Part shown: positions 1 to 64,000 of the stretch, in pieces
Numbering within the stretch: the first letter of the stretch is position 1
Layout of the letters: every line of letters starts with the position of its first letter
Virus record (IMG/VR): IMGVR_UViG_3300025389_001380
Span: 3,818-67,817 of that record
Strand: one strand, 5' to 3'
DNA: 64,000 bases
Source of the DNA: a virus
Taxonomy: Duplodnaviria; Caudoviricetes
The notes under the pieces: model-generated
The model's input: only the letters and a program-made list of their open reading frames with translations
What the model was told of the DNA's origin: nothing
Database searches by the model: none
Program-made: the position numbers and the translations under genes

Positions 1-1180
1 TGCCGACTGCGCCTCTGACAATCAAATTGCCGTTAGTGTCCAATCTCATGCGCTCTGTGGTTACTTCTGCTCCAACCGTGCCGGTGAATGTGCTCCATGC
101 CAGACCACCACCGCTGAGAGCACTGACGTTGCCACCGCCATTGTTGTTGTTGACATATTCTGCGCCTCCGCCATTGATGTTATTGGCCACGACAGTGGCC
201 GTGGGATTAACAGTCTGGGTAGTAGCACCAACTTGCAGATTACCGTTGGTAGTGATGCGCATCTGTTCGCTGCCGCTTGTCAAAAACGCCATGGGCAAAT
301 AGGTGCCAGTGCCTCTTATGGCAGATACTAAGCGCATTGCTGTGTTCTGTGCCATCTGCACAGAGGCGACACTACCGTTTCCTGTAGCGATGCTACTGCT
401 GTCTTCCAAGCTCAGCTGTGTGGCTGCTGCACCAGACGTAATGCTGCCGTTCGGAATGAGACTGACCACGGTAAAGCTGTTGGTAGTACTAGTCTGTATC
501 ATCACACGGCTGGCCAAGGTGGCATTGGTAAAATCGCCAGTGATCCTCTGACCCAAGCCTGTGAAATTGAGGTTGCCAGTGGTTATGTTGAGATTGCCGT
601 TGAAATTGTTCTGAGCGCCACCAACGTTGATGTTGCCGGCTATGCCAGCGCCACCGTTCATGATCAGCGCACCAGTCACAGTGGATGTGCTAGCTGTGCT
701 GTTGCCTATGTAGAGATTGCCAACCAACACAGGACCGCTGAGATAGCTGGCCACGTTAACATTGCTGTAAGCGCCACCGCCACCGCTGCCACCGGCTGTT
801 GTTTGGAAAGAGCCGTCTGCGAAGAATATGCCGCTCTGCCCGCTGGCGTTCTGCAGCACTATGTTACCAACATGGTTGGTGGTGCCATACACAGCAAACA
901 CGTTGGTCACACCCAAGCTGCTAGCAGTACCAATGCCTACATTGCCGCCGCTCTGGTTGACGCTGCCAGATACAACAGCACCATTAGCTATGGTCAAACC
1001 TTGCCTAAATCCAGCTGCGACATTGACGTCAAACCCAGTCAATGGAGTTGTAGTTCCTACACCTATGTTTCCTGTAGCAGGAACTATGACCATGCTGCCG
1101 CTGGCAGTGACAGTACCACTGTTGCCAGTGATCATGATCTCATTAGCAGGGTATTGTGTGTTGTTATCCGTGCTGGCCAT
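1..1180 (-). CDS. Tail fibre/virion structural protein, partial (runs off the window start)
   Basis: Not in the ORF track (no stop in window). Read by hand from ATG at 1180: MASTDNNTQYPANEIMITGNSG...GNIGVGTTTP...GIFFADGSFQTTAGG...EQMRITTNGNLQVG. Shares the GNVGIGT and GI-F-DGSFQ motifs with the neighbouring fibre proteins. The + strand ORFs here are its antisense shadows. Confidence 0.85.
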   Translation of the reverse strand, partial: MASTDNNTQYPANEIMITGNSGTVTASGSMVIVPATGNIGVGTTTPLTGFDVNVAAGFRQGLTIANGAVVSGSVNQSGGNVGIGTASSLGVTNVFAVYGTTNHVGNIVLQNASGQSGIFFADGSFQTTAGGSGGGGAYSNVNVASYLSGPVLVGNLYIGNSTASTSTVTGALIMNGGAGIAGNINVGGAQNNFNGNLNITTGNLNFTGLGQRITGDFTNATLASRVMIQTSTTNSFTVVSLIPNGSITSGAAATQLSLEDSSSIATGNGSVASVQMAQNTAMRLVSAIRGTGTYLPMAFLTSGSEQMRITTNGNLQVGATTQTVNPTATVVANNINGGGAEYVNNNNGGGNVSALSGGGLAWSTFTGTVGAEVTTERMRLDTNGNLIVRGAVG

Positions 1181-1229
1181 GCCAGGGAACGGGACAAAAT
1201 CAACCAAGCTCGATCTCCGATTTTGCTGA

Positions 1230-1236
1230 TATTTAG
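1230..1236 (-). promoter_or_regulatory. Late-type promoter CTAAATA
   Basis: TAAATA core (cf. T4 late TATAAATA) in the intergenic gap upstream of the 1180 start; the motif recurs before most structural genes. Confidence 0.6.
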
Positions 1237-1266
1237 TTGAGCCTTGCTGGTGATTCCCTTTATACT
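1237..1266 (+). promoter_or_regulatory. Sigma70-like promoter TTGAGC-N18-TATACT
   Basis: Lies upstream of AGGAG (1275-1279) and ATG 1289. Confidence 0.45.
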
Positions 1267-1288
1267 GCTATCTCAGGAGATTATCATC

Positions 1289-1744
1289 ATGCACATACAC
1301 GAAGTCATGGCAGCAGCAGATTATAGGATGGTAGAAGGCAGGGATTGGCTCTGGGATTTCCTAGGTAGAGACTGCAGAGAGATCATCTTTGAACAGTACG
1401 GTCTACACGAGAGCGATGAGCATTTCCCAGTCAGTGCTGTGTTCCACTGTGCTACTGGTACAGTGCGGCAGCTGACCGTGGAGACTGAGAATCAAGTGCA
1501 CAGATGGATCGATCCCGAGTGTGAACCTGGATACGTGCTGGCTTGCAGTGACATAGGCGAGAAACCATTCCGAGAACCTGGTGTAACTTGGACGCGCGAT
1601 GCTGCTGAGATACTGGGCAGGATAAGACCAGCTCTGCATCCTGAACGCCGTCCAGATGACACAGATGAGAGCTATCGCTGGGAAGGCAGCGAGCTTGAGA
1701 TGATCACCGAGAACATGCCCGGTGACATCAGCATAAATCCCTGA
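1289..1744 (+). CDS. Hypothetical protein (151 aa)
   Basis: Track ORF 1244..1744; start moved to ATG 1289, which follows an AGGAG SD. Confidence 0.75.
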   Translation: MHIHEVMAAADYRMVEGRDWLWDFLGRDCREIIFEQYGLHESDEHFPVSAVFHCATGTVRQLTVETENQVHRWIDPECEPGYVLACSDIGEKPFREPGVTWTRDAAEILGRIRPALHPERRPDDTDESYRWEGSELEMITENMPGDISINP

Positions 1745-1749
1745 TTGAG

Positions 1750-4700
1750 TTAAGCCTGTGCTTCTTGCCAGCTAAGTCGTGCTTGGATCTGCTGGCTGCT
1801 TGGGTTCAAGCTCTGGCACACAACCGTTAGCACGTCTGGACCGTCTGGATAGACCTGCTGTCCAGCTGTGTTGTTCTGTCCACCGCCCAGTATGCTGTTA
1901 CCCAGATCGCGCACAGGCGTTAGGTCAAACGGCGTGTCGTTGTAACCAGTACCACCACCAGCAGTGACGAAGAACGCGAAGATCGATTCACCACCGTTGA
2001 TCAGCGTGCCCACTGGATGGTAAGCAACCTGCGCCAAGCTTGATCCGCCTACCTGTTGGAATGTGCTAGGCACACCAGCTGGAGGCAACACGATGCCGTT
2101 CAGCACCAGGTTGATGAGGAACACGCCGTTGGTGATCACGTCCATAGCGAACGGTTGCAGCTGCATGTGGTTGATCAGTTCCTTGGTACCCAGGGTACCA
2201 CCCTGACCAGCCTGCACGCTGGGGCTGATGCGGATGCTCATCAATGCAGCCCTTTGGTTAGCGCCAACTGACAGTGGTGCCACCATGCCCGCGATGAAGA
2301 TATAGCTCTTATCGTTGTCGTACTTGCCGTCCATGATAGCGCTGGTTCCCCAGTGCGATATCTGCGGTGTGAAGAACGGCGCATGCATCTGTATGCCTAT
2401 GGGCTGCGTTGCGCTATAGGTATGCGACACGTTGGGATTGGCCATGGCATAGGTGGTGAGCGTGATGCTGCCCGTAGCAGTGGGAGCTTGGTTCAGCGTG
2501 ATGGTGTTGGGTGAACCATATGTCATCTTCTGTATGTAGGTGTTATTCAATATGCCTGTACCCGACACATACATGCCTGGTTGTATACCGTTGTTATATA
2601 GACTGGTCGACGTGGTCACGTTACAGTTACCGCTAAACGTGCTAACTGAAGCAATGCTTCCAGCTGTTTGACCACGGATGGTCACGTTAAAGCTGGTAGG
2701 CGTAGTAGTGTCGTACTGCACGTATTCTTGGTTGTTGTAGTCCTTGATCAGCAGTATGCCACCAGTTGACGGGAATGCAGCTGTGTTTGCTACGTTCAAC
2801 GTGGTCGCGTTGTTGGCAAAGGTCGCTGTGAGCTGCGTCTCTGGGACTTCGTTGTTGACTTCATAGTGGGCAGGCAAGTTACCTGAACGCATGTAGCTTA
2901 GATACTGCACGTTGTTGTGCTGCAGCTTGTGCGCATAGTATATCTGACCGTCAACAGTGCGCACGCCCCAGCGCACGAAACCTGCACCATACCAGCTGTA
3001 GTCTATGTACCACATCTGTATCTTGGTGAGGTCGATGGCATAACCACTCGGTCCTGTACCATCCAATCGGTCGATGTTGAACTGGTTCTGCGGTATCCTG
3101 TTGTCTTGTATCTTGCTGACCTGAGCCTGGCTGATGCTGGCACCGCGATAGGGAGGCGTTATGGTCATCGTGGTGTTGCTCAGTATCTGCAGCACCCTGT
3201 AGGTTTGGCCGCGTATCACTATGTAATCGCTTGGTTCCAACTGTGTAGCAAATGAAGTCGTAGCACCATCTGGGCCTGTTATGCCAGTTACTGTGCTACT
3301 GCCCTGAGTCACGCTGACATAACCGCCAATCTGCTGAGTGCTGCTGCGACGCACTGCGTACAGCACCTGACCGTCAAATTCCCAGAACAGGCCGTTTTGC
3401 TGTTCAAACAGACCAGTGCGCACCTTGCTGCCATACCATGCGTTTGGTCCAAATCCAGGTATACCAGTGCAGGTCGTGCTGGCCAGCACATTGCTGGCAT
3501 AGACGTTTACCGTGTAGGCATCTGGTGTCTGCTGTATGATATAGGTTCCTGCATAACCAGTGGGTATGCCGTTGGGGTTGGTAACTCCCAAACCAGTACT
3601 GATAGTCGCAGTGTTGCCGATATAGATGTTGGCACCTGCGCTGAGATAGTGTGCAGTCTTAGTCTTGATAGTGATTAAAGCACCGATACCTGTGGTGTTG
3701 GCAGTGATGCTGTCCACGGGGATCTGCGGTTTGAAGATCGTACCCGTGCTCATCTGGATGCCCTTACCAGACTGATAGCGGAAGTAACGTCGTGTTTGGC
3801 GTATCACGCTCACGTTGTGCGACACGGGATTGCCTGTGGTAAAGAACACGCCACCGTCAAACGCCCTGTGGCTGATCACTATGTCAGTACGCGGTACAAC
3901 GTTGGCCACGTTTGAGCCTGTGGCAGGAGTTGCATTTAACAGCACTGTCACGTTGCTGTCATTGGTGAAGCCAGTTACAGTCCAAGAACCATTGAATGTG
4001 GCAACGTTGCTGTTGCTGACCATGATGCCGTTGCCAACCTGCAAGCCATGCGGCTGAGCAAAGCTGAAAGTTGCTTGGTTACCGGAGAAGGTGATGTTGC
4101 TCACGCTGCCGTTGAGAACATATTGGCTGTTGGTATAAAGTGCGCCTTGGTAAGCTGTGGTCGCGCTGGGATTGAACACGCTGCCTGTGGTTCCAGTATA
4201 CTGGACGCGAGCATTGGCAACCAAACCATTTCCGTACTGGTTGGTGTTCTCAATTATGAAGCTGCCGTTGGCACCGGAGAAGTTGGTATCCTGGATGTAC
4301 ATGGTTTGACCAGGGACAGGCAGTGGTTGGTTCTGCCAGTACCAAATGCCGGTGGCTGCGTTGATAACGTTAGAAACCAAAGTCAAGCTGGTATCACTGT
4401 TGATAGCAGCCACCTGTCCCACTGTTTGGTAGGTGCTATTGTAGATGTAGAAGCCGGTCAACAGCTGTTGCGTGAACACTGTGTTAGTGCCAGTGATGGT
4501 GTTACCTGAACTGGTCACAGTACCAGAACCCACTGTGTAACCAACGTTTACAGCAAACAAGGTGCTGTTATTGATAGCCAACACGTCAGTGACGTTCAAT
4601 GGCGTCTGAAAGTTCACGTAGTAGCTGGGCTTGTTGTTTGTTAGACCCACGGTTTCCCACTTGGTTGGCTGTAGACCGTATTCAAAGTCAGTATCGATCA

Positions 4701-5052
4701 GTGCCTGCGGCTCGCTTACCCTGCTCTTGCCCACAGGGTCCAGCTGCGTTTCAAATGGTGTTACGTAATCCTGCTGCTCATCAACAAGGATTTGTAGCTG
4801 ATCAGTGCTCTTGAAATTGCTGCCAGTGGTGTTGTATGCCACGGTTATCAGGGTGTTCACGCTGCCAGGATTGCTTGCATAATCATATGCAAAGGTAGCC
4901 AGCAAGTTGGCATCGCTGAAATTGTAGATGACAGTGTTGTTGGTCACGTCTGTGATCAGCAACAACCTCTGCTGTGCTATGTAACCTGGTATGGTTATCA
5001 GCTTGGCGGCCGGGGTGAAAGTGTAATATACCTGTGGTGTTACCCTACGCAT
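1750..5052 (-). CDS. Virion structural protein (T4-like/cyanophage-type, 1100 aa)
   Basis: Motifs PQALIDTDFEYGLQPTKWE, QTRRYFRYQSGKG, YIDYSWYGAG, YMRSGNLP and SHWGTSAIMDG, which I recognise from large myovirus structural proteins; AGGAG SD. Confidence 0.75.
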   Translation of the reverse strand: MRRVTPQVYYTFTPAAKLITIPGYIAQQRLLLITDVTNNTVIYNFSDANLLATFAYDYASNPGSVNTLITVAYNTTGSNFKSTDQLQILVDEQQDYVTPFETQLDPVGKSRVSEPQALIDTDFEYGLQPTKWETVGLTNNKPSYYVNFQTPLNVTDVLAINNSTLFAVNVGYTVGSGTVTSSGNTITGTNTVFTQQLLTGFYIYNSTYQTVGQVAAINSDTSLTLVSNVINAATGIWYWQNQPLPVPGQTMYIQDTNFSGANGSFIIENTNQYGNGLVANARVQYTGTTGSVFNPSATTAYQGALYTNSQYVLNGSVSNITFSGNQATFSFAQPHGLQVGNGIMVSNSNVATFNGSWTVTGFTNDSNVTVLLNATPATGSNVANVVPRTDIVISHRAFDGGVFFTTGNPVSHNVSVIRQTRRYFRYQSGKGIQMSTGTIFKPQIPVDSITANTTGIGALITIKTKTAHYLSAGANIYIGNTATISTGLGVTNPNGIPTGYAGTYIIQQTPDAYTVNVYASNVLASTTCTGIPGFGPNAWYGSKVRTGLFEQQNGLFWEFDGQVLYAVRRSSTQQIGGYVSVTQGSSTVTGITGPDGATTSFATQLEPSDYIVIRGQTYRVLQILSNTTMTITPPYRGASISQAQVSKIQDNRIPQNQFNIDRLDGTGPSGYAIDLTKIQMWYIDYSWYGAGFVRWGVRTVDGQIYYAHKLQHNNVQYLSYMRSGNLPAHYEVNNEVPETQLTATFANNATTLNVANTAAFPSTGGILLIKDYNNQEYVQYDTTTPTSFNVTIRGQTAGSIASVSTFSGNCNVTTSTSLYNNGIQPGMYVSGTGILNNTYIQKMTYGSPNTITLNQAPTATGSITLTTYAMANPNVSHTYSATQPIGIQMHAPFFTPQISHWGTSAIMDGKYDNDKSYIFIAGMVAPLSVGANQRAALMSIRISPSVQAGQGGTLGTKELINHMQLQPFAMDVITNGVFLINLVLNGIVLPPAGVPSTFQQVGGSSLAQVAYHPVGTLINGGESIFAFFVTAGGGTGYNDTPFDLTPVRDLGNSILGGGQNNTAGQQVYPDGPDVLTVVCQSLNPSSQQIQARLSWQEAQA

Positions 5053-5073
5053 CGTGCTCTCCTAACGCCCCCA

Positions 5074-8000
5074 TCAGTCTGCCATCGCCACGTTTAGCGC
5101 TTTGAATGGATATGTCACATTGTTGTTAATTGGTGTCACATTTGTGAGAATGCGACCGCTGAAATCCTGCTGCTGTGACGGCGCGCGGGCAAATGTTATG
5201 GTGTTTCCGTTGGTCAGCTTATAACCCCTGTTGAATATCGTCACTTCATTCAGATCCACTAAGTCAGGCAGCGTGATGAACGGTGCCAACACCGCGCCAC
5301 CAACTGCGATCAGCAGCTGCTGAGGTGTTGCGATATTTATGTTAGTAGAACCAATGCTGAGATTGAAACTTGTGGTGATACCATCAAATGCCGTGCTTAT
5401 GTCGTTCAAGACCAAGACTCTATTGGCAGTTGTTTGGAAAGTGCCATCTGGGAACACCAATGCTCCGCCGATGTTCACGTTGCCGCTGATGTTGCTGGCT
5501 CCGGAAATCGCTAGGTTGCCAGTGGCTGACAAGTTGCCTGCGAAAGATCCTGCGCCGCCAAATGTACCCGCTCCACCAAAGGTACCTGCTCCGCCAAAGC
5601 TGCCGTAACCTGTAACGTTGACATTGTTGTTGAACACTGCAGCATTGTTGACCGTCAGCGTGCCGCCTGCTGAGATGTTGCCAGCAAACACAGCACCATC
5701 CTGGCTTACCAACATGGCTGATCCACCAGCTGGTTTGAATATGTTGACGTTGCCGTAGAAGTTGCTGTTGCCAACTACCACGAAAGCTTGGTTGTTGTTG
5801 GTGGTTCCGATGCCCACGTTTCCAGTGAATATGTCACCGCTCCTGCGCACAACGTCGCCTATGGCAAAGGTCATGCTGCTGACGATCTCCACGTTGGCAC
5901 CAGCTGACAGCCCATTGACCAGGTTAACTGTGCTGCCGTCAGTGGCTGTGAAGTCTGTGAGATAAACCAGCTTGATACCGTTGACATAGACATCAACATA
6001 ACCAGGAGCATATGGTCCGTTGCTGAGGAAGGTGCTTTGGCCACCGCTGGCCACATACAGCGCTCTGCGCTGCGTAGCTAGTCCGCCTATGGTGCTACCC
6101 TGTATCCAACCCTGGAACTGCAGCACGCTGCCCACGTCTGGCGGCACTACAAACTGTACCGTTGCACCATCTGTAGCAAGGAAATCATAGCCGCTGATCA
6201 GCTTGACACCGTTGCTGTACACGTCAATGTAGCCAGGAGTGTAAGCAAATCCTGCGTTGTATGACGTGACGTTTGGCACTGTAACCAACAGGGTGTTGTT
6301 GCCTTGTACCTGAGTGGTACCTCCGCTATTCCAACCGGTCAGCTGTACGATAGATCCTATCTGAGGTGCAGCAGCAAAGTTGACATTGGTCCCATCATTG
6401 GCCGTGTAATCGTAACCCTGCACCAGCTTGACACCGTTGAGGAACACGTTGAGATATCCAGGAGCGTAGGTGAATCCTGCGCTGTACATGGTAACCCCTG
6501 CAGTGGTCACGTTGAAGATGTTGCTGCCGCTGATGGCATATCCCGTTGGAGCCAGCGCAGCAGTTACCGTTATCTTGATCTCAACTCTAGCATATTGCGG
6601 AGCACCCACTGCCAGCACTATGTTGGTGCCCACCCAGCTGTATGTTGATATGCGCTGATACACACCGTTGACGAACACCATGGTGAGATTGAGACCGCCA
6701 CCGCCGATGGTGTATGGATACACGCTGAACGTGGTCTGGCCTGCTGTAGCAGTGAACGTGAATGTCTGTATGTTGGTGTTGGAGCTGAGCTGGAGTGCAC
6801 TGTTGAGGAAGGTACCATCTGCAAACACGATACCGTTGTTCTGACCGGTGCTGTCTCCGATGTGAACGTTGCCCCAAACGTCTAATGGATATGCAGGATA
6901 ACTGGTTCCTATACCAACTGCACCAAGGTTAGCGTTGTATACGAAGTTGTTGTTGCCGCCAAACACACCATTGTTGTTGAACTGTATGTCGGTGTTGTAA
7001 CCGCCAGGTGTGCCACCACCCATGCTGGCTGTGTACTGATAAGAACCATCAGGGAAGAATATGCCAACGTTTCCGCTGGTGCCAGTACCTTGCAACACCA
7101 GATTGCCATAGAGATTGGTGCTGCCATAAACGCTGAGCACGTTAGCAGTTACGCCTGTGCTGCTGGTCGTGCCTATGCCAACATTACCGCCTAGGGTGCT
7201 GGTAGTACCACTGGCGATGTTTAGGTTACCAGCTGCGCCTATACCGCCGCCTACTACCAGTGCACCAGTGATGCTGCTGATGCTGGCATTGGTGCTGTTT
7301 ATGGTAACGTTCTGACCAAACACTCCGTATATGTTGCTGATCAGCGCGTTTACTGTAGCAGTCCCTGCGCTTTGTATGGTACCGTTGCTGTAGACGTTTC
7401 CAGCGTATGCCGTACCTGCTATGTTGAGGTTAGCTCCGCTGATGTTGGCATTGCTTATGAGACTGCCAACTGTCACAGTCCCGGCTGCTTGTATGGTGCT
7501 GTTGCTGGTTATCGCACTACCAATGATGGTACCGTTGCTGTTGAGCCCGCCTGCGGTTATGTTGCCAGCTGCCTGTATGAATGTATTGCTATAAAGACCA
7601 TTTACTGTGGCTATACCTGCAGCCTGTATGGCAGTATTACTGATCAACGCATTGACTGTGGCCGTACCAGCTGCCTGTATGGCGCTGTTGCTGGTTATGC
7701 TGCTGCCAACTATGGCTCCGTTGCTGTTTAGTGACGCAGCTGTGAATGCGCCTCCCTGCACGAATCCATTGCTGTAGATGTTGTTGAACGTGGCAGTGCC
7801 TGCGCCCTGGATGGTGCTGTTGCTGTTGATAGCCGCAGCGGTCAACGTGCCAGATGCTTGAACGAATCCATTGCTGTAGATGTTGGCACCAACCACTGTT
7901 CCGTTGCTGTTCATGCTGGCAAATGTAGCCGCACCAGCGCTCTGGATCACTGTGTTGCTGTACAGGGCATTCACCGTGGCTGTGCCAGCGCTCTGCATGG

Positions 8001-11000
8001 TGCTGTTGCTGTTTACTGTCCCACCTACCACTTCACCTATGGCATGCACGAAAGTGTTGCTCTTGAGTGCATTACCGGTGATGGTTCCTATGGCATGTAT
8101 GTTGAGATTGCTATAGAGTTCACCTACTTGCGCAACACCAAAGCTCTGTATGGTGCTGTTACTGGTTATCGCACCTGCTACAACATTGCCGGTAACTAGG
8201 AGATTGCCAAAGATACCACCTTGCAAGGTTACAGGCACTGTTATGTCTGCATATGTTGGAGCAAAAGTAGCCACTATGTTGCTGGCCATCAAGCCACCAG
8301 CAACCAGTCTCAGCACCGTGCTTGGAGTAGCAGTGCCAACCACGAGGTTACCACCATTGTAGCCCGATTGCGCAGCATTGCCCACGCCTATGAGATAGCC
8401 GTCGTTGGCATATTGGCTGGTCTGACCGGCGTTGACAGCGTCAAATGCGCTGCCGTTGATGCCCATGTCTATGTAATATGCGGTGTCGCTGCCATTATCT
8501 GCTGTGGCTATGTAATCGCTGCTGGCATTGGTGCCGCTGCTGATATTTTCTAAATTGACCTGCACATAGCTGTTGCTGTTACCACTGAATTCTACGATGT
8601 TGTTTGGCAGAACGCTGAAGCCGCTGGGCAAGCCAGCATACAGAGCACCAAATCCAGTGATAGTGTCGCCAAAGAAGCTGGCGCTGTTGGCATAGACATT
8701 ACCAGCAGTTAGTGAACCCTGCAGATGCACGTTGCCGCCTATGCCAACACCGCCTGCTACCTGCAGCGCGCCTGTGTTGTAATCCAGCGTTGGTGTGGTA
8801 TCAGTTATCAGCACATTGCCGTTGATGACAAGGTTACCGCCTATAGTAGCAGCACCATTGCTCTGGAAAGTCTGTGTGGTAGTAAGACCTGCTGCCTGTA
8901 TGAAAGTGTTGGACGTGAGGCTGTTGACGACAACACCGTTGGTCACCTGCAGCGTGCTGGCGCTGACAGATGTGTTGCTAACCAAAGCGTTTACAGTAGC
9001 AGTGCCTGCTGATTGTATGGTGCTATTGCTGGTTAAAGCTGCTACAACCGCATTACCGCTGGACTGTATGCTGGTGTTGCTGACCAGCGCATTGACTATG
9101 GCTGTGGCACCAACGTTCAAGCCCGCCGTGGTTGCTATCTGATCCCCAGCATTTATGGCACCGCCAACTCCTAATCCACCGCTGCCAAATATGGTGATAG
9201 CACCAGTACCGCTGCTAATGCTGGCAGTCTGTCCTGCAGCATTGATGTTGCCAGCTATGAAACCGCCATAGGTAAGACCTGCTTGGTTCCAATCAACTGT
9301 TAGATTTGGCTCATTGGTCGCTGTGTCAAAGACTGTCCATGCGCCGTTGATGTAGTCTCTTACCACGCCTGTGTAATAGCGCTGGCTGGTGTTATAGCTG
9401 CCTACGATACCGAGATCCCATACATCGCCAGGATTGGTATTGGCCACGAATATTATCGGCGCAGTGACGTTGAGCTTGTCGCTGCTCACAGATACGATGT
9501 TACCGCCCACGTAGAGGTTACCACTGACGTAGGCATTACCAGCAATGCTGGTGTTGCCTGTGACACGCAGTCCGCCTGCCGTGGCCACCAAACCATTGCC
9601 TGCGGTTACCGTGGTATTGCTATATAGAGCATTTACAGTAGCAGTACCAGCGCTCTGGATGGTGTTGTTGCTGACGATGTCTTGGCCAACTATGGTACCA
9701 CTGGCACCTAGAGTTTGCGTGCTTATGTCTGTGTTGCTGATGATCAGCTGAGCTTGCGCTGTGCCATTGACATTTAATGATCCGGCATAGAGATTGTTAG
9801 TGACGTTAGCACTGGCAGCATTGACATTGGTGTTACTAGTCAGAGAATTGACCGTGACACCTCCTATGGCCTGTATGCTGGTGTTGCTGATCAGGCTGTT
9901 GACCTGTGCTACAGTCTGGGTGTTCAAGGTATTGGTGGTAATATTGTTGTTGCTGATCATATCGCTGAGATAGGCCTCAGAAGTCACATTCAACAGATTG
10001 GTGGTTATGTTAGTGTTGACGATGAGGTTAGCAAAGGTGCTAGTACCCGTAATCTGTAGATTAGAACCGCTAATAAGAGTATTACTAAACAGTGCGTTTA
10101 CTGTAGCTGTGCCGGCTGCTTGTATGGTACTGTTGCTGGTTACCGCACCTACTTGAACATTGCCGTAAGCGTTGAGAGTACCTGCGGTGATGTTGGTGTT
10201 GCTGACGATGTCGCTGGCAATTACTCTACCACCCGACTGTATACCAGCGTTGGATATTAGATAACCAACATCTGCTTCATTGGCTACGCTGATGTTGCTG
10301 CGGAAGCTGCTGTTACCAACCACATCTAGTGGGCTGTCTGGATAGTAGGTTCCTATGCCTACCTTCCCGCTGACTATGAGACCATCAGTTGGAGCAGCAA
10401 ACACTCCACCGTATGGAGTACCTATGGCTGTGCCGCCGCCAACGTCTAGCGTGTTAACAGGAATGGTTATACCGCCTATGCCAGTACCAATCTTGGTAAC
10501 AATAATGTTGGTAGTGCTGGCACCCGCAGCTGCCAGATAACCGTAGGCTGGTTGTGTACCGCTGTTGAAACCAACGACTGCACCGTTAGCAGCTGTGTTG
10601 CCAACTATCAGTTGTTGGTCGCTGCCATTAGTAGTGTTGAACAGTGCAGGGCTGCTGCCATACACAGATAGAGTGTTGTTAACTGCGGTAGTGCCTATAC
10701 CTAGGCTGCTGGTAGTATAGTTGAACAGGAAGTTGTTCTGGCCAGCGAAAGATCCGTTGCGATTAAACTGAACATATTCATCAAAACCAGCTGCTGAACT
10801 GCCAGCTGAGCTCTGCTGGAAGCTGCCGTCTGGGAAGAATATACCTGTACCGAAGCTGGCTACGTTGAGGTTACCCCCTGCAATCGTCAGCTGATCGCCG
10901 ATCTTGATGTTGCTGGTGCCTATGCCCAGCCTGCCATAGAACACGTTGGTGTTGCCATACCCAACCAAGTTGCCAGTTATGGTGGCATTGCCGTCTGCAT

Positions 11001-13089
11001 AAAATTCACCAGTGGCTGTGATGCTGCCATTGCTGGTTATGTTTCCAACTGTTAGGTTGCCAGCTGCATGTATGGTAGTGTTGCTGGTAATAGACGCTGC
11101 AGTCAGCTGACCTGCTGTGCTTACTGTTCCAAGTATTGACAGATCGCCTGCACCGTCCAAAGTCATAACAGGTGTTGTACCACCATACCATTTGAACACG
11201 TAGCCGCTGTTGTTCTGAGGTACACCCATCCACAGCGTGGCAGTGTCTATGCCGATGGCATAATCAGTATTGATAGAGTCAACTTGATCAAACAACACCA
11301 GCTTGCTGCCAGGGCTGCGAGTGTTGAAGCTGGGCGGTGCATAGCCATAGGTTAGAAAATCAATGTAATTTTCTGTGTTGTTATTGAGCGTGAGAGTGCC
11401 ACCACTAATGGTCACGCTGCCATATATCTGTGAACTGCCATCGTTGTACCAATTGCCCACGCTGTCCAGCTGGGCGACCACGCAACCGCCGCCATAGAAG
11501 TTGAAGGAAGCACTGCTTGGTACAGCAAAGGTCATGGCAGGTGTTGTATCGATGCCTATGCTGTATGGCGTATCTACTCCATCATTATAGAGATTGATCT
11601 TGTTACCAGCGCTGCCGAGATAGGGAGTGTCGGCACCATTCATGCCAAAATCTATGAGATTGGCTGTGGCACTATTTAGGCTGATCAAGCCACCGTTGAC
11701 CTCTAGGGTGTTGGTGCTGGTGTCATAGAACAGATTGCCAGTATCACCAGTGAAGGTGTTGGCAGCACCTGCAAACTGCAGTGTACCAGGGTTACCAAAG
11801 CTAGGTGAACCGCCGCCTCCACTGGCCGCTGTGTTCATAAACGTTCCGTCGGCAAAAACGATGCCGCTGATGGTGCTGGCACTGTTGACTATGTAGATGT
11901 TGCCAACTGATTCAGATGAACCGAACACGCTGAGCAGATTGCTGCCAGTTACGGTTGATGTTCCTATACCAATGCTAGGCGAAGTTATCAGGTTATTGGC
12001 TATGACGTTTTGCGTAAACAGCGTGTTCACGCCAATGATGTTGCCGCCTGATCCTGTGGTGGTGATAGTGCCGCCAGTGATGAGATTACCAACCGTGGCA
12101 TTGCCTGTTGCCTGTATGGTAGTGTTGCTGACCAAGCTCTGGGCTATGATCATGCCAGTGGCATCTATGGTGCCGTTGACTTCCAATACTGAATTGGTAT
12201 CGTCCCAGAACAGGGCAGCAGTATCTCCTGCAAACGTGTTGCCTGCTCCGGCAAACTGTATGGTACCAGGATCGCCAAAGCTGGGAGTGTTGGCTGCAGC
12301 AGTGCCTTGGAAGCTGCCATCAGGGAACACGATGCCGCTGGCAGTTGCTGTGTTACCTATGTGTATGTTACCGTACACATCTAATGGATAGTTTACTGAT
12401 GCTGTGCCTATGCCCACGTTGACATTGGCTACCAGGTTGTTGGTCGTTATGGTCTCTGCAGCCTGTATGTAGGTGTTGCTTGTCAGGCTGTTGACCACGA
12501 GATTCTGTATGCCACCAACGTTTGCAAAGAAAACCGTACCACCAACGGTAAAGTCGTTGCTGACGTACAGGCTGCCATATATGTCAGCGTTGCCGTTGAC
12601 AGTCAAGACATTGCCAACGAACGCATTGGCCGTGGCAAAGTTGATACCGCTTACGTTGCCATTGCTGCCCCAGAGATTGATTTGACCAATGGTCCCGTTG
12701 CCGGCAACGCTGATGTTTGCTACATCGAGAGTGAGGTTACCGCTGTCCCAGAAAAGATGGCTGCTATCGCCTGTGAATGTGTTGCTGTTGCCGGCGAACT
12801 GCAGCGTCCCAGGTGGACCATAGCTGGGTGTGTTTTTGGCAGAGGTATACTGTATGCTACCATCAGCAAAGAGATAACCAAATCCCGGCGTACCAACCTG
12901 TATGTTGCCATTGTATACGCCTAGGCCTGTTCCAGCTATGACATTGCTGGTGCCTATTCCCACGTTGCCGCTGATTACAGCGCCGTTGGCTATCTGGGGT
13001 TGGCCAGGACCAACATATGAACCGACCACGAGGTTGCTGGTGACCTGTAGTCCGTTCTTGACTACAAAGTCTTGATTGCGTGCGGCCAC
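5074..13089 (-). CDS. Giant fibre/adhesin-like virion protein (2671 aa), N/G/T/S-rich beta-repeat
   Basis: GTG start. Repeats SNSTIQSAGTATVNAL, NTPSFG-PGT-QFAG and GNVGIGT; C-terminal TAGQT/NG-KL/DYTA-DG modules; ends in an LNDISTAFDG-type domain. Confidence 0.75.
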   Translation of the reverse strand: MAARNQDFVVKNGLQVTSNLVVGSYVGPGQPQIANGAVISGNVGIGTSNVIAGTGLGVYNGNIQVGTPGFGYLFADGSIQYTSAKNTPSYGPPGTLQFAGNSNTFTGDSSHLFWDSGNLTLDVANISVAGNGTIGQINLWGSNGNVSGINFATANAFVGNVLTVNGNADIYGSLYVSNDFTVGGTVFFANVGGIQNLVVNSLTSNTYIQAAETITTNNLVANVNVGIGTASVNYPLDVYGNIHIGNTATASGIVFPDGSFQGTAAANTPSFGDPGTIQFAGAGNTFAGDTAALFWDDTNSVLEVNGTIDATGMIIAQSLVSNTTIQATGNATVGNLITGGTITTTGSGGNIIGVNTLFTQNVIANNLITSPSIGIGTSTVTGSNLLSVFGSSESVGNIYIVNSASTISGIVFADGTFMNTAASGGGGSPSFGNPGTLQFAGAANTFTGDTGNLFYDTSTNTLEVNGGLISLNSATANLIDFGMNGADTPYLGSAGNKINLYNDGVDTPYSIGIDTTPAMTFAVPSSASFNFYGGGCVVAQLDSVGNWYNDGSSQIYGSVTISGGTLTLNNNTENYIDFLTYGYAPPSFNTRSPGSKLVLFDQVDSINTDYAIGIDTATLWMGVPQNNSGYVFKWYGGTTPVMTLDGAGDLSILGTVSTAGQLTAASITSNTTIHAAGNLTVGNITSNGSITATGEFYADGNATITGNLVGYGNTNVFYGRLGIGTSNIKIGDQLTIAGGNLNVASFGTGIFFPDGSFQQSSAGSSAAGFDEYVQFNRNGSFAGQNNFLFNYTTSSLGIGTTAVNNTLSVYGSSPALFNTTNGSDQQLIVGNTAANGAVVGFNSGTQPAYGYLAAAGASTTNIIVTKIGTGIGGITIPVNTLDVGGGTAIGTPYGGVFAAPTDGLIVSGKVGIGTYYPDSPLDVVGNSSFRSNISVANEADVGYLISNAGIQSGGRVIASDIVSNTNITAGTLNAYGNVQVGAVTSNSTIQAAGTATVNALFSNTLISGSNLQITGTSTFANLIVNTNITTNLLNVTSEAYLSDMISNNNITTNTLNTQTVAQVNSLISNTSIQAIGGVTVNSLTSNTNVNAASANVTNNLYAGSLNVNGTAQAQLIISNTDISTQTLGASGTIVGQDIVSNNTIQSAGTATVNALYSNTTVTAGNGLVATAGGLRVTGNTSIAGNAYVSGNLYVGGNIVSVSSDKLNVTAPIIFVANTNPGDVWDLGIVGSYNTSQRYYTGVVRDYINGAWTVFDTATNEPNLTVDWNQAGLTYGGFIAGNINAAGQTASISSGTGAITIFGSGGLGVGGAINAGDQIATTAGLNVGATAIVNALVSNTSIQSSGNAVVAALTSNSTIQSAGTATVNALVSNTSVSASTLQVTNGVVVNSLTSNTFIQAAGLTTTQTFQSNGAATIGGNLVINGNVLITDTTPTLDYNTGALQVAGGVGIGGNVHLQGSLTAGNVYANSASFFGDTITGFGALYAGLPSGFSVLPNNIVEFSGNSNSYVQVNLENISSGTNASSDYIATADNGSDTAYYIDMGINGSAFDAVNAGQTSQYANDGYLIGVGNAAQSGYNGGNLVVGTATPSTVLRLVAGGLMASNIVATFAPTYADITVPVTLQGGIFGNLLVTGNVVAGAITSNSTIQSFGVAQVGELYSNLNIHAIGTITGNALKSNTFVHAIGEVVGGTVNSNSTMQSAGTATVNALYSNTVIQSAGAATFASMNSNGTVVGANIYSNGFVQASGTLTAAAINSNSTIQGAGTATFNNIYSNGFVQGGAFTAASLNSNGAIVGSSITSNSAIQAAGTATVNALISNTAIQAAGIATVNGLYSNTFIQAAGNITAGGLNSNGTIIGSAITSNSTIQAAGTVTVGSLISNANISGANLNIAGTAYAGNVYSNGTIQSAGTATVNALISNIYGVFGQNVTINSTNASISSITGALVVGGGIGAAGNLNIASGTTSTLGGNVGIGTTSSTGVTANVLSVYGSTNLYGNLVLQGTGTSGNVGIFFPDGSYQYTASMGGGTPGGYNTDIQFNNNGVFGGNNNFVYNANLGAVGIGTSYPAYPLDVWGNVHIGDSTGQNNGIVFADGTFLNSALQLSSNTNIQTFTFTATAGQTTFSVYPYTIGGGGLNLTMVFVNGVYQRISTYSWVGTNIVLAVGAPQYARVEIKITVTAALAPTGYAISGSNIFNVTTAGVTMYSAGFTYAPGYLNVFLNGVKLVQGYDYTANDGTNVNFAAAPQIGSIVQLTGWNSGGTTQVQGNNTLLVTVPNVTSYNAGFAYTPGYIDVYSNGVKLISGYDFLATDGATVQFVVPPDVGSVLQFQGWIQGSTIGGLATQRRALYVASGGQSTFLSNGPYAPGYVDVYVNGIKLVYLTDFTATDGSTVNLVNGLSAGANVEIVSSMTFAIGDVVRRSGDIFTGNVGIGTTNNNQAFVVVGNSNFYGNVNIFKPAGGSAMLVSQDGAVFAGNISAGGTLTVNNAAVFNNNVNVTGYGSFGGAGTFGGAGTFGGAGSFAGNLSATGNLAISGASNISGNVNIGGALVFPDGTFQTTANRVLVLNDISTAFDGITTSFNLSIGSTNINIATPQQLLIAVGGAVLAPFITLPDLVDLNEVTIFNRGYKLTNGNTITFARAPSQQQDFSGRILTNVTPINNNVTYPFKALNVAMAD

Positions 13090-13128
13090 TAGTTTCCCTT
13101 TCCACCAATGCCACTGTTATAAGTGTGA

Positions 13129-13135
13129 TATTTAG
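13129..13135 (-). promoter_or_regulatory. Late-type promoter CTAAATA
   Basis: Intergenic, upstream of 13089. Confidence 0.6.
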
Positions 13136-13142
13136 CGCAGGG

Positions 13143-18408
<5,266 letters not shown>

Positions 18409-18423
18409 GGCTAGATAACAGCA

Positions 18424-18873
18424 TCATTGGTTAGCCGATTCCAGCACGCTTACTATGAGCTGCAGGAATCCGCTTGTGGGAGTGGCGCTGGTATCTGTAC
18501 CCGAAACATATAGCTGATCACCTGTTTCCAAGACCAGCTTGCCACCTAACATTAGCCTGCTGTCATTTATGGGACATGGTATATCGTTTACTATAGTGGT
18601 AAAGACAGGTGTCTGGATTATGCTTGGATTGTAAGTGGTTACCAGTCTATAGTGCCAAGCGCTGGCACTGAAAGTGTTGCTGCCGTTGGTGTTGGCTATC
18701 TGCATGTACAGTATGATGCCAGTGGTACCAGGAGGTGCTGTGTATACCCAGTAGGTGTTAGCAGGGCTACCGCTTGGAGGCGTTGGCGTTCCAGGAGGTA
18801 TCGCTGTGTTTGGTGCCAAATACTGCACATATGATGTGACAGTCTTGAACGTGTTTAATGGAATACCGGCCAT
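18424..18873 (-). CDS. Small virion structural protein (149 aa)
   Basis: MAGIPLNTFKTV...GKLVLETGDQL, resembling small myovirus structural proteins; GAGGA SD. Confidence 0.6.
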   Translation of the reverse strand: MAGIPLNTFKTVTSYVQYLAPNTAIPPGTPTPPSGSPANTYWVYTAPPGTTGIILYMQIANTNGSNTFSASAWHYRLVTTYNPSIIQTPVFTTIVNDIPCPINDSRLMLGGKLVLETGDQLYVSGTDTSATPTSGFLQLIVSVLESANQ

Positions 18874-18888
18874 CTTATCTAGTCCTCA

Positions 18889-21800
18889 TTACTGTAGCGC
18901 CAATATGTATGGCGTCATGATTGCAAACAGGCTCTTCTGGAAAGTGCGACCAGACAGCGTTCCTGTGTTTTGATTTATCACCAATTCCGGACCAATCCTG
19001 AAGTTACCAAGATGGTCAGTGGTTGTATAAGCTACCCTGCCACCATTGGTCATCACCACTTCTTTGGCTTGGTCAGGTGGGTTACCAGCCAAACTGCTGG
19101 TCCTAGCTGGTATGCAGCTGGCAATATCTGTGCCAGAACCAACATACTCCATGCAGTGGCTGCTGGTGATGATCCTGCTGACCTGGAACATGTGTATGTC
19201 ACTACCGTCGGCTGGTGTGTAGGGCAGATTCTCATCTAGTACTACCGTGCCTACACCGTCGCCTACGCTGGTGCCATATGTCACTGTGTAATAGATTGGA
19301 TATCCTATTGGTGTAGCAGCTGCAGTCGTACCGCTGGGATTTTCTGGCGGACTGAACACGAAGAAATCGCTCTTGGCTAGATCCTCTGCTGTGTATTGGC
19401 TTCCGCTCACGATGATACCAACCTGCTGTACATAGTAGGTTGGAGAACCAAGATAACTACCACCATCCAATGCCATTATCGGCTGTGCCTGCGCGATGGT
19501 ACCACCGGCAAGTATGAAAGCTTGATACTGTGCGCTGTTGAGATTTACTGAGATGCTAGGCGGTGCAACATAACCGCTGCCGCCTACTGTGACGTTGGCT
19601 GCCTGCACATAATAGTACAGGGTACCTACATAGCATACCTGTCCAACATATGGACGAACATATCCTTGGCTTGGTGCTTTCTCATTGAACAGCGGAAGAT
19701 TGTTAACATACCAAACTCCAGCTGTGCCATTGACGAATCCGGATGGAGCAGAAGCGTTGTCTATGTTGCACACATACTGCTCGTCGCTCATGCCGTCGGC
19801 CCAGAGGCCATAGTTACCAAAGTCGGTGTTTGAGTTGGTAATTGAGCAAGTACCGCCACTCTGCACCAACACGCCTATGTTACAGCAGATCTCGAAGATA
19901 GACACCAGCTGTGCATATCCACCGTTCTTGATCACGATGCCGTTGCCACCGTGATTCAGTGCATTGACATCATAGGTGCCCAATGGCACCGGCACAGGTG
20001 TGTAACCGATCTCGTTGTACTGCGTGAAAGCATCTAGAACCATGCTGTTCAGACCAGATCCACGATATGGCAGCACGCTCTTGAAAGGAACAAACGTGAA
20101 AGGTCCACCTTGGCTTGTGAATTTGAGATTGTATAGCGGATATGTCAGTCCTGGGTTGCTGAGAGGATATGGCCAAGACGTACCTGGCAGAGGCTGTGCA
20201 AACTCTATCAACCATGCATTGTTGCCGTTCTCGCCCTGATATCCAGGCAGATATGTCACGCTGCTGATCGACGTGCCAGGTCCTGTGGTGTTCCATATGG
20301 TGGGTGCCACACTTGGACCGTTGGCCACTATGTTCTCCACGGTGGAGAATAGCTGGTTCACAAACTGCACTACCACGTTGCCGCCAATGAACACGTTGTC
20401 TATGACCTGTACCACGTTGCTCTGATACAGAGGAGTTGTCTGCGTGTTGTTAAGCACGTTCACTGCCAACTGGTTAGCATAAGCAAAAGCGTTAACGGTC
20501 TGCGGGATCTCTCCGGGTATGACGCTGCTTGCGCCATTCCAATAGAACAGAGCATCTGTCACGCTCTGTCCGTTACCAAGATGATAGGTGTCATATGTGA
20601 TGGCATCCCAGAGATAACCAACGTCTCTGTAGCACAGGGCTTCTAGCTGCGGTGTGTACAGAGTGTCTGGATACATGGTCTTGACGAATGCAACCACTTC
20701 GTTCTGTGCAAATTGCCTGTTGCTCTGCATCAAGGTCTGACCATTGGCCAAGGGATTGACCTTAGGACCAGTCTGCATGATCTCAAGTATGATGTTGTAG
20801 TCAGTAGCCACCATGGTTTGCGCAATGATGCCACCGCCTCCGAGGAATGGATAGAATACTTGAGGTACCGATATATCGTATATTGGACTGAATGAGGTAT
20901 TGCTGATAACTGCCTGTGCTATCTGGCTGGCAAATGCCACGCCTGCCACGCATATTGGCAGCGTGCTTGGGCTCAGAACGCTAACGGGACCATTAGCTGT
21001 CTCTGTCCAAAAATAGCTACCAGACTTGAAAGCCTGATCGTAGTTGCTGTTCTGCAGATCTCTGACCACGCCATCTGTGATATAACCTATGTCTCTGGCA
21101 CTGGTGCTGCTGACAGGATAGCTGAACTCAGCAGCCATGTATGCTACGACCTGCGCCTGTATGAATGGTATGTTGGCTTTAAGCAGCGTTGCTGCATTGA
21201 CGAAATCATCATACGCCGGGCTCTGCAGATACCATCCGCCTATCACGGTCTCACCAAACCCAGGGCTGGTATTGTTGAGTATTATCGCACTGGTGCTGGT
21301 CAACACGTTGTCAAAGGTGTAGACATCTACTTCGTTGTAGTCAAATTCATCTAGCGAATATGTGTATGCAGGATTGCCGTTCAGCGTGGTCGTACCTACG
21401 CTGGTTACCACAGCAGGACTGCCTTCTATGCCGCTCTGCAACAACCAACCAACGTCCACGTTACCTGCCCAGGTTGGTGCATACGCTTGATAGAACACAG
21501 CAGTATTACCGCTGGTCCATGTGTTCATGGTAGGCACTATCACGTTGCCAAAGTCTGGTGAACTCAGCTTGCGACCACGCACACCATCTACGATCATGCC
21601 AGTGCCGGCTTCGCTGACCTGCACATTGCCTTCAAACTTACCCAGTGTGATGCTGCTGCAATTTTGTACGTATGGGCTGGCCCAATCATGCAGCTCATGT
21701 ATCACTGTGGTACCGTTCTCAGGGAATTGCACGGCTGCTGCAGGATACTGATGGCCACGGAAGGTCATGCCGTAGAGATATGTCTTGGGGTTAAGCCAGA

Positions 21801-23064
21801 AGATATCCAGTGTTGGATTCAGCGGAGTGACCGTGACAGAACGCAGGTTGTCACCGAACACAGTGATACCGCTGTGCACCAAGATTGGATTTGGCTCTTC
21901 GTAGACACCAGCACGAACATATATGGTCACATAGATCCATGGGGTGCTGGGATTAGCTATGAGCAGCGCAGCAGCAGCGCAGGCGCTGGCTATGGTGCGC
22001 TTGGCTCGATCTTCTGCCAGGCCCGTGTTTGAATCGTCGCCATCTACCGTAACATACATCACGCCTGTCACGTGAGGTGCAGTGCGATGTGCTATGCCCT
22101 GCACGTATAGATCATTTGACACATACACGCCACCATCTGCCGGTGTCTGCAACACCAAGTTAGCAGATGCCAGCCTGTTGCGTATGACATCATTGACTAT
22201 CTGCGTGTTTTGGCTGGTTATGGCATTGACATTTAGCACGTTGTCCGTGCCCCAAGTGAACAAGCTGCTGCCGCCAAACACGTTGGCACCGGCATTGAAC
22301 TGAACGCTGCGCACAGGCGGAGCAGGTATGCCTATGCCAGTTGGTCCAGTTACACCCGTAGGTCCGGTGATACCAGTCGGGCCTGTGTACCCCGTTGGAC
22401 CTGTTTCTCCCGTAGGACCAGTTGGACCTGTGTCTCCCGTAGGACCTGTGGGTCCTGTTTCTCCTGTGGGACCAGTTGGACCTGTGGTAGCAGAAGTTGG
22501 ACCCGTTGGACCAGTTACCGTTGAGGTTGGACCAGTTGGTCCAGGAATACCTGGAAAACCCTGCTGCCCTGGCACGCCTTGCATGCCCAGAGGACCAGTA
22601 GGACCAGTAGGACCATTTGCAGGACCTGTTGGTCCCGTGATTTGGCTGGCTGCACCAGTTGGCCCTGTAGGGCCTACGGGATACCAGTTGGTGCTGTTGA
22701 AATATTCTATCTGATTCGTATCAGTATTATAGCGTATCTGTCCCACGACTGGCGGCGGACGTTGGCCTGTATCACCAACCGGCAGCACCACAGCGCTGGT
22801 GCCAGGGAATGTCAGCTGATAGTTTTGATCGCTGGTCTGAAACTGCGTGACCAACGTGACGCTGCCTGCAGCTAAGTTGCCAGTCTGTGCTGTGTAGACA
22901 GGTCCTGTGATACCTATCGTGGAAGCGGTGATGCTGTTGATAGCTGCATTTGCCGCTATGAAATTCTGCTGGATGGCAGCGAAGTTGTCCCTGAAGCCTT
23001 GGCTATCATTGTCTTGATTGGCTACTGGAAACTGCGTATTGATGGTATTTGGGTCAATGGCCAT
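18889..23064 (-). CDS. Virion structural protein with short collagen stretch and beta-helix-like domain (1391 aa)
   Basis: GPT run at about aa 130-245. Motifs [34 protein letters not shown] and [18 protein letters not shown] resemble cyanophage-type structural proteins. Confidence 0.75.
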
Positions 23065-23091
23065 GGGTGCTGATCATCCGAAATCTGCGTG

Positions 23092-23098
23092 TATTTAG
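23092..23098 (-). promoter_or_regulatory. Late-type promoter CTAAATA
   Basis: Upstream of 23064; divergent from the ATAAATA at 23146. Confidence 0.6.
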
Positions 23099-23145
23099 CG
23101 ATTAGCAGCACTGGTGTTGCTGTGCTGTCATTTGAGCAGTGCACC

Positions 23146-23152
23146 ATAAATA
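23146..23152 (+). promoter_or_regulatory. Late-type promoter ATAAATA
   Basis: Upstream of phoH. Confidence 0.55.
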
Positions 23153-23182
23153 TTGCTAGTCAAAAACCCAGGGAGGCATCAT

Positions 23183-23950
23183 TTGGCTAAACGTGCAAGG
23201 CGCTCGGCAACTCGAGCATCATACGCTGAACTAGAATACGGCAGAGGCACACACCATACACAACACGGAAATGTAGTGAGAATAGAACAGTTCCAACGAA
23301 GTCCCCAAACTAGGCAGCGGATCAAGCTGCTACCTAAGAACCTAGCCCAGGAAGCTTACATAGAAGCACTGGAAGATCCTTCAATCAACATGGTATTCGC
23401 ATTAGGCTACGCTGGATCAGGCAAGACCTATCTGGCCACGCTGTATGCCATACAACAGCTGCAGTCACGAGCAGTAAGCAAGGTGGTCATTACACGGCCA
23501 AACATCGCAGTTGATGACAAGGACATAGGGTTCTTACCGGGCGACATCCTCAAAAAGATGGCTCCGTGGACCAAACCGGTGTTAGACGTGTTTGAAGAAC
23601 ACTTTGGCATGAAAGAGATCGCTCACATGATAGAGGAAGGTACCATTGAGCTGGTACCGGTGGCCTATCTTCGTGGACGGACCTTCAAGAACGCCATAGT
23701 GATCCTAGACGAAGCACAGAACACGACTCGCAACAGCATGCTTAGCGCTCTGACTCGCATAGGTGAGGGTACGAAGATGATCATAACCGGCGACGTACGC
23801 CAGAGTGATCGTGGCAAGGATAACGGTTTAACTGACTTTATCGCTCGCTTTGACGGCACTCCTAGCATAGCAGTCTGCCATTTTGACAAGGACAGCGTGG
23901 AACGCCATCCTGTGATCACTGACATATTGCGCATGTACGGCGAAGAATAA
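23183..23950 (+). CDS. phoH: PhoH-family ATPase
   Basis: GYAGSGKT Walker A, RGRTF, ILDEAQN, GDVRQSD and RHPVI motifs. TTG start chosen after GGGAGG SD (track starts at 23153). Confidence 0.93.
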   Translation: MAKRARRSATRASYAELEYGRGTHHTQHGNVVRIEQFQRSPQTRQRIKLLPKNLAQEAYIEALEDPSINMVFALGYAGSGKTYLATLYAIQQLQSRAVSKVVITRPNIAVDDKDIGFLPGDILKKMAPWTKPVLDVFEEHFGMKEIAHMIEEGTIELVPVAYLRGRTFKNAIVILDEAQNTTRNSMLSALTRIGEGTKMIITGDVRQSDRGKDNGLTDFIARFDGTPSIAVCHFDKDSVERHPVITDILRMYGEE

Positions 23951-23971
23951 CCAGACACTGCTGCGGCATGG

Positions 23972-23978
23972 ATAAATA
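23972..23978 (+). promoter_or_regulatory. Late-type promoter ATAAATA inside a 10-bp inverted repeat
   Basis: gcggcatgga-taaatatc-tccatgccgc (23963-23990); ATG 23984 follows 5 nt after the motif with no SD. Confidence 0.6.
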
Positions 23979-23983
23979 TCTCC

Positions 23984-24496
23984 ATGCCGCACATTCACGA
24001 TAGCAAATCAGCCCAGGAAGCAGTAAACAGGATCACTGACAGTGAGGACCTAACTGACATCCTCATTGACATAGAGAACTATCTCGACAGCAATAATCTC
24101 TATGTTTACAAGAACTGGATACACGGCGAAGTGGTAGCAGGACCATTCACCAAGCCATACTGGATCAAGATCACTCTCAAGTATCCCTACAAGCAGATGC
24201 CAGATCCAGAAGGTGGCCTTCGCTTGCTGCAGCATGGGACAAAGATAAACTTCAAGATAGCTGAAGAAGAAGTGCCGATCAAGGTCAAGAGCGAAAGCGA
24301 TTACCAACCTGGTACCAAGAAGCCCAAGATGAAGAAGGTTAAGATCTGGCTAATAGACATGCTGATCCCTCGCAAGTTCGTGCGCAATCTAGACAACGAA
24401 GTCATGGATCAATACGAAGAAGAGGTTGATGTTGATACCGTTGATGATGCAGAAGCAGAAGGCATTGACAGCGAAAAGGCAGTGAAGCAGCAATGA
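23984..24496 (+). CDS. Conserved phage hypothetical protein (170 aa)
   Basis: Full ORF with phage-typical codon usage and an acidic C-terminus; ATGA-coupled to the next gene. Confidence 0.75.
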   Translation: MPHIHDSKSAQEAVNRITDSEDLTDILIDIENYLDSNNLYVYKNWIHGEVVAGPFTKPYWIKITLKYPYKQMPDPEGGLRLLQHGTKINFKIAEEEVPIKVKSESDYQPGTKKPKMKKVKIWLIDMLIPRKFVRNLDNEVMDQYEEEVDVDTVDDAEAEGIDSEKAVKQQ

Positions 24497-25311
24497 GCAA
24501 GCTGACAGAAGGTCTCACCCGCCATGCGCTAGAATATCTAGTCATGCCCATGGTTACCATTGACGAGTTTGAAAGCAAGATAGATGATCGCCGTGTCATA
24601 GTCACGGGTTTTTATGTCACTGACCAAGATCCTGCTGTGGATCTCAGCATCTTCATCGAGAAGAGCAGCATACGTCCGCTGGACACAGAAGTCAGTCCTG
24701 CTCCAACAGATGACGGTTACTATTTGGTATTCGTAGAGATGACACGCAACGAGGAGTTTCCCACGCGCCTAGTACAGATGTGCGATCAGGTCAGCAACCT
24801 TACTGATACCAAGAAATGGCAGTTCCATCCATACGGTGCACCAGAAGGTGAATTTTATGATCTAACCGAGGAAAACATACGCAAGCATGTAAACCTTGAT
24901 CAGAGCAGCGTGGAAGTCAAGGATGAGCCCGAGTCTGAGAAACCAGGTCCACAGGCACAGGTAAGCGAACCAGCTGCCAAAGCAGAGGGAGAACCAGCTA
25001 CCGTGGCAGAACCAACTGCAGAAAGCATTGGCGCATTTTTTGCCAACAGCTTGGTTGAAAACGTGGAAGTGCGCGGCGAATGGTTGCGCATAACTGACGC
25101 AGGTCAGCAGCGAGTGTACAAGATCACTGGTTACAAGCAGGGCGATCATGCCCAGATGCCTGTGTTTGGACTGAACATAGGCAGCCCAGTGCTGCGAGAA
25201 AGCATAGCACTGCAGAAGATGCTGGGCACCGGATACTGGGTGGACTGTGTAGACGATCACGTGACCATCACGGACGGCGATCACCATCTCATATTGGCGG
25301 TTGACGCCTAA
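24493..25311 (+). CDS. Conserved phage hypothetical protein (272 aa)
   Basis: Translationally coupled to the previous gene; has a P/E/A-rich linker. Confidence 0.75.
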   Translation: MSKLTEGLTRHALEYLVMPMVTIDEFESKIDDRRVIVTGFYVTDQDPAVDLSIFIEKSSIRPLDTEVSPAPTDDGYYLVFVEMTRNEEFPTRLVQMCDQVSNLTDTKKWQFHPYGAPEGEFYDLTEENIRKHVNLDQSSVEVKDEPESEKPGPQAQVSEPAAKAEGEPATVAEPTAESIGAFFANSLVENVEVRGEWLRITDAGQQRVYKITGYKQGDHAQMPVFGLNIGSPVLRESIALQKMLGTGYWVDCVDDHVTITDGDHHLILAVDA

Positions 25312-25328
25312 GCAATCTGTGCTATACT
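25301..25328 (+). promoter_or_regulatory. Sigma70-type promoter TTGACG-N16-TATACT
   Basis: Matches the TTGACR-N13-TGCTANNNT family. Confidence 0.7.
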
Positions 25329-25347
25329 GGCATGGTAACAGGAAACC

Positions 25348-25890
25348 ATGCAGATGAAGCGTTATCTCAGCTACGCAGATGTAAATTCACAAGTTTTATC
25401 AATAGCCCAGCAGATCACTGTTGACGGGTGGAAACCAGATTATGTGGTAGGACTTACCCGAGGCGGACTGCTGCCAGCTGTGTTGCTAAGTCATTGGTTT
25501 AACGTGCCTTGTCACACGCTTAAGGTCAGTTTACGCGACGATGGTACAGAAAACGAAAGCAACTGGTGGATGGCCGAAGATGCTTTTGGTTACGATGAGA
25601 AGTTTCCAACAGAAGGCAATCCGCCCAAAAAGATCCTAATCGTGGACGACATCAACGACACTGGGGCAACTTTGGAATGGATCAAGAAAGATTGGCGCAG
25701 CACCTGCTTGCCAGATAATCCAAACTGGGACCATGTGTGGCACGGCAACGTGCGTTTCGCTGTATTGGTAAACAATCTTGCCAGCGAGACCAAGGTAGAT
25801 TATGCAGCCATGGAAATCAACAAGGCCGAGCAGGATGTTTGGATTGAATTTCCATATGAGAACTGGTGGACCACTTCTACTTCACAATGA
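25348..25890 (+). CDS. Type I phosphoribosyltransferase (purine PRT-like)
   Basis: VVGLTRGGLLPA and the PRPP-binding loop ILIVDDINDTGATL. Confidence 0.88.
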   Translation: MQMKRYLSYADVNSQVLSIAQQITVDGWKPDYVVGLTRGGLLPAVLLSHWFNVPCHTLKVSLRDDGTENESNWWMAEDAFGYDEKFPTEGNPPKKILIVDDINDTGATLEWIKKDWRSTCLPDNPNWDHVWHGNVRFAVLVNNLASETKVDYAAMEINKAEQDVWIEFPYENWWTTSTSQ

Positions 25891-25972
25891 ATTTGGCAGC
25901 GACAATCGTTGCGGCTAAAATGTAAAGCCGGGCTGTTCCGGTAACCCTTCAATAGCATAAAGAGAACCAGAG

Positions 25973-26167
25973 ATGGACAAGAAACACGATATCAAGCAAC
26001 GTGCAGCAGACGGCAAATGGGTTGTTTGGACTCAGGTAGATGATCCCGAAGCAGACTTGGACTACTATCGCAAGAGTGGGTTACCGATCCCACAGCGCTG
26101 GGTTCCCATCGCAGTGGAAGCCACGGAAGAGGAAGCTAAGGCAGCTAGCCGCCGCAGCCGCATCTGA
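25973..26167 (+). CDS. Hypothetical protein (64 aa)
   Basis: Fills the gap before the bidirectional terminator. Confidence 0.6.
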   Translation: MDKKHDIKQRAADGKWVVWTQVDDPEADLDYYRKSGLPIPQRWVPIAVEATEEEAKAASRRSRI

Positions 26168-26174
26168 TATCGAG

Positions 26175-26206
26175 AAAAACAGAGGTGGGCTTGTCCCACC
26201 TCTTTC
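26175..26206. terminator. Bidirectional intrinsic terminator
   Basis: A-run, then agaggtggg-cttgt-cccacctct, then T-run, between convergent genes. Confidence 0.75.
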
Positions 26207-26211
26207 CTTGA

Positions 26212-26442
26212 CTAGATTTTTGGTATCTTGCCGTCGGTTCGTGCAACAGGTGGATACCCGTCGCGAGTGACTTTTATCTTGAACTTGGCAGCTTGCCGAG
26301 GTATCTCATCAACACCAACGTCAGGAGTAGTATTCACTCCCTTGACTATCTTACCAACACCAGCCTCCGTGAAGAAGTAGTAACTAGACTGATCCTCAGC
26401 TAATCGTATAGGGTGGTTGGTGATGAGATCGTTTAGCCTCAT
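26212..26442 (-). CDS. Small late protein (76 aa)
   Basis: Preceded by CTAAATA-tctcc-ATG. Confidence 0.65.
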   Translation of the reverse strand: MRLNDLITNHPIRLAEDQSSYYFFTEAGVGKIVKGVNTTPDVGVDEIPRQAAKFKIKVTRDGYPPVARTDGKIPKI

Positions 26443-26447
26443 GGAGA

Positions 26448-26454
26448 TATTTAG
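26448..26454 (-). promoter_or_regulatory. Late-type promoter CTAAATA, 5 nt before ATG
   Basis: TAAATATCTCCATG, identical to the 14-mer at 23973-23986. Confidence 0.6.
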
Positions 26455-26459
26455 TGATC

Positions 26460-27521
26460 TCAGGTGCGCAGATTCTTAGCTATGAAATCTTCAATGAGAT
26501 TCATGTTAGCCTGCAGCCTCGTATCACCTGGTAGCTTCTCCAGCGCTAGCTTAGCTTGTTCAAGAGATTCCTCATACAGCTTGAGATTCCATGCCGCGAT
26601 GCTTAGCAGATCATGCGGTTGCCATCCCCATGCTTCGGGTGTGCAGGTATAGTCCATGGGATGCTTGGTCACTTTTAGCGCACGGTGAGCGTAATCATAG
26701 CAGTTCTTCCAGTCTGCGGCTTCATAATAGTGCTGTGCTAGTGCTACCAACGGTTCGCGATGCGTTGGTACTTCATATGCAGCCTGCTTGAGCCAGAATA
26801 CCTTGTTGTCTGGTTCGGCCTGTGCTAGAGTGGTCAGCGCCTGGCAGCGCTCAACAGTATCATAGCTCATGCCAAGGAACTCCTTGTAGGTAGCTGCGCA
26901 CTTGTCCCACATCTTCTGATAGGCATATTCACGTCCCAGATAAGCCTTGATGCGGCTATCATGTGGCCATTCTCGCACGCTCTCTTCCAGCAGCGATAGA
27001 TCGCCACTCTTGCTCTTGGGATCCGGAAAGTGATGTATCTGGAAATCATCTGTGAAGGTGTGTATCTCTGGCAGCCTGCTGATCAGTCCCTCATGCGTGG
27101 CTCCCATCCAGCGATAGCCCTTGCGGCTGTGTATGCGATCACCATACCATTGGCGACCAGGTGTACCGTCTGCGTTCCAGTTCCAGATGTAGGGATAGCG
27201 CAGCCTAGTAGTCTCAGGCTTCCAAGCTGCTTCCAGCTTTTTACGCCAACCGGGGGTCAATCTCTCATCTGTGTCCAATCTGATGCACACGTCTATGTCG
27301 TCTGGGACCAGATACATGGCAGTGTTAAATGCATCGTCAAAGCGCCAAGGTATGATGCGCACGTCGGTGACCTGCACTCCCAGTTCCAACATCTTTTCCT
27401 TGGTGCCATCAGTGCTGCCAGTGTCGGCGATACAGATGATGTCAGCGTCCTTGCAGCTGTCATACCATGCCTGCACGTGGTGCACTTGGTTCTTGGTTGG
27501 TCCATATATTGCTATGCGCAT
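26460..27521 (-). CDS. GT2-family glycosyltransferase with C-terminal TPR-like helices (353 aa)
   Basis: MRIAIYGPTKN...DTGSTDGT...LDTDE...HE; helical C-terminus YLGREY...HREPLVALA. Start set at the TGATG overlap with the upstream gene. Confidence 0.85.
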   Translation of the reverse strand: MRIAIYGPTKNQVHHVQAWYDSCKDADIICIADTGSTDGTKEKMLELGVQVTDVRIIPWRFDDAFNTAMYLVPDDIDVCIRLDTDERLTPGWRKKLEAAWKPETTRLRYPYIWNWNADGTPGRQWYGDRIHSRKGYRWMGATHEGLISRLPEIHTFTDDFQIHHFPDPKSKSGDLSLLEESVREWPHDSRIKAYLGREYAYQKMWDKCAATYKEFLGMSYDTVERCQALTTLAQAEPDNKVFWLKQAAYEVPTHREPLVALAQHYYEAADWKNCYDYAHRALKVTKHPMDYTCTPEAWGWQPHDLLSIAAWNLKLYEESLEQAKLALEKLPGDTRLQANMNLIEDFIAKNLRT

Positions 27522-28594
27522 CACGCTTGTTCCTTGAGCTTGCCCTGCATCCATTGCAGGTTGGTTTTCAATCTATCGTCATTGGGATTTTGGTCTAGAG
27601 CCTGCTGGCACCATTCTGTTGCCTTGCTATACCATCCGAGATTAGCAGCAGCTATGCTACCAAAGTCGCCAAGCTGATTGCCCCAGGCATCTGCATTGTC
27701 TAGATAGCTGTGGTCTCGCCTGCTCTTATCCATGCCAGAACCTGCTGCCCACAGCAGGCCATGCCAATCTTGATTGTTGTAGTAATAACGTGCCAGTTCC
27801 AGCCACACTTGCCTGCGTTCTGGGCTGCAGATCAGGGCACGCTGTAGATATTCCAGCTTGCGGCTGTCAACCATGCGCGATATGTACAGCATGGCTTCTG
27901 AACGTTCTATGGGCCATCTGCTGTTTTCGAGATCCAGATAGCGATTGAGTTCTACCACTGCGTCTGCATGTTGCCCGGCATACATCAGCTCGCGACCATA
28001 CCAGAAGCTCAGCTGGCTGTCTTTGGGATCTTCTGCAGTGGCCAAGGCCATCAATGGCAGATAGCGACCGCGTGTATCCTTGGTGCGATCCTGTATCTGG
28101 TTCAGCACTATGCTGAGATCCTCTGCTACATTCTCATGTCCAACCGTGCTGAACACGGTCTCATGCACAGGACGCTGCCATTGATAACCTATCCTAGCAT
28201 GTATCTTGTCCATGCGGTAACCATCATTGGGCCCACCGTCGCGATAATCAAACACATAGGTGTAGGCCAAGCGCGTGGTCTCGCCTGTGCGCCAAGCTGC
28301 TTCCATCTTGGGTCGCCAACCTTTGGCTAGGAACTCGTCCATGTCCTGGCTGATGCAGATGTCCGTATCTAAGGGCAAGCAGGCCAGTGCAGCATTGCGA
28401 GCATGATCAAAGCGCCAGGGATCGAAGCGCTGCTCAAACACTGTCACGCCCAGCTCCCTGAGCTTTTCCACTGTGCCATCTGTGCTGCCAGTGTCTAGCA
28501 CCACTCTGTAGTCAGCATCTGCCACGCTGGCAGCCCAGCGCTCGCAGTGCTTGATCTCGTTTAATGCCACCGTATAGACACCAATTTTCATCAT
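27521..28594 (-). CDS. GT2-family glycosyltransferase with TPR-like helices (357 aa), paralogue of the previous gene
   Basis: KIGVYTVALNE...DTGSTDGT...FDPWRFDHARNAAL...QDMDE...PVHE. Confidence 0.85.
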   Translation of the reverse strand: MMKIGVYTVALNEIKHCERWAASVADADYRVVLDTGSTDGTVEKLRELGVTVFEQRFDPWRFDHARNAALACLPLDTDICISQDMDEFLAKGWRPKMEAAWRTGETTRLAYTYVFDYRDGGPNDGYRMDKIHARIGYQWQRPVHETVFSTVGHENVAEDLSIVLNQIQDRTKDTRGRYLPLMALATAEDPKDSQLSFWYGRELMYAGQHADAVVELNRYLDLENSRWPIERSEAMLYISRMVDSRKLEYLQRALICSPERRQVWLELARYYYNNQDWHGLLWAAGSGMDKSRRDHSYLDNADAWGNQLGDFGSIAAANLGWYSKATEWCQQALDQNPNDDRLKTNLQWMQGKLKEQA

Positions 28595-29166
28595 AAATCC
28601 TTTTCACTTCGTTGAAGTTTTGCCAGTGCTTTAGCTTTGCGTATATTTTCACCAACCTCAGGCGGACGTTTGCGACCAAGTTGAATCGTACTAATATGTT
28701 GGCCAAATTCGGGCGGTCTTTTTCTGCCTCGTAAAGGCGACGGTCCGCGTTTCTTACCTTTATGCGGACTTGGCCTGCCAAGATGTGCTAAACCAATTTT
28801 GATACCAACTTCGGGCGGTCTAGGTCGACCTTTTTGTGTGGCACTTCGCTTGGCATTTGATTCTGCAGTTTGTTTGCGGCCAGCCATTCCTTCGCCGCCA
28901 TCGGTAAGATTAATCAATATGCCAGTATCTGTGTCCTTACGACCATACCAGCGAATCATGCGTCTTTCTAATGCGAAAGCGCCTATCTCAGTGAGATTAG
29001 ATTCAAGTATAACAATCAAGACAAGATTGGCTGGCACTGTAATATTTTTATGTTTTTGCCAAGCTCTACCATGCTTACCTTTTCCGATATAATAAGGTGT
29101 GTTATCTGATTGCCGCAGGTAAGCGTAGACGTAATATCCGCTCGGATATCTCTTATAAGTAGACAT
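28591..29166 (-). mobile_element. Free-standing GIY-YIG homing endonuclease with NUMOD3-like repeats (191 aa)
   Basis: YVYAYLR...PYYIGKG...E..AF.LE..MI..YGR...G.L.NLTDGGEG and GRKRPPE repeats. Visibly AT-richer than its neighbours. GGAG SD before ATG 29166 (track extends to 29247). Confidence 0.85.
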
Positions 29167-29228
29167 GCTGTGTGCTCCATAATAGCCATAGAGCCGATGG
29201 ATGTTTGCAGCATCGCGATCGGCACAAT

Positions 29229-29235
29229 ATTTAGC
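29229..29235 (-). promoter_or_regulatory. Late-type promoter CTAAATA serving the endonuclease
   Basis: About 60 nt upstream of ATG 29166. Confidence 0.5.
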
Positions 29236-29248
29236 TATTTCAAGCATC

Positions 29249-29908
29249 TCAGTCCCTCACCATGCGATATCGCATGCCCTTTTGTAATTTAACTGGAATT
29301 CGCTTGGTCATCATATTTGTCGTGAGAAATAATTCGCTGCAGAAATCAATGCCATCTGCCGAATATAACCAAGGGATGCGCGAGAAGGTCTCACCGTAGT
29401 CGCGCATGACATGCATGCTACCATAGCCAAACTGGTCATTGTGTGCCACATGCCACTGACCGCGATGTTGGAAATTGTGTCCGCCTAATCCAGGATCATC
29501 TGGTACCGTGAGACCCTCAAAGGGTTCAAGCGCAAACTGATCACAGTGCCAATCAAAGCGAGCACGAGCAACATAGTCGTAGGTCTTGCGGTGCTGCCAA
29601 GCATGCCGATCAGCCAGCTGCAGGCTCTGACCTATGCTGTACCACATGCTGAGCACGTTGCGCGGCTGTGATCTATAGGCCCATATGCGTGACGTATAGA
29701 TGCTGGTATCAAACTCGCGCTGAGACTCTATGATCATCTCTGTGGGAGCATAGACGCTGCTGATCCAGTTGCGAGTGGTCTCGTGATTATCTGACCAAGC
29801 ATGCACGAACACGTCAGTGTCATGCTGATCAATCAGGCGGCGCCAGCTATCCGTGCTAACGCTGGTTATCCTCGGCAATCCTGCGAAGCACAGTGCTAGC
29901 TTTGCCAT
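29249..29908 (-). CDS. Putative glycosyltransferase-like protein (219 aa)
   Basis: KLALCFAGLPR...DVFVHAW...SMWYSI...YDYVARARFD, a pattern I associate with viral GT-A-like proteins. Confidence 0.55.
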   Translation of the reverse strand: MAKLALCFAGLPRITSVSTDSWRRLIDQHDTDVFVHAWSDNHETTRNWISSVYAPTEMIIESQREFDTSIYTSRIWAYRSQPRNVLSMWYSIGQSLQLADRHAWQHRKTYDYVARARFDWHCDQFALEPFEGLTVPDDPGLGGHNFQHRGQWHVAHNDQFGYGSMHVMRDYGETFSRIPWLYSADGIDFCSELFLTTNMMTKRIPVKLQKGMRYRMVRD

Positions 29909-30369
29909 GCCCTCAGCCGATTAACGTGATCGCTGCAGAAGCCATACCAATGCCAGCTGCGCACCATGTTTTCAATCTCATCCCAGCCGTAGGTCACTTC
30001 TGGCATCACGCACACGCTCATTGGGCTAACTGTCTCTGGCTTGCCAAAGTACGTCCATATCACGTTGGTGCTGGTCAGCGTGACGGTGTCACTCTCGTGC
30101 CAGAAGAAGTTGTAATGGTGCTTGAGGCTGCGCAGAGTGAAAAGCGCATCGAGATTCTTGCAGTGAATCCAGAGACCTTTCTGCTGCAGGAAACTGATGT
30201 CAGTGTCATGTTCTGGTCCATCATGTCCCAGCACCCACTTGCCATCCACGTGCCATACGTCTATCTCAGCTTCAAACCCATGGTCCAAAGCTTTGATTAT
30301 CTGGTCAGGGCGATTCTGCATGTTGTCATCTGGACCATCCATCAACCCGCGGTGCGCTATGAACTTCAT
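29896..30369 (-). CDS. Short glycerophosphodiester phosphodiesterase (GDPD/PLC)-like protein
   Basis: IAHRG...EIDVW...LGHD...WIHCKN. Confidence 0.75.
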   Translation of the reverse strand: MKFIAHRGLMDGPDDNMQNRPDQIIKALDHGFEAEIDVWHVDGKWVLGHDGPEHDTDISFLQQKGLWIHCKNLDALFTLRSLKHHYNFFWHESDTVTLTSTNVIWTYFGKPETVSPMSVCVMPEVTYGWDEIENMVRSWHWYGFCSDHVNRLRAWQS

Positions 30370-30370
30370 G

Positions 30371-31513
30371 TCACACCTGCAGATCGTCTATGGCGCGGCG
30401 TATCTTCTGCGTGCCTGCCAGCGTGCCATCCGGATGCCCGTGTATGGCGCCGCCCACGTTGGCCATCCAGTCGATGCCAAACTTCTCCACGATCGGCGGT
30501 ATCAGCTCAGCAGTCATGCCACAGCTCAGCGCAGGCACCACGTTGCCGTCATGCAGCGTCTGCATGTAGGCAGTGATCTCGTCCTCAGGATCACTGAGAT
30601 ATCCGCCCCACATGCCTGCGTGTATGGTGTCCACGCCGCTCATGGCTGCCAGCTGGCACAGCACGGTCCATTCAATGCCAAAGGGATTGCGCTTGCCTGT
30701 GATGACCTTGTCACCGCTCTTTTGATAGTGTATGAACAGCGGGAGATCCAAGTTGCGTATGGTGCGATAGCTACCTAGTCCACTCCACACGTTTATGTGC
30801 ACGCCGTTGCCACCGTTCTGACTGACGAACCTTGCACGATTTTCAATGTGCGCAGGATCGCTGTTGATGCAGAAGCAGTACACCACGTTCTTGCCAGTGA
30901 TGTAGTTGCTGATCAGTTCCACGCGATCTTCCAAGCGGCACACAGCTGGATTGCTCAGTATCTCGTCTTCCTTGATGAAGTTGACGCCACCTTCCACCAG
31001 CTGCTTGGTCATCTCCAACAGCACCTGCGGCGTGATGCCAGTCTTGGGCTTGACGATGCCACCAAAGAACGGCTTGCCAAAGTTGCCTGTGTATTCACGC
31101 ATGCCAGTGATGCCGTACTTGGGCTTGCGGAAATGCGTGTCAATGGTCTGTGGGTGTATCTCTAGACCAACCACCCTGCACTTCTTGATGGTGTCAATGT
31201 CTACCTGACCGCCCTGTATAATGCACAGCAGGTGAGCTATGCCATCTTGATCCCAGTCAATGTTAGCGCTGGGATAGCCAATGGTGACATGTCCCTTCTT
31301 CTTTTCAAAATCCTTGCTGCGTATGATCTTGGCACAGTAGGCTTCGATCATCTCGTCAGTTTCCCACACTGAGCGCTTGGTTGGGTTACCTATGCTCTGT
31401 CCCACTGCTATGTTCCAGCCTGCGTCATAGACGCTGACCGTGCTCTCAACTTCATAGGTAACGTAGAAATACGTGCCCAGTTCTTTCTCGTCTCTGACTA
31501 TGTCTATGCTCAT
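30371..31513 (-). CDS. RuBisCO-like protein (form IV, 380 aa)
   Basis: GGIVKPKTG, GGVNFIKEDE (carbamylated-Lys motif), HYQK, HAG, SCG and VGGAIHGHP. Loop-6 Lys is replaced (GGYL). Start set at the ATGA overlap at 31513. Confidence 0.88.
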   Translation of the reverse strand: MSIDIVRDEKELGTYFYVTYEVESTVSVYDAGWNIAVGQSIGNPTKRSVWETDEMIEAYCAKIIRSKDFEKKKGHVTIGYPSANIDWDQDGIAHLLCIIQGGQVDIDTIKKCRVVGLEIHPQTIDTHFRKPKYGITGMREYTGNFGKPFFGGIVKPKTGITPQVLLEMTKQLVEGGVNFIKEDEILSNPAVCRLEDRVELISNYITGKNVVYCFCINSDPAHIENRARFVSQNGGNGVHINVWSGLGSYRTIRNLDLPLFIHYQKSGDKVITGKRNPFGIEWTVLCQLAAMSGVDTIHAGMWGGYLSDPEDEITAYMQTLHDGNVVPALSCGMTAELIPPIVEKFGIDWMANVGGAIHGHPDGTLAGTQKIRRAIDDLQV

Positions 31514-31842
31514 GATTCTTTCTTCACCTCTATCTTGTCGCCAGGCACGCTGGGGGTCTTGATCACCACCACTTGGCAATCTGCTAAGAATTCTGGATCT
31601 GCTATCTCGCCCTTTTTCAAGAGGAATATGGTCGGGCCAACCAGTATCTGGTCCTGTATCCTCATGACACCATCCACCAACAACGTGATCTCATCCATGT
31701 GCTCGTGGTAGTGAGCGGGCCATGGTTCTCCGGCTGCGTGGAACTTGTAACCAACTTCAAAATCTTTGGTGTTCCAGATGCTGGGTTGGAAGTCTCCAAC
31801 GAACCAACCACCTGTGAACAGCTTGGGATCAAATACTTTCAT
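31510..31842 (-). CDS. Cupin-fold protein (110 aa)
   Basis: GGWFVGDF...HYHEHMDEITLLVDG metal-binding cupin motif. Confidence 0.7.
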   Translation of the reverse strand: MKVFDPKLFTGGWFVGDFQPSIWNTKDFEVGYKFHAAGEPWPAHYHEHMDEITLLVDGVMRIQDQILVGPTIFLLKKGEIADPEFLADCQVVVIKTPSVPGDKIEVKKES

Positions 31843-32552
31843 TTGTGCGCCTCTATGTAGATTTCCAAGTCTTCTGGCGTACCTATTGGCCAGTGCTCTT
31901 GGGGTGGATAGATACCTATGCGATCACCGCGTGCGATGTTCCAATTATAGACTGGACACACGTAGAATTCATTATTCACTCGCACGTTGTCTGCGATCAT
32001 CTGCTCAGCTGCCCACACAAAGTCTTCGCCTCGCGTCCAAACATAGATGCCAGTGGTAGCATGCGGGCTAATCACCTGTTTCTCAGCAGTGCGCACAGCT
32101 ATGCCGTTGTCATCAACTTCAACGTAGCTGTACGCTGTGGTGTCCTTGAAGAAGGTCAGCATGGCACCATCAAGCCGCTCTGCTGCTAGCCATTCCTCAA
32201 AGTGATCCTGGTCCCAGACCATCATCTGATCACAGTTGGCAATGAACAGCGTTTCCTTTGGTTTGATGTGCTGCTTGGCCAGCAGGCATGTCTCAGCAGC
32301 ACCCTGCGTGACCTGATCAACGAACACGATGTTGAGATCTGCTGACATGTCTCTGAGCCTGCTGAACAGCGCAGGATCTGCATCATAATGTTCGCGCAAT
32401 ACGCACAGAGTGAAGGTGTTGTGCAGGCCGAGGTTCTCCAGCACATGCTGTACCATGGGCTTGCCAAAGAACTCTATCAATGGTTTTGGTTTTGAGTAAC
32501 CCTGTTGAGCAAATCGCGAACCTCGCCCGCTCATGGGTATTAGTATGTGCAT
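31839..32552 (-). CDS. Sugar-phosphate nucleotidyltransferase (NTP_transferase family)
   Basis: IPMSGRGSRF...PKPLI...GAAET...NCDQ...EK...NNEFYVCPVYN...GTPEDL. Confidence 0.85.
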   Translation of the reverse strand: MHILIPMSGRGSRFAQQGYSKPKPLIEFFGKPMVQHVLENLGLHNTFTLCVLREHYDADPALFSRLRDMSADLNIVFVDQVTQGAAETCLLAKQHIKPKETLFIANCDQMMVWDQDHFEEWLAAERLDGAMLTFFKDTTAYSYVEVDDNGIAVRTAEKQVISPHATTGIYVWTRGEDFVWAAEQMIADNVRVNNEFYVCPVYNWNIARGDRIGIYPPQEHWPIGTPEDLEIYIEAHK

Positions 32553-32611
32553 GCATCTGATCCCTTGATATAACTATTTTATGGATCAAGAGCACAAGTT
32601 GCCTAAATATT

Positions 32612-33301
32612 TCACTGCTTTGTAGAAGCGAAAAGCTTGCCTATCTCTCTTGCAGTGTCCTTGATATTGCGTTCTGCAACTGTGGTATCTGCTATATCTG
32701 TGCTGTAATCAACTCCTACGAAACCAAATAGATCACCGTTGCTCATGTATATGGGGCAGCGTATGAGATGCTTGGCATTGCGGCTCATCCAGAAATAATA
32801 ATCCTGGTTTTCCTTGTCCTTGTCAGTGTTCTTGATTATGGCACACTTGTCATTGACAAACTGGTTGTTGATAGCCATGTGTATGCTGGCAGGTATGCGC
32901 TGTTCAAAGCTCATGATGCGCGACGTTCCCGGACTGATGACCTCATGAGTCATGGTCTGGAAGAAGAAAGGTACTCCGCTGATAGCTGCTAGACCGTTGT
33001 GATAGCGATACACATAGGCTCGCATGCCATTGCTGTCCGTGAGCAGGCGATTGAGATTGCGATAGATGCTGTTGTCGTTTTCCACAGAAGTCTTGAGATT
33101 CATGCTGAAGCTGGTAATGCTGTGAGCTTCCTCATACACGGAAATCAAGCTGGTGAAATGGAATGCTACCACATAGGCAGTGGAGAACACAGCAGTTATA
33201 GCTGCTATGTAGAACAAGTGCACAACCAGCATGATTGGACGAGTGTTGGACAGATAATCCACTGCCACCTGGGCTATCGTCACTTGTTTTTGCTCGTCCA
33301 A
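32612..33301 (-). CDS. Membrane protein with GAF-like C-terminal domain; possible T4 gpT-type holin
   Basis: One hydrophobic N-terminal segment (aa ~24-50), then RAYVYRYHNG...CPIY...LFGFVGVDY, a GAF-like pattern. Confidence 0.45.
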   Translation of the reverse strand: MDEQKQVTIAQVAVDYLSNTRPIMLVVHLFYIAAITAVFSTAYVVAFHFTSLISVYEEAHSITSFSMNLKTSVENDNSIYRNLNRLLTDSNGMRAYVYRYHNGLAAISGVPFFFQTMTHEVISPGTSRIMSFEQRIPASIHMAINNQFVNDKCAIIKNTDKDKENQDYYFWMSRNAKHLIRCPIYMSNGDLFGFVGVDYSTDIADTTVAERNIKDTAREIGKLFASTKQ

Positions 33302-33334
33302 GGCAAACCTCTTGATTTTCGTGCCAATAATGCT

Positions 33335-33341
33335 TATTTAT
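33335..33341 (-). promoter_or_regulatory. Late-type promoter ATAAATA
   Basis: Upstream of 33301, back-to-back with the dnaJ promoter. Confidence 0.55.
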
Positions 33342-33356
33342 GGTTTGAATGCGGCA

Positions 33357-33386
33357 TTGACACGCTGGTACTAGATAGGTTAAACT
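33357..33386 (+). promoter_or_regulatory. Sigma70-type promoter TTGACA-N18-TAAACT, 6 nt before the dnaJ ATG
   Basis: No SD between the -10 box and ATG 33393. Confidence 0.55.
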
Positions 33387-33392
33387 ACGAGC

Positions 33393-34271
33393 ATGGAAGA
33401 TTATTACAAGATATTAGAGCTAAACGAGTCGGCATCGCCCGAAGAGATTAAAGCTGCATATCGCCGCTTGGCCAAGGTCCATCATCCGGATCTCAACAAG
33501 GGCAACGCAGAATCAGAAGCACTGTTCAAGAAGATCAACGAAGCCAACGACACGTTGGGTGATCCTCAAAAGCGTGCTCAGTATGATCAGCAGCGGCGAT
33601 ACGGACAGGGAGGACCAGGGGGAAATCCATTTGGTGGGTTCCCTGGGCAGGAGTTCCATTTCAGCTTTGGCGGGCAGCCGTTTGAAGACGTGTTCAATCA
33701 GTTCTTTGGCGGCGGACATCCTTTTTCGCGTCCGCAGCCACGCAACCGAGACTACCAGTTCAATCTCAACATCAGTTTGGAAGACGCATTCACGGGCAAG
33801 AGCATGCCTGTGAGCTTTGATGCACACGGCAAGAACACCAGCATCACCGTTAACTTGCCAGCTGGCATAGAGCATGGAGCTCGCATGCGCTACCAAGGAC
33901 AGGGTGAGCGCAACGTGCCCAACGCACCTCCGGGCGATCTCTACATCACCGTGATGATCAATGAGCACAGCGTGTTCCAGCGACACGCACATCATCTGCA
34001 TACCAACATGAAGGTTGATGCCATCGGAGCCATGCTGGGCATAAAGCAGGACCTAAAGACCATTGACGGCAGCATGATAAACGTCAGCGTTCCAGCTGGC
34101 ACTCAACATGGAGCCACCCTGCGCGTGCAGGGACATGGCATGCCAGTGCAGCACAACAGCAAGCAGCGCGGCGATCTCTACATACATGTTGAGCTTTCTA
34201 TACCAACCAATCTAACCTCTAACCAACGCGACATGCTGGTCGAGATCCAGCGACAGAGGAGTTCCGTATGA
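33393..34271 (+). CDS. dnaJ: DnaJ-class co-chaperone without zinc finger (class II, CbpA-like)
   Basis: DYYKILEL...HPD J-domain, G/F-rich linker and DnaJ-C with GDLY motifs. Confidence 0.93.
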   Translation: MEDYYKILELNESASPEEIKAAYRRLAKVHHPDLNKGNAESEALFKKINEANDTLGDPQKRAQYDQQRRYGQGGPGGNPFGGFPGQEFHFSFGGQPFEDVFNQFFGGGHPFSRPQPRNRDYQFNLNISLEDAFTGKSMPVSFDAHGKNTSITVNLPAGIEHGARMRYQGQGERNVPNAPPGDLYITVMINEHSVFQRHAHHLHTNMKVDAIGAMLGIKQDLKTIDGSMINVSVPAGTQHGATLRVQGHGMPVQHNSKQRGDLYIHVELSIPTNLTSNQRDMLVEIQRQRSSV

Positions 34272-34777
34272 TACTGCCAGTTGTAACACGTCCACATCCA
34301 GTGCTAAAGCAGGCTGCACGGCTGATCGCACCAGAAGAGATACCCAATCTCGGGCCGCTGATCGACGACATGTTTGATACCATGGCTGCTTATGGAGGTG
34401 TGGGTTTGGCAGCGCCGCAGGTTGGACACAGCATCAACATGTTCGTAGTGCGAGTTGACGGCAACGATCATGTTTTCATCAATCCAGTGGTGCTGCATGC
34501 CGGTGACGAGATGGACGAGATGCCAGAAGGTTGCCTCAGCTTGCCAGGGGTCACTCTAAAGATCAAGCGCAGCAAGCAGATCAAGGTCATGTACAGGGAT
34601 CGCGCTGGCAACCAGCAGATCACTGATCTCGGCGAAGGTTGGAGCCGCATCTTCCTGCACGAATTTGATCATCTACAGGGAGTCATGATCGACGACCGCG
34701 TGGGCCGAGCCACTTTGGATCTCGCCAAGCGCAAGGCAGCAAAGAGATTGAAGCGCCAACAGAGGGCTGCAGCATGA
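34268..34777 (+). CDS. def: Peptide deformylase
   Basis: All three PDF motifs are present: GVGLAAPQVG, EGCLS and HEFDH. Confidence 0.95.
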   Translation: MILPVVTRPHPVLKQAARLIAPEEIPNLGPLIDDMFDTMAAYGGVGLAAPQVGHSINMFVVRVDGNDHVFINPVVLHAGDEMDEMPEGCLSLPGVTLKIKRSKQIKVMYRDRAGNQQITDLGEGWSRIFLHEFDHLQGVMIDDRVGRATLDLAKRKAAKRLKRQQRAAA

Positions 34778-37062
34778 GCATGAACACGTTTGAAGCGCCG
34801 CTGCAGCGAGCTTATCAGCTGGCCAGCAGCTTGAACCATGAATTGGTCACTCTTGAACATCTGCTAGCAGGGCTGCTAGAGATAGAACAGATACAGCAGC
34901 TGATCATCCGAGGCGGCGGCAATCTAGACAACATTGTCAAGGCCACTAGCGATTGGTTGGGCAATGACAGCAATCACGTGATCATCAAGCAGGGCAGCTT
35001 CCAGCCTCGCCACACAGCATTGCTGAGCAACGTGATCAAGAAAGCCAAGACGCAGAGCATGTTCAGCGGTCGCAATGATATCGGACCTGTGGACATCTTC
35101 CTTGCGCTGTATCACATCCCAGACAGCCCAGCTAGCTGGTTCATAGAACAGTTCGCACCACCCAAAGAGCGAGTAGCAGAACTGCTACACAGAGGTGATA
35201 TCGAACCTGATGCAGAAATGGACAGCAAGACAGCGCTGGAGATACTGCACACTTACTGCATCAATCTCAATGCCAAGGCACAGGCAGGACGCATAGATCC
35301 CTTGATTGGTCGCGAGCGTGAAGTTGAACAGATCTGCCAGATCATGGCACGCCGCAACAAACACAACGTGATCATGACCGGTGACCCAGGCGTGGGCAAG
35401 ACCATCATAGTGGAAGGTCTAGCACGTCGCATCGTAGAAGGTGCTGTGCCTGACAGCTTGATCGATCACACCATCTGGAACCTAGACGTGGCCACGTTGG
35501 TAGCTGGCACCAAGTTCCGCGGTGACTTTGAAGAGCGCCTCAAGCAGATCATCGCAGCACTGACCGCACTGCCCAAGACCATAGTGTTCATAGACGAGAT
35601 CCACATGATCATGGGCGCTGGCAATGGCGGCGGTGGCGGCAGCATTGACGCAGCCAACATGCTGAAACCAGCACTGAGCCGCGGTGAGATCTGCTGCATT
35701 GGCAGCACTACCAACGAGGAATATCGCAAGCACTTTGAGAAGGATCGTGCGCTGGTACGTCGCTTCCAAAAGCTGGACATATTTGAACCCAGCATCGAGG
35801 ACAGCAAGCGCATCCTACAGGGCATTGCCAAGCACTACGAAGAATATCATGGCATCGAGTTTGAACCAGAAGCACTAGATGCAGCTGTGGATCTCACTGC
35901 TAGGCACATGCACGACCGCTGCTTGCCAGACAAAGCCATTGACATCATTGACAGCGCAGCTGCCTGGCAGAGGATCAAACCCGAAGCAGAACGTGCTAAA
36001 GTTCTCACACGAGAGATGATAGAAGCAGAAGTCAGCAGAGTAGCCAAGGTACCTGTTACTACAGTTAAGAGCAAGGAAGCAGACAATCTCGCACGCCTTG
36101 ACACTGATCTCAAGGCCAAGATATTTGGTCAGCAGGATGCCATCGACGGAGTGGTCAATGCCATCTACATGAGCCGCAGCGGCCTGCGTGAAAGCGACAA
36201 GACCGTGGGCAGCTTCTTGTTCTCAGGGCCAAGCGGCGTGGGCAAGACCGAAGTTGCCAAGCAGCTGGCCAAGAGCCTGGGTGTGCATTTTGCTCGGTTT
36301 GACATGAGCGAATACCAAGAACGCCACACCGTGAGCAAGTTCATAGGATCACCTCCAGGCTATGTTGGATACGGAGACGGAGGTGCAGGCGGTGGTGTGC
36401 TGATCAACGAGCTTGACACTCATCCTCACTGCGTGCTGCTGTTTGACGAGATTGAAAAAGCACATCCAGATGTCTACAACATCTTCCTAGCACTGATGGA
36501 TCACGGAACGGTTACCAGTAGCCAAGGCAAATCTGCCAGCGCACGCAATGCTATCGTGATCTTTACCAGCAATCTTGGCGCAGCTGACATGGAGAAAGAA
36601 CTGATCGGCTTTACCAAGAGCACTGTGCGCGATGAGGACACGCAGGCTATCAACAAGTTCTTCACGCCAGAGTTCCGCAACAGGCTGGATGCTATCATCA
36701 AGTTCAACAAGCTGAACAAGGACAACATGGACAGCATCGTTGACAAATTCCTCAGTGAGCTCAATACTCTAAGCACACGCAAGAACGTGAACATAGTGTG
36801 CGATCCAGCTGCTAAACAGTGGCTGATCGACAAGGGATTTGACAGCAACATGGGAGCACGGCCATTGGCAAGGGTGATCGCAGAAAACATCAAGAAACCC
36901 CTGAGCCGCGAGATGCTGTTTGGCAAGCTGCGCCACGGTGGTGCTGTGATGATCACAGCCAAAGACGGCAAGCTGGAGTTTGAATATCTCAGCAATCCAG
37001 AACCTGCAGAAAGCGCAACGCTGCTGCTGCCAAATGCTGTCACTGAAAGCGTACCTTCATGA
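34774..37062 (+). CDS. clpA: ClpA-like Hsp100 AAA+ unfoldase
   Basis: Clp N-domain, NBD1 GDPGVGKT, pore loop GTKFRGDFEERL, NBD2 GPSGVGKT, IGF ClpP-docking loop (ELIGFTK); no ClpB middle domain. Confidence 0.9.
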   Translation: MSMNTFEAPLQRAYQLASSLNHELVTLEHLLAGLLEIEQIQQLIIRGGGNLDNIVKATSDWLGNDSNHVIIKQGSFQPRHTALLSNVIKKAKTQSMFSGRNDIGPVDIFLALYHIPDSPASWFIEQFAPPKERVAELLHRGDIEPDAEMDSKTALEILHTYCINLNAKAQAGRIDPLIGREREVEQICQIMARRNKHNVIMTGDPGVGKTIIVEGLARRIVEGAVPDSLIDHTIWNLDVATLVAGTKFRGDFEERLKQIIAALTALPKTIVFIDEIHMIMGAGNGGGGGSIDAANMLKPALSRGEICCIGSTTNEEYRKHFEKDRALVRRFQKLDIFEPSIEDSKRILQGIAKHYEEYHGIEFEPEALDAAVDLTARHMHDRCLPDKAIDIIDSAAAWQRIKPEAERAKVLTREMIEAEVSRVAKVPVTTVKSKEADNLARLDTDLKAKIFGQQDAIDGVVNAIYMSRSGLRESDKTVGSFLFSGPSGVGKTEVAKQLAKSLGVHFARFDMSEYQERHTVSKFIGSPPGYVGYGDGGAGGGVLINELDTHPHCVLLFDEIEKAHPDVYNIFLALMDHGTVTSSQGKSASARNAIVIFTSNLGAADMEKELIGFTKSTVRDEDTQAINKFFTPEFRNRLDAIIKFNKLNKDNMDSIVDKFLSELNTLSTRKNVNIVCDPAAKQWLIDKGFDSNMGARPLARVIAENIKKPLSREMLFGKLRHGGAVMITAKDGKLEFEYLSNPEPAESATLLLPNAVTESVPS

Positions 37063-37388
37063 ATCCCATATTGATGACCTTGATTGACATGGGTGCCTTA
37101 GCCAAGGACAGCATAGTAACTGCCAGGCAGGGCACTACCAATAAGTTTGGGATCGTGCAGTACAGATCAGACGAATATGTGATCAAAGATATCGTGAACA
37201 CAGCACAAGGTCGCTCCCTTAACCTGCGTGAGAATGACGGTGTGCGCGAACTGCGAGTGCAGATAGAAGACGTGATCGCCATAGACGGCATGAGCATAGA
37301 ACGCTATGCCGAGATCTACAACATCAATCCAGATGGTAGCTTGCGAAGCACAGGTCGCAAGCGTGGTCGCAAGCCAAAGATCAGATAA
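37059..37388 (+). CDS. Hypothetical protein (109 aa), basic C-terminal RKRGRKPK
   Basis: ATGA-coupled to clpA. Confidence 0.7.
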   Translation: MNPILMTLIDMGALAKDSIVTARQGTTNKFGIVQYRSDEYVIKDIVNTAQGRSLNLRENDGVRELRVQIEDVIAIDGMSIERYAEIYNINPDGSLRSTGRKRGRKPKIR

Positions 37389-37436
37389 AATACCGCATTT
37401 TAGCCATAAGTATCATGTCCATAGAGGAGACGAGAC

Positions 37437-37619
37437 ATGGCTAAATTGGTAGAAGAATTGGTGGTGATCAAGCTGAGCAAGATGGTCAAGGACGGTGCCA
37501 GCGATGATGCAGTGCTGACCGAGGAGCAACGCAGCATATTGGAAGCCACAGCACCTGCGCTGATAGAAGAAGTTCTCAATGATGCTAGCGTATTAGTAGA
37601 GCTTGCTGAATTAGGCTAA
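37437..37619 (+). CDS. Hypothetical protein (60 aa)
   Basis: GAGGAG SD. Confidence 0.65.
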   Translation: MAKLVEELVVIKLSKMVKDGASDDAVLTEEQRSILEATAPALIEEVLNDASVLVELAELG

Positions 37620-37629
37620 ACACCTGCCG

Positions 37630-37636
37630 CTAAATA
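37630..37636 (+). promoter_or_regulatory. Late-type promoter CTAAATA
   Basis: Upstream of 37659; flanked by a tgccgc/gcggca inverted repeat. Confidence 0.6.
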
Positions 37637-37658
37637 CTAGAAGCATTCAGGCGGCATC

Positions 37659-38993
37659 ATGATCAGCGTCACACTATTAGGTACCACTTACGATCAGATC
37701 AACGTCGTTGGACAGAAGGTCCCAGGCGCTGGTTACAACAACACGGTTGGTAACAACCATACCGTCAGCATCAATCTGGATAATTTCGTAGGCCGCATCT
37801 ATATACAGGGTAGCTTGGCCACAGATCCAAATCCAGACACTGATTGGTTCAACATACCCATAGGCAACGGCACGCCTTATGTGCAGTTTCCCTTGGATGC
37901 CGCATTGCCAACAGGCAACAACCCAGCGCTGAACCAATGGCCTGCCAACCAATATCCCACTGCTCAACAGGGTGATACTGGCATAGTTGCCTATAGCTTT
38001 AGCGGAAACTACATCTGGGTCCGTGCAGTGGTTGATAGGACCTATCTAGTTCCGCCTCCTACTGATCCATATTTCGTGGGTGCAGTCAGCCAGATACTGT
38101 TGAACTATGGTGCCATCGCCAGCAGCACTGTTGCGCCGCAGGCAACCAACACAGGCGGTGCTCAAGGACCTCCCGGACCTCCAGGTCCAACTGGTCCGCA
38201 AGGTACAGGTCCTACAGGCGCTGCTGGTCCCACGGGTCCTGCTGCTAGCGGAGCTTTCCAACGATACGACAGCTATGCTACGCCTGGCCAGACCGTTTTC
38301 TACGCATCATACACTCCAAACTTCGTAGACGTCTACTACAATGGTCTGCTGCTGGTTCCAGTGAGCGACTACACTGCCACAGATGGATCAACAGTGGTAC
38401 TGACCAGCGCAGCGCTGGGCGGCGATCCAGTCAGCATCGTAGCTTGGGAGATAGCCAATCTCAGCCAAGTGACAGGTCCTACAGGTCCCAGCGGCGGTCC
38501 AATAGGTCCAACTGGTAACACTGGTCCAACTGGTCACTCAGGACCAACAGGTCCAATCAGCACCGTGCCAGGTCCAACTGGAACTACAGGTTACACCGGT
38601 CCCACAGGCGCTACAGGTGCCACCGGCGCTGCTGCCACTAATCTGATCAGCTTCAGGCTGCTGTTCAACAGCGGCATCATACTACCAACCAATTTCGTAG
38701 ACAACTGCGTGAACATCAATCCTGATCAGATAACCAGGGCCAGCGATACGCAGATCACCATAGTGCACAACATGAACGCCTATCCAGGCATGGTGACTTG
38801 CCAAGGTGGTCCTCTGGCTCAACCAGCAGGCGCATATAGACAAACAGTGCCAAATGCTGCTACCACTGGCAGCTACAGCTCATTGAGCTTGGACATCAAC
38901 ACTACCAGCTTGTTCGCGCTAACACCCGGCAACACGGGCATCCCAGCCAGTGGGAATGGATATCTCTGGGTCACCATGATATTCACGGGTTGA
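37659..38993 (+). CDS. Virion structural protein with collagen segments (444 aa)
   Basis: GPT runs and one GQTVF-Y-P-FVDVYYNG-L-DYTATDG module. Confidence 0.7.
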   Translation: MISVTLLGTTYDQINVVGQKVPGAGYNNTVGNNHTVSINLDNFVGRIYIQGSLATDPNPDTDWFNIPIGNGTPYVQFPLDAALPTGNNPALNQWPANQYPTAQQGDTGIVAYSFSGNYIWVRAVVDRTYLVPPPTDPYFVGAVSQILLNYGAIASSTVAPQATNTGGAQGPPGPPGPTGPQGTGPTGAAGPTGPAASGAFQRYDSYATPGQTVFYASYTPNFVDVYYNGLLLVPVSDYTATDGSTVVLTSAALGGDPVSIVAWEIANLSQVTGPTGPSGGPIGPTGNTGPTGHSGPTGPISTVPGPTGTTGYTGPTGATGATGAAATNLISFRLLFNSGIILPTNFVDNCVNINPDQITRASDTQITIVHNMNAYPGMVTCQGGPLAQPAGAYRQTVPNAATTGSYSSLSLDINTTSLFALTPGNTGIPASGNGYLWVTMIFTG

Positions 38994-39005
38994 TGGAGGC
39001 ATAAA

Positions 39006-41216
39006 ATGGCATCCATACTCCCTATACTCACGCTGTATGTGGACAACATAACCATAACACCATTGGCATATTGGCCAGTTGACGAAGGTCCTGTGTATGG
39101 TTATGATCAATGGTGGTTAGGAGGACCTGCACCGCAGCCCTATCAGTGGACCATGACTGCCACGGTTACTCAGCAGAACCACAGCAGCTTTAGCACGCCG
39201 CAACTGTACATCTATGACGCCCTGGACATACAGGTTGGCATGTGGTATGGTGAAGCAGCCACAGGACGTTGCACCCAGATAGTAGAGATCATATCCGCCA
39301 CTGCTGATACCATAGTATGCGTGATAGAAGACACGGGTCGCTGGGAACAGTTCAGCAGCCCCAATGGTGTTGCAACAGCAGGTGATCCAGGATTCATCTT
39401 CACCATTGACGAGGATGGTGTACCTGTATTCCACACGCTGACTCTGTACAACAGCTTCATACAGCCCTATCCAGGCTTCCTGCAGGACGTGATCAGCAAG
39501 TTTGAAGCACGCAACCTCAAGCAGAACTTGGTAACGGTTTATCAGCCAAACAACGGTTTCTCAGTCGGCAACGTCATTTACCTCGGTCCAGATGGCTACT
39601 ATCGCCAAGCTGTAGCCAATGTTGCTGTCAGCACCAACGTTATTGGCACAGTGAGGCAGCTGGGAATACCGGGCTATGATTATTTCAGCTGGGAACCCAG
39701 AGGCAAGATATTATATGACCTCAGTGGATTGCCTGGCAATCCAGGTGACGTGCTGTGGCTGAGCCCTGACACCCCCGGTGGTCTCACCAGCGTCAAGCCT
39801 GCCAACTTGGCCATGGCTGTGTACATAAAGATCAATGATACCAGTGCAGTAAAGCTGGCACAGGTCGGCTACGTAGGCCCAATCAACAACTACACTGCCA
39901 CAGTACCGCCTACCATCAACAACGACGAGACTCAGGGTTACAGCTTTGGCAGCATGTGGATAGACATTGCCACGCACGTGGCATATATCTGCATCAATCC
40001 AACTACAGGCAACGCCAACTGGCAAGTGCTGGGAGCAGGAGGGCAAGGTGCAACTGGCGCAACTGGACCTCAAGGTCCAACAGGTGTCACTGGTCCTGCA
40101 GGAACTGCTACCAACACAGGTGCTACTGGTAGCACTGGTCCAACTGGTGCTGCAGGTCCCACAGGTCCTGCAGCGTTGGGTGCATATGCTCGCTTTGATC
40201 TCACGGCATCGCCGGGTCAGACTGTGTTCGCCGCGACGTATTATCCAAACTACGTAGATGTCTACTACGACGGTGTGCTGCTCACGCCCGACCTATATAC
40301 TGCTACAAATGGCACCACCATCACACTGGCAAACGCTGCCATAGGCGGCGATCCAGTAACCATCATAGCATGGCAGATAGCAGGTGTGAATCCCACAGGA
40401 CCTACTGGTAACACTGGTCCGATCGGTCCAACAGGTCCTGCCAACGTTGGAGCCTTCCAAGAATACAACTTCAACGCTAGCAGTGGACAGACCATATTCA
40501 CCTGCGCATATACACCGCCATATGTTGAAGTATATGTAAACGGTGTCAAGCTTACACCAAGCGAATATAACGCTACCAATGGTACTCAGGTCATATTGAA
40601 TGCTGCCAGCGTGGCAGGAGACACTGTTGATGTCATAGCATGGAGCGTGAGCTCCATAAGCCAACTAACAGGTCCAACTGGTCCAACAGGCGTTGCAGTT
40701 GGTTATTTTGTCAGCAATATAGCAGTGCGCAACAGCCTCACAGTGACCTTAGGTACCATCGTTTACGTTTACGATGATGGTAGTGGTCACAACCAAGCCT
40801 ATCTAGCGGCACAGCTTGGACCTACCGTCTGGGTACCATTGGGGTTGAATCTGGATGGCAATAATGTTGGCAACAGCACCAGCGGGTTTCAGACGCTGTC
40901 TTATGAATTCACAGCTACCGGTGATTATACCAATACAAATGCTGTGGTGGTCGGAACCATGGCTCCAACCGTAACAGTGACCGAGCTAGACGTGAGCATC
41001 TTGACACCTTTCAACGATCCAGCAGCATTTCTAACAGTAGGCAATCCTGCTAGCCATGCATTGCTTATGGGCAACGGGCAGATAAACACTCAGACTGTGG
41101 GAACCTACATAGGCAAACCAAACTATCTAGTCACGCAAACTACCACAATCAATGCATATGTTGGGGTTGGAACCAGCACAACAGGCAGTTGGCGCATCAA
41201 GATGAGCTACAGCTGA
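39006..41216 (+). CDS. Virion structural protein with collagen segments (736 aa)
   Basis: GPT/GAT runs, two GQT-F/VDVY-NG modules and an NDETQGYSFGSMW motif. Confidence 0.7.
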   Translation: MASILPILTLYVDNITITPLAYWPVDEGPVYGYDQWWLGGPAPQPYQWTMTATVTQQNHSSFSTPQLYIYDALDIQVGMWYGEAATGRCTQIVEIISATADTIVCVIEDTGRWEQFSSPNGVATAGDPGFIFTIDEDGVPVFHTLTLYNSFIQPYPGFLQDVISKFEARNLKQNLVTVYQPNNGFSVGNVIYLGPDGYYRQAVANVAVSTNVIGTVRQLGIPGYDYFSWEPRGKILYDLSGLPGNPGDVLWLSPDTPGGLTSVKPANLAMAVYIKINDTSAVKLAQVGYVGPINNYTATVPPTINNDETQGYSFGSMWIDIATHVAYICINPTTGNANWQVLGAGGQGATGATGPQGPTGVTGPAGTATNTGATGSTGPTGAAGPTGPAALGAYARFDLTASPGQTVFAATYYPNYVDVYYDGVLLTPDLYTATNGTTITLANAAIGGDPVTIIAWQIAGVNPTGPTGNTGPIGPTGPANVGAFQEYNFNASSGQTIFTCAYTPPYVEVYVNGVKLTPSEYNATNGTQVILNAASVAGDTVDVIAWSVSSISQLTGPTGPTGVAVGYFVSNIAVRNSLTVTLGTIVYVYDDGSGHNQAYLAAQLGPTVWVPLGLNLDGNNVGNSTSGFQTLSYEFTATGDYTNTNAVVVGTMAPTVTVTELDVSILTPFNDPAAFLTVGNPASHALLMGNGQINTQTVGTYIGKPNYLVTQTTTINAYVGVGTSTTGSWRIKMSYS

Positions 41217-41235
41217 TCGCAGTCACAAGGCCAAA

Positions 41236-41242
41236 CTAAATA
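41236..41242 (+). promoter_or_regulatory. Late-type promoter CTAAATA
   Basis: Upstream of 41283. Confidence 0.6.
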
Positions 41243-41282
41243 TACCAGCTATATTGGCCAAGATCTGCGAGCTGGGAACAGG

Positions 41283-44200
41283 ATGACGCTGCCTAATAAT
41301 CCAACATTTGAATATAAACTCAGCGGCGTTTCTGGCGATCTCTCATTAGGCAAGAACGGACCGCGCCTGCTGAACAGCAATGGTTCTGTAGAGTTCGTCA
41401 CATTTGATGGCCAACCAGGTAACATAACCGTAAATCAGGGTTTCTTTGCCAACATTGGTGTTGGCACAGCTCAAGCCTATTATCCCGTTGACATATACGG
41501 GAACATACACATCAGCAACACCACGTCTACTACCAGCGGAATCATCTGGCCAGATGGTACATTCCAGACCACTGCTGCCTATTATACACCTCCGGGTGGT
41601 AGCAACGGCAGCGTGCAATTTAACCAAGGCAATCTGTTCACAGGCAACAGCCTATTTTCTTTTGACGACGCCAACGTGCGACTTGGCATCGGTACCGGCA
41701 CTCCTGCCAGCACGCTCAGCGTCTATGGCAACATACAGATCGCAGATTCGGCTGGCGACAATAATGGTATAGTGTTCCCAGACGGCAGCTTCCAAAACAC
41801 CGCAACTAAGAACACCCCAAGCTTTGGCCCACCCGGCACGGTACAGTTTGCAGGTGTAGGTAATAGTTTCAGCGGTGACAGTAGCAGCTTCTTTTGGAAC
41901 ACTAGCAATTCTACGCTGATATCCAGCAGTCTGTTCCTTACCAGCAACATAGCCAGCAACGATATATTTTCTGGTGCGCTGGTGGTACAGGGCGGCGTAG
42001 GTATAAGTGGCGATCTACACGTTGCCGGCAACATATTTGGCAGTAATGTCAGCGTCATCACAGGCAACTCTGGTGTTTTCTACGGCGATAGCGAGGGTTT
42101 TGGCGCCATATATGGCGGCATTCCCATGGGTTATACCTACCAACCCAACACAGTATTGCAGCTCAGTGCCAATGCCAACGATTACGCGCAGCTTAACATT
42201 CAGAACGTAAACTACAGGTTTGCTGCTAGCACTGACATCGTAGCCACGGCAGACAACGGCAATGCCAATGATACCTATATAGACATGGGTATCAACAGCA
42301 GCCAATTCTTCCAAGCTACCATAGACGGCGCCAATGACGGTTATCTCTATGTGGCTGGCAATGCTGTAACTGGCGGCGGTAACTTGGTGTTTGGCACCCT
42401 AGCTGCCAATGACATCATATTCGCCCAAGGCGGAGCTGCTTACGGCAACGAAGTAGCGCGGTTTGTCTACGGCCAGGGCCTGATACTAGAACTCAACACA
42501 GCCAGCTATAGCACAGGCACCGGCGCGCTGGTAGTGTCGGGCGGTGTAGGTATCAACGGCAATCTCAACGTTGGTAATGCTGCTTCAGTGGGCAGCATCT
42601 TCAGCAATTCAACCATACAGTCTGCTGGACAAGCTACTGTCAACAGCCTTATAGCCAATGCCAACATCAGCAGTGCAAACATCAACATCGCTGCCACTGG
42701 CTGGCTAGGGAACGTATACTCAAATGGTTTCACGCAGACAGCCGGAATTACAGTAACCAATCAGCTGATCAGCAACACCAGCATCTACGCTGCTAACCTA
42801 AACGTAGCTGGCTTGCTACGAGCAGGCAATATCTACAGCAATGGGTTCACTCAGACAGCTGGGCTGTCAGTAGCCAATCAGATCATCAGCAACAGCAACA
42901 TCTACGGTGCTAACCTAAACATACAGGGCACTGCTTGGGCAGGCAATGTCTACAGCAACGGCACCATACAGAGCACGGGTCTTGCCACAGTAAACCAACT
43001 GATCAGCAATGCCAACATCAGTGGTGCTAATCTGAACATCAGTGGCACTGCATGGCTTGGCAACGTTTACAGCAATGGATTCAGCCAAACAGCTGGTCTC
43101 GCAGTGGTCAACCAACTGATCAGCAACAGCAACATCTTTGGTTCAAACTTAAATGTTCAAGGACCAGCAAGCGTTGGCAGCTTGATCAGCAACAACACCA
43201 TACAGGCCAGTGGCACTGCAACTGTCAACGCATTATACGCAAACACAGTCGTGCAGACTGCGACCATCAACGCTACCAGCAGTGCTCAGGTCAATAGTCT
43301 GCAGAGCAATATATCCATACAAACACCAGGTCCGGTGACCGCAGGTAGCGTGAATAGCAATGGTGCCATAGTTGGTCAAAGTATCAACAGCAACGGAGCG
43401 ATACAAGCGGCTGGCACAGCAATAGTAAATGCTCTATACAGCAATAGCAGCATACAAGCAGCTGGCAGCCTCACTGTAAACAGCCTAAACAGCAATGGCA
43501 GCATAGTAGGCAGCTCACTTACCAGCAACGGCACAATACAAGCTGCCGGAACTGTGATAGCTGCAGCTATAACAAGCAATAGCACCATACAGAGCGCAGG
43601 CGCGGCTACAGTTGCTTCATTGGTCAGCAACAGCACCATACAGAGCGCAGGCGTTGCCACAGTTTCTGCATTGATCAGCAATAACAATGTCTACGGCGCA
43701 ACACTGCAGAGCAGCGGATTAGCCACGGTTGATAGCCTGGTGGTAAACAACAACAGCACCACTAGCACGCTGGTAGTGAGAAATGGTGCACAGGTCAACA
43801 CGCTCAGTAGCAACACTGCAATCAGTGCCAATGGATTGATATCTGGTCAGCAGATTCGCAGCAACGGATTCATCGAGGGACAGACCTTAAAAACCACTGG
43901 CATAGCTGTGGTCCAGCAGTTCGTCAGCAACACAGAAGCCACTGCTAATACTCTGAACATAATAACCAATGCTGTGGTCCAGACCATCACCAGCAACACC
44001 AGCATACAGGCTGCAACATCGGTATTAGCCAATACCATCAACAGCAATCTCAGCATAACGTCGCCAGCTATTAACGCTCTGAACCAACTGAGCAGCAACA
44101 CTATTGTCAGCAACGTGGGCATCACAGCAGCCAACATAGCCGCTAGTGGTGTGGTAACCATCACCAACAACACAGCCAGCGGCAGCACAGGATCAGGCGC

Positions 44201-47200
44201 TCTCATAGTCACCGGTGGCGTTGGCATAGGTGGTAATCTCAACGTTGGTGGACAGCAGAGCCTGTTCGCAGGTAACCTCATAGTCAGTGGTAACTTCATC
44301 GTTCGCGGTAACAGCACGATCGTGAACAGCAACACCATCAGCGTCACAGGTCCAACCATTGAAGTTGGTTCTGACAACGGCGAAGGCAACGTTCTCGTCA
44401 ACAACGATGGTTATGACCGCGGCGTGATAATGAACTATTTTGTCCTAAACGACAACAATGCGTTCATGGGCTGGCAGAATAGCACTGGCAGGTTCGTTTT
44501 CCTAACAAACGTGCAGCCCGGTGTTAGCAATCTAGTCAATCCGTTTGAAAGCGTTCCTGGCTACGTATACGGTGCAGCGCACTTTGGTGATTTGCTGCTG
44601 AGCAACACCACTGTAAGCATCAACAGCACAAGCGGTGCATTGGTCGTCAACGGTGGTGTGGGAATAGGTGGCAGTGTCAATGCCATAGGCCAGATTGCAA
44701 CCACAGGACAGGGTCGCTTTGGTCAGGACCTTCTGGCTAACCAGCTGAATTCAAACGCAGCAATCAGTGCTGTTGGTACCATAACTGGTTCCAGCATACA
44801 CGCTAACAATGAAGTTAGCAGCACTAACATGAGTGCCACCAATTCTATAAGCGCTGCGCTGATAGCTGCAAACAACAGCGTGACATCAGCAAGCGTAACT
44901 GCGCTCAACAACATCACAGGTAATATACTGGTTGGTAACGTAGCCGTTATCTCGCCATACCTGCAGGCACTCAATCAGGTAACAGCGCAGAACATCATAG
45001 CTAACAGCAGCGTGGTTACCACCACGCTGATCACGGGCGGGCTGGCGCAGGTTAATGCTCTAAACAGCAACACCAACGTCAGTGCCAATGATATCAGTGC
45101 TGTAAACCGCATCAGCGCCAACGTGATAGCAGCCAATGTGGCTATCGCAGTGCCAAGCCTCACGGTATCTGGCACTATTACAGGTAACAACATCGTTGCC
45201 AACAGCACAATCGGTACAACAGAGCTTTATGTAGCTGACGTAGCAACCGTCAACAGCTTGGTAAGCAACACCACTGTGAACGTTGATACGATCAATTCAA
45301 ACTTGATCTACAACAGCTCGTATCTTTACACCGCAAGAATACAAGCGGCTAATAGGATCACCGGCAATACTATCGTGTCAAACGGTGTGGTATCTGGCGA
45401 TTTCGTACAGGGCATCACTGGTGTCAATGGCGGATTCGTTACCAGCAACAGCTACATCATCGGTGATAGGATCATATCAAACAGCTATGTTGCAGCACAG
45501 AGCATAGATGTCACAGACAGTGCGTTGATAAACCTGCTGTTCGTCAACACTGACGTCTACAGCAACACCCTTGTAGCTAGATTTGGAATCATTGGCGATT
45601 ACATAACTTCAAACACTGGCATACAGAGCACTGGCCTCATACTGGCTGATCAGCTGCATGCCAACGTGGCTATCAGCACACCGCAGTCACTGTATGCAGG
45701 AACCATCTATGCCAACACCAACATACAGTCAGCTGGTCCAGTCGTAGCCACAAGCATATTCAGCAACACAACCGTTCAGTCTCCGGGCGCTGGCGAATTT
45801 GGCAGCATAACCAGCAACGGCATCGTGCAGGCCGGACTAACCGTGATAGGTGCTGCGTTCATTAGCAACAGCTCAGTGCAGGCCAACGGCGCAATAGTCG
45901 GCTCTAGCATCACCAGCAACACTTTTGTGATCGCTGCCAGCCAGATAATGGGACAAAGCTTGGTCAGCAACAGCACAATACAAAGTGCTGGCACTACCAC
46001 TGTTAATGCTTTGGTCAGCAATACTACGATACAGGCTGCAGGCACTGCCAATGTAGGCAATCTTATCACAAGTGGCACTGTAACGCTTTTAGGTGGCAAT
46101 ATCACAGGCGTAAACACGCTGTTCACGCATAACGTGATCGCAAACGGTCTCATCAGTGCACCAAACTTTTCTAGCAATAGTTTCATATCAAACTCAAACA
46201 TTGGCATAGGAACCAGCGTCGTCAACTATCCGTTGGACGTGTACGGCAACATTCACATTGGCAACACTGCTGCTATCAGTGGCATCCTGTTTAGCGACGG
46301 GACCTTCCAAAACACTGCAGCGGCTTATACACCCAGCTTTGGTTCGCCATATACCATTCAGTTTGCAGGCAACAGCAACACGTTCAGCGGCGACAGCACA
46401 CATCTAGCTTGGGATGTTGCCAATCTCGCACTGAACACCAGCAACTTGGAAGTTGTCAACAGTGCCAACATTGGTTTGAACGCCAGCATAGGCAACAACA
46501 TCTATCTTGTAGGTAACCTCAACGGTAGCAATACCACCATCATGCAGGGCAAGACTGCTATATTGCAAGGCGGTGCAGGTGGCTTTGGTGCACTATATGC
46601 AGGTGTGCAAGACTATACCAACTACCAACCAAACACTGTAGCACTGTTTGCTGGCAACATCAACGGTACTGTGCAGGTAGGCGTCCATAACGACAGCAGC
46701 GGAGCAAGTGCAAGCGGCGACCTCGTTATCACAGCAGACAACGGCAATGCCAACGATACCTACATAGATCTTGGCATCAACAGCAGCGGCTGGAACAACA
46801 CCACCGTTGATAGAGCCAATGATGGCTATCTGTTCGTGCATGGTAACACAGCAACAGGTGGTGGTAATCTGGTCCTAGGCACCATGCTCAACAATGACAT
46901 CGTGTTCACGCAAGGTGGCAATGCTGCTGCTAAACAAGTGGCGCGATTCGTGTATGGACAGGGGCTGCTGATCAACAGCACCGTGAACAGCGCCAATCTC
47001 AGCGTAGCCAGCTTGGTAACCTCTGGCGGTGCTGCGATCGGTCTCAATGCTTTGATAGGTGGCAACTTGACAGCCAGCTACGGCACCGCTGGTACGGTTA
47101 CCATAGGCGGCGATCCAAATGGCAGCATAGAGATAGGACAGCAAGGTCGTGCTACACCTGGCACACCATACATAGATTTCCACAGCAGCGCCAGCAGCAA

Positions 47201-47744
47201 TGATTATGATGCTCGCATACAGGCGTCAGGTGGCAGTGCCGCAGGCATTGGACAGGCTAATCTATCTCTGTTTGCCAGCAACGTCAACGTAAACGCCAAC
47301 CTTGCGGTTTACGGTAATCTACATGCTTACACAGCAGATGTTGGCAGTTTAACTCAGATCAACAGCATTGGCTTTGCCAACGTGCAGGTACTCAAAAGCA
47401 ATGGCTATGTGAGCGGCAACACCTGGGTCATAGACGGCAATGCACACACCAGCAGCAGCACCTTCCAGCAGGTAGTAGACTCGTGGCCAACTGCTGCTTA
47501 CCGCAGCGCACAATACATGTTGCAGATCACTGATACCACCACAAACTCCTATCAGGTCAGTCAGCTGTTGCTGCTGCAAGACGGCACCAACGTCTACTTC
47601 ACTGAATATGCTGACATCTACACTGCGACCAGCCTTGGTACATGGTCGGCTGACATTGCAAGCGGTACGGTTGCACTGTTGTTCACGCCATACAGCTCAG
47701 ATAATCTCAGCATAAAGGTTGTGCGCACAGCAATAGACATATAA
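41283..47744 (+). CDS. Giant fibre/adhesin-like virion protein (2153 aa), paralogous to 5074..13089
   Basis: SN-TIQ-AG-ATVN-L repeats, an internal duplicated ADNGNANDTYID-GINSS module and a C-terminal FRSA-Y-QIT...TEYA-type domain. Confidence 0.75.
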   Translation: MTLPNNPTFEYKLSGVSGDLSLGKNGPRLLNSNGSVEFVTFDGQPGNITVNQGFFANIGVGTAQAYYPVDIYGNIHISNTTSTTSGIIWPDGTFQTTAAYYTPPGGSNGSVQFNQGNLFTGNSLFSFDDANVRLGIGTGTPASTLSVYGNIQIADSAGDNNGIVFPDGSFQNTATKNTPSFGPPGTVQFAGVGNSFSGDSSSFFWNTSNSTLISSSLFLTSNIASNDIFSGALVVQGGVGISGDLHVAGNIFGSNVSVITGNSGVFYGDSEGFGAIYGGIPMGYTYQPNTVLQLSANANDYAQLNIQNVNYRFAASTDIVATADNGNANDTYIDMGINSSQFFQATIDGANDGYLYVAGNAVTGGGNLVFGTLAANDIIFAQGGAAYGNEVARFVYGQGLILELNTASYSTGTGALVVSGGVGINGNLNVGNAASVGSIFSNSTIQSAGQATVNSLIANANISSANINIAATGWLGNVYSNGFTQTAGITVTNQLISNTSIYAANLNVAGLLRAGNIYSNGFTQTAGLSVANQIISNSNIYGANLNIQGTAWAGNVYSNGTIQSTGLATVNQLISNANISGANLNISGTAWLGNVYSNGFSQTAGLAVVNQLISNSNIFGSNLNVQGPASVGSLISNNTIQASGTATVNALYANTVVQTATINATSSAQVNSLQSNISIQTPGPVTAGSVNSNGAIVGQSINSNGAIQAAGTAIVNALYSNSSIQAAGSLTVNSLNSNGSIVGSSLTSNGTIQAAGTVIAAAITSNSTIQSAGAATVASLVSNSTIQSAGVATVSALISNNNVYGATLQSSGLATVDSLVVNNNSTTSTLVVRNGAQVNTLSSNTAISANGLISGQQIRSNGFIEGQTLKTTGIAVVQQFVSNTEATANTLNIITNAVVQTITSNTSIQAATSVLANTINSNLSITSPAINALNQLSSNTIVSNVGITAANIAASGVVTITNNTASGSTGSGALIVTGGVGIGGNLNVGGQQSLFAGNLIVSGNFIVRGNSTIVNSNTISVTGPTIEVGSDNGEGNVLVNNDGYDRGVIMNYFVLNDNNAFMGWQNSTGRFVFLTNVQPGVSNLVNPFESVPGYVYGAAHFGDLLLSNTTVSINSTSGALVVNGGVGIGGSVNAIGQIATTGQGRFGQDLLANQLNSNAAISAVGTITGSSIHANNEVSSTNMSATNSISAALIAANNSVTSASVTALNNITGNILVGNVAVISPYLQALNQVTAQNIIANSSVVTTTLITGGLAQVNALNSNTNVSANDISAVNRISANVIAANVAIAVPSLTVSGTITGNNIVANSTIGTTELYVADVATVNSLVSNTTVNVDTINSNLIYNSSYLYTARIQAANRITGNTIVSNGVVSGDFVQGITGVNGGFVTSNSYIIGDRIISNSYVAAQSIDVTDSALINLLFVNTDVYSNTLVARFGIIGDYITSNTGIQSTGLILADQLHANVAISTPQSLYAGTIYANTNIQSAGPVVATSIFSNTTVQSPGAGEFGSITSNGIVQAGLTVIGAAFISNSSVQANGAIVGSSITSNTFVIAASQIMGQSLVSNSTIQSAGTTTVNALVSNTTIQAAGTANVGNLITSGTVTLLGGNITGVNTLFTHNVIANGLISAPNFSSNSFISNSNIGIGTSVVNYPLDVYGNIHIGNTAAISGILFSDGTFQNTAAAYTPSFGSPYTIQFAGNSNTFSGDSTHLAWDVANLALNTSNLEVVNSANIGLNASIGNNIYLVGNLNGSNTTIMQGKTAILQGGAGGFGALYAGVQDYTNYQPNTVALFAGNINGTVQVGVHNDSSGASASGDLVITADNGNANDTYIDLGINSSGWNNTTVDRANDGYLFVHGNTATGGGNLVLGTMLNNDIVFTQGGNAAAKQVARFVYGQGLLINSTVNSANLSVASLVTSGGAAIGLNALIGGNLTASYGTAGTVTIGGDPNGSIEIGQQGRATPGTPYIDFHSSASSNDYDARIQASGGSAAGIGQANLSLFASNVNVNANLAVYGNLHAYTADVGSLTQINSIGFANVQVLKSNGYVSGNTWVIDGNAHTSSSTFQQVVDSWPTAAYRSAQYMLQITDTTTNSYQVSQLLLLQDGTNVYFTEYADIYTATSLGTWSADIASGTVALLFTPYSSDNLSIKVVRTAIDI

Positions 47745-47753
47745 AATACCGGT

Positions 47754-48557
47754 ATGTATTCAAACATCATAGTGGTATGTTATGCACCTGGTGCCAGAGG
47801 CAATGCCATAGGCCACATCATTGAGCTGAGTCCTAGCATACATAATCGCAATACTAAACAAGATATCGTGTGCCCCGATGCCAACGGCACCATGCACAAC
47901 ATAGACATGCGGTTTGGCCTTTGGCCAGATGCAGGACAGCTTGGGGTAAACATTTTTGCCAACGACCGCGGGTTCAAATACCAATTAGATCTTGATCTTA
48001 GTAGTATGGCCCCTGTCTGGCAGCAGTGCATGTCTAACCTACAATTCAGCAGATATGACCCAATACCTCTGCTACAAGGACTGCAAACTAGGCGCATAGT
48101 CACCGCTGACCACATACGATCAATACATGCTTTGCAGCTGATGCCAGGCTGCAGGCCTGTTGCAGTAACCGGCGATCCAGAACTGGCACTGCGCTTACTA
48201 TGGGCCAAATGGGAATTGCAGCCGCCTCCAAGATGGCATCATTGGCATGAGCAATACCCAAACACACCAATGTTAGATCTGCAGATAGCCGAGTACGAAA
48301 AAATACCAATAGAATCGGTAACCGACCAACTGCGAGCAGAAGAATGGGAATTCAGCTTGGAAAAAACACGCCGTTGGCATGAATACCATAGGACAGATCC
48401 GTGTGCATTCAGTTTGGATTTCCAATCACTGTTTGATCAGGACACAAGCTACGAAACATATCACAAAATGGTGGATGCTCTAGAATTGGAACCAAACTGG
48501 ACAGCAGTCAGCCAGTTCATCGACGTGTATAATGCAGCTCAACCAAAGCACTTGTGA
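47754..48557 (+). CDS. Hypothetical protein, possible sulfotransferase-like P-loop fold (267 aa)
   Basis: N-terminal IIVVCYAPGARGNAIGHII loop. The family call is tentative. Confidence 0.5.
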   Translation: MYSNIIVVCYAPGARGNAIGHIIELSPSIHNRNTKQDIVCPDANGTMHNIDMRFGLWPDAGQLGVNIFANDRGFKYQLDLDLSSMAPVWQQCMSNLQFSRYDPIPLLQGLQTRRIVTADHIRSIHALQLMPGCRPVAVTGDPELALRLLWAKWELQPPPRWHHWHEQYPNTPMLDLQIAEYEKIPIESVTDQLRAEEWEFSLEKTRRWHEYHRTDPCAFSLDFQSLFDQDTSYETYHKMVDALELEPNWTAVSQFIDVYNAAQPKHL

Positions 48558-48604
48558 AAATCTCTGATTTATGTTATCATCTTGTATCGCATAGGAGATA
48601 ACAC

Positions 48605-48649
48605 ATGACTGATCCGCGCAAGAGAATGATCTGGGTGAGATTTCACTAA
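48605..48649 (+). pseudogene. Stranded 14-codon remnant of the original dpdL-like N-terminus (MTDPRKRMIWVRFH*)
   Basis: Has its own AGGAG SD (48593-48597); 10/14 aa identical to the start of the gene at 49349 (MTTPRKRMIFVQFQ). Confidence 0.8.
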
Positions 48650-48655
48650 TAAATA
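48649..48655 (+). promoter_or_regulatory. Late-type promoter ATAAATA serving the endonuclease
   Basis: Overlaps the remnant's stop codon; AGGAG SD at 48661 follows. Confidence 0.6.
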
Positions 48656-48672
48656 CATGTAGGAGTATCAAC

Positions 48673-49362
48673 ATGTATTATGTGTATGCGCTAATTGATC
48701 CAATTACAAATTTACCATTTTATGTAGGTAAGGGTAAAACTTCTAATAATAGACACAAAGACCATTTGTCTGATAGACGCGGAAAAGAAAATAGACTACG
48801 ATGGAAACATATTTGTGACCTGCGTAAATCCGGACTAGAACCCAGAGTCGATATATTATTAGAAAACATCCAAGATGAGAGAGAAGCATATGATCAAGAA
48901 TCAGAGTTCATTAGACAATATGGTAAAATTATTGATGGAACAGGTATATTAACCAATATAGTAGACGATGCTAGACCACCTTCATGGAAAGGTAGGATTA
49001 AATCTAAAGAACACCGAGAAAATTTATCAAAATCACATCTTGGTAAAAAATTGTCACCAGAAACAATCCAAAAAATAAGTGATACCAAAAAAGCCAACGG
49101 AACATACGGTATCAGCGGAATGGCTGGTAAAAATCATAATCAAGAAACTAAAGAGAAATTAAGGTTGGCCCGATTAGGTTCGACAATGAGCCTTGACAGT
49201 TCTGCTAAGAAGAGCGCATCATTACATGGTAAACCTTGGTCAGATGCCAGAAAGATTGCGTCATTAAATCAAAAAAAAACTGGTCCAATCAAAGGACAAC
49301 CTTGGTCGGAAGCTAGACGTTTAGCACAACAAATGAAAAGGACCCATGATGACAACTCCTAG
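48673..49362 (+). mobile_element. Free-standing GIY-YIG (LEM-3-like) homing endonuclease with NUMOD3 repeats (229 aa)
   Basis: YYVYALIDP...PFYVGKG...E.EA...E..FI..YG...G.LTNI, followed by H..ETK.K-type repeats; strongly AT-rich. Confidence 0.88.
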
Positions 49363-49735
49363 AAAACGTATGATTTTTGTTCAATTTCAAAAAGAAGGTA
49401 TCCACAAGTATCCGGCAGCACTGACGGATCCAGCATTGGCCACAGGCGACGAATATGACGTCAGTTTCTTGGGCTATCCACATCGCCATATCTTTGAGTT
49501 CCAAGTATGGATCTCAGTGACGCACAATGACCGTGACGTGGAATTTTTACAGGCAAAAAGATGGCTTGAGAAGCTATATGATCAAAAAACTTTACAGCTA
49601 AACTATCGCAGCTGTGAGATGATTAGTGAAGAACTATATGAGAAGATAATAGATAAGTGGCCAGGTCGTGAGATATGGATTGAGGTATCTGAAGACGGAG
49701 AAAACGGCTGTATACTTAAATGGGATGCTCAATAA
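49346..49735 (+). CDS. dpdL: QueD-like T-fold protein, DpdL-type (putative 7-carboxy-7-deazaguanine decarboxylase)
   Basis: LGYPHRHIF fits the LxxxHRHxF motif that I recall for DpdL; ends in VSEDGENG; sits in the deazaguanine cluster. Start may be 49349. Confidence 0.6.
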   Translation: MMTTPRKRMIFVQFQKEGIHKYPAALTDPALATGDEYDVSFLGYPHRHIFEFQVWISVTHNDRDVEFLQAKRWLEKLYDQKTLQLNYRSCEMISEELYEKIIDKWPGREIWIEVSEDGENGCILKWDAQ

Positions 49736-50832
49736 TGACAGTGTACGTCGTCCCCATCGAACCAATTGATACACGCTATACTCGCCAATGGTATGATCAC
49801 ATTCCAATCTTGCTGGACGGTGCAGGTGTGGACAACGTGGCAATCATCGAAGGGGACGATGTCCCAGCTACACCAACTCCTGGAGCGTTCTTGGATTTTG
49901 GTGCTACCAACATCTACAAGAGCAGCCAACTGGGTATCATCGCGCAGCTGTTCCGTGAGGACAAGATCAAGGACGGCGACAAGTTCCTCTACACAGACGC
50001 GTGGAACCCCACGGTGATCCAGCTGCGCTACATGGCTGAATTGCTTGGCAAAAAGATCGAGATCCACGGGCTTTGGCATGCTGGCAGCTATGATCCGCAG
50101 GACTTCTTAGGGCGCCTAGTTGGTGATAAGCCCTGGGTACGCAATGCCGAATCTAGCATGTTCTATACCTATGACACCAACTGGTTTGCCACGCGATTCC
50201 ACAGCAACATGTTTCTGCGTGAGCTGCTAGGCGTCGAGCCGATGTTTTCTGAAGATGAGACCGAAGAGTTCATCGTTGGCTGTCCAGACTCTGAGATCAA
50301 CCGTCTCAAGCTAACTGGTTGGCCCATGGAATACATGAAGCCATTGCTGGTACCGTTTGCTGGCACAACCAAGCGAGACAAGATCATCTTCCCGCATCGC
50401 TTGGCACCAGAGAAGCAGCTGGAGATATTCAAAGACTTAGCAGAAGCCATGCCAGAATATGAATGGTTCATAGCACAGGAGCAGAAGCTCAGCAAGGATG
50501 AATACCATCAGCATCTAGCAGAAAGCAAGATCGCGTTCAGTGCAAACCTACAGGAGACATTAGGTATCTCGATGTATGAAGCAGCACTGGTTGGCACATA
50601 TCCCATGGTACCAAACAGGCTCAGCTACACAGAGATGTGGAGCGAGTGCTATCCCAACGAATGGACCAAGAACTGGGACAGCTATCAAGCCAACAAGGAC
50701 AAGCTGATCACGCACATACGCTATCTCATGAACCGCAACAGCTTGTCTAGCCATGCTACAGCAGAAGCTGAACAGGTTGGTACCAAGTTCTTCACAGCAA
50801 CTCCTTTGATCCAAGAGCTAGTTCGTGCTTGA
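49735..50832 (+). CDS. GT-B fold glycosyltransferase (365 aa)
   Basis: C-terminal FPHRLAPEKQ...ETLGISMYEAALVG-P-VP, a GT4-like donor-binding motif. Start set at the TAATG overlap (track starts at 49720). Confidence 0.72.
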   Translation: MTVYVVPIEPIDTRYTRQWYDHIPILLDGAGVDNVAIIEGDDVPATPTPGAFLDFGATNIYKSSQLGIIAQLFREDKIKDGDKFLYTDAWNPTVIQLRYMAELLGKKIEIHGLWHAGSYDPQDFLGRLVGDKPWVRNAESSMFYTYDTNWFATRFHSNMFLRELLGVEPMFSEDETEEFIVGCPDSEINRLKLTGWPMEYMKPLLVPFAGTTKRDKIIFPHRLAPEKQLEIFKDLAEAMPEYEWFIAQEQKLSKDEYHQHLAESKIAFSANLQETLGISMYEAALVGTYPMVPNRLSYTEMWSECYPNEWTKNWDSYQANKDKLITHIRYLMNRNSLSSHATAEAEQVGTKFFTATPLIQELVRA

Positions 50833-50857
50833 CAAGATCACCACCATAGGCCATACT
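50829..50857 (+). promoter_or_regulatory. Sigma70-type promoter TTGACA-N17-CATACT, 5 nt before ATG 50863
   Basis: No SD, so probably a leaderless transcript. Confidence 0.55.
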
Positions 50858-50862
50858 GATAC

Positions 50863-52521
50863 ATGAACAAAGATTTCAAACGATTCAGTTTTGACACTGA
50901 CCACCTCACCTTCAATGACAAGTGCAGGAACATGGCTGTAACACAGCGCGATTATGCGCTGTTCCTTCCCAGCATCAGCATGATCTATGCCAAGATCGTC
51001 AGCATGGTTGAATATAACATGCGCGACAAGATGCCAGAGGGCCTGCCACAAGGACTCAAGGATCTCAACTTCCTTGATCCAGCCAACAGCTTGTTCTACT
51101 ATCCAGTTGCTCTGTATTCAGCAGGCCATGCTATTCTGGATCCACAGGAAAGCTGGGTACAGGAAAGCATGGTGCAACAGCGCGATCGTGCCAACACGGT
51201 ATTGCTGGGCGACAGCGGCGGCTTCCAAGCAGCCACAGGCGTGCTGAAGTATCCATGGTATCCCAAGGGCAAGCAGACGCCAGAAGAGCATCAGAACGAC
51301 AAGGATGACGTGAGGCTCAAGCTGTTGCGCTGGTTGGAAGCTACAGCAGACTACAGCATGGTGCTAGATTGGCCAACCTATGCGTTGGTCAAGTACGGAT
51401 TTGATCCAGTCACGGGCGAGAGCCTGCATCCCAGCTTGAAGAGCTTTAACGACTGCTTGACTGGCAGCTTGGACAACCACAACTTCTTCATCAAGAATCG
51501 CAAGGAAGGTGCCACCAAGTTCCTCAACGTCCTACAGGGACGCAACATGGAAGAAGGCGACATCTGGTGGGATGCTGCCAAGGATCTGCCATTTGAGAGC
51601 TGGGCGTTCTCCAACGTGCAGGCTTCTAACTTCACCATCAACCTGCGGCGCTTGATCATCATGCGCGACGAGAACTATCTAGCAGGACGCGAATGGCTGC
51701 ACTATCTAGGCAATGGCAAGATCAAGGCTGGCTGTGCTCTGACCACGCTGCAGCGCACGCTGCGCAAGCATGTAGATGATCAGCTGACCATCAGCTTTGA
51801 CGCAGCATCACCGTTCGTGATGACTGCCAAGGGCCAGATGTACTATGGACACGAGCTGAGCCCAGACAACGTGGGCTTCAAGGGTGGTCCAATCGTAGAC
51901 AAGAAAGAACTGAAGAACAATCCACAGCTGTTGAACGATTGGATCATGGAGAATCTGCCCAAGAAGTTGGTACCAGTGCGCAGCCGCATCGGTGATCAGG
52001 TATCAGTGGGTGACATCTGCATTCGAGGCTACGATGACCTTGAAAGCAAGAAGGTAGCGTTCACCAAGAAAGAGATTGAAAGCGGCTACTGGGCTACAAC
52101 TCCAGAAGGCCGGGCCAACGATCCATTCAAGTGGACCAAGGCCTACAAGGAATACGTGATACACAGCCACGAGAACGGCGGCGTGTTTGACCTAGGTACC
52201 AATCGGTTCGCAGATGCACACAGCAAGTATCAGGAGAAGTGGCCCAGCAGCATGGATGGTTTCAGCTACCTGTTGGCCATGAACCACAACACAGAGCTGC
52301 ACATCAATGCCATACAGGCTGCCAACATGGCGCAGGATCTGCCCATGCACGAGGCCAAGGAACTGCTGACACCAGATCTGCTGGAGTTCAAGGATCTCTG
52401 TGAAGACATCTTCACATCAGAACGTCCCATGGATCTGATCATGCGTCATGAGAAGATGCTGCAGAAGATCACAGGCATGGATGCCGACAACCAAGTGAGC
52501 TACGACGTGGAGAACATGTGA
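50863..52521 (+). CDS. dpdA: DpdA/TGT-family 7-deazaguanine DNA transglycosylase (552 aa)
   Basis: GDSGGFQ (TGT catalytic motif), SMVLDWP, VLQG, HYLG and ISFDAASPF; clustered with folE, queD and queE. Confidence 0.75.
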   Translation: MNKDFKRFSFDTDHLTFNDKCRNMAVTQRDYALFLPSISMIYAKIVSMVEYNMRDKMPEGLPQGLKDLNFLDPANSLFYYPVALYSAGHAILDPQESWVQESMVQQRDRANTVLLGDSGGFQAATGVLKYPWYPKGKQTPEEHQNDKDDVRLKLLRWLEATADYSMVLDWPTYALVKYGFDPVTGESLHPSLKSFNDCLTGSLDNHNFFIKNRKEGATKFLNVLQGRNMEEGDIWWDAAKDLPFESWAFSNVQASNFTINLRRLIIMRDENYLAGREWLHYLGNGKIKAGCALTTLQRTLRKHVDDQLTISFDAASPFVMTAKGQMYYGHELSPDNVGFKGGPIVDKKELKNNPQLLNDWIMENLPKKLVPVRSRIGDQVSVGDICIRGYDDLESKKVAFTKKEIESGYWATTPEGRANDPFKWTKAYKEYVIHSHENGGVFDLGTNRFADAHSKYQEKWPSSMDGFSYLLAMNHNTELHINAIQAANMAQDLPMHEAKELLTPDLLEFKDLCEDIFTSERPMDLIMRHEKMLQKITGMDADNQVSYDVENM

Positions 52522-52724
52522 TGATATACCTAACAGGGGAAGGCGAGACCGTAAGGAATGGTATCAATCTCTATAGATTGAGCGATCCAAGCAGCGCTGG
52601 TTTCAAGCTGCGGCTGGGTAGATACTTGTTCATGCTGCGTTGGAGCAAGGGGAGACAACGCTTCTTCGTGCGCAGCGAGATCGTGCCAGGTCACTCACCA
52701 GATTGGATGAAAGGTACCAAGTGA
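52518..52724 (+). CDS. Hypothetical protein (68 aa)
   Basis: Coupled by overlaps at both ends. Confidence 0.6.
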   Translation: MMIYLTGEGETVRNGINLYRLSDPSSAGFKLRLGRYLFMLRWSKGRQRFFVRSEIVPGHSPDWMKGTK

Positions 52725-53248
52725 TGGAAAGAGATTACATAGACGGTGTGAAGACAGACGTGACCTTCTTCACTGGCATTGAAGTAGAAAATACACCCAT
52801 GAAAGGTGCGTTTACGCTGTTTGTCGTTGGTCGTCAAGACGTGGACGACATCGACAAGATGGCACAGTTCAAAGTATGCAAGCACATCTATCTTGGTGCC
52901 AATCAAAGCTTCAAGGTCAAGGGTTATGATGACTACATGGTTTGGAAGAGCTGGGATGATCTCTGCGTGTCACTGCTGGATCGAGGATACTGGGTCACGC
53001 TGGATTTTGACGTGGAACATTGGCTAGGTGTGGCTGAGATGAGTGCTATTAGCCACAATCAGTTCATCCCGCAGATATCGGTAAAGATACCTTATATTTC
53101 ACTGGGCAACTACAACACCTGCGTGAAGATCGATGACACAGGTTTCAAAGCCAGCAATCCAGGAGTGTGGGTGCACAGCCTACATGATCTCATGGATCGC
53201 AAGGTGTTCACGCCCTGGGCTGCCTATTCCAAGGACGAACAAGCATGA
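52724..53248 (+). CDS. Conserved phage protein in the deazaguanine cluster (174 aa)
   Basis: FTGIEVENTP...TLFVVG...HIYLGANQSF...GVWVHSL; start set at the TGATG overlap. Confidence 0.7.
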   Translation: MERDYIDGVKTDVTFFTGIEVENTPMKGAFTLFVVGRQDVDDIDKMAQFKVCKHIYLGANQSFKVKGYDDYMVWKSWDDLCVSLLDRGYWVTLDFDVEHWLGVAEMSAISHNQFIPQISVKIPYISLGNYNTCVKIDDTGFKASNPGVWVHSLHDLMDRKVFTPWAAYSKDEQA

Positions 53249-53841
53249 ACGACACACAGCGCCTAGAAGCCATGGACAGCTACTTTGGCCGTTATCGTAA
53301 GATGATAGGCCGGCTAAAAGCCAGCGAGCAGGAGTACGAGGATAATCGCAGAGCCTACGAACAGCGTCGCACGGAACTGCAGGAAGAACGCACTCGCATC
53401 ACTCGCGAGCTGGCCAACATGAGGCAGGTCATCACCAAGATGATAGACGATGGCATTGATCCTGTGATGGCTGGTCTGATCATGAACGAAGAGGATGCTA
53501 CGACCAGCACCATATGGCAGCAGCGTGACGAGGACGGCTTTGGCATGACCATGAACACTGATGACATCATGAAACGCATGGGCAAGATCTCAGCCTTGAC
53601 CACAGCTGACATCAGCACTCTGAGCATGGGTCAGCTGAGCTGGCCAGGAGCCACAGGTGCAACTGGTGCCATTGGAGCGTCTGGATCAATCAGCATGGGT
53701 CCCAATGGCGGCTATCAGCAAGGATATGGAGCGATTCCGCCTATATCTAACCATCCAGGAGTCACGGCAGACATGCGTGGATTTGTGGATGGCCATGGCG
53801 ACTATCATGAATATGCATGGACAGGCACAGCAGAACTATAG
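53245..53841 (+). CDS. Hypothetical coiled-coil protein (198 aa)
   Basis: Charged heptad N-terminus and Gly-rich C-terminus. Confidence 0.65.
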   Translation: MNDTQRLEAMDSYFGRYRKMIGRLKASEQEYEDNRRAYEQRRTELQEERTRITRELANMRQVITKMIDDGIDPVMAGLIMNEEDATTSTIWQQRDEDGFGMTMNTDDIMKRMGKISALTTADISTLSMGQLSWPGATGATGAIGASGSISMGPNGGYQQGYGAIPPISNHPGVTADMRGFVDGHGDYHEYAWTGTAEL

Positions 53842-53870
53842 TTGCGCATACCGCCTAAATAGATTACAAT
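53842..53870 (+). promoter_or_regulatory. Sigma70-type promoter TTGCGC-N17-TACAAT with embedded CTAAATA (53855-53861)
   Basis: Upstream of folE. Confidence 0.5.
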
Positions 53871-53910
53871 CACATACGCAACCCACTGCGTCAACATCGG
53901 GAGATAAACA

Positions 53911-54597
53911 TTGACTATCAGTGATAAGATACGCCAGCGAATCAAAGCAGCTGGTGCAAGCTTCAATGCTAACGACAACATCAGCGCATACATAGAACCA
54001 GGTGAAACTGATCAACTGATCGATGAGCTAAATGCACGCTTTGACGCAGTGCTGGACAGCTTGATCATTGATCGCGAGAACGATCCCAACAGCCACGATA
54101 CTGGTCGACGGTTGGCAAAGATGTATGTTAAAGAGCTGATGAGTGGCAGATATTTCGCTGCACCAAAGGCAACTAGCTTTCCCAATGACAGCGCAGAACG
54201 CTACGAAGGCATGTTGGTGGTTCGCAGCGAGCTCAAGAGCGTGTGCAGCCATCACCATCAGCCAGTGAGTGGCGTGGCCTACATTGGCATCATCGCAGCA
54301 CAGAAGCTGATCGGTCTCAGCAAGTACAGCAGGATAGCACAGTGGTGTGCACGTCGCGGTACGCTGCAGGAAGAGCTGTGCAACGACATTGCCAAGGAGA
54401 TCATGAGGGCCACTGACTCAGAGAACGTGGGAGTGTACATCCAAGCTTCCCATGGATGCTGCGAAAATCGGGGCCTAATGGCACATTCTAGTTTGACACA
54501 GACCACTGTGCTGCGCGGTGCGTTCTTTACAGATCAGAGCACCAAGAAAGAATTCTTTGACAACATCAAGCTGCAACAGGAATTCGCACCAAGATAA
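53911..54597 (+). CDS. folE: GTP cyclohydrolase I
   Basis: SVCSHHHQP, IGLSKYSRI, LQEEL and HGCCENRG; TTG start after GGGAG. Confidence 0.93.
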   Translation: MTISDKIRQRIKAAGASFNANDNISAYIEPGETDQLIDELNARFDAVLDSLIIDRENDPNSHDTGRRLAKMYVKELMSGRYFAAPKATSFPNDSAERYEGMLVVRSELKSVCSHHHQPVSGVAYIGIIAAQKLIGLSKYSRIAQWCARRGTLQEELCNDIAKEIMRATDSENVGVYIQASHGCCENRGLMAHSSLTQTTVLRGAFFTDQSTKKEFFDNIKLQQEFAPR

Positions 54598-54604
54598 GTA
54601 TGAC

Positions 54605-54669
54605 AAGCGGCGCTTACGGCTTCACCCCGCTTTACAAATTCTGCAGCCTATGGTACACTAACATAGGAG
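54605..54669 (+). ncRNA. Candidate structured leader (H-type pseudoknot plus SD-sequestering hairpin) upstream of queD
   Basis: P1 aagcgg/ccgctt, P2 ggct/agcc, alternative cctatg/catagg pairing over the SD. Found by manual pairing only. Confidence 0.4.
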
Positions 54670-54676
54670 CACGACC

Positions 54677-55171
54677 ATGACACCAGTAACTTACAAGTAC
54701 ACCAGCACTAAAGAATACCACGACGCATTTCCCTGCGCTTATCGCCAGTGGCGAGCAGATAGCCACTGCAACATGATACACGGTTACAGCTTCTCAATGA
54801 AGTTCTACTTCGGCACTGACAACCTGGATGTGCGCAACTGGGCAGCAGACTACGGCGGTCTCAAGGAGCTCAAGAAGATCCTAGAAGACCAGTTTGATCA
54901 CACGCTGTTGGTGGCTGAAGATGATCCTGAGATGGATACGTTCAAGCTGTTGCAATCAAAGAAACTGGCCAAGCTGACTATCCTGCCCAAGTTAGGCTGC
55001 GAAGGTCTGGCTGACATGCTGTACAAGTACGTGAACGGCGTGTACATCCCAGATCTCTGGGGACCAGGAGAAGCAGCACGCTTATGGTGCTATCGCGTGG
55101 AAGTGCGCGAGACACAGGCCAACATGGCTTTCCGCGAAGGTCACAGGGAGTGGAACGAGGAACTGATATGA
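54677..55171 (+). CDS. queD: 6-carboxy-5,6,7,8-tetrahydropterin synthase (QueD/PTPS)
   Basis: HCNMIHGYS (CxxxHG, third His replaced by Tyr), DYGGLK...FDHTLL and EGLA...VEVRET. Confidence 0.85.
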   Translation: MTPVTYKYTSTKEYHDAFPCAYRQWRADSHCNMIHGYSFSMKFYFGTDNLDVRNWAADYGGLKELKKILEDQFDHTLLVAEDDPEMDTFKLLQSKKLAKLTILPKLGCEGLADMLYKYVNGVYIPDLWGPGEAARLWCYRVEVRETQANMAFREGHREWNEELI

Positions 55172-55518
55172 CTCATGCTGAAACAGATTTTCAAAACATG
55201 ATCAATGTGTTCGATGCGGCACTGGGCAGTGACAATCCGCAGGTCAAGCAGGCACTGAACAGCCTAGTGATGATGGTGGCACTGACCAACGACCCAGAAG
55301 GCAAGAACACTGGACCGTTCCGTCACATGTGGCTAAGTTTTGAAGACAGCCGCAAAGAGGCACAGGAACTGAAACGCATGGTTGACAAGCTAGTGCGAGA
55401 AGTAGACATGCTCAAGACCTATCCTGCAGATGGTAGACACAGTTGGAAACCTTGGGGTAATGATATAAAAGGTACAAGCTTCAACCAAGTCTTTATAGAC
55501 GAGGCTAGCAAAAGGTGA
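55168..55518 (+). CDS. Hypothetical protein (116 aa)
   Basis: ATGA overlap with queD (track starts at 55084). Confidence 0.65.
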   Translation: MTHAETDFQNMINVFDAALGSDNPQVKQALNSLVMMVALTNDPEGKNTGPFRHMWLSFEDSRKEAQELKRMVDKLVREVDMLKTYPADGRHSWKPWGNDIKGTSFNQVFIDEASKR

Positions 55519-55522
55519 CAAA

Positions 55523-55822
55523 ATGAAATGGTTTGACAAGTGGTTCCAACGGCAAGCCAAGAAAGCCTGGGACAATTACGACGACAATCCAAGGCTGATC
55601 AAGACTGTGGCAGGCAGCGCAGCAGGCAATGGTCATGAGCTAAGCAGCCAAGGAGCAGCTACTCTACGCATTCACGCTGCGCATGGTGGCAAGGTCATAG
55701 AGATCAGCAACTGGGATGAGCGCCGCGGTGAACACCAACGCGATCTCTACATCGTGCGCGACGATGCTGAGCTTGGACCAGAGCTTACAAGCATCATCAT
55801 GCAGCACAGCCTGAGGTATTAA
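55523..55822 (+). CDS. Conserved phage hypothetical protein (99 aa)
   Basis: MKWFDKWF...IHAAHGGKVIE...DLYIV. Confidence 0.7.
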   Translation: MKWFDKWFQRQAKKAWDNYDDNPRLIKTVAGSAAGNGHELSSQGAATLRIHAAHGGKVIEISNWDERRGEHQRDLYIVRDDAELGPELTSIIMQHSLRY

Positions 55823-55823
55823 C

Positions 55824-56372
55824 ATGGCAGCGATAGGAACAGTTTCTCCACTCACAAACATCACCACAGGAAGCTACACTACCGCTACCATCGGCGGAGG
55901 TGGCGGTGGTGGGGTTGGCGCAATCACATTAACATCAACGGGTGCTGGTTATACCAGCACCACTACACCATACATAACGGTGTCAGGCGGGGGAACGGGC
56001 TACGCCAATCAAGTGCTCACTACCAACACAGGTGGTGCGACTAGTTGGACAGGTATCGGCGGTAAAGAAGTCATGCGCATCAGCGCAGATGGTGATATCT
56101 TCCAAGGTGGCAGTAGTAATGCCGATGACGGCGTGTTTGCACGCCTTGAACGCTTGGAACGCCTCATGGGTATCATGCGCCGAGACCGCAGCCTAGAAAG
56201 CGATTACGAACCCATGCGCCAGCTTGGCGATGCCTACGATGACGCAGTTGATGCTGCTATCTCAGCCATCATGGAAGTCACGTTGGGCAAGCTGAGGCAC
56301 ATGGAACAAGAATACGAGAACATGCGTGAGCAGGCCAAGGTCTGGCGTGCGCTGAGCAAGGATGACGACTGA
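55824..56372 (+). CDS. Hypothetical protein (182 aa), T/G-rich N-terminus and helical C-terminus
   Basis: Tightly packed ORF in the operon. Confidence 0.65.
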   Translation: MAAIGTVSPLTNITTGSYTTATIGGGGGGGVGAITLTSTGAGYTSTTTPYITVSGGGTGYANQVLTTNTGGATSWTGIGGKEVMRISADGDIFQGGSSNADDGVFARLERLERLMGIMRRDRSLESDYEPMRQLGDAYDDAVDAAISAIMEVTLGKLRHMEQEYENMREQAKVWRALSKDDD

Positions 56373-56605
56373 TGACGAAACCAGTGAGTGCCGATGGCAT
56401 GTCAGGTGTGTTGTTGCCCATAGGCGGATCTATGGTATTCAGAGTGTACCAACCAGACGGCACCTTCACTGACTATGACATCTATCACAGTGATCTCATG
56501 GTCACTATCAACGATGAAGACGCATATTTTTATACCAGCAAGACTGGCGAACCATATTTGGATCATTCGCCAGCTACACTAGGCATCGGAGTAAATGATG
56601 ACTGA
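56372..56605 (+). CDS. Hypothetical protein (77 aa)
   Basis: TGATG coupling. Confidence 0.65.
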   Translation: MTKPVSADGMSGVLLPIGGSMVFRVYQPDGTFTDYDIYHSDLMVTINDEDAYFYTSKTGEPYLDHSPATLGIGVNDD

Positions 56606-56792
56606 TACCAAGCGCACCATGGTAGTTGATATACAAGAGGACGAGAATGGCGAGCTTTTCCTGCAGTTCCCCGATGATCTCATGGAAGAGCTTGGTTGGC
56701 AAGAAGGCGACACCATCAACTGGGACGTGGACGACAGCACTGGGCACATCACAGTGCGCAAGGTTGAACCACAAGGTCCTGTTAGTCCCTGA
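56595..56792 (+). CDS. AbrB/MazE/SpoVT-type DNA-binding protein
   Basis: GELFLQFPDDLMEELGWQEGDTINW...ITVRKV swapped-hairpin pattern. Confidence 0.75.
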   Translation: MMTDTKRTMVVDIQEDENGELFLQFPDDLMEELGWQEGDTINWDVDDSTGHITVRKVEPQGPVSP

Positions 56793-57010
56793 TGCCATTG
56801 ATATACGAAAGCCCAGACAAAGGCGTCACAGTCTATGGCAGAGAGCTAGGACACATGGATCGCCATCTGGTAAAGGGCAACCCAACAGATCCCTACGAGC
56901 ATCTCTATCTGTGGCATGACATCGTCGCTGCCAGTGAAACCAATCCAGCCTTGCGCGAAGTGCTGGATCAAGCTATAATGATCTATAAGCTGAGCAAGGA
57001 GCAACCATGA
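56792..57010 (+). CDS. Conserved phage hypothetical protein (72 aa)
   Basis: IYESPDKGVTVY-R motif; coupled to its neighbours. Confidence 0.7.
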   Translation: MPLIYESPDKGVTVYGRELGHMDRHLVKGNPTDPYEHLYLWHDIVAASETNPALREVLDQAIMIYKLSKEQP

Positions 57011-57918
57011 GCACTGCCAAGAAGTACCGTTACAGCGAGATATTTGGTGGCAACGCAGGCCCCACTCCAACCATACAGGGCGAAGGTCGCTATGGCGGAC
57101 ATCCAACAGTATGGATCCGTTTCTGGGGTTGCAATCTCAACTGCAATGGCTTCGGACAAGCCAATCCCAGAGATCCCAGCACCTACAAGCTGGACTACTT
57201 GGACTATGATCCCAAGGCCAACAACATCAGCAAGATGGATGACTTACCTGTGTGGACAACTGGCTGTGACAGCAGCTACAGCTGGAGCACTCGCTATGGG
57301 CATCTAGCGCATCAGAGCACAGCAGAAGAGATCTGCGCTGATTTCCGCAGCAGGTTGCAGGGCAGCAGCTTCATACATCCTCGCAGCGGACAAGACGTGC
57401 ATTTGGCATTCACTGGCGGTGAACCCATGATGAGCCAGACTGGCATCGTGGACATCATGCAGACTCTGCGCATGCAGAACGACAGTCCTCGACACATCAC
57501 CATCGAGACCAACGGCACCCAAGCACCTCGCAAGGCATTCACAGATTTCTTCACCAACAAAGGCATGTACAACGGCGAACTGTTCTGGAGTTGCAGCCCC
57601 AAGCTGGGTACCAGTGGTGAAAAGTGGGACGATGCTATCATGCCAGCCATCGTGCGAGAATATCGCTTGATCAGCAACGTTGGTCAGCTCAAGTTCGTGC
57701 TTGACAAGAATCCCTTGACCTGGGACGAGCTTGAACGTGCAGTTGATGCGTTCCGCGCTGTAGATGTGAACTGGCCAGTGTGGATCATGCCAGTTGGTGC
57801 CACCAGAGAAGAACAAGAAGACGTGCAGATGTGGGTCACAGAAGAAGCGCTCAAGCGCGGCTACAATGTAGCAGCTCGCATACACTGCTGGATCTTCAGC
57901 AACGTGATAGGACGATAA
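57007..57918 (+). CDS. queE: 7-carboxy-7-deazaguanine synthase (radical SAM)
   Basis: YSEIF...IQGEG...RFWGCNLNC...GCDS (long insert before the third Cys), TGGEP, ETNGT, SPKL and RIH. Confidence 0.9.
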   Translation: MSTAKKYRYSEIFGGNAGPTPTIQGEGRYGGHPTVWIRFWGCNLNCNGFGQANPRDPSTYKLDYLDYDPKANNISKMDDLPVWTTGCDSSYSWSTRYGHLAHQSTAEEICADFRSRLQGSSFIHPRSGQDVHLAFTGGEPMMSQTGIVDIMQTLRMQNDSPRHITIETNGTQAPRKAFTDFFTNKGMYNGELFWSCSPKLGTSGEKWDDAIMPAIVREYRLISNVGQLKFVLDKNPLTWDELERAVDAFRAVDVNWPVWIMPVGATREEQEDVQMWVTEEALKRGYNVAARIHCWIFSNVIGR

Positions 57919-57919
57919 C

Positions 57920-58513
57920 ATGAGCAAGATTCCATTCTCTTGGTTGCCAGCTAGCTGGGGGCTCAAGGGCAAGAGCCGAGAGCTAGCAGAAGCAGAATAT
58001 TACCTAACCGGCTATGACTTAGACGTGGCCAAGGCACGTATCGAGCATGGGCTAGCAAGCCCAGAGTTCACCAAGAGCGTGCTAGATATCGATCTAGCCT
58101 ATGGCAAGATCAGCGCATATGATCACGATACCAGATTGGCAGAGATAGGCAACACCGACGAGACTGCGTTGGCACTGGCCAAGCTGGATGTAGACCTCAA
58201 GCACAATAAGATCAGCGCACAAGAACATGAACGCAAGGTCGCTGACCTCAAGAATGAACCATACATGGCCATGCCCAAAATCAGCTGGGACCCAGTTGAT
58301 CCCAGCAAGACTTTCTTTGAGCTGGATTACAATGATGCGTTCGTGCAATCGCTGCGATCCAACAGCTACCAGGGCACAGATGAGGACGTGATCAATCGCT
58401 GGCTCAACGATGTGTGCAACAGCATCCTGTCAGAGATGGCTCCAACCGATCCAGAATTCGTTAGCAACGTGCGGCGGATTCGCAGAGATGATGGCAAGAC
58501 TGAGCACAGCTAA
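57920..58513 (+). CDS. Conserved phage hypothetical protein (197 aa)
   Basis: PFSWLPASWGLKG...FFELDYN. Confidence 0.7.
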   Translation: MSKIPFSWLPASWGLKGKSRELAEAEYYLTGYDLDVAKARIEHGLASPEFTKSVLDIDLAYGKISAYDHDTRLAEIGNTDETALALAKLDVDLKHNKISAQEHERKVADLKNEPYMAMPKISWDPVDPSKTFFELDYNDAFVQSLRSNSYQGTDEDVINRWLNDVCNSILSEMAPTDPEFVSNVRRIRRDDGKTEHS

Positions 58514-58517
58514 CACC

Positions 58518-58524
58518 ATAAATA
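58518..58524 (+). promoter_or_regulatory. Late-type promoter ATAAATA, 4 nt before GTG
   Basis: No SD present. Confidence 0.55.
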
Positions 58525-58528
58525 CTGT

Positions 58529-59110
58529 GTGAACCAGACACTTACCACACTTTTTGACAGCCCGGAATGGCCTTTGATATACAGGCAACAGGCCAGCCGT
58601 GGCATGCTTGACGAGCTCAAGAGCTTGCCCTATCCTGCCATTGGTATCGAGATAGGAGTAGGACTTGGCATGAACAGCTGGTACATGCTGACTGAATGTC
58701 CTAACATCGCCACCATCACCGGCGTGGATCACTATGCACCATACCACGACTGGGATAAACCGGTCACTCGCATAGAAGCAGAGGCCAACTACGCCATACT
58801 GCAGGCCAACATGCCACTCATGGGTGATAGGTTTAACTTCATACGCGAAGACAGCCAGAAAGCCGCAGCAATGCTGGAAGACGAAGCTTACGATTTCGTG
58901 TTCATAGATGGTGGTCACAGCATGAAACAGGTATTGGCAGATCTAGACAGTTGGGTTCCAAAAGTGCGTCCAGGTGGCTTGGTTGCTGGACATGATGCCA
59001 ACCTATTCTCTGTTAACTTCGCAGTAACCAGCTGGGCCAAGGCACACGACATCCCAGCCAAGCAGGTGCGCATGGTTGCCAACGACGGTTGGTACTGGCG
59101 CAAATCTTAA
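58529..59110 (+). CDS. Class I SAM-dependent methyltransferase (Methyltransf_24-like)
   Basis: GIEIGVGLG...GVD...DFVFIDGGH...DL..W.PKVRPGGLVAGHD. Confidence 0.82.
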   Translation: MNQTLTTLFDSPEWPLIYRQQASRGMLDELKSLPYPAIGIEIGVGLGMNSWYMLTECPNIATITGVDHYAPYHDWDKPVTRIEAEANYAILQANMPLMGDRFNFIREDSQKAAAMLEDEAYDFVFIDGGHSMKQVLADLDSWVPKVRPGGLVAGHDANLFSVNFAVTSWAKAHDIPAKQVRMVANDGWYWRKS

Positions 59111-59113
59111 CAG

Positions 59114-59141
59114 TTGACACAGGCAGCAGCTATGCTATACT
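59114..59141 (+). promoter_or_regulatory. Sigma70-type promoter TTGACA-N16-TATACT
   Basis: Member of the promoter family; GGAGG SD follows. Confidence 0.7.
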
Positions 59142-59157
59142 CAAAATGGAGGCGAGC

Positions 59158-60147
59158 ATGGCAACTTATCTAATAATTGATACTCAGAACCTATTCATGA
59201 GAGTGCGCCATGGCATCAAGGCGCCCAGCACAGAGCTGCAGCTTGGCATGGCTCTGCACATTATATTCAACAGCATCAAGAAGGTATGGACTGATTTTGG
59301 CGGTAGCCATACGGTGTTTTGTTTGGAAGGTCGCAGCTGGCGCAAGGATGTGTATGCACCATACAAGGCCAACCGCAAGGTAGCAGCCGCGCAGCGCACT
59401 CAGCGAGAAGTTGAAGAAGATCAAGTTTTCTTTGAGAGCATGGATGGGTTCATCGAATTCATCAAGACCAAGACCAACTGCACGGTGCTGCGCCATCCAA
59501 ACGGCGAAGCTGATGACATGATCGCCCGTTGGATACAGCTGCATCCAGATGACAAGCATGTGATCATCTCTAGTGACAGTGATTTCCAACAGCTGATAGC
59601 AGAAAACGTCATACTCTACAATGGCATAGCCAGCTTGCTCTATACTCACACAGGCATATATGATCAGGATGGTAAGATAGCAGTCAACAAGCAGGGAAAG
59701 CCCATGAGCGTGCCAAATCCCGAATGGCTGCTGTTTGAAAAGTGCATGCGTGGCGACGACAGTGACAACATCATGAGCGCCTTCCCTGGCGTGCGCAAGA
59801 CCAAGCTGGAAGCAGCCTTTGAAGACCGGCATAATCGCGGATATACGTGGAATAATCTCATGCTTAGCAAGTGGTTAGATCACGAGAACGTAGAACATAG
59901 AGTGCGGGACGATTACGAGCGAAATCGCATGCTGATCGACCTCACGCAGCAGCCTCCGGACCTCATAGACAAGTTTGATCGTACCATCATTGACGAGGTC
60001 AACCAACCACCCAAGAAGCAAGTGGGCCTAGCGCTCATGCGTTTCTGCAACATCAATGGTTTGGTACGCATTGAAAAGAACGTGAATGACTTCAGCCCTA
60101 CTCTGAGCGCATTATATGAGGGACAGCTCAAGATGGAGACGGCATGA
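59158..60147 (+). CDS. rnh: T4 RNase H-like 5'-3' exonuclease (PIN/FEN fold, 329 aa)
   Basis: LIIDTQN...SWRKDVYAPYKANR...EADD.IA...ISSDSDFQQL...GDDSDNI; start moved to ATG 59158 after GGAGG. Confidence 0.88.
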   Translation: MATYLIIDTQNLFMRVRHGIKAPSTELQLGMALHIIFNSIKKVWTDFGGSHTVFCLEGRSWRKDVYAPYKANRKVAAAQRTQREVEEDQVFFESMDGFIEFIKTKTNCTVLRHPNGEADDMIARWIQLHPDDKHVIISSDSDFQQLIAENVILYNGIASLLYTHTGIYDQDGKIAVNKQGKPMSVPNPEWLLFEKCMRGDDSDNIMSAFPGVRKTKLEAAFEDRHNRGYTWNNLMLSKWLDHENVEHRVRDDYERNRMLIDLTQQPPDLIDKFDRTIIDEVNQPPKKQVGLALMRFCNINGLVRIEKNVNDFSPTLSALYEGQLKMETA

Positions 60148-60623
60148 GCAGCTTCAAGCTAAAAGAGATCACGGAAACCAGCTATCTTTTGGAAAAAGAC
60201 GGCAGCAACACTGGTTTGGTAACCGTAACCGTGGATGGTTTCAAGGTCATTGGTCCCTTTGATCGCAAGCTGTTTGCAAATGCCGACGAGCTTACCAAAT
60301 ATCTAGGTGGCATGCTGACCATAGAGCCTCGCGAATCAGACGACGACAAGGAAGATGAGATAGGCCAGATCAACGGCTATCCGATCAAGCACAAGGCAGT
60401 GTTTGACGTTGAAGAAGGTGACATAGTTACCTATGCCAAGACAGCCAAGGGCAAGGCACGCTTTGCTGCAGGCTACTATGCTCTGGACTTTGAACACGGT
60501 TGGACTGGCAGCTACTGCCCACGCACGCAAACATTGGAAGAGAATGCGTTCATAGGACCGTTCAGGACCAAGCTGGAGATGCAGAATGCCATGGCACAGA
60601 AAAAGAGGATGTCAAAAGCATGA
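60144..60623 (+). CDS. Conserved phage hypothetical protein (159 aa)
   Basis: GYP...FAAGYY...YCP...GPF motif; ATGA-coupled. Confidence 0.72.
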   Translation: MSSFKLKEITETSYLLEKDGSNTGLVTVTVDGFKVIGPFDRKLFANADELTKYLGGMLTIEPRESDDDKEDEIGQINGYPIKHKAVFDVEEGDIVTYAKTAKGKARFAAGYYALDFEHGWTGSYCPRTQTLEENAFIGPFRTKLEMQNAMAQKKRMSKA

Positions 60624-60841
60624 GCGACGAGATCAATCAGGTACGCAGCTTCTTGGAAAAGCATCGCATAGCTAAGATTTCCAACAGCAAGGAAATACGC
60701 CTCAACATGCACGAAGCAGACATGTTGGCATCCAGCATCTCTGTGCTGCTGGCAAGGCAATCAGAACTGGCAGACAAGGTGATAGATCTGCAATCTCAGA
60801 TCATGAGCGCAGAGATCAAGCAGGACGGCGGCAGCTTCTGA
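60620..60841 (+). CDS. Hypothetical protein (73 aa)
   Basis: ATGA overlap (track starts at 60500). Confidence 0.65.
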   Translation: MSDEINQVRSFLEKHRIAKISNSKEIRLNMHEADMLASSISVLLARQSELADKVIDLQSQIMSAEIKQDGGSF

Positions 60842-60847
60842 TCACTC

Positions 60848-60854
60848 TTAAATA
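60848..60854 (+). promoter_or_regulatory. Late-type promoter TTAAATA, 4 nt before GTG
   Basis: Intergenic. Confidence 0.5.
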
Positions 60855-60858
60855 ATGA

Positions 60859-61275
60859 GTGAACAAGACAGATTGGCCTCATCAAGATCTCTGGGATCAC
60901 GGACCCTATGGTCCTCTCAAATGGATCCAAGAGCATGGCATGGCCAGTGCTATTGTAACCAATCTACTAGACGAACAAGGTCCAGTAACTGAACAGGATC
61001 TGCTGGCAACTCGCAAAAGCCTGTTCGTGAACCAAGGTTGGCGATTGACACCAACTGGTACCAAGCTGTTCATGGACTGCTACAATCACTATAAAGCGCT
61101 GAGTGACGAGAACGAGATCATAACAGGTCGGGTACTGATAGGCATGGATAGGGCTGTGAGAGGTCCTTGGGCCTATCGAGGCAAGACCATCATCACTTTT
61201 GATGCAGCAGTTCACTTTGAGCTGCAGATGGTTGGTGGTAGTGCCAGAGCATTCGTGGAATTCAAAAACGCTTGA
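60859..61275 (+). CDS. Conserved phage hypothetical protein (138 aa)
   Basis: GWRLT..G motif; fills the gap between promoters. Confidence 0.7.
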   Translation: MNKTDWPHQDLWDHGPYGPLKWIQEHGMASAIVTNLLDEQGPVTEQDLLATRKSLFVNQGWRLTPTGTKLFMDCYNHYKALSDENEIITGRVLIGMDRAVRGPWAYRGKTIITFDAAVHFELQMVGGSARAFVEFKNA

Positions 61276-61299
61276 CAGCCTAGCGAGATATGCTAACAT
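61272..61299 (+). promoter_or_regulatory. Sigma70-type promoter TTGACA-N16-TAACAT
   Basis: Member of the promoter family; ATG 61306 lies 6 nt after the -10 box. Confidence 0.65.
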
Positions 61300-61305
61300 G
61301 TGTGT

Positions 61306-61497
61306 ATGAAATGGAAACATTCACAAAGCCCTGCACTGCCTAGCGATGACCCCTGCTACGAGGTCAATACAGAGCTGTGGTCAGCGTTCCGCGACAGCTT
61401 CCGAGACAGGTTTGGGTTTGGACCAGCAGAGAAACCGATCTACACAGAAGCGTTCTGCGCACAATGGATGGATCACGAGGTTCCAGTTGAGCAGTGA
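61306..61497 (+). CDS. Hypothetical protein (63 aa)
   Basis: Directly follows the promoter. Confidence 0.55.
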   Translation: MKWKHSQSPALPSDDPCYEVNTELWSAFRDSFRDRFGFGPAEKPIYTEAFCAQWMDHEVPVEQ

Positions 61498-61819
61498 TCG
61501 AGACTGGGGCTGGGCAGCCTATCTCTACAGGACCGTGATAGATGTACCAGATTTATCAGATCACGGCAACGTGCTCAGACGTTTCATAGCTAAGCACGAC
61601 TACAGCATGGTCACGGCAGATGACACTGCTGTAGGCTGCGCTGCTCGCAAGCATTGGGCCATGAAATTGGACGAGATCCTAGCTGACACAGCTGACAAAT
61701 ATACCAGCGAGGGCTGGGCTATGGCCACAGGAAAACGCCCATTTATGCCTGCTTTTGGGGTTAGTTTGGTGCTTAGTTACTTGAAAACAATGGAAAAAAT
61801 AACGGTTGACAGCCTATAG
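61487..61819 (+). CDS. Hypothetical protein (110 aa)
   Basis: TTG start after GAGG (track starts at 61346). Confidence 0.55.
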   Translation: MSSDRDWGWAAYLYRTVIDVPDLSDHGNVLRRFIAKHDYSMVTADDTAVGCAARKHWAMKLDEILADTADKYTSEGWAMATGKRPFMPAFGVSLVLSYLKTMEKITVDSL

Positions 61820-61833
61820 ATCCATGCTATTGT
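61806..61833 (+). promoter_or_regulatory. Sigma70-type promoter TTGACA-N16-TATTGT
   Basis: Member of the promoter family. Confidence 0.7.
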
Positions 61834-61851
61834 GTGTGAACAACAGGGAGT

Positions 61852-62133
61852 ATGCCTATGCTGTACACCATGGAAATCTACAAAACGGACAGACGCCTCA
61901 AAGCTGGCGAGCGCCTCTGCGGCAAGTACGAATATGATCGCCCAGATCTCGATGCCATGCAGCGCGAGGTCCGTGAGCTGGGATCGTTGTATCCTGCTGC
62001 GCAGGGTTATCGTTTTCAGATCCGCGAGACCTTGGTTACTCGCAAGAATCTGCTCACCGGACAGGAGTTCCAAGAGCGATACGACCGCCCATATCACTGC
62101 AGTCCGGCTAGCGAAAGCTACTGGAGCGCCTGA
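61852..62133 (+). CDS. Hypothetical protein (93 aa)
   Basis: GGGAG SD; YTMEIYKTDRRLKAGERL. Confidence 0.7.
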   Translation: MPMLYTMEIYKTDRRLKAGERLCGKYEYDRPDLDAMQREVRELGSLYPAAQGYRFQIRETLVTRKNLLTGQEFQERYDRPYHCSPASESYWSA

Positions 62134-62142
62134 TTTTTCCTA

Positions 62143-62170
62143 TTGACACACCCTATAAACGTGCTATTGT
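62143..62170 (+). promoter_or_regulatory. Sigma70-type promoter TTGACA-N16-TATTGT
   Basis: Member of the promoter family; GAGGAG SD follows. Confidence 0.7.
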
Positions 62171-62196
62171 AGCACATCAAACAGAGGAGTAAGCCA

Positions 62197-63384
62197 ATGG
62201 CTACAGCTACTAAGAACCGCGTTCTCGAGAACACGGGTATCTCTCCGTCCCGCCTTAAGATGGCGTTGCAACACAGCATCAACCGCAAGCGTCCAATCTT
62301 CGTTTGGGGCCCTCCGGGCATTGGTAAATCTGATATCGTTGCTGAGGTTGCACGCGAACAGAATCGCCCGTTGATCGACATCCGCTTGCCGCTGATGGAG
62401 CCAACGGACGTGCGCGGTATCCCTTATCTCGCTGAGGTCAAGGTCTATGACGCAGAAGGCAACTTGGTGCGCGATGAACAGAATGTGCCGCTGACCGAGA
62501 AAGTGTTCAAGTGGTCCAATCCGTCGGACTTGCCCACTGACCCCAACAGCCGTGCATTGGTGTTCTTTGACGAGATGAGCGCAGCACCGCCCAGCGTTCA
62601 AGCAGCTACCTACCAGGTGATCCTCAATCGCAAGATTGGCACTTACGAGCTGCCCAAGGACGTGGTGATCGTTGCTGCTGGTAACCGCGTGAAAGACAAG
62701 GGTGTTGCATATAACATGCCCATGCCGTTGGCCAATCGCTTCTCGCACGTCACGCTGGACGTCAGCATCGACGACTGGAAAGAATGGGCACTGCTTAACC
62801 GCGTGCACAAGGACGTGGTGGGTTATCTCAGCTTCCAACCCAACGACTTGATGAACTTCCAGCCCAGCACAGACAGCTATGCGTTCGCTACGCCTCGTTC
62901 GTGGTACTTTGCGTCAGAGTTGCTGCAGGAGCCTAACAAGGACGGCGACATGGTAGACGTGCGCTTGCCTGACGAAGTCTTGGGCGATCTCATCAAGGGT
63001 ACAGTTGGCGAAGGTCCAGGCATCAAGTTCATGACCTATCGCAAGCAGGCTGCCAACTTGCCCAACGCCAAGGACATCTTGGAAGGCAAGGTCACCAAGC
63101 TGACCAGCAAGCAGATCGACGTGATGTATGCGCTGACCACCGCGCTGTGCTATGAGCTCAACGATGCTGCTAAGAATGCCAAGACAGATTCTAAGGCAGA
63201 CGATGCATTCCAGAGCAAGGTAGACGTGTTCTTCCGCTTCATCATGGACAACTTCGAGGACGAGCTGGCTGTGATGGGTGCCAAGACCATCTTGGGTACC
63301 TACAAGCTGCCTATCAAGGCACCTAAGCTCAAGAACTGGACTGAGTTCTGCAAGCGTTACAGCGATCTCATCCCTGCTATCTAA
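62197..63384 (+). CDS. MoxR-type AAA+ ATPase (395 aa)
   Basis: WGPPGIGKS, DVRGIP, FFDEMSAA, AAGNR, LANRF and TPRSW. Confidence 0.88.
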   Translation: MATATKNRVLENTGISPSRLKMALQHSINRKRPIFVWGPPGIGKSDIVAEVAREQNRPLIDIRLPLMEPTDVRGIPYLAEVKVYDAEGNLVRDEQNVPLTEKVFKWSNPSDLPTDPNSRALVFFDEMSAAPPSVQAATYQVILNRKIGTYELPKDVVIVAAGNRVKDKGVAYNMPMPLANRFSHVTLDVSIDDWKEWALLNRVHKDVVGYLSFQPNDLMNFQPSTDSYAFATPRSWYFASELLQEPNKDGDMVDVRLPDEVLGDLIKGTVGEGPGIKFMTYRKQAANLPNAKDILEGKVTKLTSKQIDVMYALTTALCYELNDAAKNAKTDSKADDAFQSKVDVFFRFIMDNFEDELAVMGAKTILGTYKLPIKAPKLKNWTEFCKRYSDLIPAI

Positions 63385-63411
63385 ATAACATACAGGGCGT
63401 CAGCTTAGTGG

Positions 63412-63439
63412 TTGACGCCCTCGTAATACGTGCTATTAT
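63412..63439 (+). promoter_or_regulatory. Sigma70-type promoter TTGACG-N16-TATTAT within a 9-bp inverted repeat (63394-63421)
   Basis: agggcgtca...tgacgccct overlaps the -35 box. Confidence 0.65.
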
Positions 63440-63459
63440 GGTTCATCGGAGGTACACTC

Positions 63460-64000
63460 ATGTCATTTCAACGAGATCCAATCGCCAAGAAGATCAGCCA
63501 AGCACGCTTAGAACTGCTGTTCAAAGCACCGTTCTTTGGCACGCTCACCATGCAGCTGCCGCTGGTAGATGCCACTGATGCAGGATGGTGCACCACAGCT
63601 GCCGTTGACGGCCGCAACATCTATTACAACCGCGATTTCTTCAAGGACCTCGACGTAGACGAGGTCAAGTTCGTGCTGTGCCACGAGGTGCTGCACGTTG
63701 CGCTTGATCATTTTGGTCGCCGCACGCACCGCGACCCCAGCTGGTGGAACATGGCCAACGACTACGTGATCAACGGCATGCTGGTAACAGATAAGATCGG
63801 TAAGATGCCTACCAAGAAGGTCGCCGACGTTGACGAGAAGGGCGAGACCAACCAGCGTGTGGGCCTCTACGATGACAAGTATCTGGGTTGGACTTCTGAG
63901 GCAGTGTATGATGACCTCGAGAAGCGCAAGGTCAAGAAGCAGATGACGTTAGACGTGCATCTCGAGCTTGGTGCAGACGGCAATGGCAAAGGCAAGGGTC
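63460..64000 (+). CDS. DUF2201/VWA-associated HEXXH metallopeptidase-like protein, partial
   Basis: Read by hand (not in the track): MSFQRDPIAKKISQARLELL...PFFG...TAAVDG...YYN...VLCHEVLHVAL.H..RR..RDP..WNMANDYVIN; GGAGG SD; usual partner of a MoxR ATPase. Confidence 0.85.
   Translation, partial: MSFQRDPIAKKISQARLELLFKAPFFGTLTMQLPLVDATDAGWCTTAAVDGRNIYYNRDFFKDLDVDEVKFVLCHEVLHVALDHFGRRTHRDPSWWNMANDYVINGMLVTDKIGKMPTKKVADVDEKGETNQRVGLYDDKYLGWTSEAVYDDLEKRKVKKQMTLDVHLELGADGNGKGKG

Follow-up and report, generated by a model that had tools for sequence, protein, structure and literature searches.

A conserved phage cassette linking a RuBisCO-like protein to a nucleotidyltransferase and a cupin, and its probable role in glycan biosynthesis

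INTRODUCTION

To our knowledge, every characterised RuBisCO-like protein (RLP) acts in salvage or catabolism. In the MTA-isoprenoid shunt of R. rubrum and R. palustris, the DeepYkr RLP is a 5-methylthioribulose-1-P 1,3-isomerase that works via an enediolate without carboxylation, and the cupin of the shunt is a methylsulfurylase (PMC5893883). In phages, Jaffe et al. (2019, Mol Biol Evol) reported about 80 RLPs and left their function open (PMC6389311). Phages are also known to activate pentoses, as in the production of UDP-arabinofuranose from ribulose-5-P via isomerase, kinase and nucleotidyltransferase steps (PMC13326640).

Here we analyse an RLP gene and its neighbours in 64,000 nucleotides of viral DNA (the window), carried by a phage with a genome of ~500 kb. 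An earlier reading of the letters alone, hereafter the sequence-only reading, had placed this RLP in an anabolic route to an unusual sugar nucleotide.

RESULTS

The RLP gene lies within a coupled operon

The five genes that had been read at positions 29249-32552, for an NTP-transferase, a cupin, an RLP, a GDPD-like and a glycosyltransferase-like protein, are all present on the minus strand. They belong to a longer operon, listed here in its gene order, whose junctions are overlaps of 4-34 nt or have 1-nt spacing.

33301 to ~26180, minus strand: the coupled operon
32612..33301, minus strand: 229-aa protein, first gene of the operon, restricted to the huge-phage clade
31839..32552, minus strand: sugar-phosphate nucleotidyltransferase, cassette type (PF00483, 40.2 bits against a cut-off of 21.2, E 3.9e-10)
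31510..31842, minus strand: single-domain cupin, 110 aa (profile against PDB cupins, AF2 model, Foldseek)
30371..31513, minus strand: RLP, 380 aa (PF00016, E 8.6e-38, plus PF02788)
29896..30369, minus strand: GDPD/PLC-like mini-phosphodiesterase (mini-GDPD), 157 aa (profile, motif, Atlas GDPD 0.88)
29249..29908, minus strand: DUF7796 protein, 'GT-like' (Pfam DUF7796 matched by 19/22 family members)
28591..29247, minus strand: GIY-YIG/NUMOD3 homing endonuclease, 218 aa (Atlas 0.96 to NUMOD3 clusters; phrog_314, E 4.2e-9)
27521..28594, minus strand: GT2 glycosyltransferase with C-terminal TPR repeats, paralogue a (Pfam GT2 and TPR; phrog_13126, E 2.1e-86)
26460..27554, minus strand: GT2 glycosyltransferase with C-terminal TPR repeats, paralogue b (Pfam; phrog_13126, E 4.2e-88)
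26181..26203, minus strand: terminator-like hairpin, 9-pair stem (6 G-C) followed by a T run

Both GT2-TPR genes lie downstream as had been read, but the operon does not lead into them directly, the homing endonuclease gene being interposed. Its translation carries a GYYVYAY...YYIGKG motif and three GR(P/K)RPPE(V/F)G repeats, and no homologue of it was found in any related locus, closest relatives included; the gene is an insertion and stands outside the pathway. A relationship of this 218-aa protein to DUF7796 was also considered and rejected (hhalign negative). Conservation of paralogue a is confined to the huge-phage clade. The 229-aa protein has orthologues at the same position in related loci (L003-L012, 34-78% identity), and searches of Pfam, NCBIfam and PDB, including a profile against PDB sequences, found no relatives. 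The hairpin probably marks the end of the operon; counts of promoter and terminator-like sites within the operon show no excess over shuffled controls. Elsewhere in the window, positions 57007-57918 encode a QueE-like radical-SAM enzyme.

The RLP keeps its metal and phosphate sites and has lost carboxylase residues

The protein is a member of the RuBisCO large-subunit superfamily, with both the catalytic TIM-barrel domain (PF00016, 130.7 bits against a cut-off of 30.1) and the N-terminal domain (PF02788, 25.2 against 20.7) above the Pfam thresholds. Its start is the ATG at 31513 and not the TTG at 31579, as the called genes of 380 aa and 100% identity in the protein database indicate. Alignment with form I RuBisCO bore out the residues read earlier (the KPK-G lysines, the K-E-D-E Mg site, the His, the GG and the missing loop-6 Lys): K175, K177, K201, D203, E204, H327, S379, G381 and G403/G404 are retained. 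In an active-site map of 114 homologues, the Mg site and the P1 phosphate site are invariant, as are the substitutions K334Y (GGYL), H294Q and R295K, of which the latter two had gone unmentioned; E60 and N123 are likewise replaced. The invariance of the three substitutions upholds the view that this is not a carboxylase, and the pattern as a whole, with metal and P1 sites fixed and carboxylase-specific residues invariantly replaced, fits a conserved non-carboxylase chemistry.

No NCBIfam cut-off is reached by the protein, whether for form III (rubisco_III, 170 against 497), MtnW (PRK09549, 125 against 409; TIGR03332, 99 against 514) or OiaX. Both MtnW scores are far below threshold and the RLP does not group with the MtnW clades, in agreement with the earlier statement that it is not an MtnW-type enolase. 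In the tree, a Beckwithbacteria sequence (L098) branches just below the viral crown (support 98-99), and the cassette clade excludes two OiaX-like RLPs, one each in Azospirillum and Nonomuraea or both shared between them. The RLP thus belongs to the phage 'Form IV-like' clade, whose phage-encoded members cluster with Beckwithbacteria, apart from the named RLP clades. We counted 180 RLP loci in IMG/VR; a tblastn search of 50,697 isolate phage records, a set from which close relatives of the window may be missing, gave no match with the window RLP or a T4-like-clade RLP. The claim that no phage example has been characterised stands, but some 80 phage RLPs had already been reported (PMC6389311).

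The RLP could also be a catabolic or detoxifying auxiliary enzyme that degrades a sugar acid phosphate and supplies the central metabolism of the infected host. Among the NCBIfam matches OiaX ranks third, and the characterised non-MtnW RLPs known to us (e.g. those for apiose and tetronate) are catabolic. However, the OiaX score of 132 bits is far under the cut-off of 700, and no transporter, kinase or dehydrogenase of the kind expected in a catabolic operon is linked, the fixed partners being an activating enzyme and transferases. We regard such a catabolic role as very improbable.

The partner proteins resemble enzymes of sugar activation and transfer

The nucleotidyltransferase scores above the PF00483 cut-off and has the G-x-G-(S/T)-R N-terminal loop of that family (PMSGRGSRF, with G9, G11, R13 and K23 invariant); its best solved relative is the NDP-sugar pyrophosphorylase 4evw (E 5.7e-16). 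The 110-aa protein gave no Pfam match as a single sequence, but a profile of 46 orthologues matched PDB cupins (E 1.7e-6) and its AF2 model (pLDDT 96) matched cupins with a Foldseek probability of 1.0. With a modelled double-stranded beta-helix fold and an HxH...E metal motif invariant among orthologues (H44-x-H46...E51, plus D102-K103), it is assigned to the cupin superfamily; a metagenome protein search found 1879 relatives, of which the 120 best bear only generic source names. Thermococcus phosphomannose isomerase 7zvy is the first structural match (Z 12.5; Foldseek, VIA-align), a non-discriminating result in that seed storage proteins and DMSP lyases score within 1 Z unit.

The mini-GDPD has no Pfam match and, at 157 aa, is shorter than the ~230-aa TIM barrel of a full-length GDPD. 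Its profile matches the GDPD 7e0v (E 1.2e-4) over the N-terminal catalytic 54 residues only, and the catalytic HR, ExD and HD motifs of GDPD (PF03009) are present within an invariant HR..EN..ExD..HD pattern (H6, R7, N19, E35, D37, H49). The predicted GDPD-like identity is based on these ~54 aligned residues and the motif. For the DUF7796 protein, the AF2 model (pLDDT 94) shows a GT-A Rossmann-like fold nearest to GT6 enzymes (Foldseek probability 1.0; 4ayl, E 1.4e-7, TM ~0.55, range 0.5-0.57), and its profile found nothing among PDB sequences. The family has invariant R117-x-D119 and D158 and no clear DxD.

The cassette is conserved across phages, bacteria and archaea

We found the cassette, comprising nucleotidyltransferase, cupin, RLP and mini-GDPD, in ~130 loci from phages, SAR11, Legionella, Nonomuraea, Azospirillum, Turneriella, CPR and DPANN. 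The nucleotidyltransferase adjoins the RLP in ~126 of 131 loci, and among the first 86 loci, which include two from the window itself, tblastn located a cupin gene in 78 and a GDPD-like gene in 68. The linkage of the RLP to nucleotidyltransferase and cupin that the sequence-only reading depended on is therefore conserved. The usual order is NTase-cupin-RLP-GDPD; in Legionella, Nonomuraea, Azospirillum, Turneriella, SAR11, CPR and DPANN the order varies and linkage is kept. Many loci, for example in Legionella and DPANN, have the RLP and nucleotidyltransferase without the cupin. Gene fusions join nucleotidyltransferase and cupin (NTase::cupin, 6 loci) or nucleotidyltransferase and a HAD domain closest to the beta-phosphoglucomutase family (HAD::NTase or NTase::HAD, 5 loci). 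What looked like a 706-aa RLP-cupin-NTase fusion in Azospirillum proved to be an ORF-calling artefact of a high-GC genome, the RLP being in another frame, and we claim no RLP fusion.

The glycan-biosynthesis setting proposed earlier is supported: cassette loci encode Gmd (451 and 474 bits, cut-off 415) and WecB (244, cut-off 210), together with Fcl-like and PseB-like enzymes, DegT, WavE, GT11 and GT2. In four Legionellaceae, where GDPD and cupin are absent, LicD (PF04991, E 1e-42) adjoins the RLP-NTase pair. The cassette occurs in organisms that can be cultured, namely Azospirillum oleiclasticum, Nonomuraea rosea JCM 17326 and three Legionella species.

The Nonomuraea rosea cassette is part of an island bordered by an integrase and a transposase, and the island also holds adenosylhomocysteinase-like, deoxynucleoside-kinase-like and radical-SAM proteins. 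Such neighbours speak for a product that is no glycan building block but a small metabolite linked to a nucleotide, perhaps a signal or a natural product of nucleoside type. This setting occurs in one genome; glycan clusters, each with several glycosyltransferases, make up nearly all the other loci, and we judge a metabolite of this kind quite improbable.

RpiB stands in place of the RLP in two cyanophages

The isolate cyanophages Bellamy and SynMITS9220M01 have a related gene set of HAD, PfkB-like kinase, NTase::RpiB, cupin, DUF7796 and mini-GDPD, and no RLP. Conversely, RpiB, the PfkB-like kinase and the cyanophage-type HAD were found in 0 of 131 RLP loci. An RpiB fused to the nucleotidyltransferase in the RLP's stead, in two related isolates, suggests that the RLP acts as a sugar-phosphate isomerase or epimerase ahead of nucleotide activation.

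A search of the complete relative G406 (518,643 bp) found no PfkB kinase, HAD_2 mutase/phosphatase, PRK or IF-2B isomerase. Without a kinase, mutase or phosphatase, the source of an anomeric sugar-1-phosphate is unexplained, and a donor that keeps and activates its original phosphate is favoured.

These data bear on two further explanations. One is an MTA or 5'-deoxyadenosine salvage shunt, in which the RLP would isomerise 5-methylthio- or 5-deoxy-ribulose-1-P and the cupin would free the thiol to give deoxyxylulose-5-P. Adjacent RLP and cupin genes match the MTA-isoprenoid shunt pair RPA2169/RPA2170 exactly (PMC5893883), and salvage would be useful to a phage running radical-SAM enzymes such as the QueE-like one of the window. 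Against this, the near-constant partner is a nucleotidyltransferase, the loci are rich in glycosyltransferases and NDP-sugar enzymes, and many of them do without the cupin. The MtnA/IF-2B isomerase is missing from G406, although a host enzyme could serve. In 401 alphaproteobacterial genomes, among which the reference species were perhaps unsampled, the only RLP-adjacent matches to the cassette cupin profile were cassette copies; its other matches were weak and away from any RLP. The shunt is accordingly a quite improbable reading.

Huge phages frequently modify their own DNA, and the activated sugar could instead be a donor for a modified base, like arabinosyl-hydroxycytosine, that protects against restriction. 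Phages do glycosylate DNA with NDP-pentoses that they build from pentose phosphates (PMC13326640), and the QueE-like gene lies within the window. However, cellular genomes also carry the cassette, and its loci include ones that hold the polysaccharide-typical Gmd, WecB, GT11, WavE and LicD. The sole thymidylate-synthase-family gene of G406 (345 bits) resembles an ordinary ThyA, unlike a base hydroxylase or hydroxymethylase. We also know of no TPR-GT2 enzyme that acts as a DNA glycosyltransferase, and we give DNA hypermodification little credence.

DISCUSSION

A proposed route from sugar phosphate to glycan

We consider it fairly likely that the operon starts from a sugar phosphate of the host, makes from it an unusual sugar, sugar phosphate or polyol phosphate in nucleotide-activated form, and installs this on a glycan. 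From the observed gene identities, active-site pattern, linkage, fusions and glycan context we infer the following chemical steps, with their substrate, nucleotide and acceptor. The RLP, with its carbamyl-Lys/Asp/Glu Mg site and P1 pocket, would enolise a keto-sugar phosphate and re-protonate it to an isomer or epimer, without carboxylation. A second isomerisation may be carried out by the cupin as a metal-dependent, phosphomannose isomerase-like enzyme, after which an NMP would be attached to the product by the nucleotidyltransferase. Transfer to the acceptor, through either a glycosidic or a phosphodiester link, would then fall to the mini-GDPD (in Legionella, LicD) together with the DUF7796 GT-A protein and both GT2-TPR proteins.

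Parts of the sequence-only reading fall away here. Neither a branched sugar nor virion proteins as the target drew support from any evidence gathered, and a strictly anomeric NDP-sugar is also unsupported, the LicD and GDPD-like partners fitting a phosphodiester-type donor equally well. A more specific version, which we offer tentatively as possible but rather doubtful, is that this RLP branch (phages, SAR11, Legionella, CPR and DPANN) is an anabolic isomerase/epimerase, interchangeable with RpiB, for a new nucleotide-activated sugar phosphate, and that the mini-GDPD is a new phosphotransferase forming a phosphodiester to surface or virion glycans.

If true, a biosynthetic glycan role would represent a new functional class for the much-studied RuBisCO fold and would account for a large phage RLP clade that has lacked a function since 2019. 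Abundant aquatic phages and SAR11 commonly carry the cassette, so its product could be a widespread surface component of microbes or viruses that bears on phage-host recognition. The culturable carriers allow a direct test of the question, with the RLP-less cyanophage isolates as a natural comparison.

Comparison with known systems

The 'Form IV-like' phage and Beckwithbacteria proteins of Jaffe et al. are the same clade as ours, being phage-borne, divergent from named RLP clades and without carboxylase residues. That study covered the proteins, without the linkage to nucleotidyltransferase, cupin and mini-phosphodiesterase, the fusions or the RpiB displacement (PMC6389311). The RLP-less cyanophage cassette with RpiB fused to the nucleotidyltransferase is new here, and a full-text literature search combining RuBisCO-like, nucleotidyltransferase and glycosyltransferase found no paper. 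With the MTA-isoprenoid shunt the cassette shares an RLP beside a small cupin, but here the RLP is accompanied by a nucleotidyltransferase, a phosphodiesterase and glycosyltransferases, G406 has no MtnA and the cupin is dispensable in many loci; the two cupins share a fold.

The pathways to GDP-mannose, ADP-heptose and phage UDP-arabinofuranose follow the same logic, in that isomerisation of a central ketose phosphate precedes its activation with a nucleotide. Bifunctional PMI-GMP enzymes have the domain order of the cassette cupin::NTase, and the HAD::NTase and NTase::RpiB fusions of cassette relatives add to this likeness. The isomerase here, however, has a RuBisCO fold, the huge phage lacks its own mutase or kinase, and the cassette core includes a GDPD-like protein that is absent from those pathways. 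LicD-type CDP-alcohol phosphotransferase systems use CDP-choline, CDP-ribitol or CDP-arabinitol, the last via CDP-xylulose. The phage loci differ from these in having no LicD, with a mini-GDPD in constant position, a nucleotidyltransferase of PF00483 type and not IspD/TarI, and no constant reductase. The Legionellaceae RLP-NTase pair, on the other hand, is flanked by LicD, and a non-anomeric sugar phosphate activated as NDP-X needs no mutase, which fits the minimal, mutase-free gene set of the huge phage.

Operon organization and identity of the phage

The 67.8 kb record, most of which is covered by the window, was rated 13% complete by CheckV, and matches of the window to PHROGs of virion and tail-fibre proteins confirmed its phage nature. 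Because the same operon occurs on 485-519 kb contigs of the closest relatives, including G406 (518,643 bp), which is rated complete and ends in direct terminal repeats, we assign the window to a huge phage with a genome of roughly 0.5 Mb. The RuBisCO-like protein (RLP) belongs to a single minus-strand operon, which begins at 33301 and extends as far as a terminator-like hairpin (26203-26181):

Gene 1, minus strand: 229-aa protein specific to the huge-phage clade
Gene 2, minus strand: nucleotidyltransferase (NTase; PF00483)
Gene 3, minus strand: cupin, 110 aa, no Pfam match
Gene 4, minus strand, start ATG at 31513: RLP, 380 aa
Gene 5, minus strand: GDPD-like phosphodiesterase (mini-GDPD), 157 aa, no Pfam match
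Gene 6, minus strand: DUF7796 protein, with a confident predicted model of a GT-A fold, nearest to GT6 enzymes
Gene 7, 28591-29247, minus strand: free-standing GIY-YIG/NUMOD3 homing endonuclease, inserted between genes 6 and 8
Genes 8 and 9, minus strand: paralogous GT2-TPR glycosyltransferases
26212-26442: unassigned 76-aa ORF, following gene 9 and ahead of the hairpin

Gene junctions overlap by 4-34 nt or are spaced by 1 nt, with two exceptions: 59 nt separate the first two genes, and the 76-aa ORF lies in the interval from the last GT2-TPR gene to the hairpin. The gene calls made in the sequence-only reading were right, including the cupin and the GDPD-like gene that are both invisible to Pfam. 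The homing endonuclease gene overlaps its GT2-TPR neighbor by 4 nt, and no relative has one at this position, including the closest (L007-L009). Like the 229-aa gene, the GT2-TPR pair is confined to the huge-phage clade, in which the operon always lies beside a DnaJ/peptide deformylase/ClpB cluster. The surrounding features in the window are:

33393-37062, plus strand, divergent from the operon: DnaJ-like protein, peptide deformylase match and ClpB-type double-AAA chaperone
5074-13089, minus strand: giant ORF, 2671 aa
13143-18377, minus strand: giant ORF, 1744 aa
18889-23064, minus strand: giant ORF, 1391 aa
41283-47744, plus strand: giant ORF, 2153 aa
57007-57918, plus strand: QueE-like radical-SAM gene (phrog_2076, E 3.7e-50)

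Synteny of the chaperone and deformylase trio extends to all huge-phage relatives (L003, L005, L007-L012). The 1391-aa protein and proteins at 37659-41216 match tail-fibre PHROGs, several described as collagen-like, placing the glycan operon among tail-fibre genes. The QueE-like gene may point to DNA modification, or to metabolism of 7-deazaguanine, by this phage. G+C content drops to 0.42 at 48001-50000, against about 0.51 elsewhere in the window, and a PHROG search with the ORFs at 48673-50832 and 50863-52521 gave no match.

RLP loci across phages and cells

Phage RLPs have been published before, without a function; our literature search turned up none that ties an RLP to a nucleotidyltransferase or to glycan synthesis. 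Searches by tblastn for cassette partners in the 86 loci fetched first, which include two from the window itself, gave 83 with the NTase, 78 with the cupin and 68 with the GDPD-like gene, usually in the order NTase-cupin-RLP-GDPD. The NTase also adjoins the RLP in 45 of 50 loci from cellular genome assemblies, many of which contain the cupin and GDPD-like gene in a different order. Clustering of every ORF lying up to 6 kb from the RLP yielded the families below.

Gene families encoded within 6 kb of the RLP
RLP: 131 loci
NTase/cupin: 126 loci
GDPD/DUF7796/methyltransferase: 92 loci
WavE: 43 loci
NAD-dependent epimerase/dehydratase: 42 loci
DegT: 13 loci
SDR: 10 loci
GT11: 10 loci
DHQS-like cyclase: 9 loci

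Among the neighbors, Gmd and WecB score over curated cut-offs, and Fcl-like and PseB-like enzymes also occur. Judged by this gene content, RLP loci are glycan-biosynthesis loci. An activated sugar destined for DNA glycosylation is very unlikely given the cellular occurrences, the polysaccharide-type neighbors and an ordinary-looking ThyA in G406, and with no catabolic gene linked to the RLP, we regard a catabolic role as extremely improbable.

A T4-like subclade (L018, L019, L030, L031, L034, L040, L047, L054) has genes for a fructosamine-kinase-like protein, a dehydroquinate-synthase-like sugar-phosphate cyclase and an SDR directly after the RLP, which may form a separate cyclitol module. In Nonomuraea rosea JCM 17326 (contig 69; L124), the cassette lies in an island between a phage-type integrase and a transposase, together with a GT2, an adenosylhomocysteinase-like protein, a deoxynucleoside-kinase-like protein and a radical-SAM enzyme. 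Only this island suggests a small-molecule product of the cassette, which we consider quite unlikely.

Active site and phylogeny of the RLP

Aligned to Azospirillum form I RuBisCO as the reference, all 114 homologues scored keep the Mg/carbamate site (K201, D203, E204), K175, K177, H327 and the P1 phosphate site (S379, G381, G403, G404). Five residues are replaced invariantly (H294 by Q, R295 by K, K334 by Y, G380 by C and T173 by I), and E60, T65 and N123 are likewise replaced. The active site is thus conserved and non-carboxylating, and would still be able to enolise a phosphorylated keto sugar. The RLP scores under every NCBIfam cut-off (form III, 170 against 497; OiaX, 132 against 700; MtnW, 125 against 409), and among solved structures phmmer ranks form III enzymes best, at E-values of 2e-35 or weaker.

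A FastTree phylogeny, with form I and two OiaX-like RLPs as outgroup, has Legionellaceae and Francisellaceae as its earliest branches. Elusimicrobia, Nonomuraea and Turneriella diverge next, and after them come Bacteroidota, DPANN together with one SAR11 clade, and CPR, Beckwithbacteria among them. The crown contains all 68 viral and metagenome sequences, with the window's RLP in a nine-member huge-phage clade (support 99). This placement agrees with the 'Form IV-like' phage clade whose function was left open by Jaffe et al. 2019 (PMC6389311).

Fusions and proposed displacements in the cassette

Six loci encode an NTase-cupin fusion and five a fusion of the NTase with a HAD domain; where examined, this HAD domain is nearest to the beta-phosphoglucomutase family. 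What looked like an RLP fusion in Azospirillum was rejected as an artefact. A tblastn search of 50,697 isolate phage records found no match to the RLP; the cassette NTase is present in 20 and the mini-GDPD in 17, nearly all of them Synechococcus myoviruses. Bellamy (L166, 161284-168802) and SynMITS9220M01 (L167) share a block of HAD, PfkB-like kinase, NTase fused to RpiB (PF02502, E 3.9e-32), cupin and DUF7796 genes without an RLP. The mini-GDPD is the next gene in SynMITS9220M01; in Bellamy it is located five genes downstream. The cyanophage-type RpiB, kinase and HAD were found in none of the 131 RLP loci. Bellamy further carries a class II aldolase/AraD-family gene, along with one for a protein of two tandem nucleotidyltransferase domains. 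Cupin and RLP are both missing from S-CAM9, where a 461-aa NTase extended by an additional N-terminal domain is followed by a 242-aa protein, a HAD hydrolase and the mini-GDPD. In four Legionellaceae, LicD adjoins the RLP-NTase pair, and cupin and GDPD are both absent. Upstream of LicD-RLP-NTase these loci (L126, L128, L129, L132) have a conserved, unannotated four-gene block (about 148, 337, 113 and 323 aa), of which the 148-, 337- and 323-aa proteins gave no Pfam match.

These arrangements suggest displacements between related cassettes, of RLP with RpiB and of GDPD with LicD. The simplest reading has two layers, with a core of NTase and GDPD-like protein (or LicD) for activation and transfer, and RLP plus cupin as one among several exchangeable front ends that would shape the sugar phosphate; the RLP would then occupy the place of an aldose-ketose isomerase elsewhere. 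The salvage shunt of Rhodospirillum rubrum likewise pairs an RLP with a cupin (PMC5893883), yet such a shunt would leave the NTase, the transferases and the cupin-less loci unexplained, and no MtnA was found in the complete relative G406, making it highly improbable here.

Proposed pathway and comparison with known systems

We infer a pathway that would start with a host keto-sugar phosphate binding the RLP, the conserved P1 pocket taking up the phosphate group. The carbamylated lysine and Mg site would form an enediolate, and re-protonation would yield an epimer or a carbonyl-shifted isomer. Further metal-dependent isomerisation would be carried out by the cupin, whose nearest solved relatives include small Thermococcus phosphomannose isomerases, although this match is not specific. 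The NTase would then make NDP-X, and X would be installed by the mini-GDPD, the GT-A protein and the GT2-TPR enzymes. These results give no support to the branched sugar or the virion-protein target proposed in the sequence-only reading.

A search of G406 for a PfkB kinase, a HAD_2 enzyme, PRK and an IF-2B isomerase found none, and the constant downstream partners are phosphodiester enzymes (GDPD-like, LicD). For these two reasons, we rate a donor activated through its original, non-anomeric phosphate about as likely as the classical sugar-1-phosphate route. The former would resemble CDP-ribitol and CDP-xylulose, and the latter GDP-mannose, ADP-heptose and phage UDP-arabinofuranose (PMC13326640).

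Follow-up and report, generated by a model that had tools for sequence, protein, structure and literature searches.

A GIY-YIG homing endonuclease cassette in the phage gene dpdL that probably brought its own replacement gene start

The locus described here raises the question of why a phage gene should appear to begin twice. In the window, by which we mean the whole 64-kb stretch of DNA that was analysed, an open reading frame of only 14 codons lies upstream of a free-standing GIY-YIG endonuclease gene, and the end of the latter overlaps the start of a gene for a QueD-like protein whose first residues resemble those of the short frame. The window was taken from a 67.8-kb IMG/VR virus record that is rated ~13% complete, and hence represents a fragment of a very large phage. 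The region has no DNA-level match among GenBank phages in a megablast search, and a pattern search of IMG/VR gave no relative of the 267-aa protein encoded upstream. We propose, with a probability that we put at roughly 80%, that a mobile GIY-YIG/NUMOD3 cassette homed into dpdL at the codons for Phe13/Gln14 and brought with it a substitute for the ~14 codons at the start of the gene. All features discussed below are located on the plus strand.

As judged from homology and a predicted structure, the gene 3' of the endonuclease is dpdL (49346..49735), and its reading frame is intact. It starts at either 49346 or 49349, ends at 49735 and encodes 129 or 128 aa respectively, overlapping the stop codon of the endonuclease gene. 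The product is assigned to phrog_17812 and shows homology in tblastn searches to the DpdL sequences of ACP17 (51% identity, E = 3e-33) and phiST (34% identity, E = 3e-9). DpdL is a QueD paralogue and a proposed 7-carboxy-7-deazaguanine (CDG) decarboxylase, in which the signature LxxxHRHxF stands in the place of CxxxHGH in QueD; its heterologous expression yielded no dDG, and the decarboxylase activity is unproven (PMC10516641). In the window this signature occupies residues 41-49, and it is invariant in our DpdL alignment. The best PDB matches of an AF2 model (pLDDT 91) are to E. coli QueD (4ntk, TM 0.66-0.70), consistent with a T-fold protein, while an hhalign comparison of the DpdL profile with the window's own QueD sequence was uninformative (probability 1.8%). 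The genomic context expected of dpdL includes FolE, QueD, QueE and DpdA but lacks QueC; of these, genes encoding FolE (phrog_2197) and QueD (PF01242) are found 4-5 kb downstream. Strand beta-1 of the AF2 model spans residues 7-19, so that the first 14 residues hold the first half of this strand; a gene interrupted at this point needs a replacement, since truncation would not be tolerated.

The short open reading frame upstream corresponds to a native dpdL start that has been stranded from the remainder of its gene. This stub (48605..48649) possesses an AGGAG-type SD, an ATG at 48605, 14 codons and a TAA at 48647-48649 that is followed by a second TAA, and it ends H-stop where native alleles read Q-K-E-G. 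Through codon 10 it is the same as the native start of the relative L204, and it is identical to the start of L003 at 34 of 42 nt. Taken together with ~33 nt of upstream DNA, it forms a tract of ~64 nt that matches the start of the uninterrupted dpdL of L204 without a difference and that of L003 at 89%. A promoter-like site (TTGTGA, 17 nt, TG-TATCAT; 48552..48580), which is a motif match from a consensus scan, is now located upstream of the stub, the endonuclease gene and dpdL alike, and the same region precedes the uninterrupted gene in L003, L203 and L204. Stub and new dpdL start share 26 of 42 nt (62%) and 10 of 14 residues (71%), and seven of these ten residues are specified by different synonymous codons. 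Because the stub region matches the uninterrupted starts of L204 and L003, this resemblance is not due to chance. We considered the agreement of stub and new start at RKR/TSR as proof of local origin and dropped this reading, as both states are common polymorphisms within clades. A preliminary description of this DNA had already reported the stub, the GIY-YIG gene with the overlapping dpdL start, and the numbers of identical and re-coded residues; direct reading agrees with the first, the ORFs, Pfam matches and direct reading confirm the second, and our recount gives the same values for the third.

Comparison with the empty-site relatives L003, L203 and L204, by blastn and by direct reading, delimits an insert of 744 bp (48646..49389) that follows codon 13/14 of dpdL (the Phe13/Gln14 codons). 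In blastn, homology to these relatives breaks off at 48636-48638 and restarts at 49385. The insert is flanked by a 5-nt repeat, TTTCA (48641-48645 and 49385-49389), and the junction may be placed anywhere inside those 5 nt. It contains a short conserved leader, an intact GIY-YIG/NUMOD3 gene and the overlapping replacement start of dpdL. The same arrangement is present on at least 17 contigs from independent samples, which excludes an assembly artefact.

The endonuclease gene (48673..49362; 229 aa; phrog_314, annotated as 'homing endonuclease') has a GC content of 36% within a locus of 51%. Its product matches the GIY-YIG family (PF01541) over residues 1-85 with 31.3 bits (cut-off 22.6) and NUMOD3 (PF07460) over residues 124-164 with 21.7 bits (cut-off 20.4), the latter also being matched in L108 and L210. 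Across seven lineages, 83 columns of the endonuclease alignment are invariant, including those of the GIY-YIG motif (Y-x-Y, F-Y-[VI]-G-K-G, R27, H31, E and the N in ILTN), and the dN/dS values of 0.02-0.17 demonstrate purifying selection on the nuclease. A promoter-like site is located inside the gene at 49193-49222. Our first search with the endonuclease gave only relatives of 44-53% identity, in T4-like contigs that lack dpdL, and their neighbour is a gene that, recognised by eye, we take to be recA/uvsX-like. Cultured phages yielded no endonuclease above 36% identity to that of the window, and hence no tractable isolate, and the only match in a phmmer search against PDB sequences was an uncharacterised GIY-YIG domain protein.

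The left end of the insert carries a motif, TAATAAATA plus ACAT (48647..48660), that is the counterpart of TAAATAAACA(T) at the left end in other lineages. A late promoter had been noted between the stub and the GIY-YIG gene in the preliminary description, a proposal that we do not retain because TAATAAATA at 48647 represents a motif match only: the T4-type late promoter TATAAATA is absent from the entire 64-kb window, and TAATAAATA occurs in exact form only at this position. The left-end 25 nt are identical at 24 positions between lineages whose endonuclease genes have a dS above 1, which argues that this end is functionally constrained, possibly as a promoter, a hairpin arm or an operator. 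A candidate hairpin (48652..48679) with 8-bp arms (48653-48660 and 48671-48678) would hold the endonuclease SD in its loop and the ATG in its 3' arm. The hairpin in the window is weak (z = -0.7), being no better than shuffled sequence; every lineage has a predicted hairpin that covers the SD or start of its endonuclease, and those sequestering the SD or start in L108, L111, L213 and L210 have z values of -1.8 to -3.6.

Embedded in the 3' end of the endonuclease gene are the replacement 14 codons of dpdL (49349..49390; alternative ATG at 49346), in which an otherwise near-invariant Trp is turned into Phe. Nucleotides 1-42 of dpdL are 57-64% identical to native alleles, whereas the latter are 83-88% identical among themselves. 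In nucleotides 43-186 the identity to native alleles is 85-87%, which is the background level, and in nucleotides 187-381 it reaches 98-99% with L204, L203 and L201 and 89% with L003. When compared with L204, none of the replacement 14 codons is the same, 8 differ synonymously and 4 non-synonymously, whilst the corresponding numbers for codons 15-128 are 89, 15 and 4. Divergence therefore drops sharply at codon 14/15 (Fisher p = 1e-6, first 14 codons versus codons 15-128), and this break in zone-wise identity limits the foreign tract to ~42 nt. The exact 23-mer of the replacement start is not present in IMG/VR, and our searches gave no donor that carries a closely related cassette, the endonuclease next in similarity being 67% identical. 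At the protein level, the replacement starts of the window, L210 and L213/L219, three lineages in all, agree with the dpdL clade in which each is found, a pattern that simple cross-clade homing does not explain.

The AT-richness of dpdL, which the preliminary description had associated with an imported allele, concerns a different part of the gene. The statement that much of dpdL is AT-rich holds for ~49529-49724, where the GC content is 35-38%, and fails for the rest, at 44-55%. This 3' block (49535..49729) lies outside the insert, is 98-99% identical to L203, L204 and L201, and is common, almost base for base, to endonuclease-free relatives; it consequently provides no evidence of import, and the notion of an imported allele survives for the ~42-nt start but not for the AT-rich 3' part. 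The block recurs in near-identical form in L201, which has an unrelated genomic context, and apparently reflects a separate phenomenon, namely a recent partial-gene sweep across different phages.

Empty sites are present among related phages. In L003 (IMG/VR), which is 86% identical at the nucleotide level across 3 kb downstream, a native-type start runs directly into KEGIHKYP without an endonuclease. Uninterrupted dpdL genes lacking the endonuclease are likewise encoded by L203 (P0004), L204-207 (P0005), P0009 and P0011, the last according to its gene map. Such a continuous reading had been anticipated in the preliminary description, and it is what L003, L203, L204, P0009 and P0011 exhibit; a second N-terminal copy, which the same description had named as counter-evidence, is carried by none of the endonuclease-free relatives compared. 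When metagenomes were scanned for a same-species genome with an empty site, only the known L205 contig was recovered, and the closest empty alleles are 81-86% identical in their flanks, so that mobility in the window lineage may not be recent.

The state of one codon accompanies the occupancy of the site. All occupied alleles with a visible downstream start contain F or Y in place of the Trp, and Trp-carrying relatives in IMG/VR are without an endonuclease within 4 kb in 80 of 80 cases. Among the best 120 DpdL homologues, 100 read IWV and 18 have F or Y. Alleles with F or Y and no endonuclease also exist (L110, L201, L208 and P0074), and these may be footprints of the cassette or ordinary polymorphism.

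The layout of stub, endonuclease, W-to-F/Y start and insertion point is repeated in six other lineages (L108/L109, L111/L215-218, L210-212, L213, L214 and L219), all of which have the downstream gene visible and whose endonucleases are 54-84% identical. These dpdL-linked relatives of the endonuclease were found only by means of a degenerate back-translated search for the F-type start. For example, L108/L109 encode a 63%-identical endonuclease directly 5' of a dpdL with the same F-type core, and the identity is 64% in L111/L215-218, 59% in L210-212 and 62-63% in L213, L214 and L219. Two further representatives, L221 and L222, contain the stub and the endonuclease, after which the contig ends. 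The site is thus empty in L003, L203 and L204-207 and occupied at the same codon in seven lineages including the window. In every lineage the stub ends at the Phe13/Gln14 codons and the TAAATAAACA(T) motif is kept, and the endonuclease overlaps the new dpdL start wherever the downstream gene is visible.

Variations on this arrangement are informative with respect to the limits of the cassette and its history. One and the same replacement start is joined to different dpdL bodies in L213 and L219, which places the right limit of the cassette just past the FQKEG codons. The short stub in L108, L111, L214 and L222 is linked to the cassette, shows almost no variation in DNA and adjoins unrelated genes. 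L213, L219 and L221 each possess a native stub in tandem with a cassette-borne one, which fits a cassette that first entered by end-joining and then homed within the clade. L107 has retained the F-type start, its endonuclease being reduced to a frameshifted 3' remnant, and appears to represent a decay stage of the cassette. Recurrence across lineages, together with the purifying selection on the endonuclease, points to an old, dpdL-specific family of homing cassettes.

How the nuclease cuts and at which target, from what donor it arrives, why its carriers should be immune and how dpdL is expressed thereafter, we infer from the sequences as follows. The cassette would be composed of a conserved leader (the AT-rich motif and a hairpin over the endonuclease SD/start), the endonuclease gene and, fused to it, the replacement start. 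Upon its entry the promoter, the SD and the first 14 codons of the recipient gene would remain upstream and form a dead-end stub, and dpdL would then be translated from the start codon of the cassette, using an SD inside the endonuclease gene and overlapping the stop of the latter. The endonuclease is predicted to recognise the M-I-W-V and K-E-G-I-H-K-Y-P codons, which are contiguous in the empty allele and form the most conserved part of dpdL. In an occupied genome the stub would retain the left half of this target only, and the new start would contain the right half with the left half re-coded, the TGG always being lost. With the two halves separated and the left one re-coded, neither copy would be a substrate, so that the occupied genome would be immune, and the direct repeats would be too diverged for the cassette to be recombined out. 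Spread would take place by double-strand-break repair in mixed infections, the left crossover falling within the stub or close to it and the right one directly behind the F-Q-K-E-G codons. The idea of intron-less homing that imports a resistant replacement allele at a target in dpdL, which had been put forward in the preliminary description, is supported in that it fits the breakpoint, the lost Trp codon and the recurrent insertion point.

Several other histories could be envisaged for this locus. The cassette may be a fixed relic that has lost its homing, or its nuclease may have been repurposed, for example in regulation or in excluding the dpdL of competing phages, or the whole may be retained for the expression of dpdL. 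Neither a same-species empty allele nor a near-identical cassette elsewhere was found, and all 17 of the 17 contigs with this DpdL that reach far enough upstream carry the endonuclease. Deletion of the cassette would moreover cost the phage its dpdL, given that the endonuclease gene contains both the SD and the start of dpdL as well as the promoter-like site at 49193-49222, and a low dN/dS denotes selection on the protein and not mobility. We nevertheless regard a loss of homing as unlikely, since the pattern of presence and absence, the tandem stubs in three backgrounds, the shared starts on different bodies and the decaying copy in L107 are the marks of a moving element that can be lost. It is decidedly improbable, in our view, that the polarity was the reverse, with an endonuclease and a cassette-borne stub landing just 5' of a resident dpdL. 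The downstream start would then be the native one, having been resistant beforehand or having become so afterwards. The stubs of L108, L111, L214 and L222, short, nearly invariant, cassette-linked and abutting unrelated upstream genes, are in keeping with such an event, as are the clade-matched replacement starts of the window, L210 and L213/L219, and the last ~10 nt of the window stub are about equally like the cassette-type stub and native alleles. However, the stub of the window is contiguous with a native promoter and SD, ~64 nt being identical to the uninterrupted gene of L204, whereas the downstream start has an identity of just 57-64% with each of the clade's native alleles and divergence jumps at codon 14/15, and L213 and L219 have one replacement start on different gene bodies.

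Two further explanations dispense with a cassette that brings a gene start. A tandem duplication of the dpdL start in place, with subsequent drift and the independent arrival of an endonuclease between the copies, would account for direct repeats that end at the same codon, but it is highly improbable: a nucleotide divergence of 38% within 42 nt, beside sequence at background level, is too much for the time since the window parted from L003 or L204, and distant phages share the layout, complete with homologous endonucleases. We give hardly any credence to a group I intron or an intein whose true first exon, represented by the stub, would be joined at the RNA or protein level. GIY-YIG endonucleases are often encoded by introns, and the stub retains an SD and an ATG; yet the insert extends only ~27 nt beyond the ORF in either direction, leaving no room for a ribozyme core, and no Rfam intron match was obtained at E <= 1, on which grounds the group I intron was rejected. 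The intein was rejected in turn because the ORF, which is equipped with an SD, an ATG and a stop of its own, is not in frame with dpdL. In either case a second complete start would be redundant.

Homing into dpdL with delivery of a replacement start, the reading that we prefer, has parallels in several systems. In some integrating elements, among them prophages and islands, the attachment site carries a substitute end of the tRNA or protein gene that is targeted. The dpdL cassette resembles these elements in that the mobile element restores the interrupted gene through a replacement end, and differs in that they employ a site-specific recombinase and near-identical repeats, whereas it would home by break repair and has repeats that are unlike. 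The closest precedent is provided by the mORF gene hybrids of fungal mitochondria, as in atp6, atp9, cox2 and nad3 of Glomus sp. (PMC3630166) and, as relayed in that paper, atp6 of Allomyces macrogynus. In these an endonuclease ORF brings a foreign C-terminus and the native terminus is left as a silent duplicate (PMC3630166). As at the dpdL locus, an endonuclease is linked to a foreign gene end, the hybrid gene is intact and the displaced native end lies adjacent, and the two copies are similar as proteins but dissimilar as DNA (63.5% nucleotide and 91% amino acid identity in Glomus atp6, PMC3630166; 62% and 71% in dpdL). In contrast to the mORF hybrids, it is the N-terminus of dpdL that is replaced, so that the cassette must also supply a start codon and an SD; furthermore, the host is a phage instead of an organelle, endonuclease and dpdL do not form an in-frame fusion, and some lineages possess conserved cassette-borne and tandem stubs. 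We take the resemblance to be a likeness of mechanism, not a sign of common descent.

Among phage elements, the Seg (GIY-YIG) and Mob (HNH) endonucleases of T4-type phages (PMC2988022) share with the dpdL cassette a free-standing gene without an intron, presence or absence among relatives, an inferred spread by break repair with co-conversion of the flanks, a hairpin over the ribosome-binding site of the endonuclease, and signals of the downstream gene embedded in the endonuclease gene. Seg and Mob genes are intergenic and cut a neighbouring gene (PMC2988022), whereas the dpdL cassette lies inside a coding sequence, at a fixed codon, and provides a substitute gene end; nor does the window share the T4-type late promoter consensus of T4-like phages. 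Genes split by endonucleases, such as nrdA of Aeh1 with mobE, 39/60 of T4 with mobA and gene 43 of Aeromonas phage 25 (PMC2988022), similarly accommodate an endonuclease inside a conserved and functionally critical part of a coding sequence with function kept. There two polypeptides reassemble, whereas at dpdL a 14-residue stub would be discarded and full-length DpdL made from the replacement start. In the autoregulation of I-TevI an operator that resembles the homing site overlaps the promoter of the endonuclease (PMC2988022). The dpdL stub, too, is a target-like sequence immediately 5' of an endonuclease gene, beside a conserved AT-rich motif and conserved beyond neutral expectation, but its likeness to the target would be by descent and it may have no regulatory role.

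No phage cassette that replaces the 5' end of a gene turned up in our literature searches, which were not aimed at this exact case. It is possible, although we advance this tentatively and think it less likely than not to hold in full, that these elements form the first described family of phage homing cassettes that replace a gene end, with a two-part target split between stub and start, an operator-like left end and sweeps of dpdL driven by homing. The cleavage motif may then lie at the Trp codon and the binding site in the KEGIHKYP codons, and, by analogy with I-TevI, the stub and AT-rich left end may serve as operator or promoter in self-regulation. If this were so, repeated homing would drive sweeps of dpdL alleles, including that of the near-identical 3' block in unrelated phages, and the question would arise whether the 7-deazaguanine modification itself protects the target.

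The dpdL cassette would be the phage counterpart, at the front end of a gene, of a strategy that until now has been described from fungal mitochondria. A re-coded spare gene end would represent a third way for a homing endonuclease to reside inside an essential coding region, besides an intron or intein and the splitting of the protein. It would also constitute a natural example of synonymous re-coding for self-immunity and repeat stability, of which occupied, empty, tandem-stub and decaying stages are available for comparison. The predicted target is compact, at ~40 bp, and lies in a conserved DNA-modification gene of thousands of environmental phages. Annotators should be aware that a short 'orphan' start or an unusual N-terminus close to an endonuclease gene may be the footprint of such a cassette. 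That elements of this kind shape the evolution of the deazaguanine pathway is suggested by the W/F/Y polymorphism of DpdL and by the mosaic pattern of identity within its gene.

Three distinct phage backgrounds carry tandem stubs at the 5' end of dpdL (L213 1283-1372, L219 9820-9917 and L221 11560-11653), in which the native dpdL start is cut after Phe13 and is followed immediately by the stub borne by the homing cassette and then by a conserved AT-rich motif. Another dpdL-bearing locus, L107, retains a frameshifted remnant of the endonuclease gene (2285-2415) upstream of a dpdL start with Phe in place of the near-invariant Trp. The remnant corresponds to the final ~55 codons of the gene; the first ~150 codons have been deleted together with the stub, and judged by its sequence it is a cassette in a stage of decay. 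A GIY-YIG gene with 46% identity is present in L112 (2440-3300), ~230 bp ahead of a dpdL that retains Trp; its C-terminus differs and is Cys/His-rich, and the stub-like left-end motif occurs twice upstream of it, in degenerate form. This gene may represent an offshoot with a different specificity. The window itself encodes a second, distant GIY-YIG-like ORF on the minus strand (about 28795-29136), which has 35% identity with the dpdL endonuclease across residues 2-135 (E = 7e-5).

The 3' half of dpdL contains a 195-nt AT-rich block (window 49535-49729) that is 98-99% identical to the corresponding sequence in L203, L204 and L201, whereas the flanks of the endonuclease-free L203 and L204 are only 81-86% identical to those of the window. 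The gene neighbourhood of L201 is unrelated to that of the window. From these identities, it looks as though this part of dpdL has recently swept horizontally between phages.

A 267-aa ORF (window 47754-48557) separates the 2153-aa gene from the promoter-like site of dpdL, and its stop codon falls within the -35 hexamer of that site. This ORF is missing in the endonuclease-free L003, L203 and L204, which makes it a second insertion/deletion directly adjoining the cassette. Pfam and PHROG searches with the 267-aa protein gave no match, and the protein atlas offered nothing beyond clusters of hypothetical viral proteins and a weak resemblance to sulfotransferases. Many further insertions are seen around dpdL in relatives, at L204 2259-3203 (-), L208 3292-4212 (-), L213 849-1283 (+) and, in L210, at 2865-3458 (-) and 4818-5390 (+). 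Near dpdL, L208 and L213 carry HNH endonuclease genes and L210 carries a NUMOD3 gene; ORFs of unknown function are inserted immediately 3' of dpdL in L204-207 and L210.

Within the endonuclease gene, ~125 nt upstream of the new dpdL start, there is a promoter-like site (window 49193-49222; TTGACA, 18 nt, CATCAT; 10/12). Sites of this kind are no more numerous in the region than chance would produce. If the site at 49193-49222 is real, expression of dpdL would depend on retention of the cassette.

Follow-up and report, generated by a model that had tools for sequence, protein, structure and literature searches.

The closest described system to the locus analysed here is the DpdL/DpdA3 pathway of Cellulophaga phage phiST, in which guanine in the phage DNA is replaced and the modified base was measured as plain dDG (Cui et al. 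2023, PMC10516641). DpdL is a QueD paralogue carrying the signature LxxxHRHxF in place of the CxxxHGH of QueD (Cui et al. 2023, PMC10516641). The phiST pathway comprises this paralogue together with FolE, QueD, QueE and a TGT-like transglycosylase, and lacks QueC. Eight deazaguanines have been described in DNA, all of them sugar-free, and the natural DNA glycosylations in the literature searched are all on hydroxylated pyrimidines. No description of a glycosylated 7-deazaguanine DNA base was found in the literature searched; an earlier mention elsewhere of the glycosyltransferase (GT) reported here is possible.

Sugar transfer to 7-deazapurines is known outside DNA. In huimycin biosynthesis, HuiG (PF13439) transfers GlcNAc from UDP-GlcNAc onto a free preQ0-derived 7-deazapurine. 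In eukaryotic tRNA, the glycosyltransferases QTGAL and QTMAN add a sugar to a nucleic-acid 7-deazaguanine base, giving galactosyl- and mannosyl-queuosine; there the nucleic acid is RNA, and the cyclopentenediol of queuosine, which takes the sugar, is beyond the reach of a pathway without QueC such as the one described below.

The stretch of viral DNA analysed here (the window, 64,000 nucleotides) contains genes of the same kinds as phiST and, in addition, a GT gene wedged between those for a DpdL-type protein and a long DpdA, as the first-pass annotation had noticed. The features are listed in Table 1. FolE, QueD, QueE and DpdA are present and QueC was not found in the 64 kb (source genome 13% complete), so that DpdL is in the company expected of it. 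Its motif LGYPHRHIF fits the DpdL signature, and tblastn with this protein recovered phiST DpdL (E 3e-9) and a homologue in phage Phosso (60% identity); it matched a PHROG family, and nothing in Pfam or NCBIfam. Unlike the window, phiST has neither the GT nor the conserved 175-residue protein o175.

Table 1 Features of the GT locus in the window.
Feature	Position	Strand	Description
DpdL-type QueD paralogue	49346..49735	+	129 aa; proposed 7-carboxy-7-deazaguanine decarboxylase; LGYPHRHIF; phrog_17812
GT	49735..50832	+	365 aa; GT-B, GT4-like, probably retaining; central finding
Sigma-70-like consensus match	50829..50857	+	TTGACA-17-CATACT, 10/12; overlaps GT stop
Long DpdA-family DNA guanine transglycosylase, TGT fold	50863..52521	+	552 aa; DSGGFQ, LQG, FDAASP
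o175 (alignment A2), conserved protein	52724..53248	+	175 aa; 30 invariant columns
FolE (GTP cyclohydrolase I)	53911..54597	+	PF01227, E 8e-38; phrog_2197
QueD (CPH4 synthase)	54677..55171	+	PF01242, E 1.6e-15; phrog_2389
QueE-like radical SAM enzyme (CDG synthase)	57007..57918	+	PF13353
o197 (alignment A3), conserved protein	57920..58513	+	directly 3' of QueE

The GT is a real open reading frame, and its homologues start at the position of the ATG at 49735. This codon takes its A from the dpdL stop (TAA, 49733-49735), which gives the TAATG overlap recorded in the first-pass annotation. An alternative in-frame ATG is found at 49720. The GT2/TPR genes of the window, from which the GT had been said to be far removed, are at 26460-28594 on the opposite strand, about 21 kb away. 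A dpdA promoter had also been placed at the end of the GT: the site is present, yet it is no more than a consensus match, and the region holds 10 of them, a count not above that in shuffled sequence (7.4 +/- 2.6).

The long DpdA matched no family in Pfam (TGT included), PHROG or NCBIfam. Its AF2 model (pLDDT 79.4) nevertheless has tRNA-guanine transglycosylases for all of its best 50 Foldseek PDB matches, and the motifs DSGGFQ (D117), LQG (Q225) and FDxASP (D313) are invariant. In hhalign comparisons it matched the DpdA of phage ACP17 with 93.6% probability and the short, 259-residue DpdA3-type protein of phiST (gp042) with only 25%. Several QueE NCBIfam models match the window QueE weakly, each with a score under its cut-off. 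Downstream of DpdA, o175 gave no lead in Pfam, PHROG, NCBIfam, a PDB profile search or the ESM Atlas, and o197, which adjoins QueE in most loci, matched no PDB profile and no Pfam, PHROG or NCBIfam family. Small GT-adjacent proteins in BUDD, BCSR5 and locus L051 look o175-like by eye, a likeness to which hhalign gives no support. The window ORF at 55824-56372 was considered as the PRTase of other loci and rejected, there being no similarity.

The GT belongs to a large family, with at least 7988 proteins in a word-indexed search and at least 1111 clusters at 50% identity. A DpdL accompanies it in 91 of 98 non-identical viral loci, a long DpdA in 82, o175 in 78, FolE in 76 and a QueE-sized family in 63. 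In the reverse direction, loci found through DpdA, with 5 kb on either side, contain the GT in every case (43/43) and o175 in 40. In the window, in Phosso, in PA5oct-type phages and in ACP17 the first codon of the GT overlaps a DpdL or DpdA stop codon, and the pair of GT and long DpdA persists even where the two genes lie 25-170 kb apart within one genome. More distant relatives of the GT (25-38% identity), in phages BUDD and BCSR5 and on five of six metagenome contigs, lie beside FolE, QueD and QueE or a DpdL-motif gene; the one exception is a short contig of 2.7 kb. The pairing with DpdA is retained by relatives at 25-35% identity. Distant GT relatives are also found next to a BshB-like or CE4 deacetylase. 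The first-pass annotation had named a GT widespread without dpd genes as the outcome that would tell against its proposal; this was looked for and is not the case: wherever a locus of phage or bacterium was sampled adequately, the GT and the long DpdA are found together. The distribution supports a functional link between the GT and the deazaguanine pathway.

The association is not confined to viruses. In bacterial assemblies the GT is paired with the same type of DpdA in all 22 chromosomal loci, which are mostly from Alphaproteobacteria and include both isolates and metagenome-assembled genomes; Methylobacterium, Magnetospirillum and Pelagibacterium have isolates with the pair. A YhhQ-like transporter often stands alongside, and small islands consist of DpdA, transporter and GT without FolE, QueD or QueE. 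DpdL is missing from half of the bacterial loci, which implies that the acceptor need not be plain 7-deazaguanine.

The contrast phages point the same way. In phiST, RHph_I1_18 and Ahp1, which have DpdL, the GT and the long DpdA are found nowhere in the genome, and among five complete GT-bearing phages none has a QueC above the cut-off. No thymidylate-synthase-family gene was found in the complete genomes of ACP17, BCSR5 and BUDD, and without a hydroxymethylase of that family these phages would have no 5-hydroxymethylpyrimidine acceptor of the kind found in T4-type phages or in base J. These observations bear on the possibility that the GT acts on something other than a deazaguanine, such as DpdA itself, some other protein of phage or host, or a different base of the DNA, and is linked to the dpd genes through a shared early replication and modification operon. 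The module does sit among replication genes (polymerase, sliding clamp, RNase H), the acceptors of GT4 enzymes are highly diverse, and the module carrier PA5oct is reported to have further DNA-modification enzymes of the Mom type. Such a role is nonetheless unlikely, as the pairing is kept outside phage replication operons in the small bacterial islands and across the long distances within single genomes, the replication genes of GT-less DpdL phages bring no GT with them, and the hydroxymethylase for a pyrimidine acceptor is missing from the three complete GT-bearing phages.

The window GT has no match in Pfam (E 0.01), PHROG or NCBIfam, which counts against the role proposed below. Its BUDD homologue scores above the Pfam Glycos_transf_1 cut-off (45.7 bits against 26.4), and some relatives had been annotated beforehand with PF00534 or PF13439. 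The family profile matches GT1-type PDB chains, with the motif QETLGIxxxE aligned on the E-x7-E stretch of 8xsg and 2f9f. The AF2 model (pLDDT 94.1, pTM 0.91) consists of two Rossmann-like domains with an interdomain cleft, and its VIA Z scores of 20-25.6 against GT4-type enzymes bear out the GT-B fold given in the first-pass annotation. The closest solved structure among the best 50 matches is 6kih (Z 25.6 over 314 residues), and BshA (Z 23.6), PimB', LmbT and PglA fall within Z 20-24. The nearest solved structures to this predicted model are thus those of retaining GT4 enzymes acting on small molecules.

The C-terminal domain carries the GT4 donor-binding motifs R-x4-K (diphosphate) and E-x7-E. 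In an alignment of 81 sequences, reaching down to 30% identity, no variation is seen at R222, E274, G277 or E282, conservation of K227 is 90% or more, and H115 is also invariant or nearly so. The gene is therefore predicted to encode an active GT4-type glycosyltransferase, and this forms part of the best explanation. An obligate complex would likewise fit the strict one-to-one pairing and the translational coupling to DpdA or DpdL; the GT-like protein would then assist the long DpdA without catalysing anything itself (for example as a scaffold or a subunit handling DNA or base), and the DNA would contain plain dDG. The DpdA of Salmonella is reportedly dependent on a partner protein, DpdB. The conservation of these six residues would be unexpected in a pseudo-enzyme, and we consider a non-catalytic role very improbable.

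Among the structural neighbours, BshA and MshA, which are GT4 enzymes that transfer GlcNAc from UDP-GlcNAc onto malate or inositol phosphate ahead of a deacetylase, share both donor-binding motifs with the GT (Foldseek E 2e-10). They differ in serving thiol cofactor synthesis, in having no link to nucleic acids and in an identity of about 10-13%. The first-pass annotation had likened the GT to the T4 alpha- and beta-glucosyltransferases (AGT and BGT). The kinship of fold stands, generic as it is for GT-B enzymes, but small-molecule GT4 enzymes come before AGT (1y6f), which is only 32nd (Z 18.4), and the best 50 matches listed do not include BGT. AGT resembles the proposed enzyme in being a phage GT-B protein that adds sugar to a modified base of already replicated DNA. 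Another phage GT-B protein, the HY126 glycosyltransferase (9iqz), matches at Z 18.8; HY126 DNA has arabinosylated 5-hydroxycytosine, although 9iqz was not tied to a specific transfer step in the literature searched. Both differ in their hydroxylated-pyrimidine acceptors, and some 30 GT4 enzymes for small molecules or glycans rank above them. In BFVD, a cyanophage protein named 'DNA alpha-GT' is 35th among the structure matches to the GT. Structural rank is a poor guide to whether the acceptor is DNA or a small molecule. Net charge fails as a discriminator as well: the GT N-domain is acidic (pI 4.5), but so is the DpdA family.

HuiG is a closer chemical precedent for the window GT than the T4 enzymes, the known likeness in sequence being one of Pfam clan only, and it shows a glycosyltransferase of this Pfam type to be capable of glycosylating a 7-deazapurine. 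Both are GT-B proteins of the same clan, and the acceptor of HuiG is a 7-deazaguanine-type base derived through FolE, QueD and QueE. HuiG differs in belonging to an actinomycete secondary-metabolite cluster with QueC and a methyltransferase and without DpdA, and in giving a soluble product. By analogy, the product of the GT could be a glycosylated deazapurine or pterin that stays soluble and is never built into DNA, huimycin-like or biopterin-glucoside-like, for example for storage, for export or as an inhibitor. Besides the free base that HuiG accepts, this would suit the tetrahydrobiopterin glucosyltransferases found among the structural neighbours (5zer, Z 19.8, and 9v0l), the small-molecule substrates of the closest solved structures and the part that FolE and QueD also play in pterin chemistry. 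The constant partner of the GT is a DNA transglycosylase, however, and not FolE or QueD; the bacterial islands have GT and DpdA without FolE, QueD and QueE, and published secondary-metabolite deazapurine clusters are defined by the absence of DpdA. A soluble end product is thus distinctly unlikely.

We favour, with a probability of roughly 0.55, the interpretation that the GT is dedicated to tailoring in a 7-deazaguanine DNA-modification pathway without QueC. In this pathway FolE, QueD and QueE, by chemistry established for these families, would convert GTP to 7-carboxy-7-deazaguanine, and DpdL would strip the carboxyl group to give 7-deazaguanine, as in a published proposal that the dDG measured in phiST supports. 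The long DpdA, on the evidence of its fold and motifs, would swap guanine in the phage DNA for the deazapurine, and the GT would glycosylate the deazaguanine with a host nucleotide-sugar as donor. The expected end product is a glycosylated 7-deazaguanine in virion DNA that would block restriction. The product, the acceptor atom, the donor sugar and the order of the steps are what we infer from gene association. A donor made by the RuBisCO-like sugar operon of the window was rejected, as this operon is absent from four of five other GT-bearing viral records, one of them 91% complete; nor is a conserved sugar-nucleotide gene adjoining the GT found among the 22 commonest neighbour families.

The sugar may go onto N2, as in huimycin, onto the C7 that DpdL frees, or onto another atom. 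As 7-deazaguanine lacks a hydroxyl group, N- or C-glycosylation would be required, which is unusual for GT4 enzymes and counts against the proposed role. We slightly favour glycosylation of the free base before insertion, which would account for the bond between the GT and a long DpdA subfamily of its own; glycosylation within DNA is nearly as likely. In TGT-type pockets the base is normally recognised through its N1/N2 edge, a point against insertion of an N2-glycosylated base. More specifically, the GT might make a free sugar-deazaguanine, such as a C- or N-glycoside of the DpdL product, which the specialised long DpdA inserts as a glyco-base, the pair also marking the chromosomes of carrier bacteria from mobile, defence-like islands; this fuller version is tentative and, taken as a whole, doubtful.

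Megablast of the window region against isolated phages gave no match. Carriers of the GT are in culture, the phages on tractable hosts: PA5oct-type phages (on Pseudomonas aeruginosa PAO1), ACP17, BUDD, BCSR5 and Phosso, as well as bacterial isolates. Expression of ACP17 dpdL and dpdA alone in E. coli gave no dDG, and the phiST genes, from a phage without the GT, failed likewise (Cui et al. 2023, PMC10516641). The GT may help to explain the ACP17 failure, and also the modified G reported in PA5oct, for which no chemistry has been assigned. If the proposed role is true, the bases known from DNA would gain a new class, with a sugar on 7-deazaguanine, and this would probably have a strong influence on restriction enzymes, CRISPR nucleases, sequencing chemistry and defences that sense modification, such as END nucleases. 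Were a free glyco-base inserted, no glycosylated purine would have been known in DNA before it, nor any insertion of a complete sugar-base by transglycosylation.

The 365-residue glycosyltransferase (GT) of the window had no match among the Pfam, PHROG and NCBIfam models. Its AlphaFold model, for which 81 homologues were the input, has two domains (pLDDT 94.1, pTM 0.91) and bears out the GT-B fold proposed in the first-pass annotation. In an all-against-representatives structural search the best neighbours of the model were retaining GT4/GT5-type enzymes, including sucrose-phosphate synthase (Z 25.6), BshA (Z 23.6) and PimB', LmbT, GlgM and PglA (about Z 22); Foldseek was consistent with this type ranking first. 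Further down the same list were tetrahydrobiopterin glucosyltransferase (Z 19.8) and the phage HY126 glycosyltransferase (Z 18.8), while T4 alpha-glucosyltransferase, although structurally similar, was at rank 32 (Z 18.4), below the GT4/GT5-type enzymes. R222 and K227 (FPHRxAPEK) and E274-x7-E282 (QETLGIxxxE), which in GT4 enzymes make up the diphosphate-binding and E-x7-E motifs, are invariant or nearly so among homologues down to 30% identity, and the distant homologue of Xanthomonas phage BUDD clears the Pfam Glycos_transf_1 cut-off. We conclude from the sequence and the predicted structure that GT is a putative catalytically intact nucleotide-sugar transferase, whose mechanism is probably retaining. 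The family has at least 7988 proteins (word-indexed search), which fall into 1111 clusters when grouped at 50% identity. In the pooled viral loci (n = 98) the 22 commonest neighbour families of GT include no gene of sugar-nucleotide synthesis, so that a widespread metabolite of the host is the probable donor.

The source record is 67.8 kb long with a CheckV completeness of 13%, which indicates a very large phage genome. The dpdL stop and the GT start codon have one base in common at 49735, confirming the TAATG overlap described earlier. A small ORF of about 81 codons separates the two genes in 46 of the 98 viral loci (e.g. L152 4977-5222) and is missing from the window, where they overlap directly. 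The start of dpdL is itself overlapped by the 3' end of a homing endonuclease gene (49346-49362). The promoter placed at the 3' end of GT does match the consensus (10 of 12 positions, 50829-50857), but matches of this type are no more frequent in the region than in shuffled sequence. The GT2 genes are, as annotated, separate from GT and not linked to it; a RuBisCO-like sugar operon in the window was also considered and has no link to GT. The methyltransferase gene lies directly 3' of those for QueE and o197, and 5' of a 5'-3' exonuclease/RNase H gene.

Features of the window and of related loci (L-numbers)
Feature	Coordinates	Strand	Motifs or remarks
GIY-YIG/NUMOD3 homing endonuclease	48673-49362	+	
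DpdL, 129 aa	49346-49735	+	LGYPHRHIF
GT, 365 aa	49735-50832	+	
Long DpdA, 552 aa	50863-52521	+	DSGGFQ, LQG, FDxASP
o175, ~175 aa	52724-53248	+	alignment A2
FolE	53911-54597	+	
QueD	54677-55171	+	
QueE-like radical SAM enzyme	57007-57918	+	
o197	57920-58513	+	alignment A3
Methyltransf_24-family methyltransferase	58529-59110	+	
Bacterial islands	L065-L091; e.g. L067 6089-9035; L075 6324-11082		long DpdA + YhhQ-like + GT, with or without DpdL
Phosphoribosyltransferase/HIT examples	L135 12370-12885; L020 14479-14877; L056 3376-3858		

The proposed co-occurrence of GT with dpd genes was checked in both directions, and linkage was found in each. DpdL lay inside the fetched flank in 33 of the 40 IMG/VR loci retrieved with GT; five of the other seven end within 0.9 kb upstream of GT, and for the remaining two the full records have long DpdA farther off, one of them also DpdL. 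Among the 98 pooled, non-identical viral loci the commonest neighbours were DpdL (91), long DpdA (82), o175 (78), FolE (76) and QueE (63). Replication genes came next, together with those for a phosphoribosyltransferase (40) and for a HIT protein (25). Conversely, of 80 loci found with a DpdA profile, all 43 with at least 5 kb on either side encode GT, and the 19 without it all end less than 3.2 kb downstream of DpdA. More distant GTs (25–38% identity) of BUDD and Burkholderia phage BCSR5 have as neighbours either FolE/QueD/QueE or a gene with the DpdL motif together with a DSGG-motif protein. The same holds for five out of six metagenomic contigs of smaller phages; the remaining contig spans only 2.7 kb. 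In the PhiXhv-15 group (22% identity) GT instead adjoins GlmS and a BshB-like deacetylase (Xanthomonas phage PhiXhv-15, L047 6756-9990), and a long-DpdA-like protein is encoded elsewhere in that genome. Comparative genomics could hardly give a stronger link than the one these loci show between GT and the machinery of deazaguanine DNA modification.

LGYPHRHIF fits the LxxxHRHxF signature that defines DpdL, a proposed 7-carboxy-7-deazaguanine (CDG) decarboxylase (PMC10516641). The best 50 PDB matches of the long DpdA model (pLDDT 79) were all tRNA-guanine transglycosylases. In hhalign comparisons the protein aligns with ACP17 DpdA (from an Acidovorax phage) at 93.6% probability, but only weakly with the short DpdA3 of phage phiST; for this reason it is named here as a long member of the DpdA family, with no subfamily assigned.

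DpdL is encoded in 28 isolated-phage records, 17 with GT and 11 without. Whole-genome profile searches of the GT-less phages phiST, RHph_I1_18 and Ahp1 revealed neither GT nor long DpdA, which argues that the two form one unit. The DpdL of phiST is homologous to that of the window, but this phage has no GT and a short DpdA3, and its dG is fully replaced by plain 7-deazaguanine nucleoside (dDG; Cui et al. 2023, PMC10516641). From these gene contents we conclude that the unit would be an addition to, or a partial replacement of, the dDG pathway. ACP17 dpdL and dpdA alone yielded no dDG in E. coli; the phiST genes failed likewise (PMC10516641), so the ACP17 result is weak support. QueC is absent from each of five complete GT-bearing phages searched, whose pathway would thus end at CDG or 7-deazaguanine. 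In three of these phages genes of the thymidylate synthase family are lacking as well, making a 5-hydroxymethylpyrimidine acceptor unavailable in them.

The analysis shows a GT-B fold, a donor site that is intact, and a strict association of GT with a DNA transglycosylase and with genes for deazaguanine synthesis; we infer that GT adds a sugar to a deazaguanine destined for DNA. The eight DNA deazaguanines of Cui et al. are all sugar-free, with no mention of a glycosyltransferase (PMC10516641), and a literature search of incomplete coverage found no report of a glycosylated deazaguanine in DNA. PA5oct is among the phages with the module; it withstands enzymes requiring G and is attacked by nucleases sensing modified G, a pattern that points to some modified form of G. 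Reviews up to mid-2026 only predict deazaguanine incorporation in jumbo phages.

GT could glycosylate the free deazaguanine, with DpdA then inserting the product. This order is favoured by the nearest structures, which act on small molecules, and by huimycin biosynthesis, where HuiG uses UDP-GlcNAc to glycosylate a 7-deazapurine, its acceptor being the free preQ0-derived base. It is also favoured by the different DpdA of GT-less phages, as expected if the transglycosylase pocket must fit the GT product. Alternatively, the sugar would be added once the deazaguanine sits in DNA, which has the T4 precedent and fits the usual recognition of the base N1/N2 edge by TGT. Candidate acceptor atoms are N2, as in huimycin, and C7, which DpdL would free and which would account for DpdL being so often required. 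Deacetylases adjoin two distant GT relatives, in PhiXhv-15 and in L055 (8001-11073, a CE4 polysaccharide deacetylase with a methyltransferase). This hints at a GlcNAc-to-GlcN sugar in these two lineages only, and suggests an amino-sugar tailored after transfer. The chemical product of GT is a prediction, for which cultured phages would allow a direct check.

Several accessory genes are conserved. o175 has 30 invariant positions (FxGxEVExT, HIYxG, KIDD, NxGVW), and in most loci (78 of 98) its translation is coupled to that of long DpdA. No functionally characterised protein was recognised as its relative; it is probably a fourth core component. In o197, directly after QueE in most loci, the N-terminus varies and is coiled or charged, whereas the C-terminal motif ELDWNxxFxxxLxxxGY...W is conserved; one PA5oct-type phage has it under the annotation 'putative secreted protein'. 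The phosphoribosyltransferase and HIT-family protein recur between FolE and QueE, with no recognisable counterpart in the window. They may serve guanine salvage or point to nucleotide-level chemistry; that the former recycles guanine excised by base exchange is speculation.

Prokaryotes were screened with a single genome for each species, which gave 49 cellular GT loci. Many of these lie on large chromosomal contigs from isolates of Pelagibacterium, Devosia, Ochrobactrum, Methylobacterium, Magnetospirillum, Shimia, Sulfitobacter and Aurantimonas. In all 22 analysed, from isolates and MAGs and mostly alphaproteobacterial, GT adjoins the same DpdA type. Sixteen encode a Vut_1/YhhQ-like membrane protein, scoring slightly below the Pfam cut-off, and 11 encode DpdL. 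The islands with a transporter and no DpdL suggest that the acceptor is perhaps wider than plain 7-deazaguanine. A resolvase or integrase flanks these loci, joined in Magnetospirillum by a HEPN protein and a nuclease of CoiA-like type. The loci resemble small islands of a mobile or defence type more than prophages, and may be a system for self-marking or defence that relies on deazaguanine and differs from the classical dpdA-K cluster.

Follow-up and report, generated by a model that had tools for sequence, protein, structure and literature searches.

We found that the 79-nt gap between the folE and queD genes of a phage genome fragment carries, at positions 54606-54648, a conserved H-type pseudoknot composed of a 5-bp P1, a variable L1, a 7-bp P2, a 2-nt L2 and a 10-nt L3. 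The 3′ strand of P2 is shared with an alternative fold, which buries the Shine-Dalgarno (SD) sequence of queD or, in other relatives, the start codon instead. The comparison of relatives gives good support to both the structure and its switch wiring, which we regard as real. The queD leader is probably a metabolite-sensing translational ON riboswitch of an uncatalogued class, and we treat it below as a candidate for one.

The window, i.e., the whole 64,000-nt stretch of DNA that was analyzed, lies within a 67.8-kb IMG/VR virus record with a completeness estimate of 13%. The genes of the 7-deazaguanine pathway recognized in it are:

53911..54597, + strand: folE, GTP cyclohydrolase I (PF01227, E = 7.9e-38), with a TTG start
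54677..55171, + strand: queD coding sequence, PTPS family (PF01242, E = 1.6e-15), with its ATG at 54677
57007-57918: QueE-like radical-SAM gene

The folE stop codon lies 8 nt 5′ of P1. Neither QueC (PF06508) nor TGT/DpdA (PF01702) was found in the 67.8-kb fragment, estimated at 13% of the genome, and a supply of DNA modification by the pathway, as suggested in the first-pass annotation, is therefore only a supposition here. Several ORFs in the queD-queE interval (55084-56605) are without a Pfam or PHROGs match.

The queD-leader pseudoknot and its relatives

The aptamer of the window consists of the following elements:

54606..54610, + strand: 5′ arm of P1, AGCGG, pairing with 54627-31
54611..54617, + strand: L1, CGCUUAC, delimited by structural parse and covariance model (CM) alignments; 3-10 nt among relatives
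54618..54624, + strand: 5′ strand of P2, GGCU-U-CA (P2b GGCU, mismatch U54622, P2a CA), pairing with 54642-48
54625..54626, + strand: L2, CC; its second base, C54626, adjoins the P1 3′ arm and is invariant
54627..54631, + strand: 3′ arm of P1, CCGCU; its top two G-C pairs are invariant
54632..54641, + strand: L3, the A-rich linker UUACAAAUUC; consensus NNANANAYUC
54642..54648, + strand: 3′ strand of P2, UG-C-AGCC, covarying with 54618-24 and doubling as the 5′ part of the anti-RBS fold

The positions given in the first-pass annotation for P1, its loop, P2, the anti-SD stem, the SD and the ATG all agree with the sequence. P1 had been read there as six pairs (aagcgg 54605-10 with ccgctt 54627-32) around a 16-nt loop with a UUCACC end. 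Five of these pairs (54606-10 with 54627-31) stand; the sixth, A54605-U54632, does not belong to the conserved helix and is possible in 12 of 136 relatives. P2 was rightly placed at ggct 54618-21 and agcc 54645-48, and its proposed extension to ggcttca 54618-24 and tgcagcc 54642-48, paired at six of seven positions, also covaries.

The same plan holds across 151 distinct aptamers. P1 is a 5-bp helix of the form AGNGG/CCNCU, while P2 spans 7-10 bp and begins with a highly variable P2b, mostly of 3-7 bp, followed by a U·C mismatch and by P2a (CA/UG). The internal mismatch is kept in 118 of the 151, the remainder having small asymmetric loops. L2 is YC or YYC (AC in one aptamer), and its final C is present in 151/151. 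L3 measures 10 nt in nearly all aptamers, its three A positions and the final UC being invariant or nearly so, and the first base of L1 varies between C, U and A.

With the QueD protein as query against viral contigs, more than 590 relatives were recovered, and 80 loci were kept. A CM with P1 as its sole structure detects a single copy in the 64-kb window (54606-54651, 58-63 bits) and one copy upstream of queD in 79 of the 80 phage loci, all of them fetched by QueD protein only; the one negative locus retains just 49 nt of sequence upstream of queD. A degenerate pattern scan of viral contigs contributed more than 120 extra stretches and brought the total parsed to the 151 distinct aptamers. 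The gene 3′ of the motif codes for a QueD/PTPS homolog in 146 of 148 distinct leaders, with identity to the protein of the window down to 29%. In the exceptions, contigs L176 and L183, the gene behind the aptamer codes for a cupin (PF07883) or a methyltransferase (PF08003-like).

The motif occurs almost only in uncultured phage contigs. A strict pattern run against one genome per prokaryote species gave six matches, two of which are genuine and lie 5′ of queD, on metagenome-assembled (MAG) contigs named Haliscomenobacter and Chitinophagales. Since every leader carries a strong SD and sigma-70-type hexamers, we do not accept these names as evidence of the host. The other four matches, located inside coding sequence and devoid of P2 complementarity, were rejected. 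Cultured phages with a related queD are without the leader, their queD overlapping the upstream gene, and blastn of the leader against GenBank phages returned chance matches only. An upstream ORF on the same strand ends within 200 nt of P1 in 119/136 loci (median gap 11 nt), and the upstream gene is not the same across loci. Judging by this arrangement, the element is usually an intercistronic one within a putative polycistronic mRNA.

Taken alone, the copy in the window folds no better than shuffled sequence (MFE -17.5 kcal/mol, z = -0.71; 47 of 200 shuffles equally good), so that the significance of the structure comes only from comparison with relatives. P1 is paired at 99% and exists in five compensated types (GCGG/CCGC in 90, GAGG/CCUC in 25, GUGG/CCAC in 18, CCGG/CCGG in 7 and UCGG/CCGA in 4). 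P2b is represented by about 57 tallied complementary helix variants, with 3-6 pair types in each of its columns, and two lineages, L003 and L032, have CG/CG in P2a in place of CA/UG. When the loop is combined with its cognate tail, all four P2b pairs form in 61% of aptamers, vs. 17% for non-cognate combinations.

MAFFT alignments (A1 and A2) and a CM built on A2 (R1), all of which were out of structural register from the length variation of L1 and L2, were replaced by a gapless seed (A4), a new CM (R2) and two alignments, A5 and A6. In A6, which holds protein-retrieved loci unselected for RNA, 94.4% of the P1 and P2 cells are paired vs. 79.1% after shuffling (reached in 0/500 shuffles), and the covariation score is 0.389 vs. 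0.126 (0/500). Slid registers pair only 29-49% of cells in the same alignment, and both sides change in 7 of the 12 pairs. The larger A5 is paired at 97% and scores 0.483 vs. 0.136 for covariation; it was chosen for the 1x1 mismatch register, a selection of which A6 is free. The covariation check proposed with the first reading of the sequence was positive for P1, for P2 and for the anti-SD stem described below.

Expression platforms and ON wiring

Downstream of the aptamer, the window contains the two elements of the platform:

54647..54667, + strand: SD-sequestering hairpin, CCUAUG 54647-52 with CAUAGG 54662-67, 9-nt loop
54665..54669, + strand: SD of queD, AGGAG, 7 nt 5′ of the ATG at 54677

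The hairpin has a predicted energy of -6.0 kcal/mol alone and of -10.3 kcal/mol with an outer helix (54640-44 / 54669-74) in which 54640-44 pairs with 54669-71 and 54673-74. The anti-SD stem had been described as sharing 54647-48 with P2, which is correct, yet the overlap is larger than noted there, as the outer helix also takes the UGC of the P2 3′ strand. The partners of this strand in the alternative fold are consequently two, 54669-71 for 54642-44 and 54666-67 for 54647-48. Across the 71 leaders of the window's platform class (class 1), the anti-SD stem itself covaries, with CCUAUA/UAUAGG found twice and CCUGUG/CAUAGG once. Nearest-neighbor energies in the window, which leave out tertiary contacts and pseudoknot loop costs, are -4.4 (P1), -5.1 (P2 duplex) and -10.3 kcal/mol (anti-RBS fold). 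The latter being the more stable, the default state should be OFF, and opening of the RBS would then need an extra stabilization of the pseudoknot.

We folded each of 148 leaders without the 5′ half of the aptamer and compared the results with shuffled sequences. In the MFE structure of 98.6% of these leaders vs. 50% for shuffled ones, the RBS region is paired with four or more nucleotides of the P2 3′ strand, the mean number of P2 3′-strand nucleotides so paired being 7.3 vs. 3.5. The partner of the strand covers the SD and/or the AUG in 145 of the 148, and at least half of the SD is base-paired in 89%. Unrelated types of platform were distinguished:

Type 1 (that of the window): the SD is buried by CCUAUG...CAUAGG, whose CC is shared with P2; an outer UGC/GCA helix often forms beside the start codon
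Type 2: GAUGGC at the start codon is paired with GUCAUC, in which the P2 3′ strand ends
Type 3: a UGUCUU/GAGACA helix forms at the SD

Compensated variants of the platforms include UGUCAUC/GAUGGCA, UGUCAUC/GGUGACA (with a GUG start), UGUCAUUG/CAAUGGCA and AAGUCAUC/GAUGACUU. The ON-switch logic put forward in the first-pass annotation is borne out in that at least three unrelated platforms all employ the P2 3′ strand as the anti-RBS strand. As far as can be read from the sequences, the ON wiring is preserved though the platforms are non-homologous.

Known pseudoknot switches and rival explanations

The earlier suspicion that the leader does not match the consensus of known classes agrees with our searches, in which no Rfam family matches it. 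With Rfam cmscan at E <= 10, no PreQ1 was recovered from positions 53500-55500 or 54595-54685 (91 nt) of the window, nor from positions 2905-3010 (106 nt) of contig L070, which carries another copy of the motif. Matches to a snoRNA, the S15 leader, emrB and let-7 were dismissed as chance, all lying far under the gathering scores. Literature searches found no description of the queD-leader motif in the publications covered, and a 2024 review of the preQ1 family mentions neither phages nor queD.

The motif is nevertheless reminiscent of the preQ1-I riboswitches (RF00522), whose types I-III are exemplified by T. tengcongensis, B. subtilis queC and E. coli yhhQ (PMC10622847, PMC11625349). The defining P1 of preQ1-I has 5-6 bp with an invariant G-C pair at the top, and the queD leader shares with it the H-type pseudoknot, a P1 of 5 bp that is topped by an invariant G-C pair, and an invariant C directly 5′ of the P1 3′ arm (C54626 in the window), which is the position of the preQ1 specificity cytidine (PMC10622847). 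Both also have an A-rich L3 able to lie in the minor groove of P1, and both are connected with translational action on 7-deazaguanine-pathway genes, here as a candidate switch. Yet, the queD leader does not match the RF00522 covariance model, and the P2 of preQ1-I has 3-4 bp, includes part of the SD and works as an OFF device, whereas that of the queD leader has 7-10 bp with a conserved U·C mismatch and excludes the SD. The latter lies about 17 nt 3′ of P2. P2 formation frees the RBS (ON), while in preQ1-I it buries it (OFF). In preQ1-I, a run of adenines in L3 adjoins P2 and a conserved U starts L1, and both read the edge of the ligand; in the queD leader, YUC intervenes between P2 and the alternating adenines of L3, L1 starts with a variable base, and its length ranges over 3-10 nt. 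We therefore do not file the queD leader as a member of preQ1-I; it is a small pseudoknot switch of that kind, absent from Rfam.

The same general H-type architecture is found in guanidine-III (mini-ykkC), SAM-II and NAD+-II. In guanidine-III, the pseudoknot stabilized by its ligand likewise activates translation. These three classes differ from the queD leader in their conserved nucleotides and gene context, and none gave an Rfam match. In turn, the THF-II (folE motif) RNA regulates in cis and is connected with GTP cyclohydrolase and pterin metabolism, and its ligand bears a 2-amino-4-oxo-pyrimidine face. Unlike the queD leader, THF-II is a hairpin with internal loops that precedes bacterial folE and acts as an OFF switch, and it was not matched here either.

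The structural likenesses listed above (PMC10622847), together with a gene context that is that of the preQ0 pathway, favor a divergent but true preQ1-I member that senses preQ1 or preQ0 and has been rewired from OFF to ON. We consider this quite unlikely, given the lack of a PreQ1 match at E <= 10 on the 91- and 106-nt stretches, the long P2 devoid of the SD, the reversed polarity, the L3 with no terminal adenine run beside P2, the L1 with no conserved first U, and the fact that activation of queD by an end product has no obvious logic. It is somewhat easier to conceive, though still on the improbable side, that the leader exerts structured translational control with no small molecule involved, being toggled by a phage or host protein, by temperature or by a terminating ribosome (coupling). 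The structures and their competition are shown while the ligand remains a candidate, and in 72% of loci the upstream ORF comes to its stop within 20 nt of P1 (8 nt in the window), where a terminating ribosome would melt P1. On the other hand, the spacing from the upstream stop to P1 varies between -1 and over 40 nt, and no upstream ORF lies within 200 nt in 17 of 136 loci. The conservation of unpaired positions (the L2 C, the alternating L3 adenines and the U·C mismatch) is moreover typical of a binding pocket or of tertiary contacts, and the architecture parallels a known ligand-binding fold (PMC10622847).

Two further explanations do without an RNA switch altogether. One concerns a promoter nested in the leader, raised as a caveat in the first-pass annotation:

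54631..54659, + strand: sigma-70-like promoter, TTTACA-N17-TACACT with TG before the -10, overlapping the aptamer

The site is indeed present, and it is nearer to the consensus in relatives with the same hairpin than in the window. The CCUAUG-hairpin relatives have TTTACA/TATACA-N17-TAWAAT with TG and reach a promoter score of at least 9/12 in 64 of the 71 class-1 leaders; the conservation of TAWAAT in the loop of their anti-SD hairpin suggests that the promoter is real in that class. That the conservation of the leader as a whole reflects such a DNA-level signal, a sigma-70-type queD promoter rather than an RNA structure, is nonetheless very improbable. Compensatory changes in P1 and P2 are not predicted by a promoter, and a start about 7 nt past the -10 would land on the SD. 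In the other platform classes, promoter scores are mostly 7 or lower and the aptamer is nonetheless kept; about half of the aptamers (80/151) possess no -10 element, yet retain P1, L2, L3 and P2. A nested promoter can be compatible with the RNA switch and is no substitute for it; if active, it would give rise to short transcripts that start on the SD, lack the aptamer and escape the switch. The other explanation holds that the knot behind the folE stop is a recoding signal that promotes readthrough or frameshifting. The 8-nt spacing from the TAA to the pseudoknot in the window resembles that of viral readthrough signals. Even so, we give this explanation hardly any credit, as the upstream-stop spacing varies widely, the upstream gene is not constant from locus to locus, queD starts occur evenly in the three frames relative to the upstream stop (46/32/38), and queD has its own SD and start codon. 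A chance origin of the motif was rejected.

The folE leader and the candidate ligand

A smaller pseudoknot was detected upstream of folE, behind a promoter-like site:

53842..53870, + strand: promoter-like site of folE, TTGCGC-N17-TACAAT, whose spacer holds a conserved CCTAAATA box
53876..53903, + strand: folE-leader mini H-type pseudoknot, ACGCA/UGCGU, loop ACCCAC, L3 CAACAUC, SD GGGAG

The arms of its P1 are ACGCA (53876-80) and UGCGU (53887-91), and the first three G of the SD (GGGAG, 53899-903) pair with the CCC of the loop. As the SD thus forms part of P2, a stabilized knot would switch folE OFF. We collected 23 distinct variants among relatives, with five types of P1 (GCA/UGC, GUC/GAC, GAC/GUC, CCA/UGG and GAG/CUC) and with covariation between loop and SD, AUCC occurring with the SD GGAG and ACCC with GGGAG. 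The folE leader had no match in Rfam. It resembles the queD aptamer in its 4-5-bp P1, in the 2-nt L2 whose last base, next to the P1 3′ arm, is C, and in the A-rich L3 with UC at its end, and both share operon and phage group. It differs from it in the 6-nt loop, the 3-bp P2 that involves the SD itself, the OFF wiring and its location, as it begins about at the transcription start predicted for TTGCGC-N17-TACAAT.

The CCTAAATA box (53854-53861) is conserved 5′ of folE in many relatives as YCTAAATA-N4-6-TAYAAT. The combination of box and -10 was found once in the 64-kb window vs. 0 expected; occurring only there, it is no general phage promoter motif. The box might serve as an operator or as a special element of the promoter. 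Another conserved leader was observed about 90 nt upstream of a second type of FolE, 33-35% identical to that of the window (L003, L029, L033, L045, L055, L063 and others). It comprises a hairpin, for instance GUGCUAC-ACAAC-GGUAGCAC, with AUCCGCGUAAGGAAGGAU after it, where AUCC could form a helix with GGAU across the SD. By its sequence, this leader resembles one more regulatory RNA, placed upstream of a different family of folE.

The reading of the queD leader as a riboswitch builds on features general to riboswitches: a covarying aptamer, conserved unpaired positions, a coherent set of genes in cis (QueD/PTPS in 146/148) and an alternative pairing mutually exclusive with the aptamer (145/148 leaders, at least three platform types). 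In the ligand-free state, the anti-RBS fold, being the more stable, would form and queD would be poorly translated. A small molecule would bind at the P1/P2 junction, where it would be read by the invariant C, and the bound ligand would lock P2, retain the anti-RBS strand and expose the ribosome-binding site. The invariance of the L2 C points to a ligand whose Watson-Crick face is like that of guanine, a property that pterins and 7-deazaguanines have alike, and the ligand would most likely be a heterocycle of this kind from the GTP-to-preQ0 route. Control of folE (OFF) and queD (ON) by the same molecule fits 7,8-dihydroneopterin triphosphate, the product of FolE and substrate of QueD, or a close intermediate, which may be considered the best-fitting candidates; the main alternative would be a 7-deazaguanine. 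An end product such as preQ0 would account for the folE switch, but not for activation of queD. ON control of a biosynthetic gene is unusual and counts against the switch reading; the known preQ1 classes described in PMC10622847 and PMC11625349 repress expression.

It is possible, though we hold it only tentatively and with the odds against it, that the queD (ON) and folE (OFF) knots represent two versions of one new class that senses 7,8-dihydroneopterin triphosphate or a pterin/CPH4 relative. If this is true, uncultured phages would control the first steps of 7-deazaguanine synthesis by a homeostat made of RNA alone, and there would be a riboswitch for a type of ligand for which none has been described. 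With an aptamer of 43 nt and few candidate ligands, the proposal is readily testable, and the queD leader together with the OFF-wired folE leader would make a compact natural ON/OFF pair, possibly of use as a tool. Confirmation of the ligand would establish a phage-borne riboswitch class absent from Rfam. It would show the smallest known aptamer fold, the H-type pseudoknot of the preQ1-I type, rebuilt with a long P2 and reversed polarity, and it would show that phages regulate the genes for modified-guanine precursors, beyond merely carrying them.
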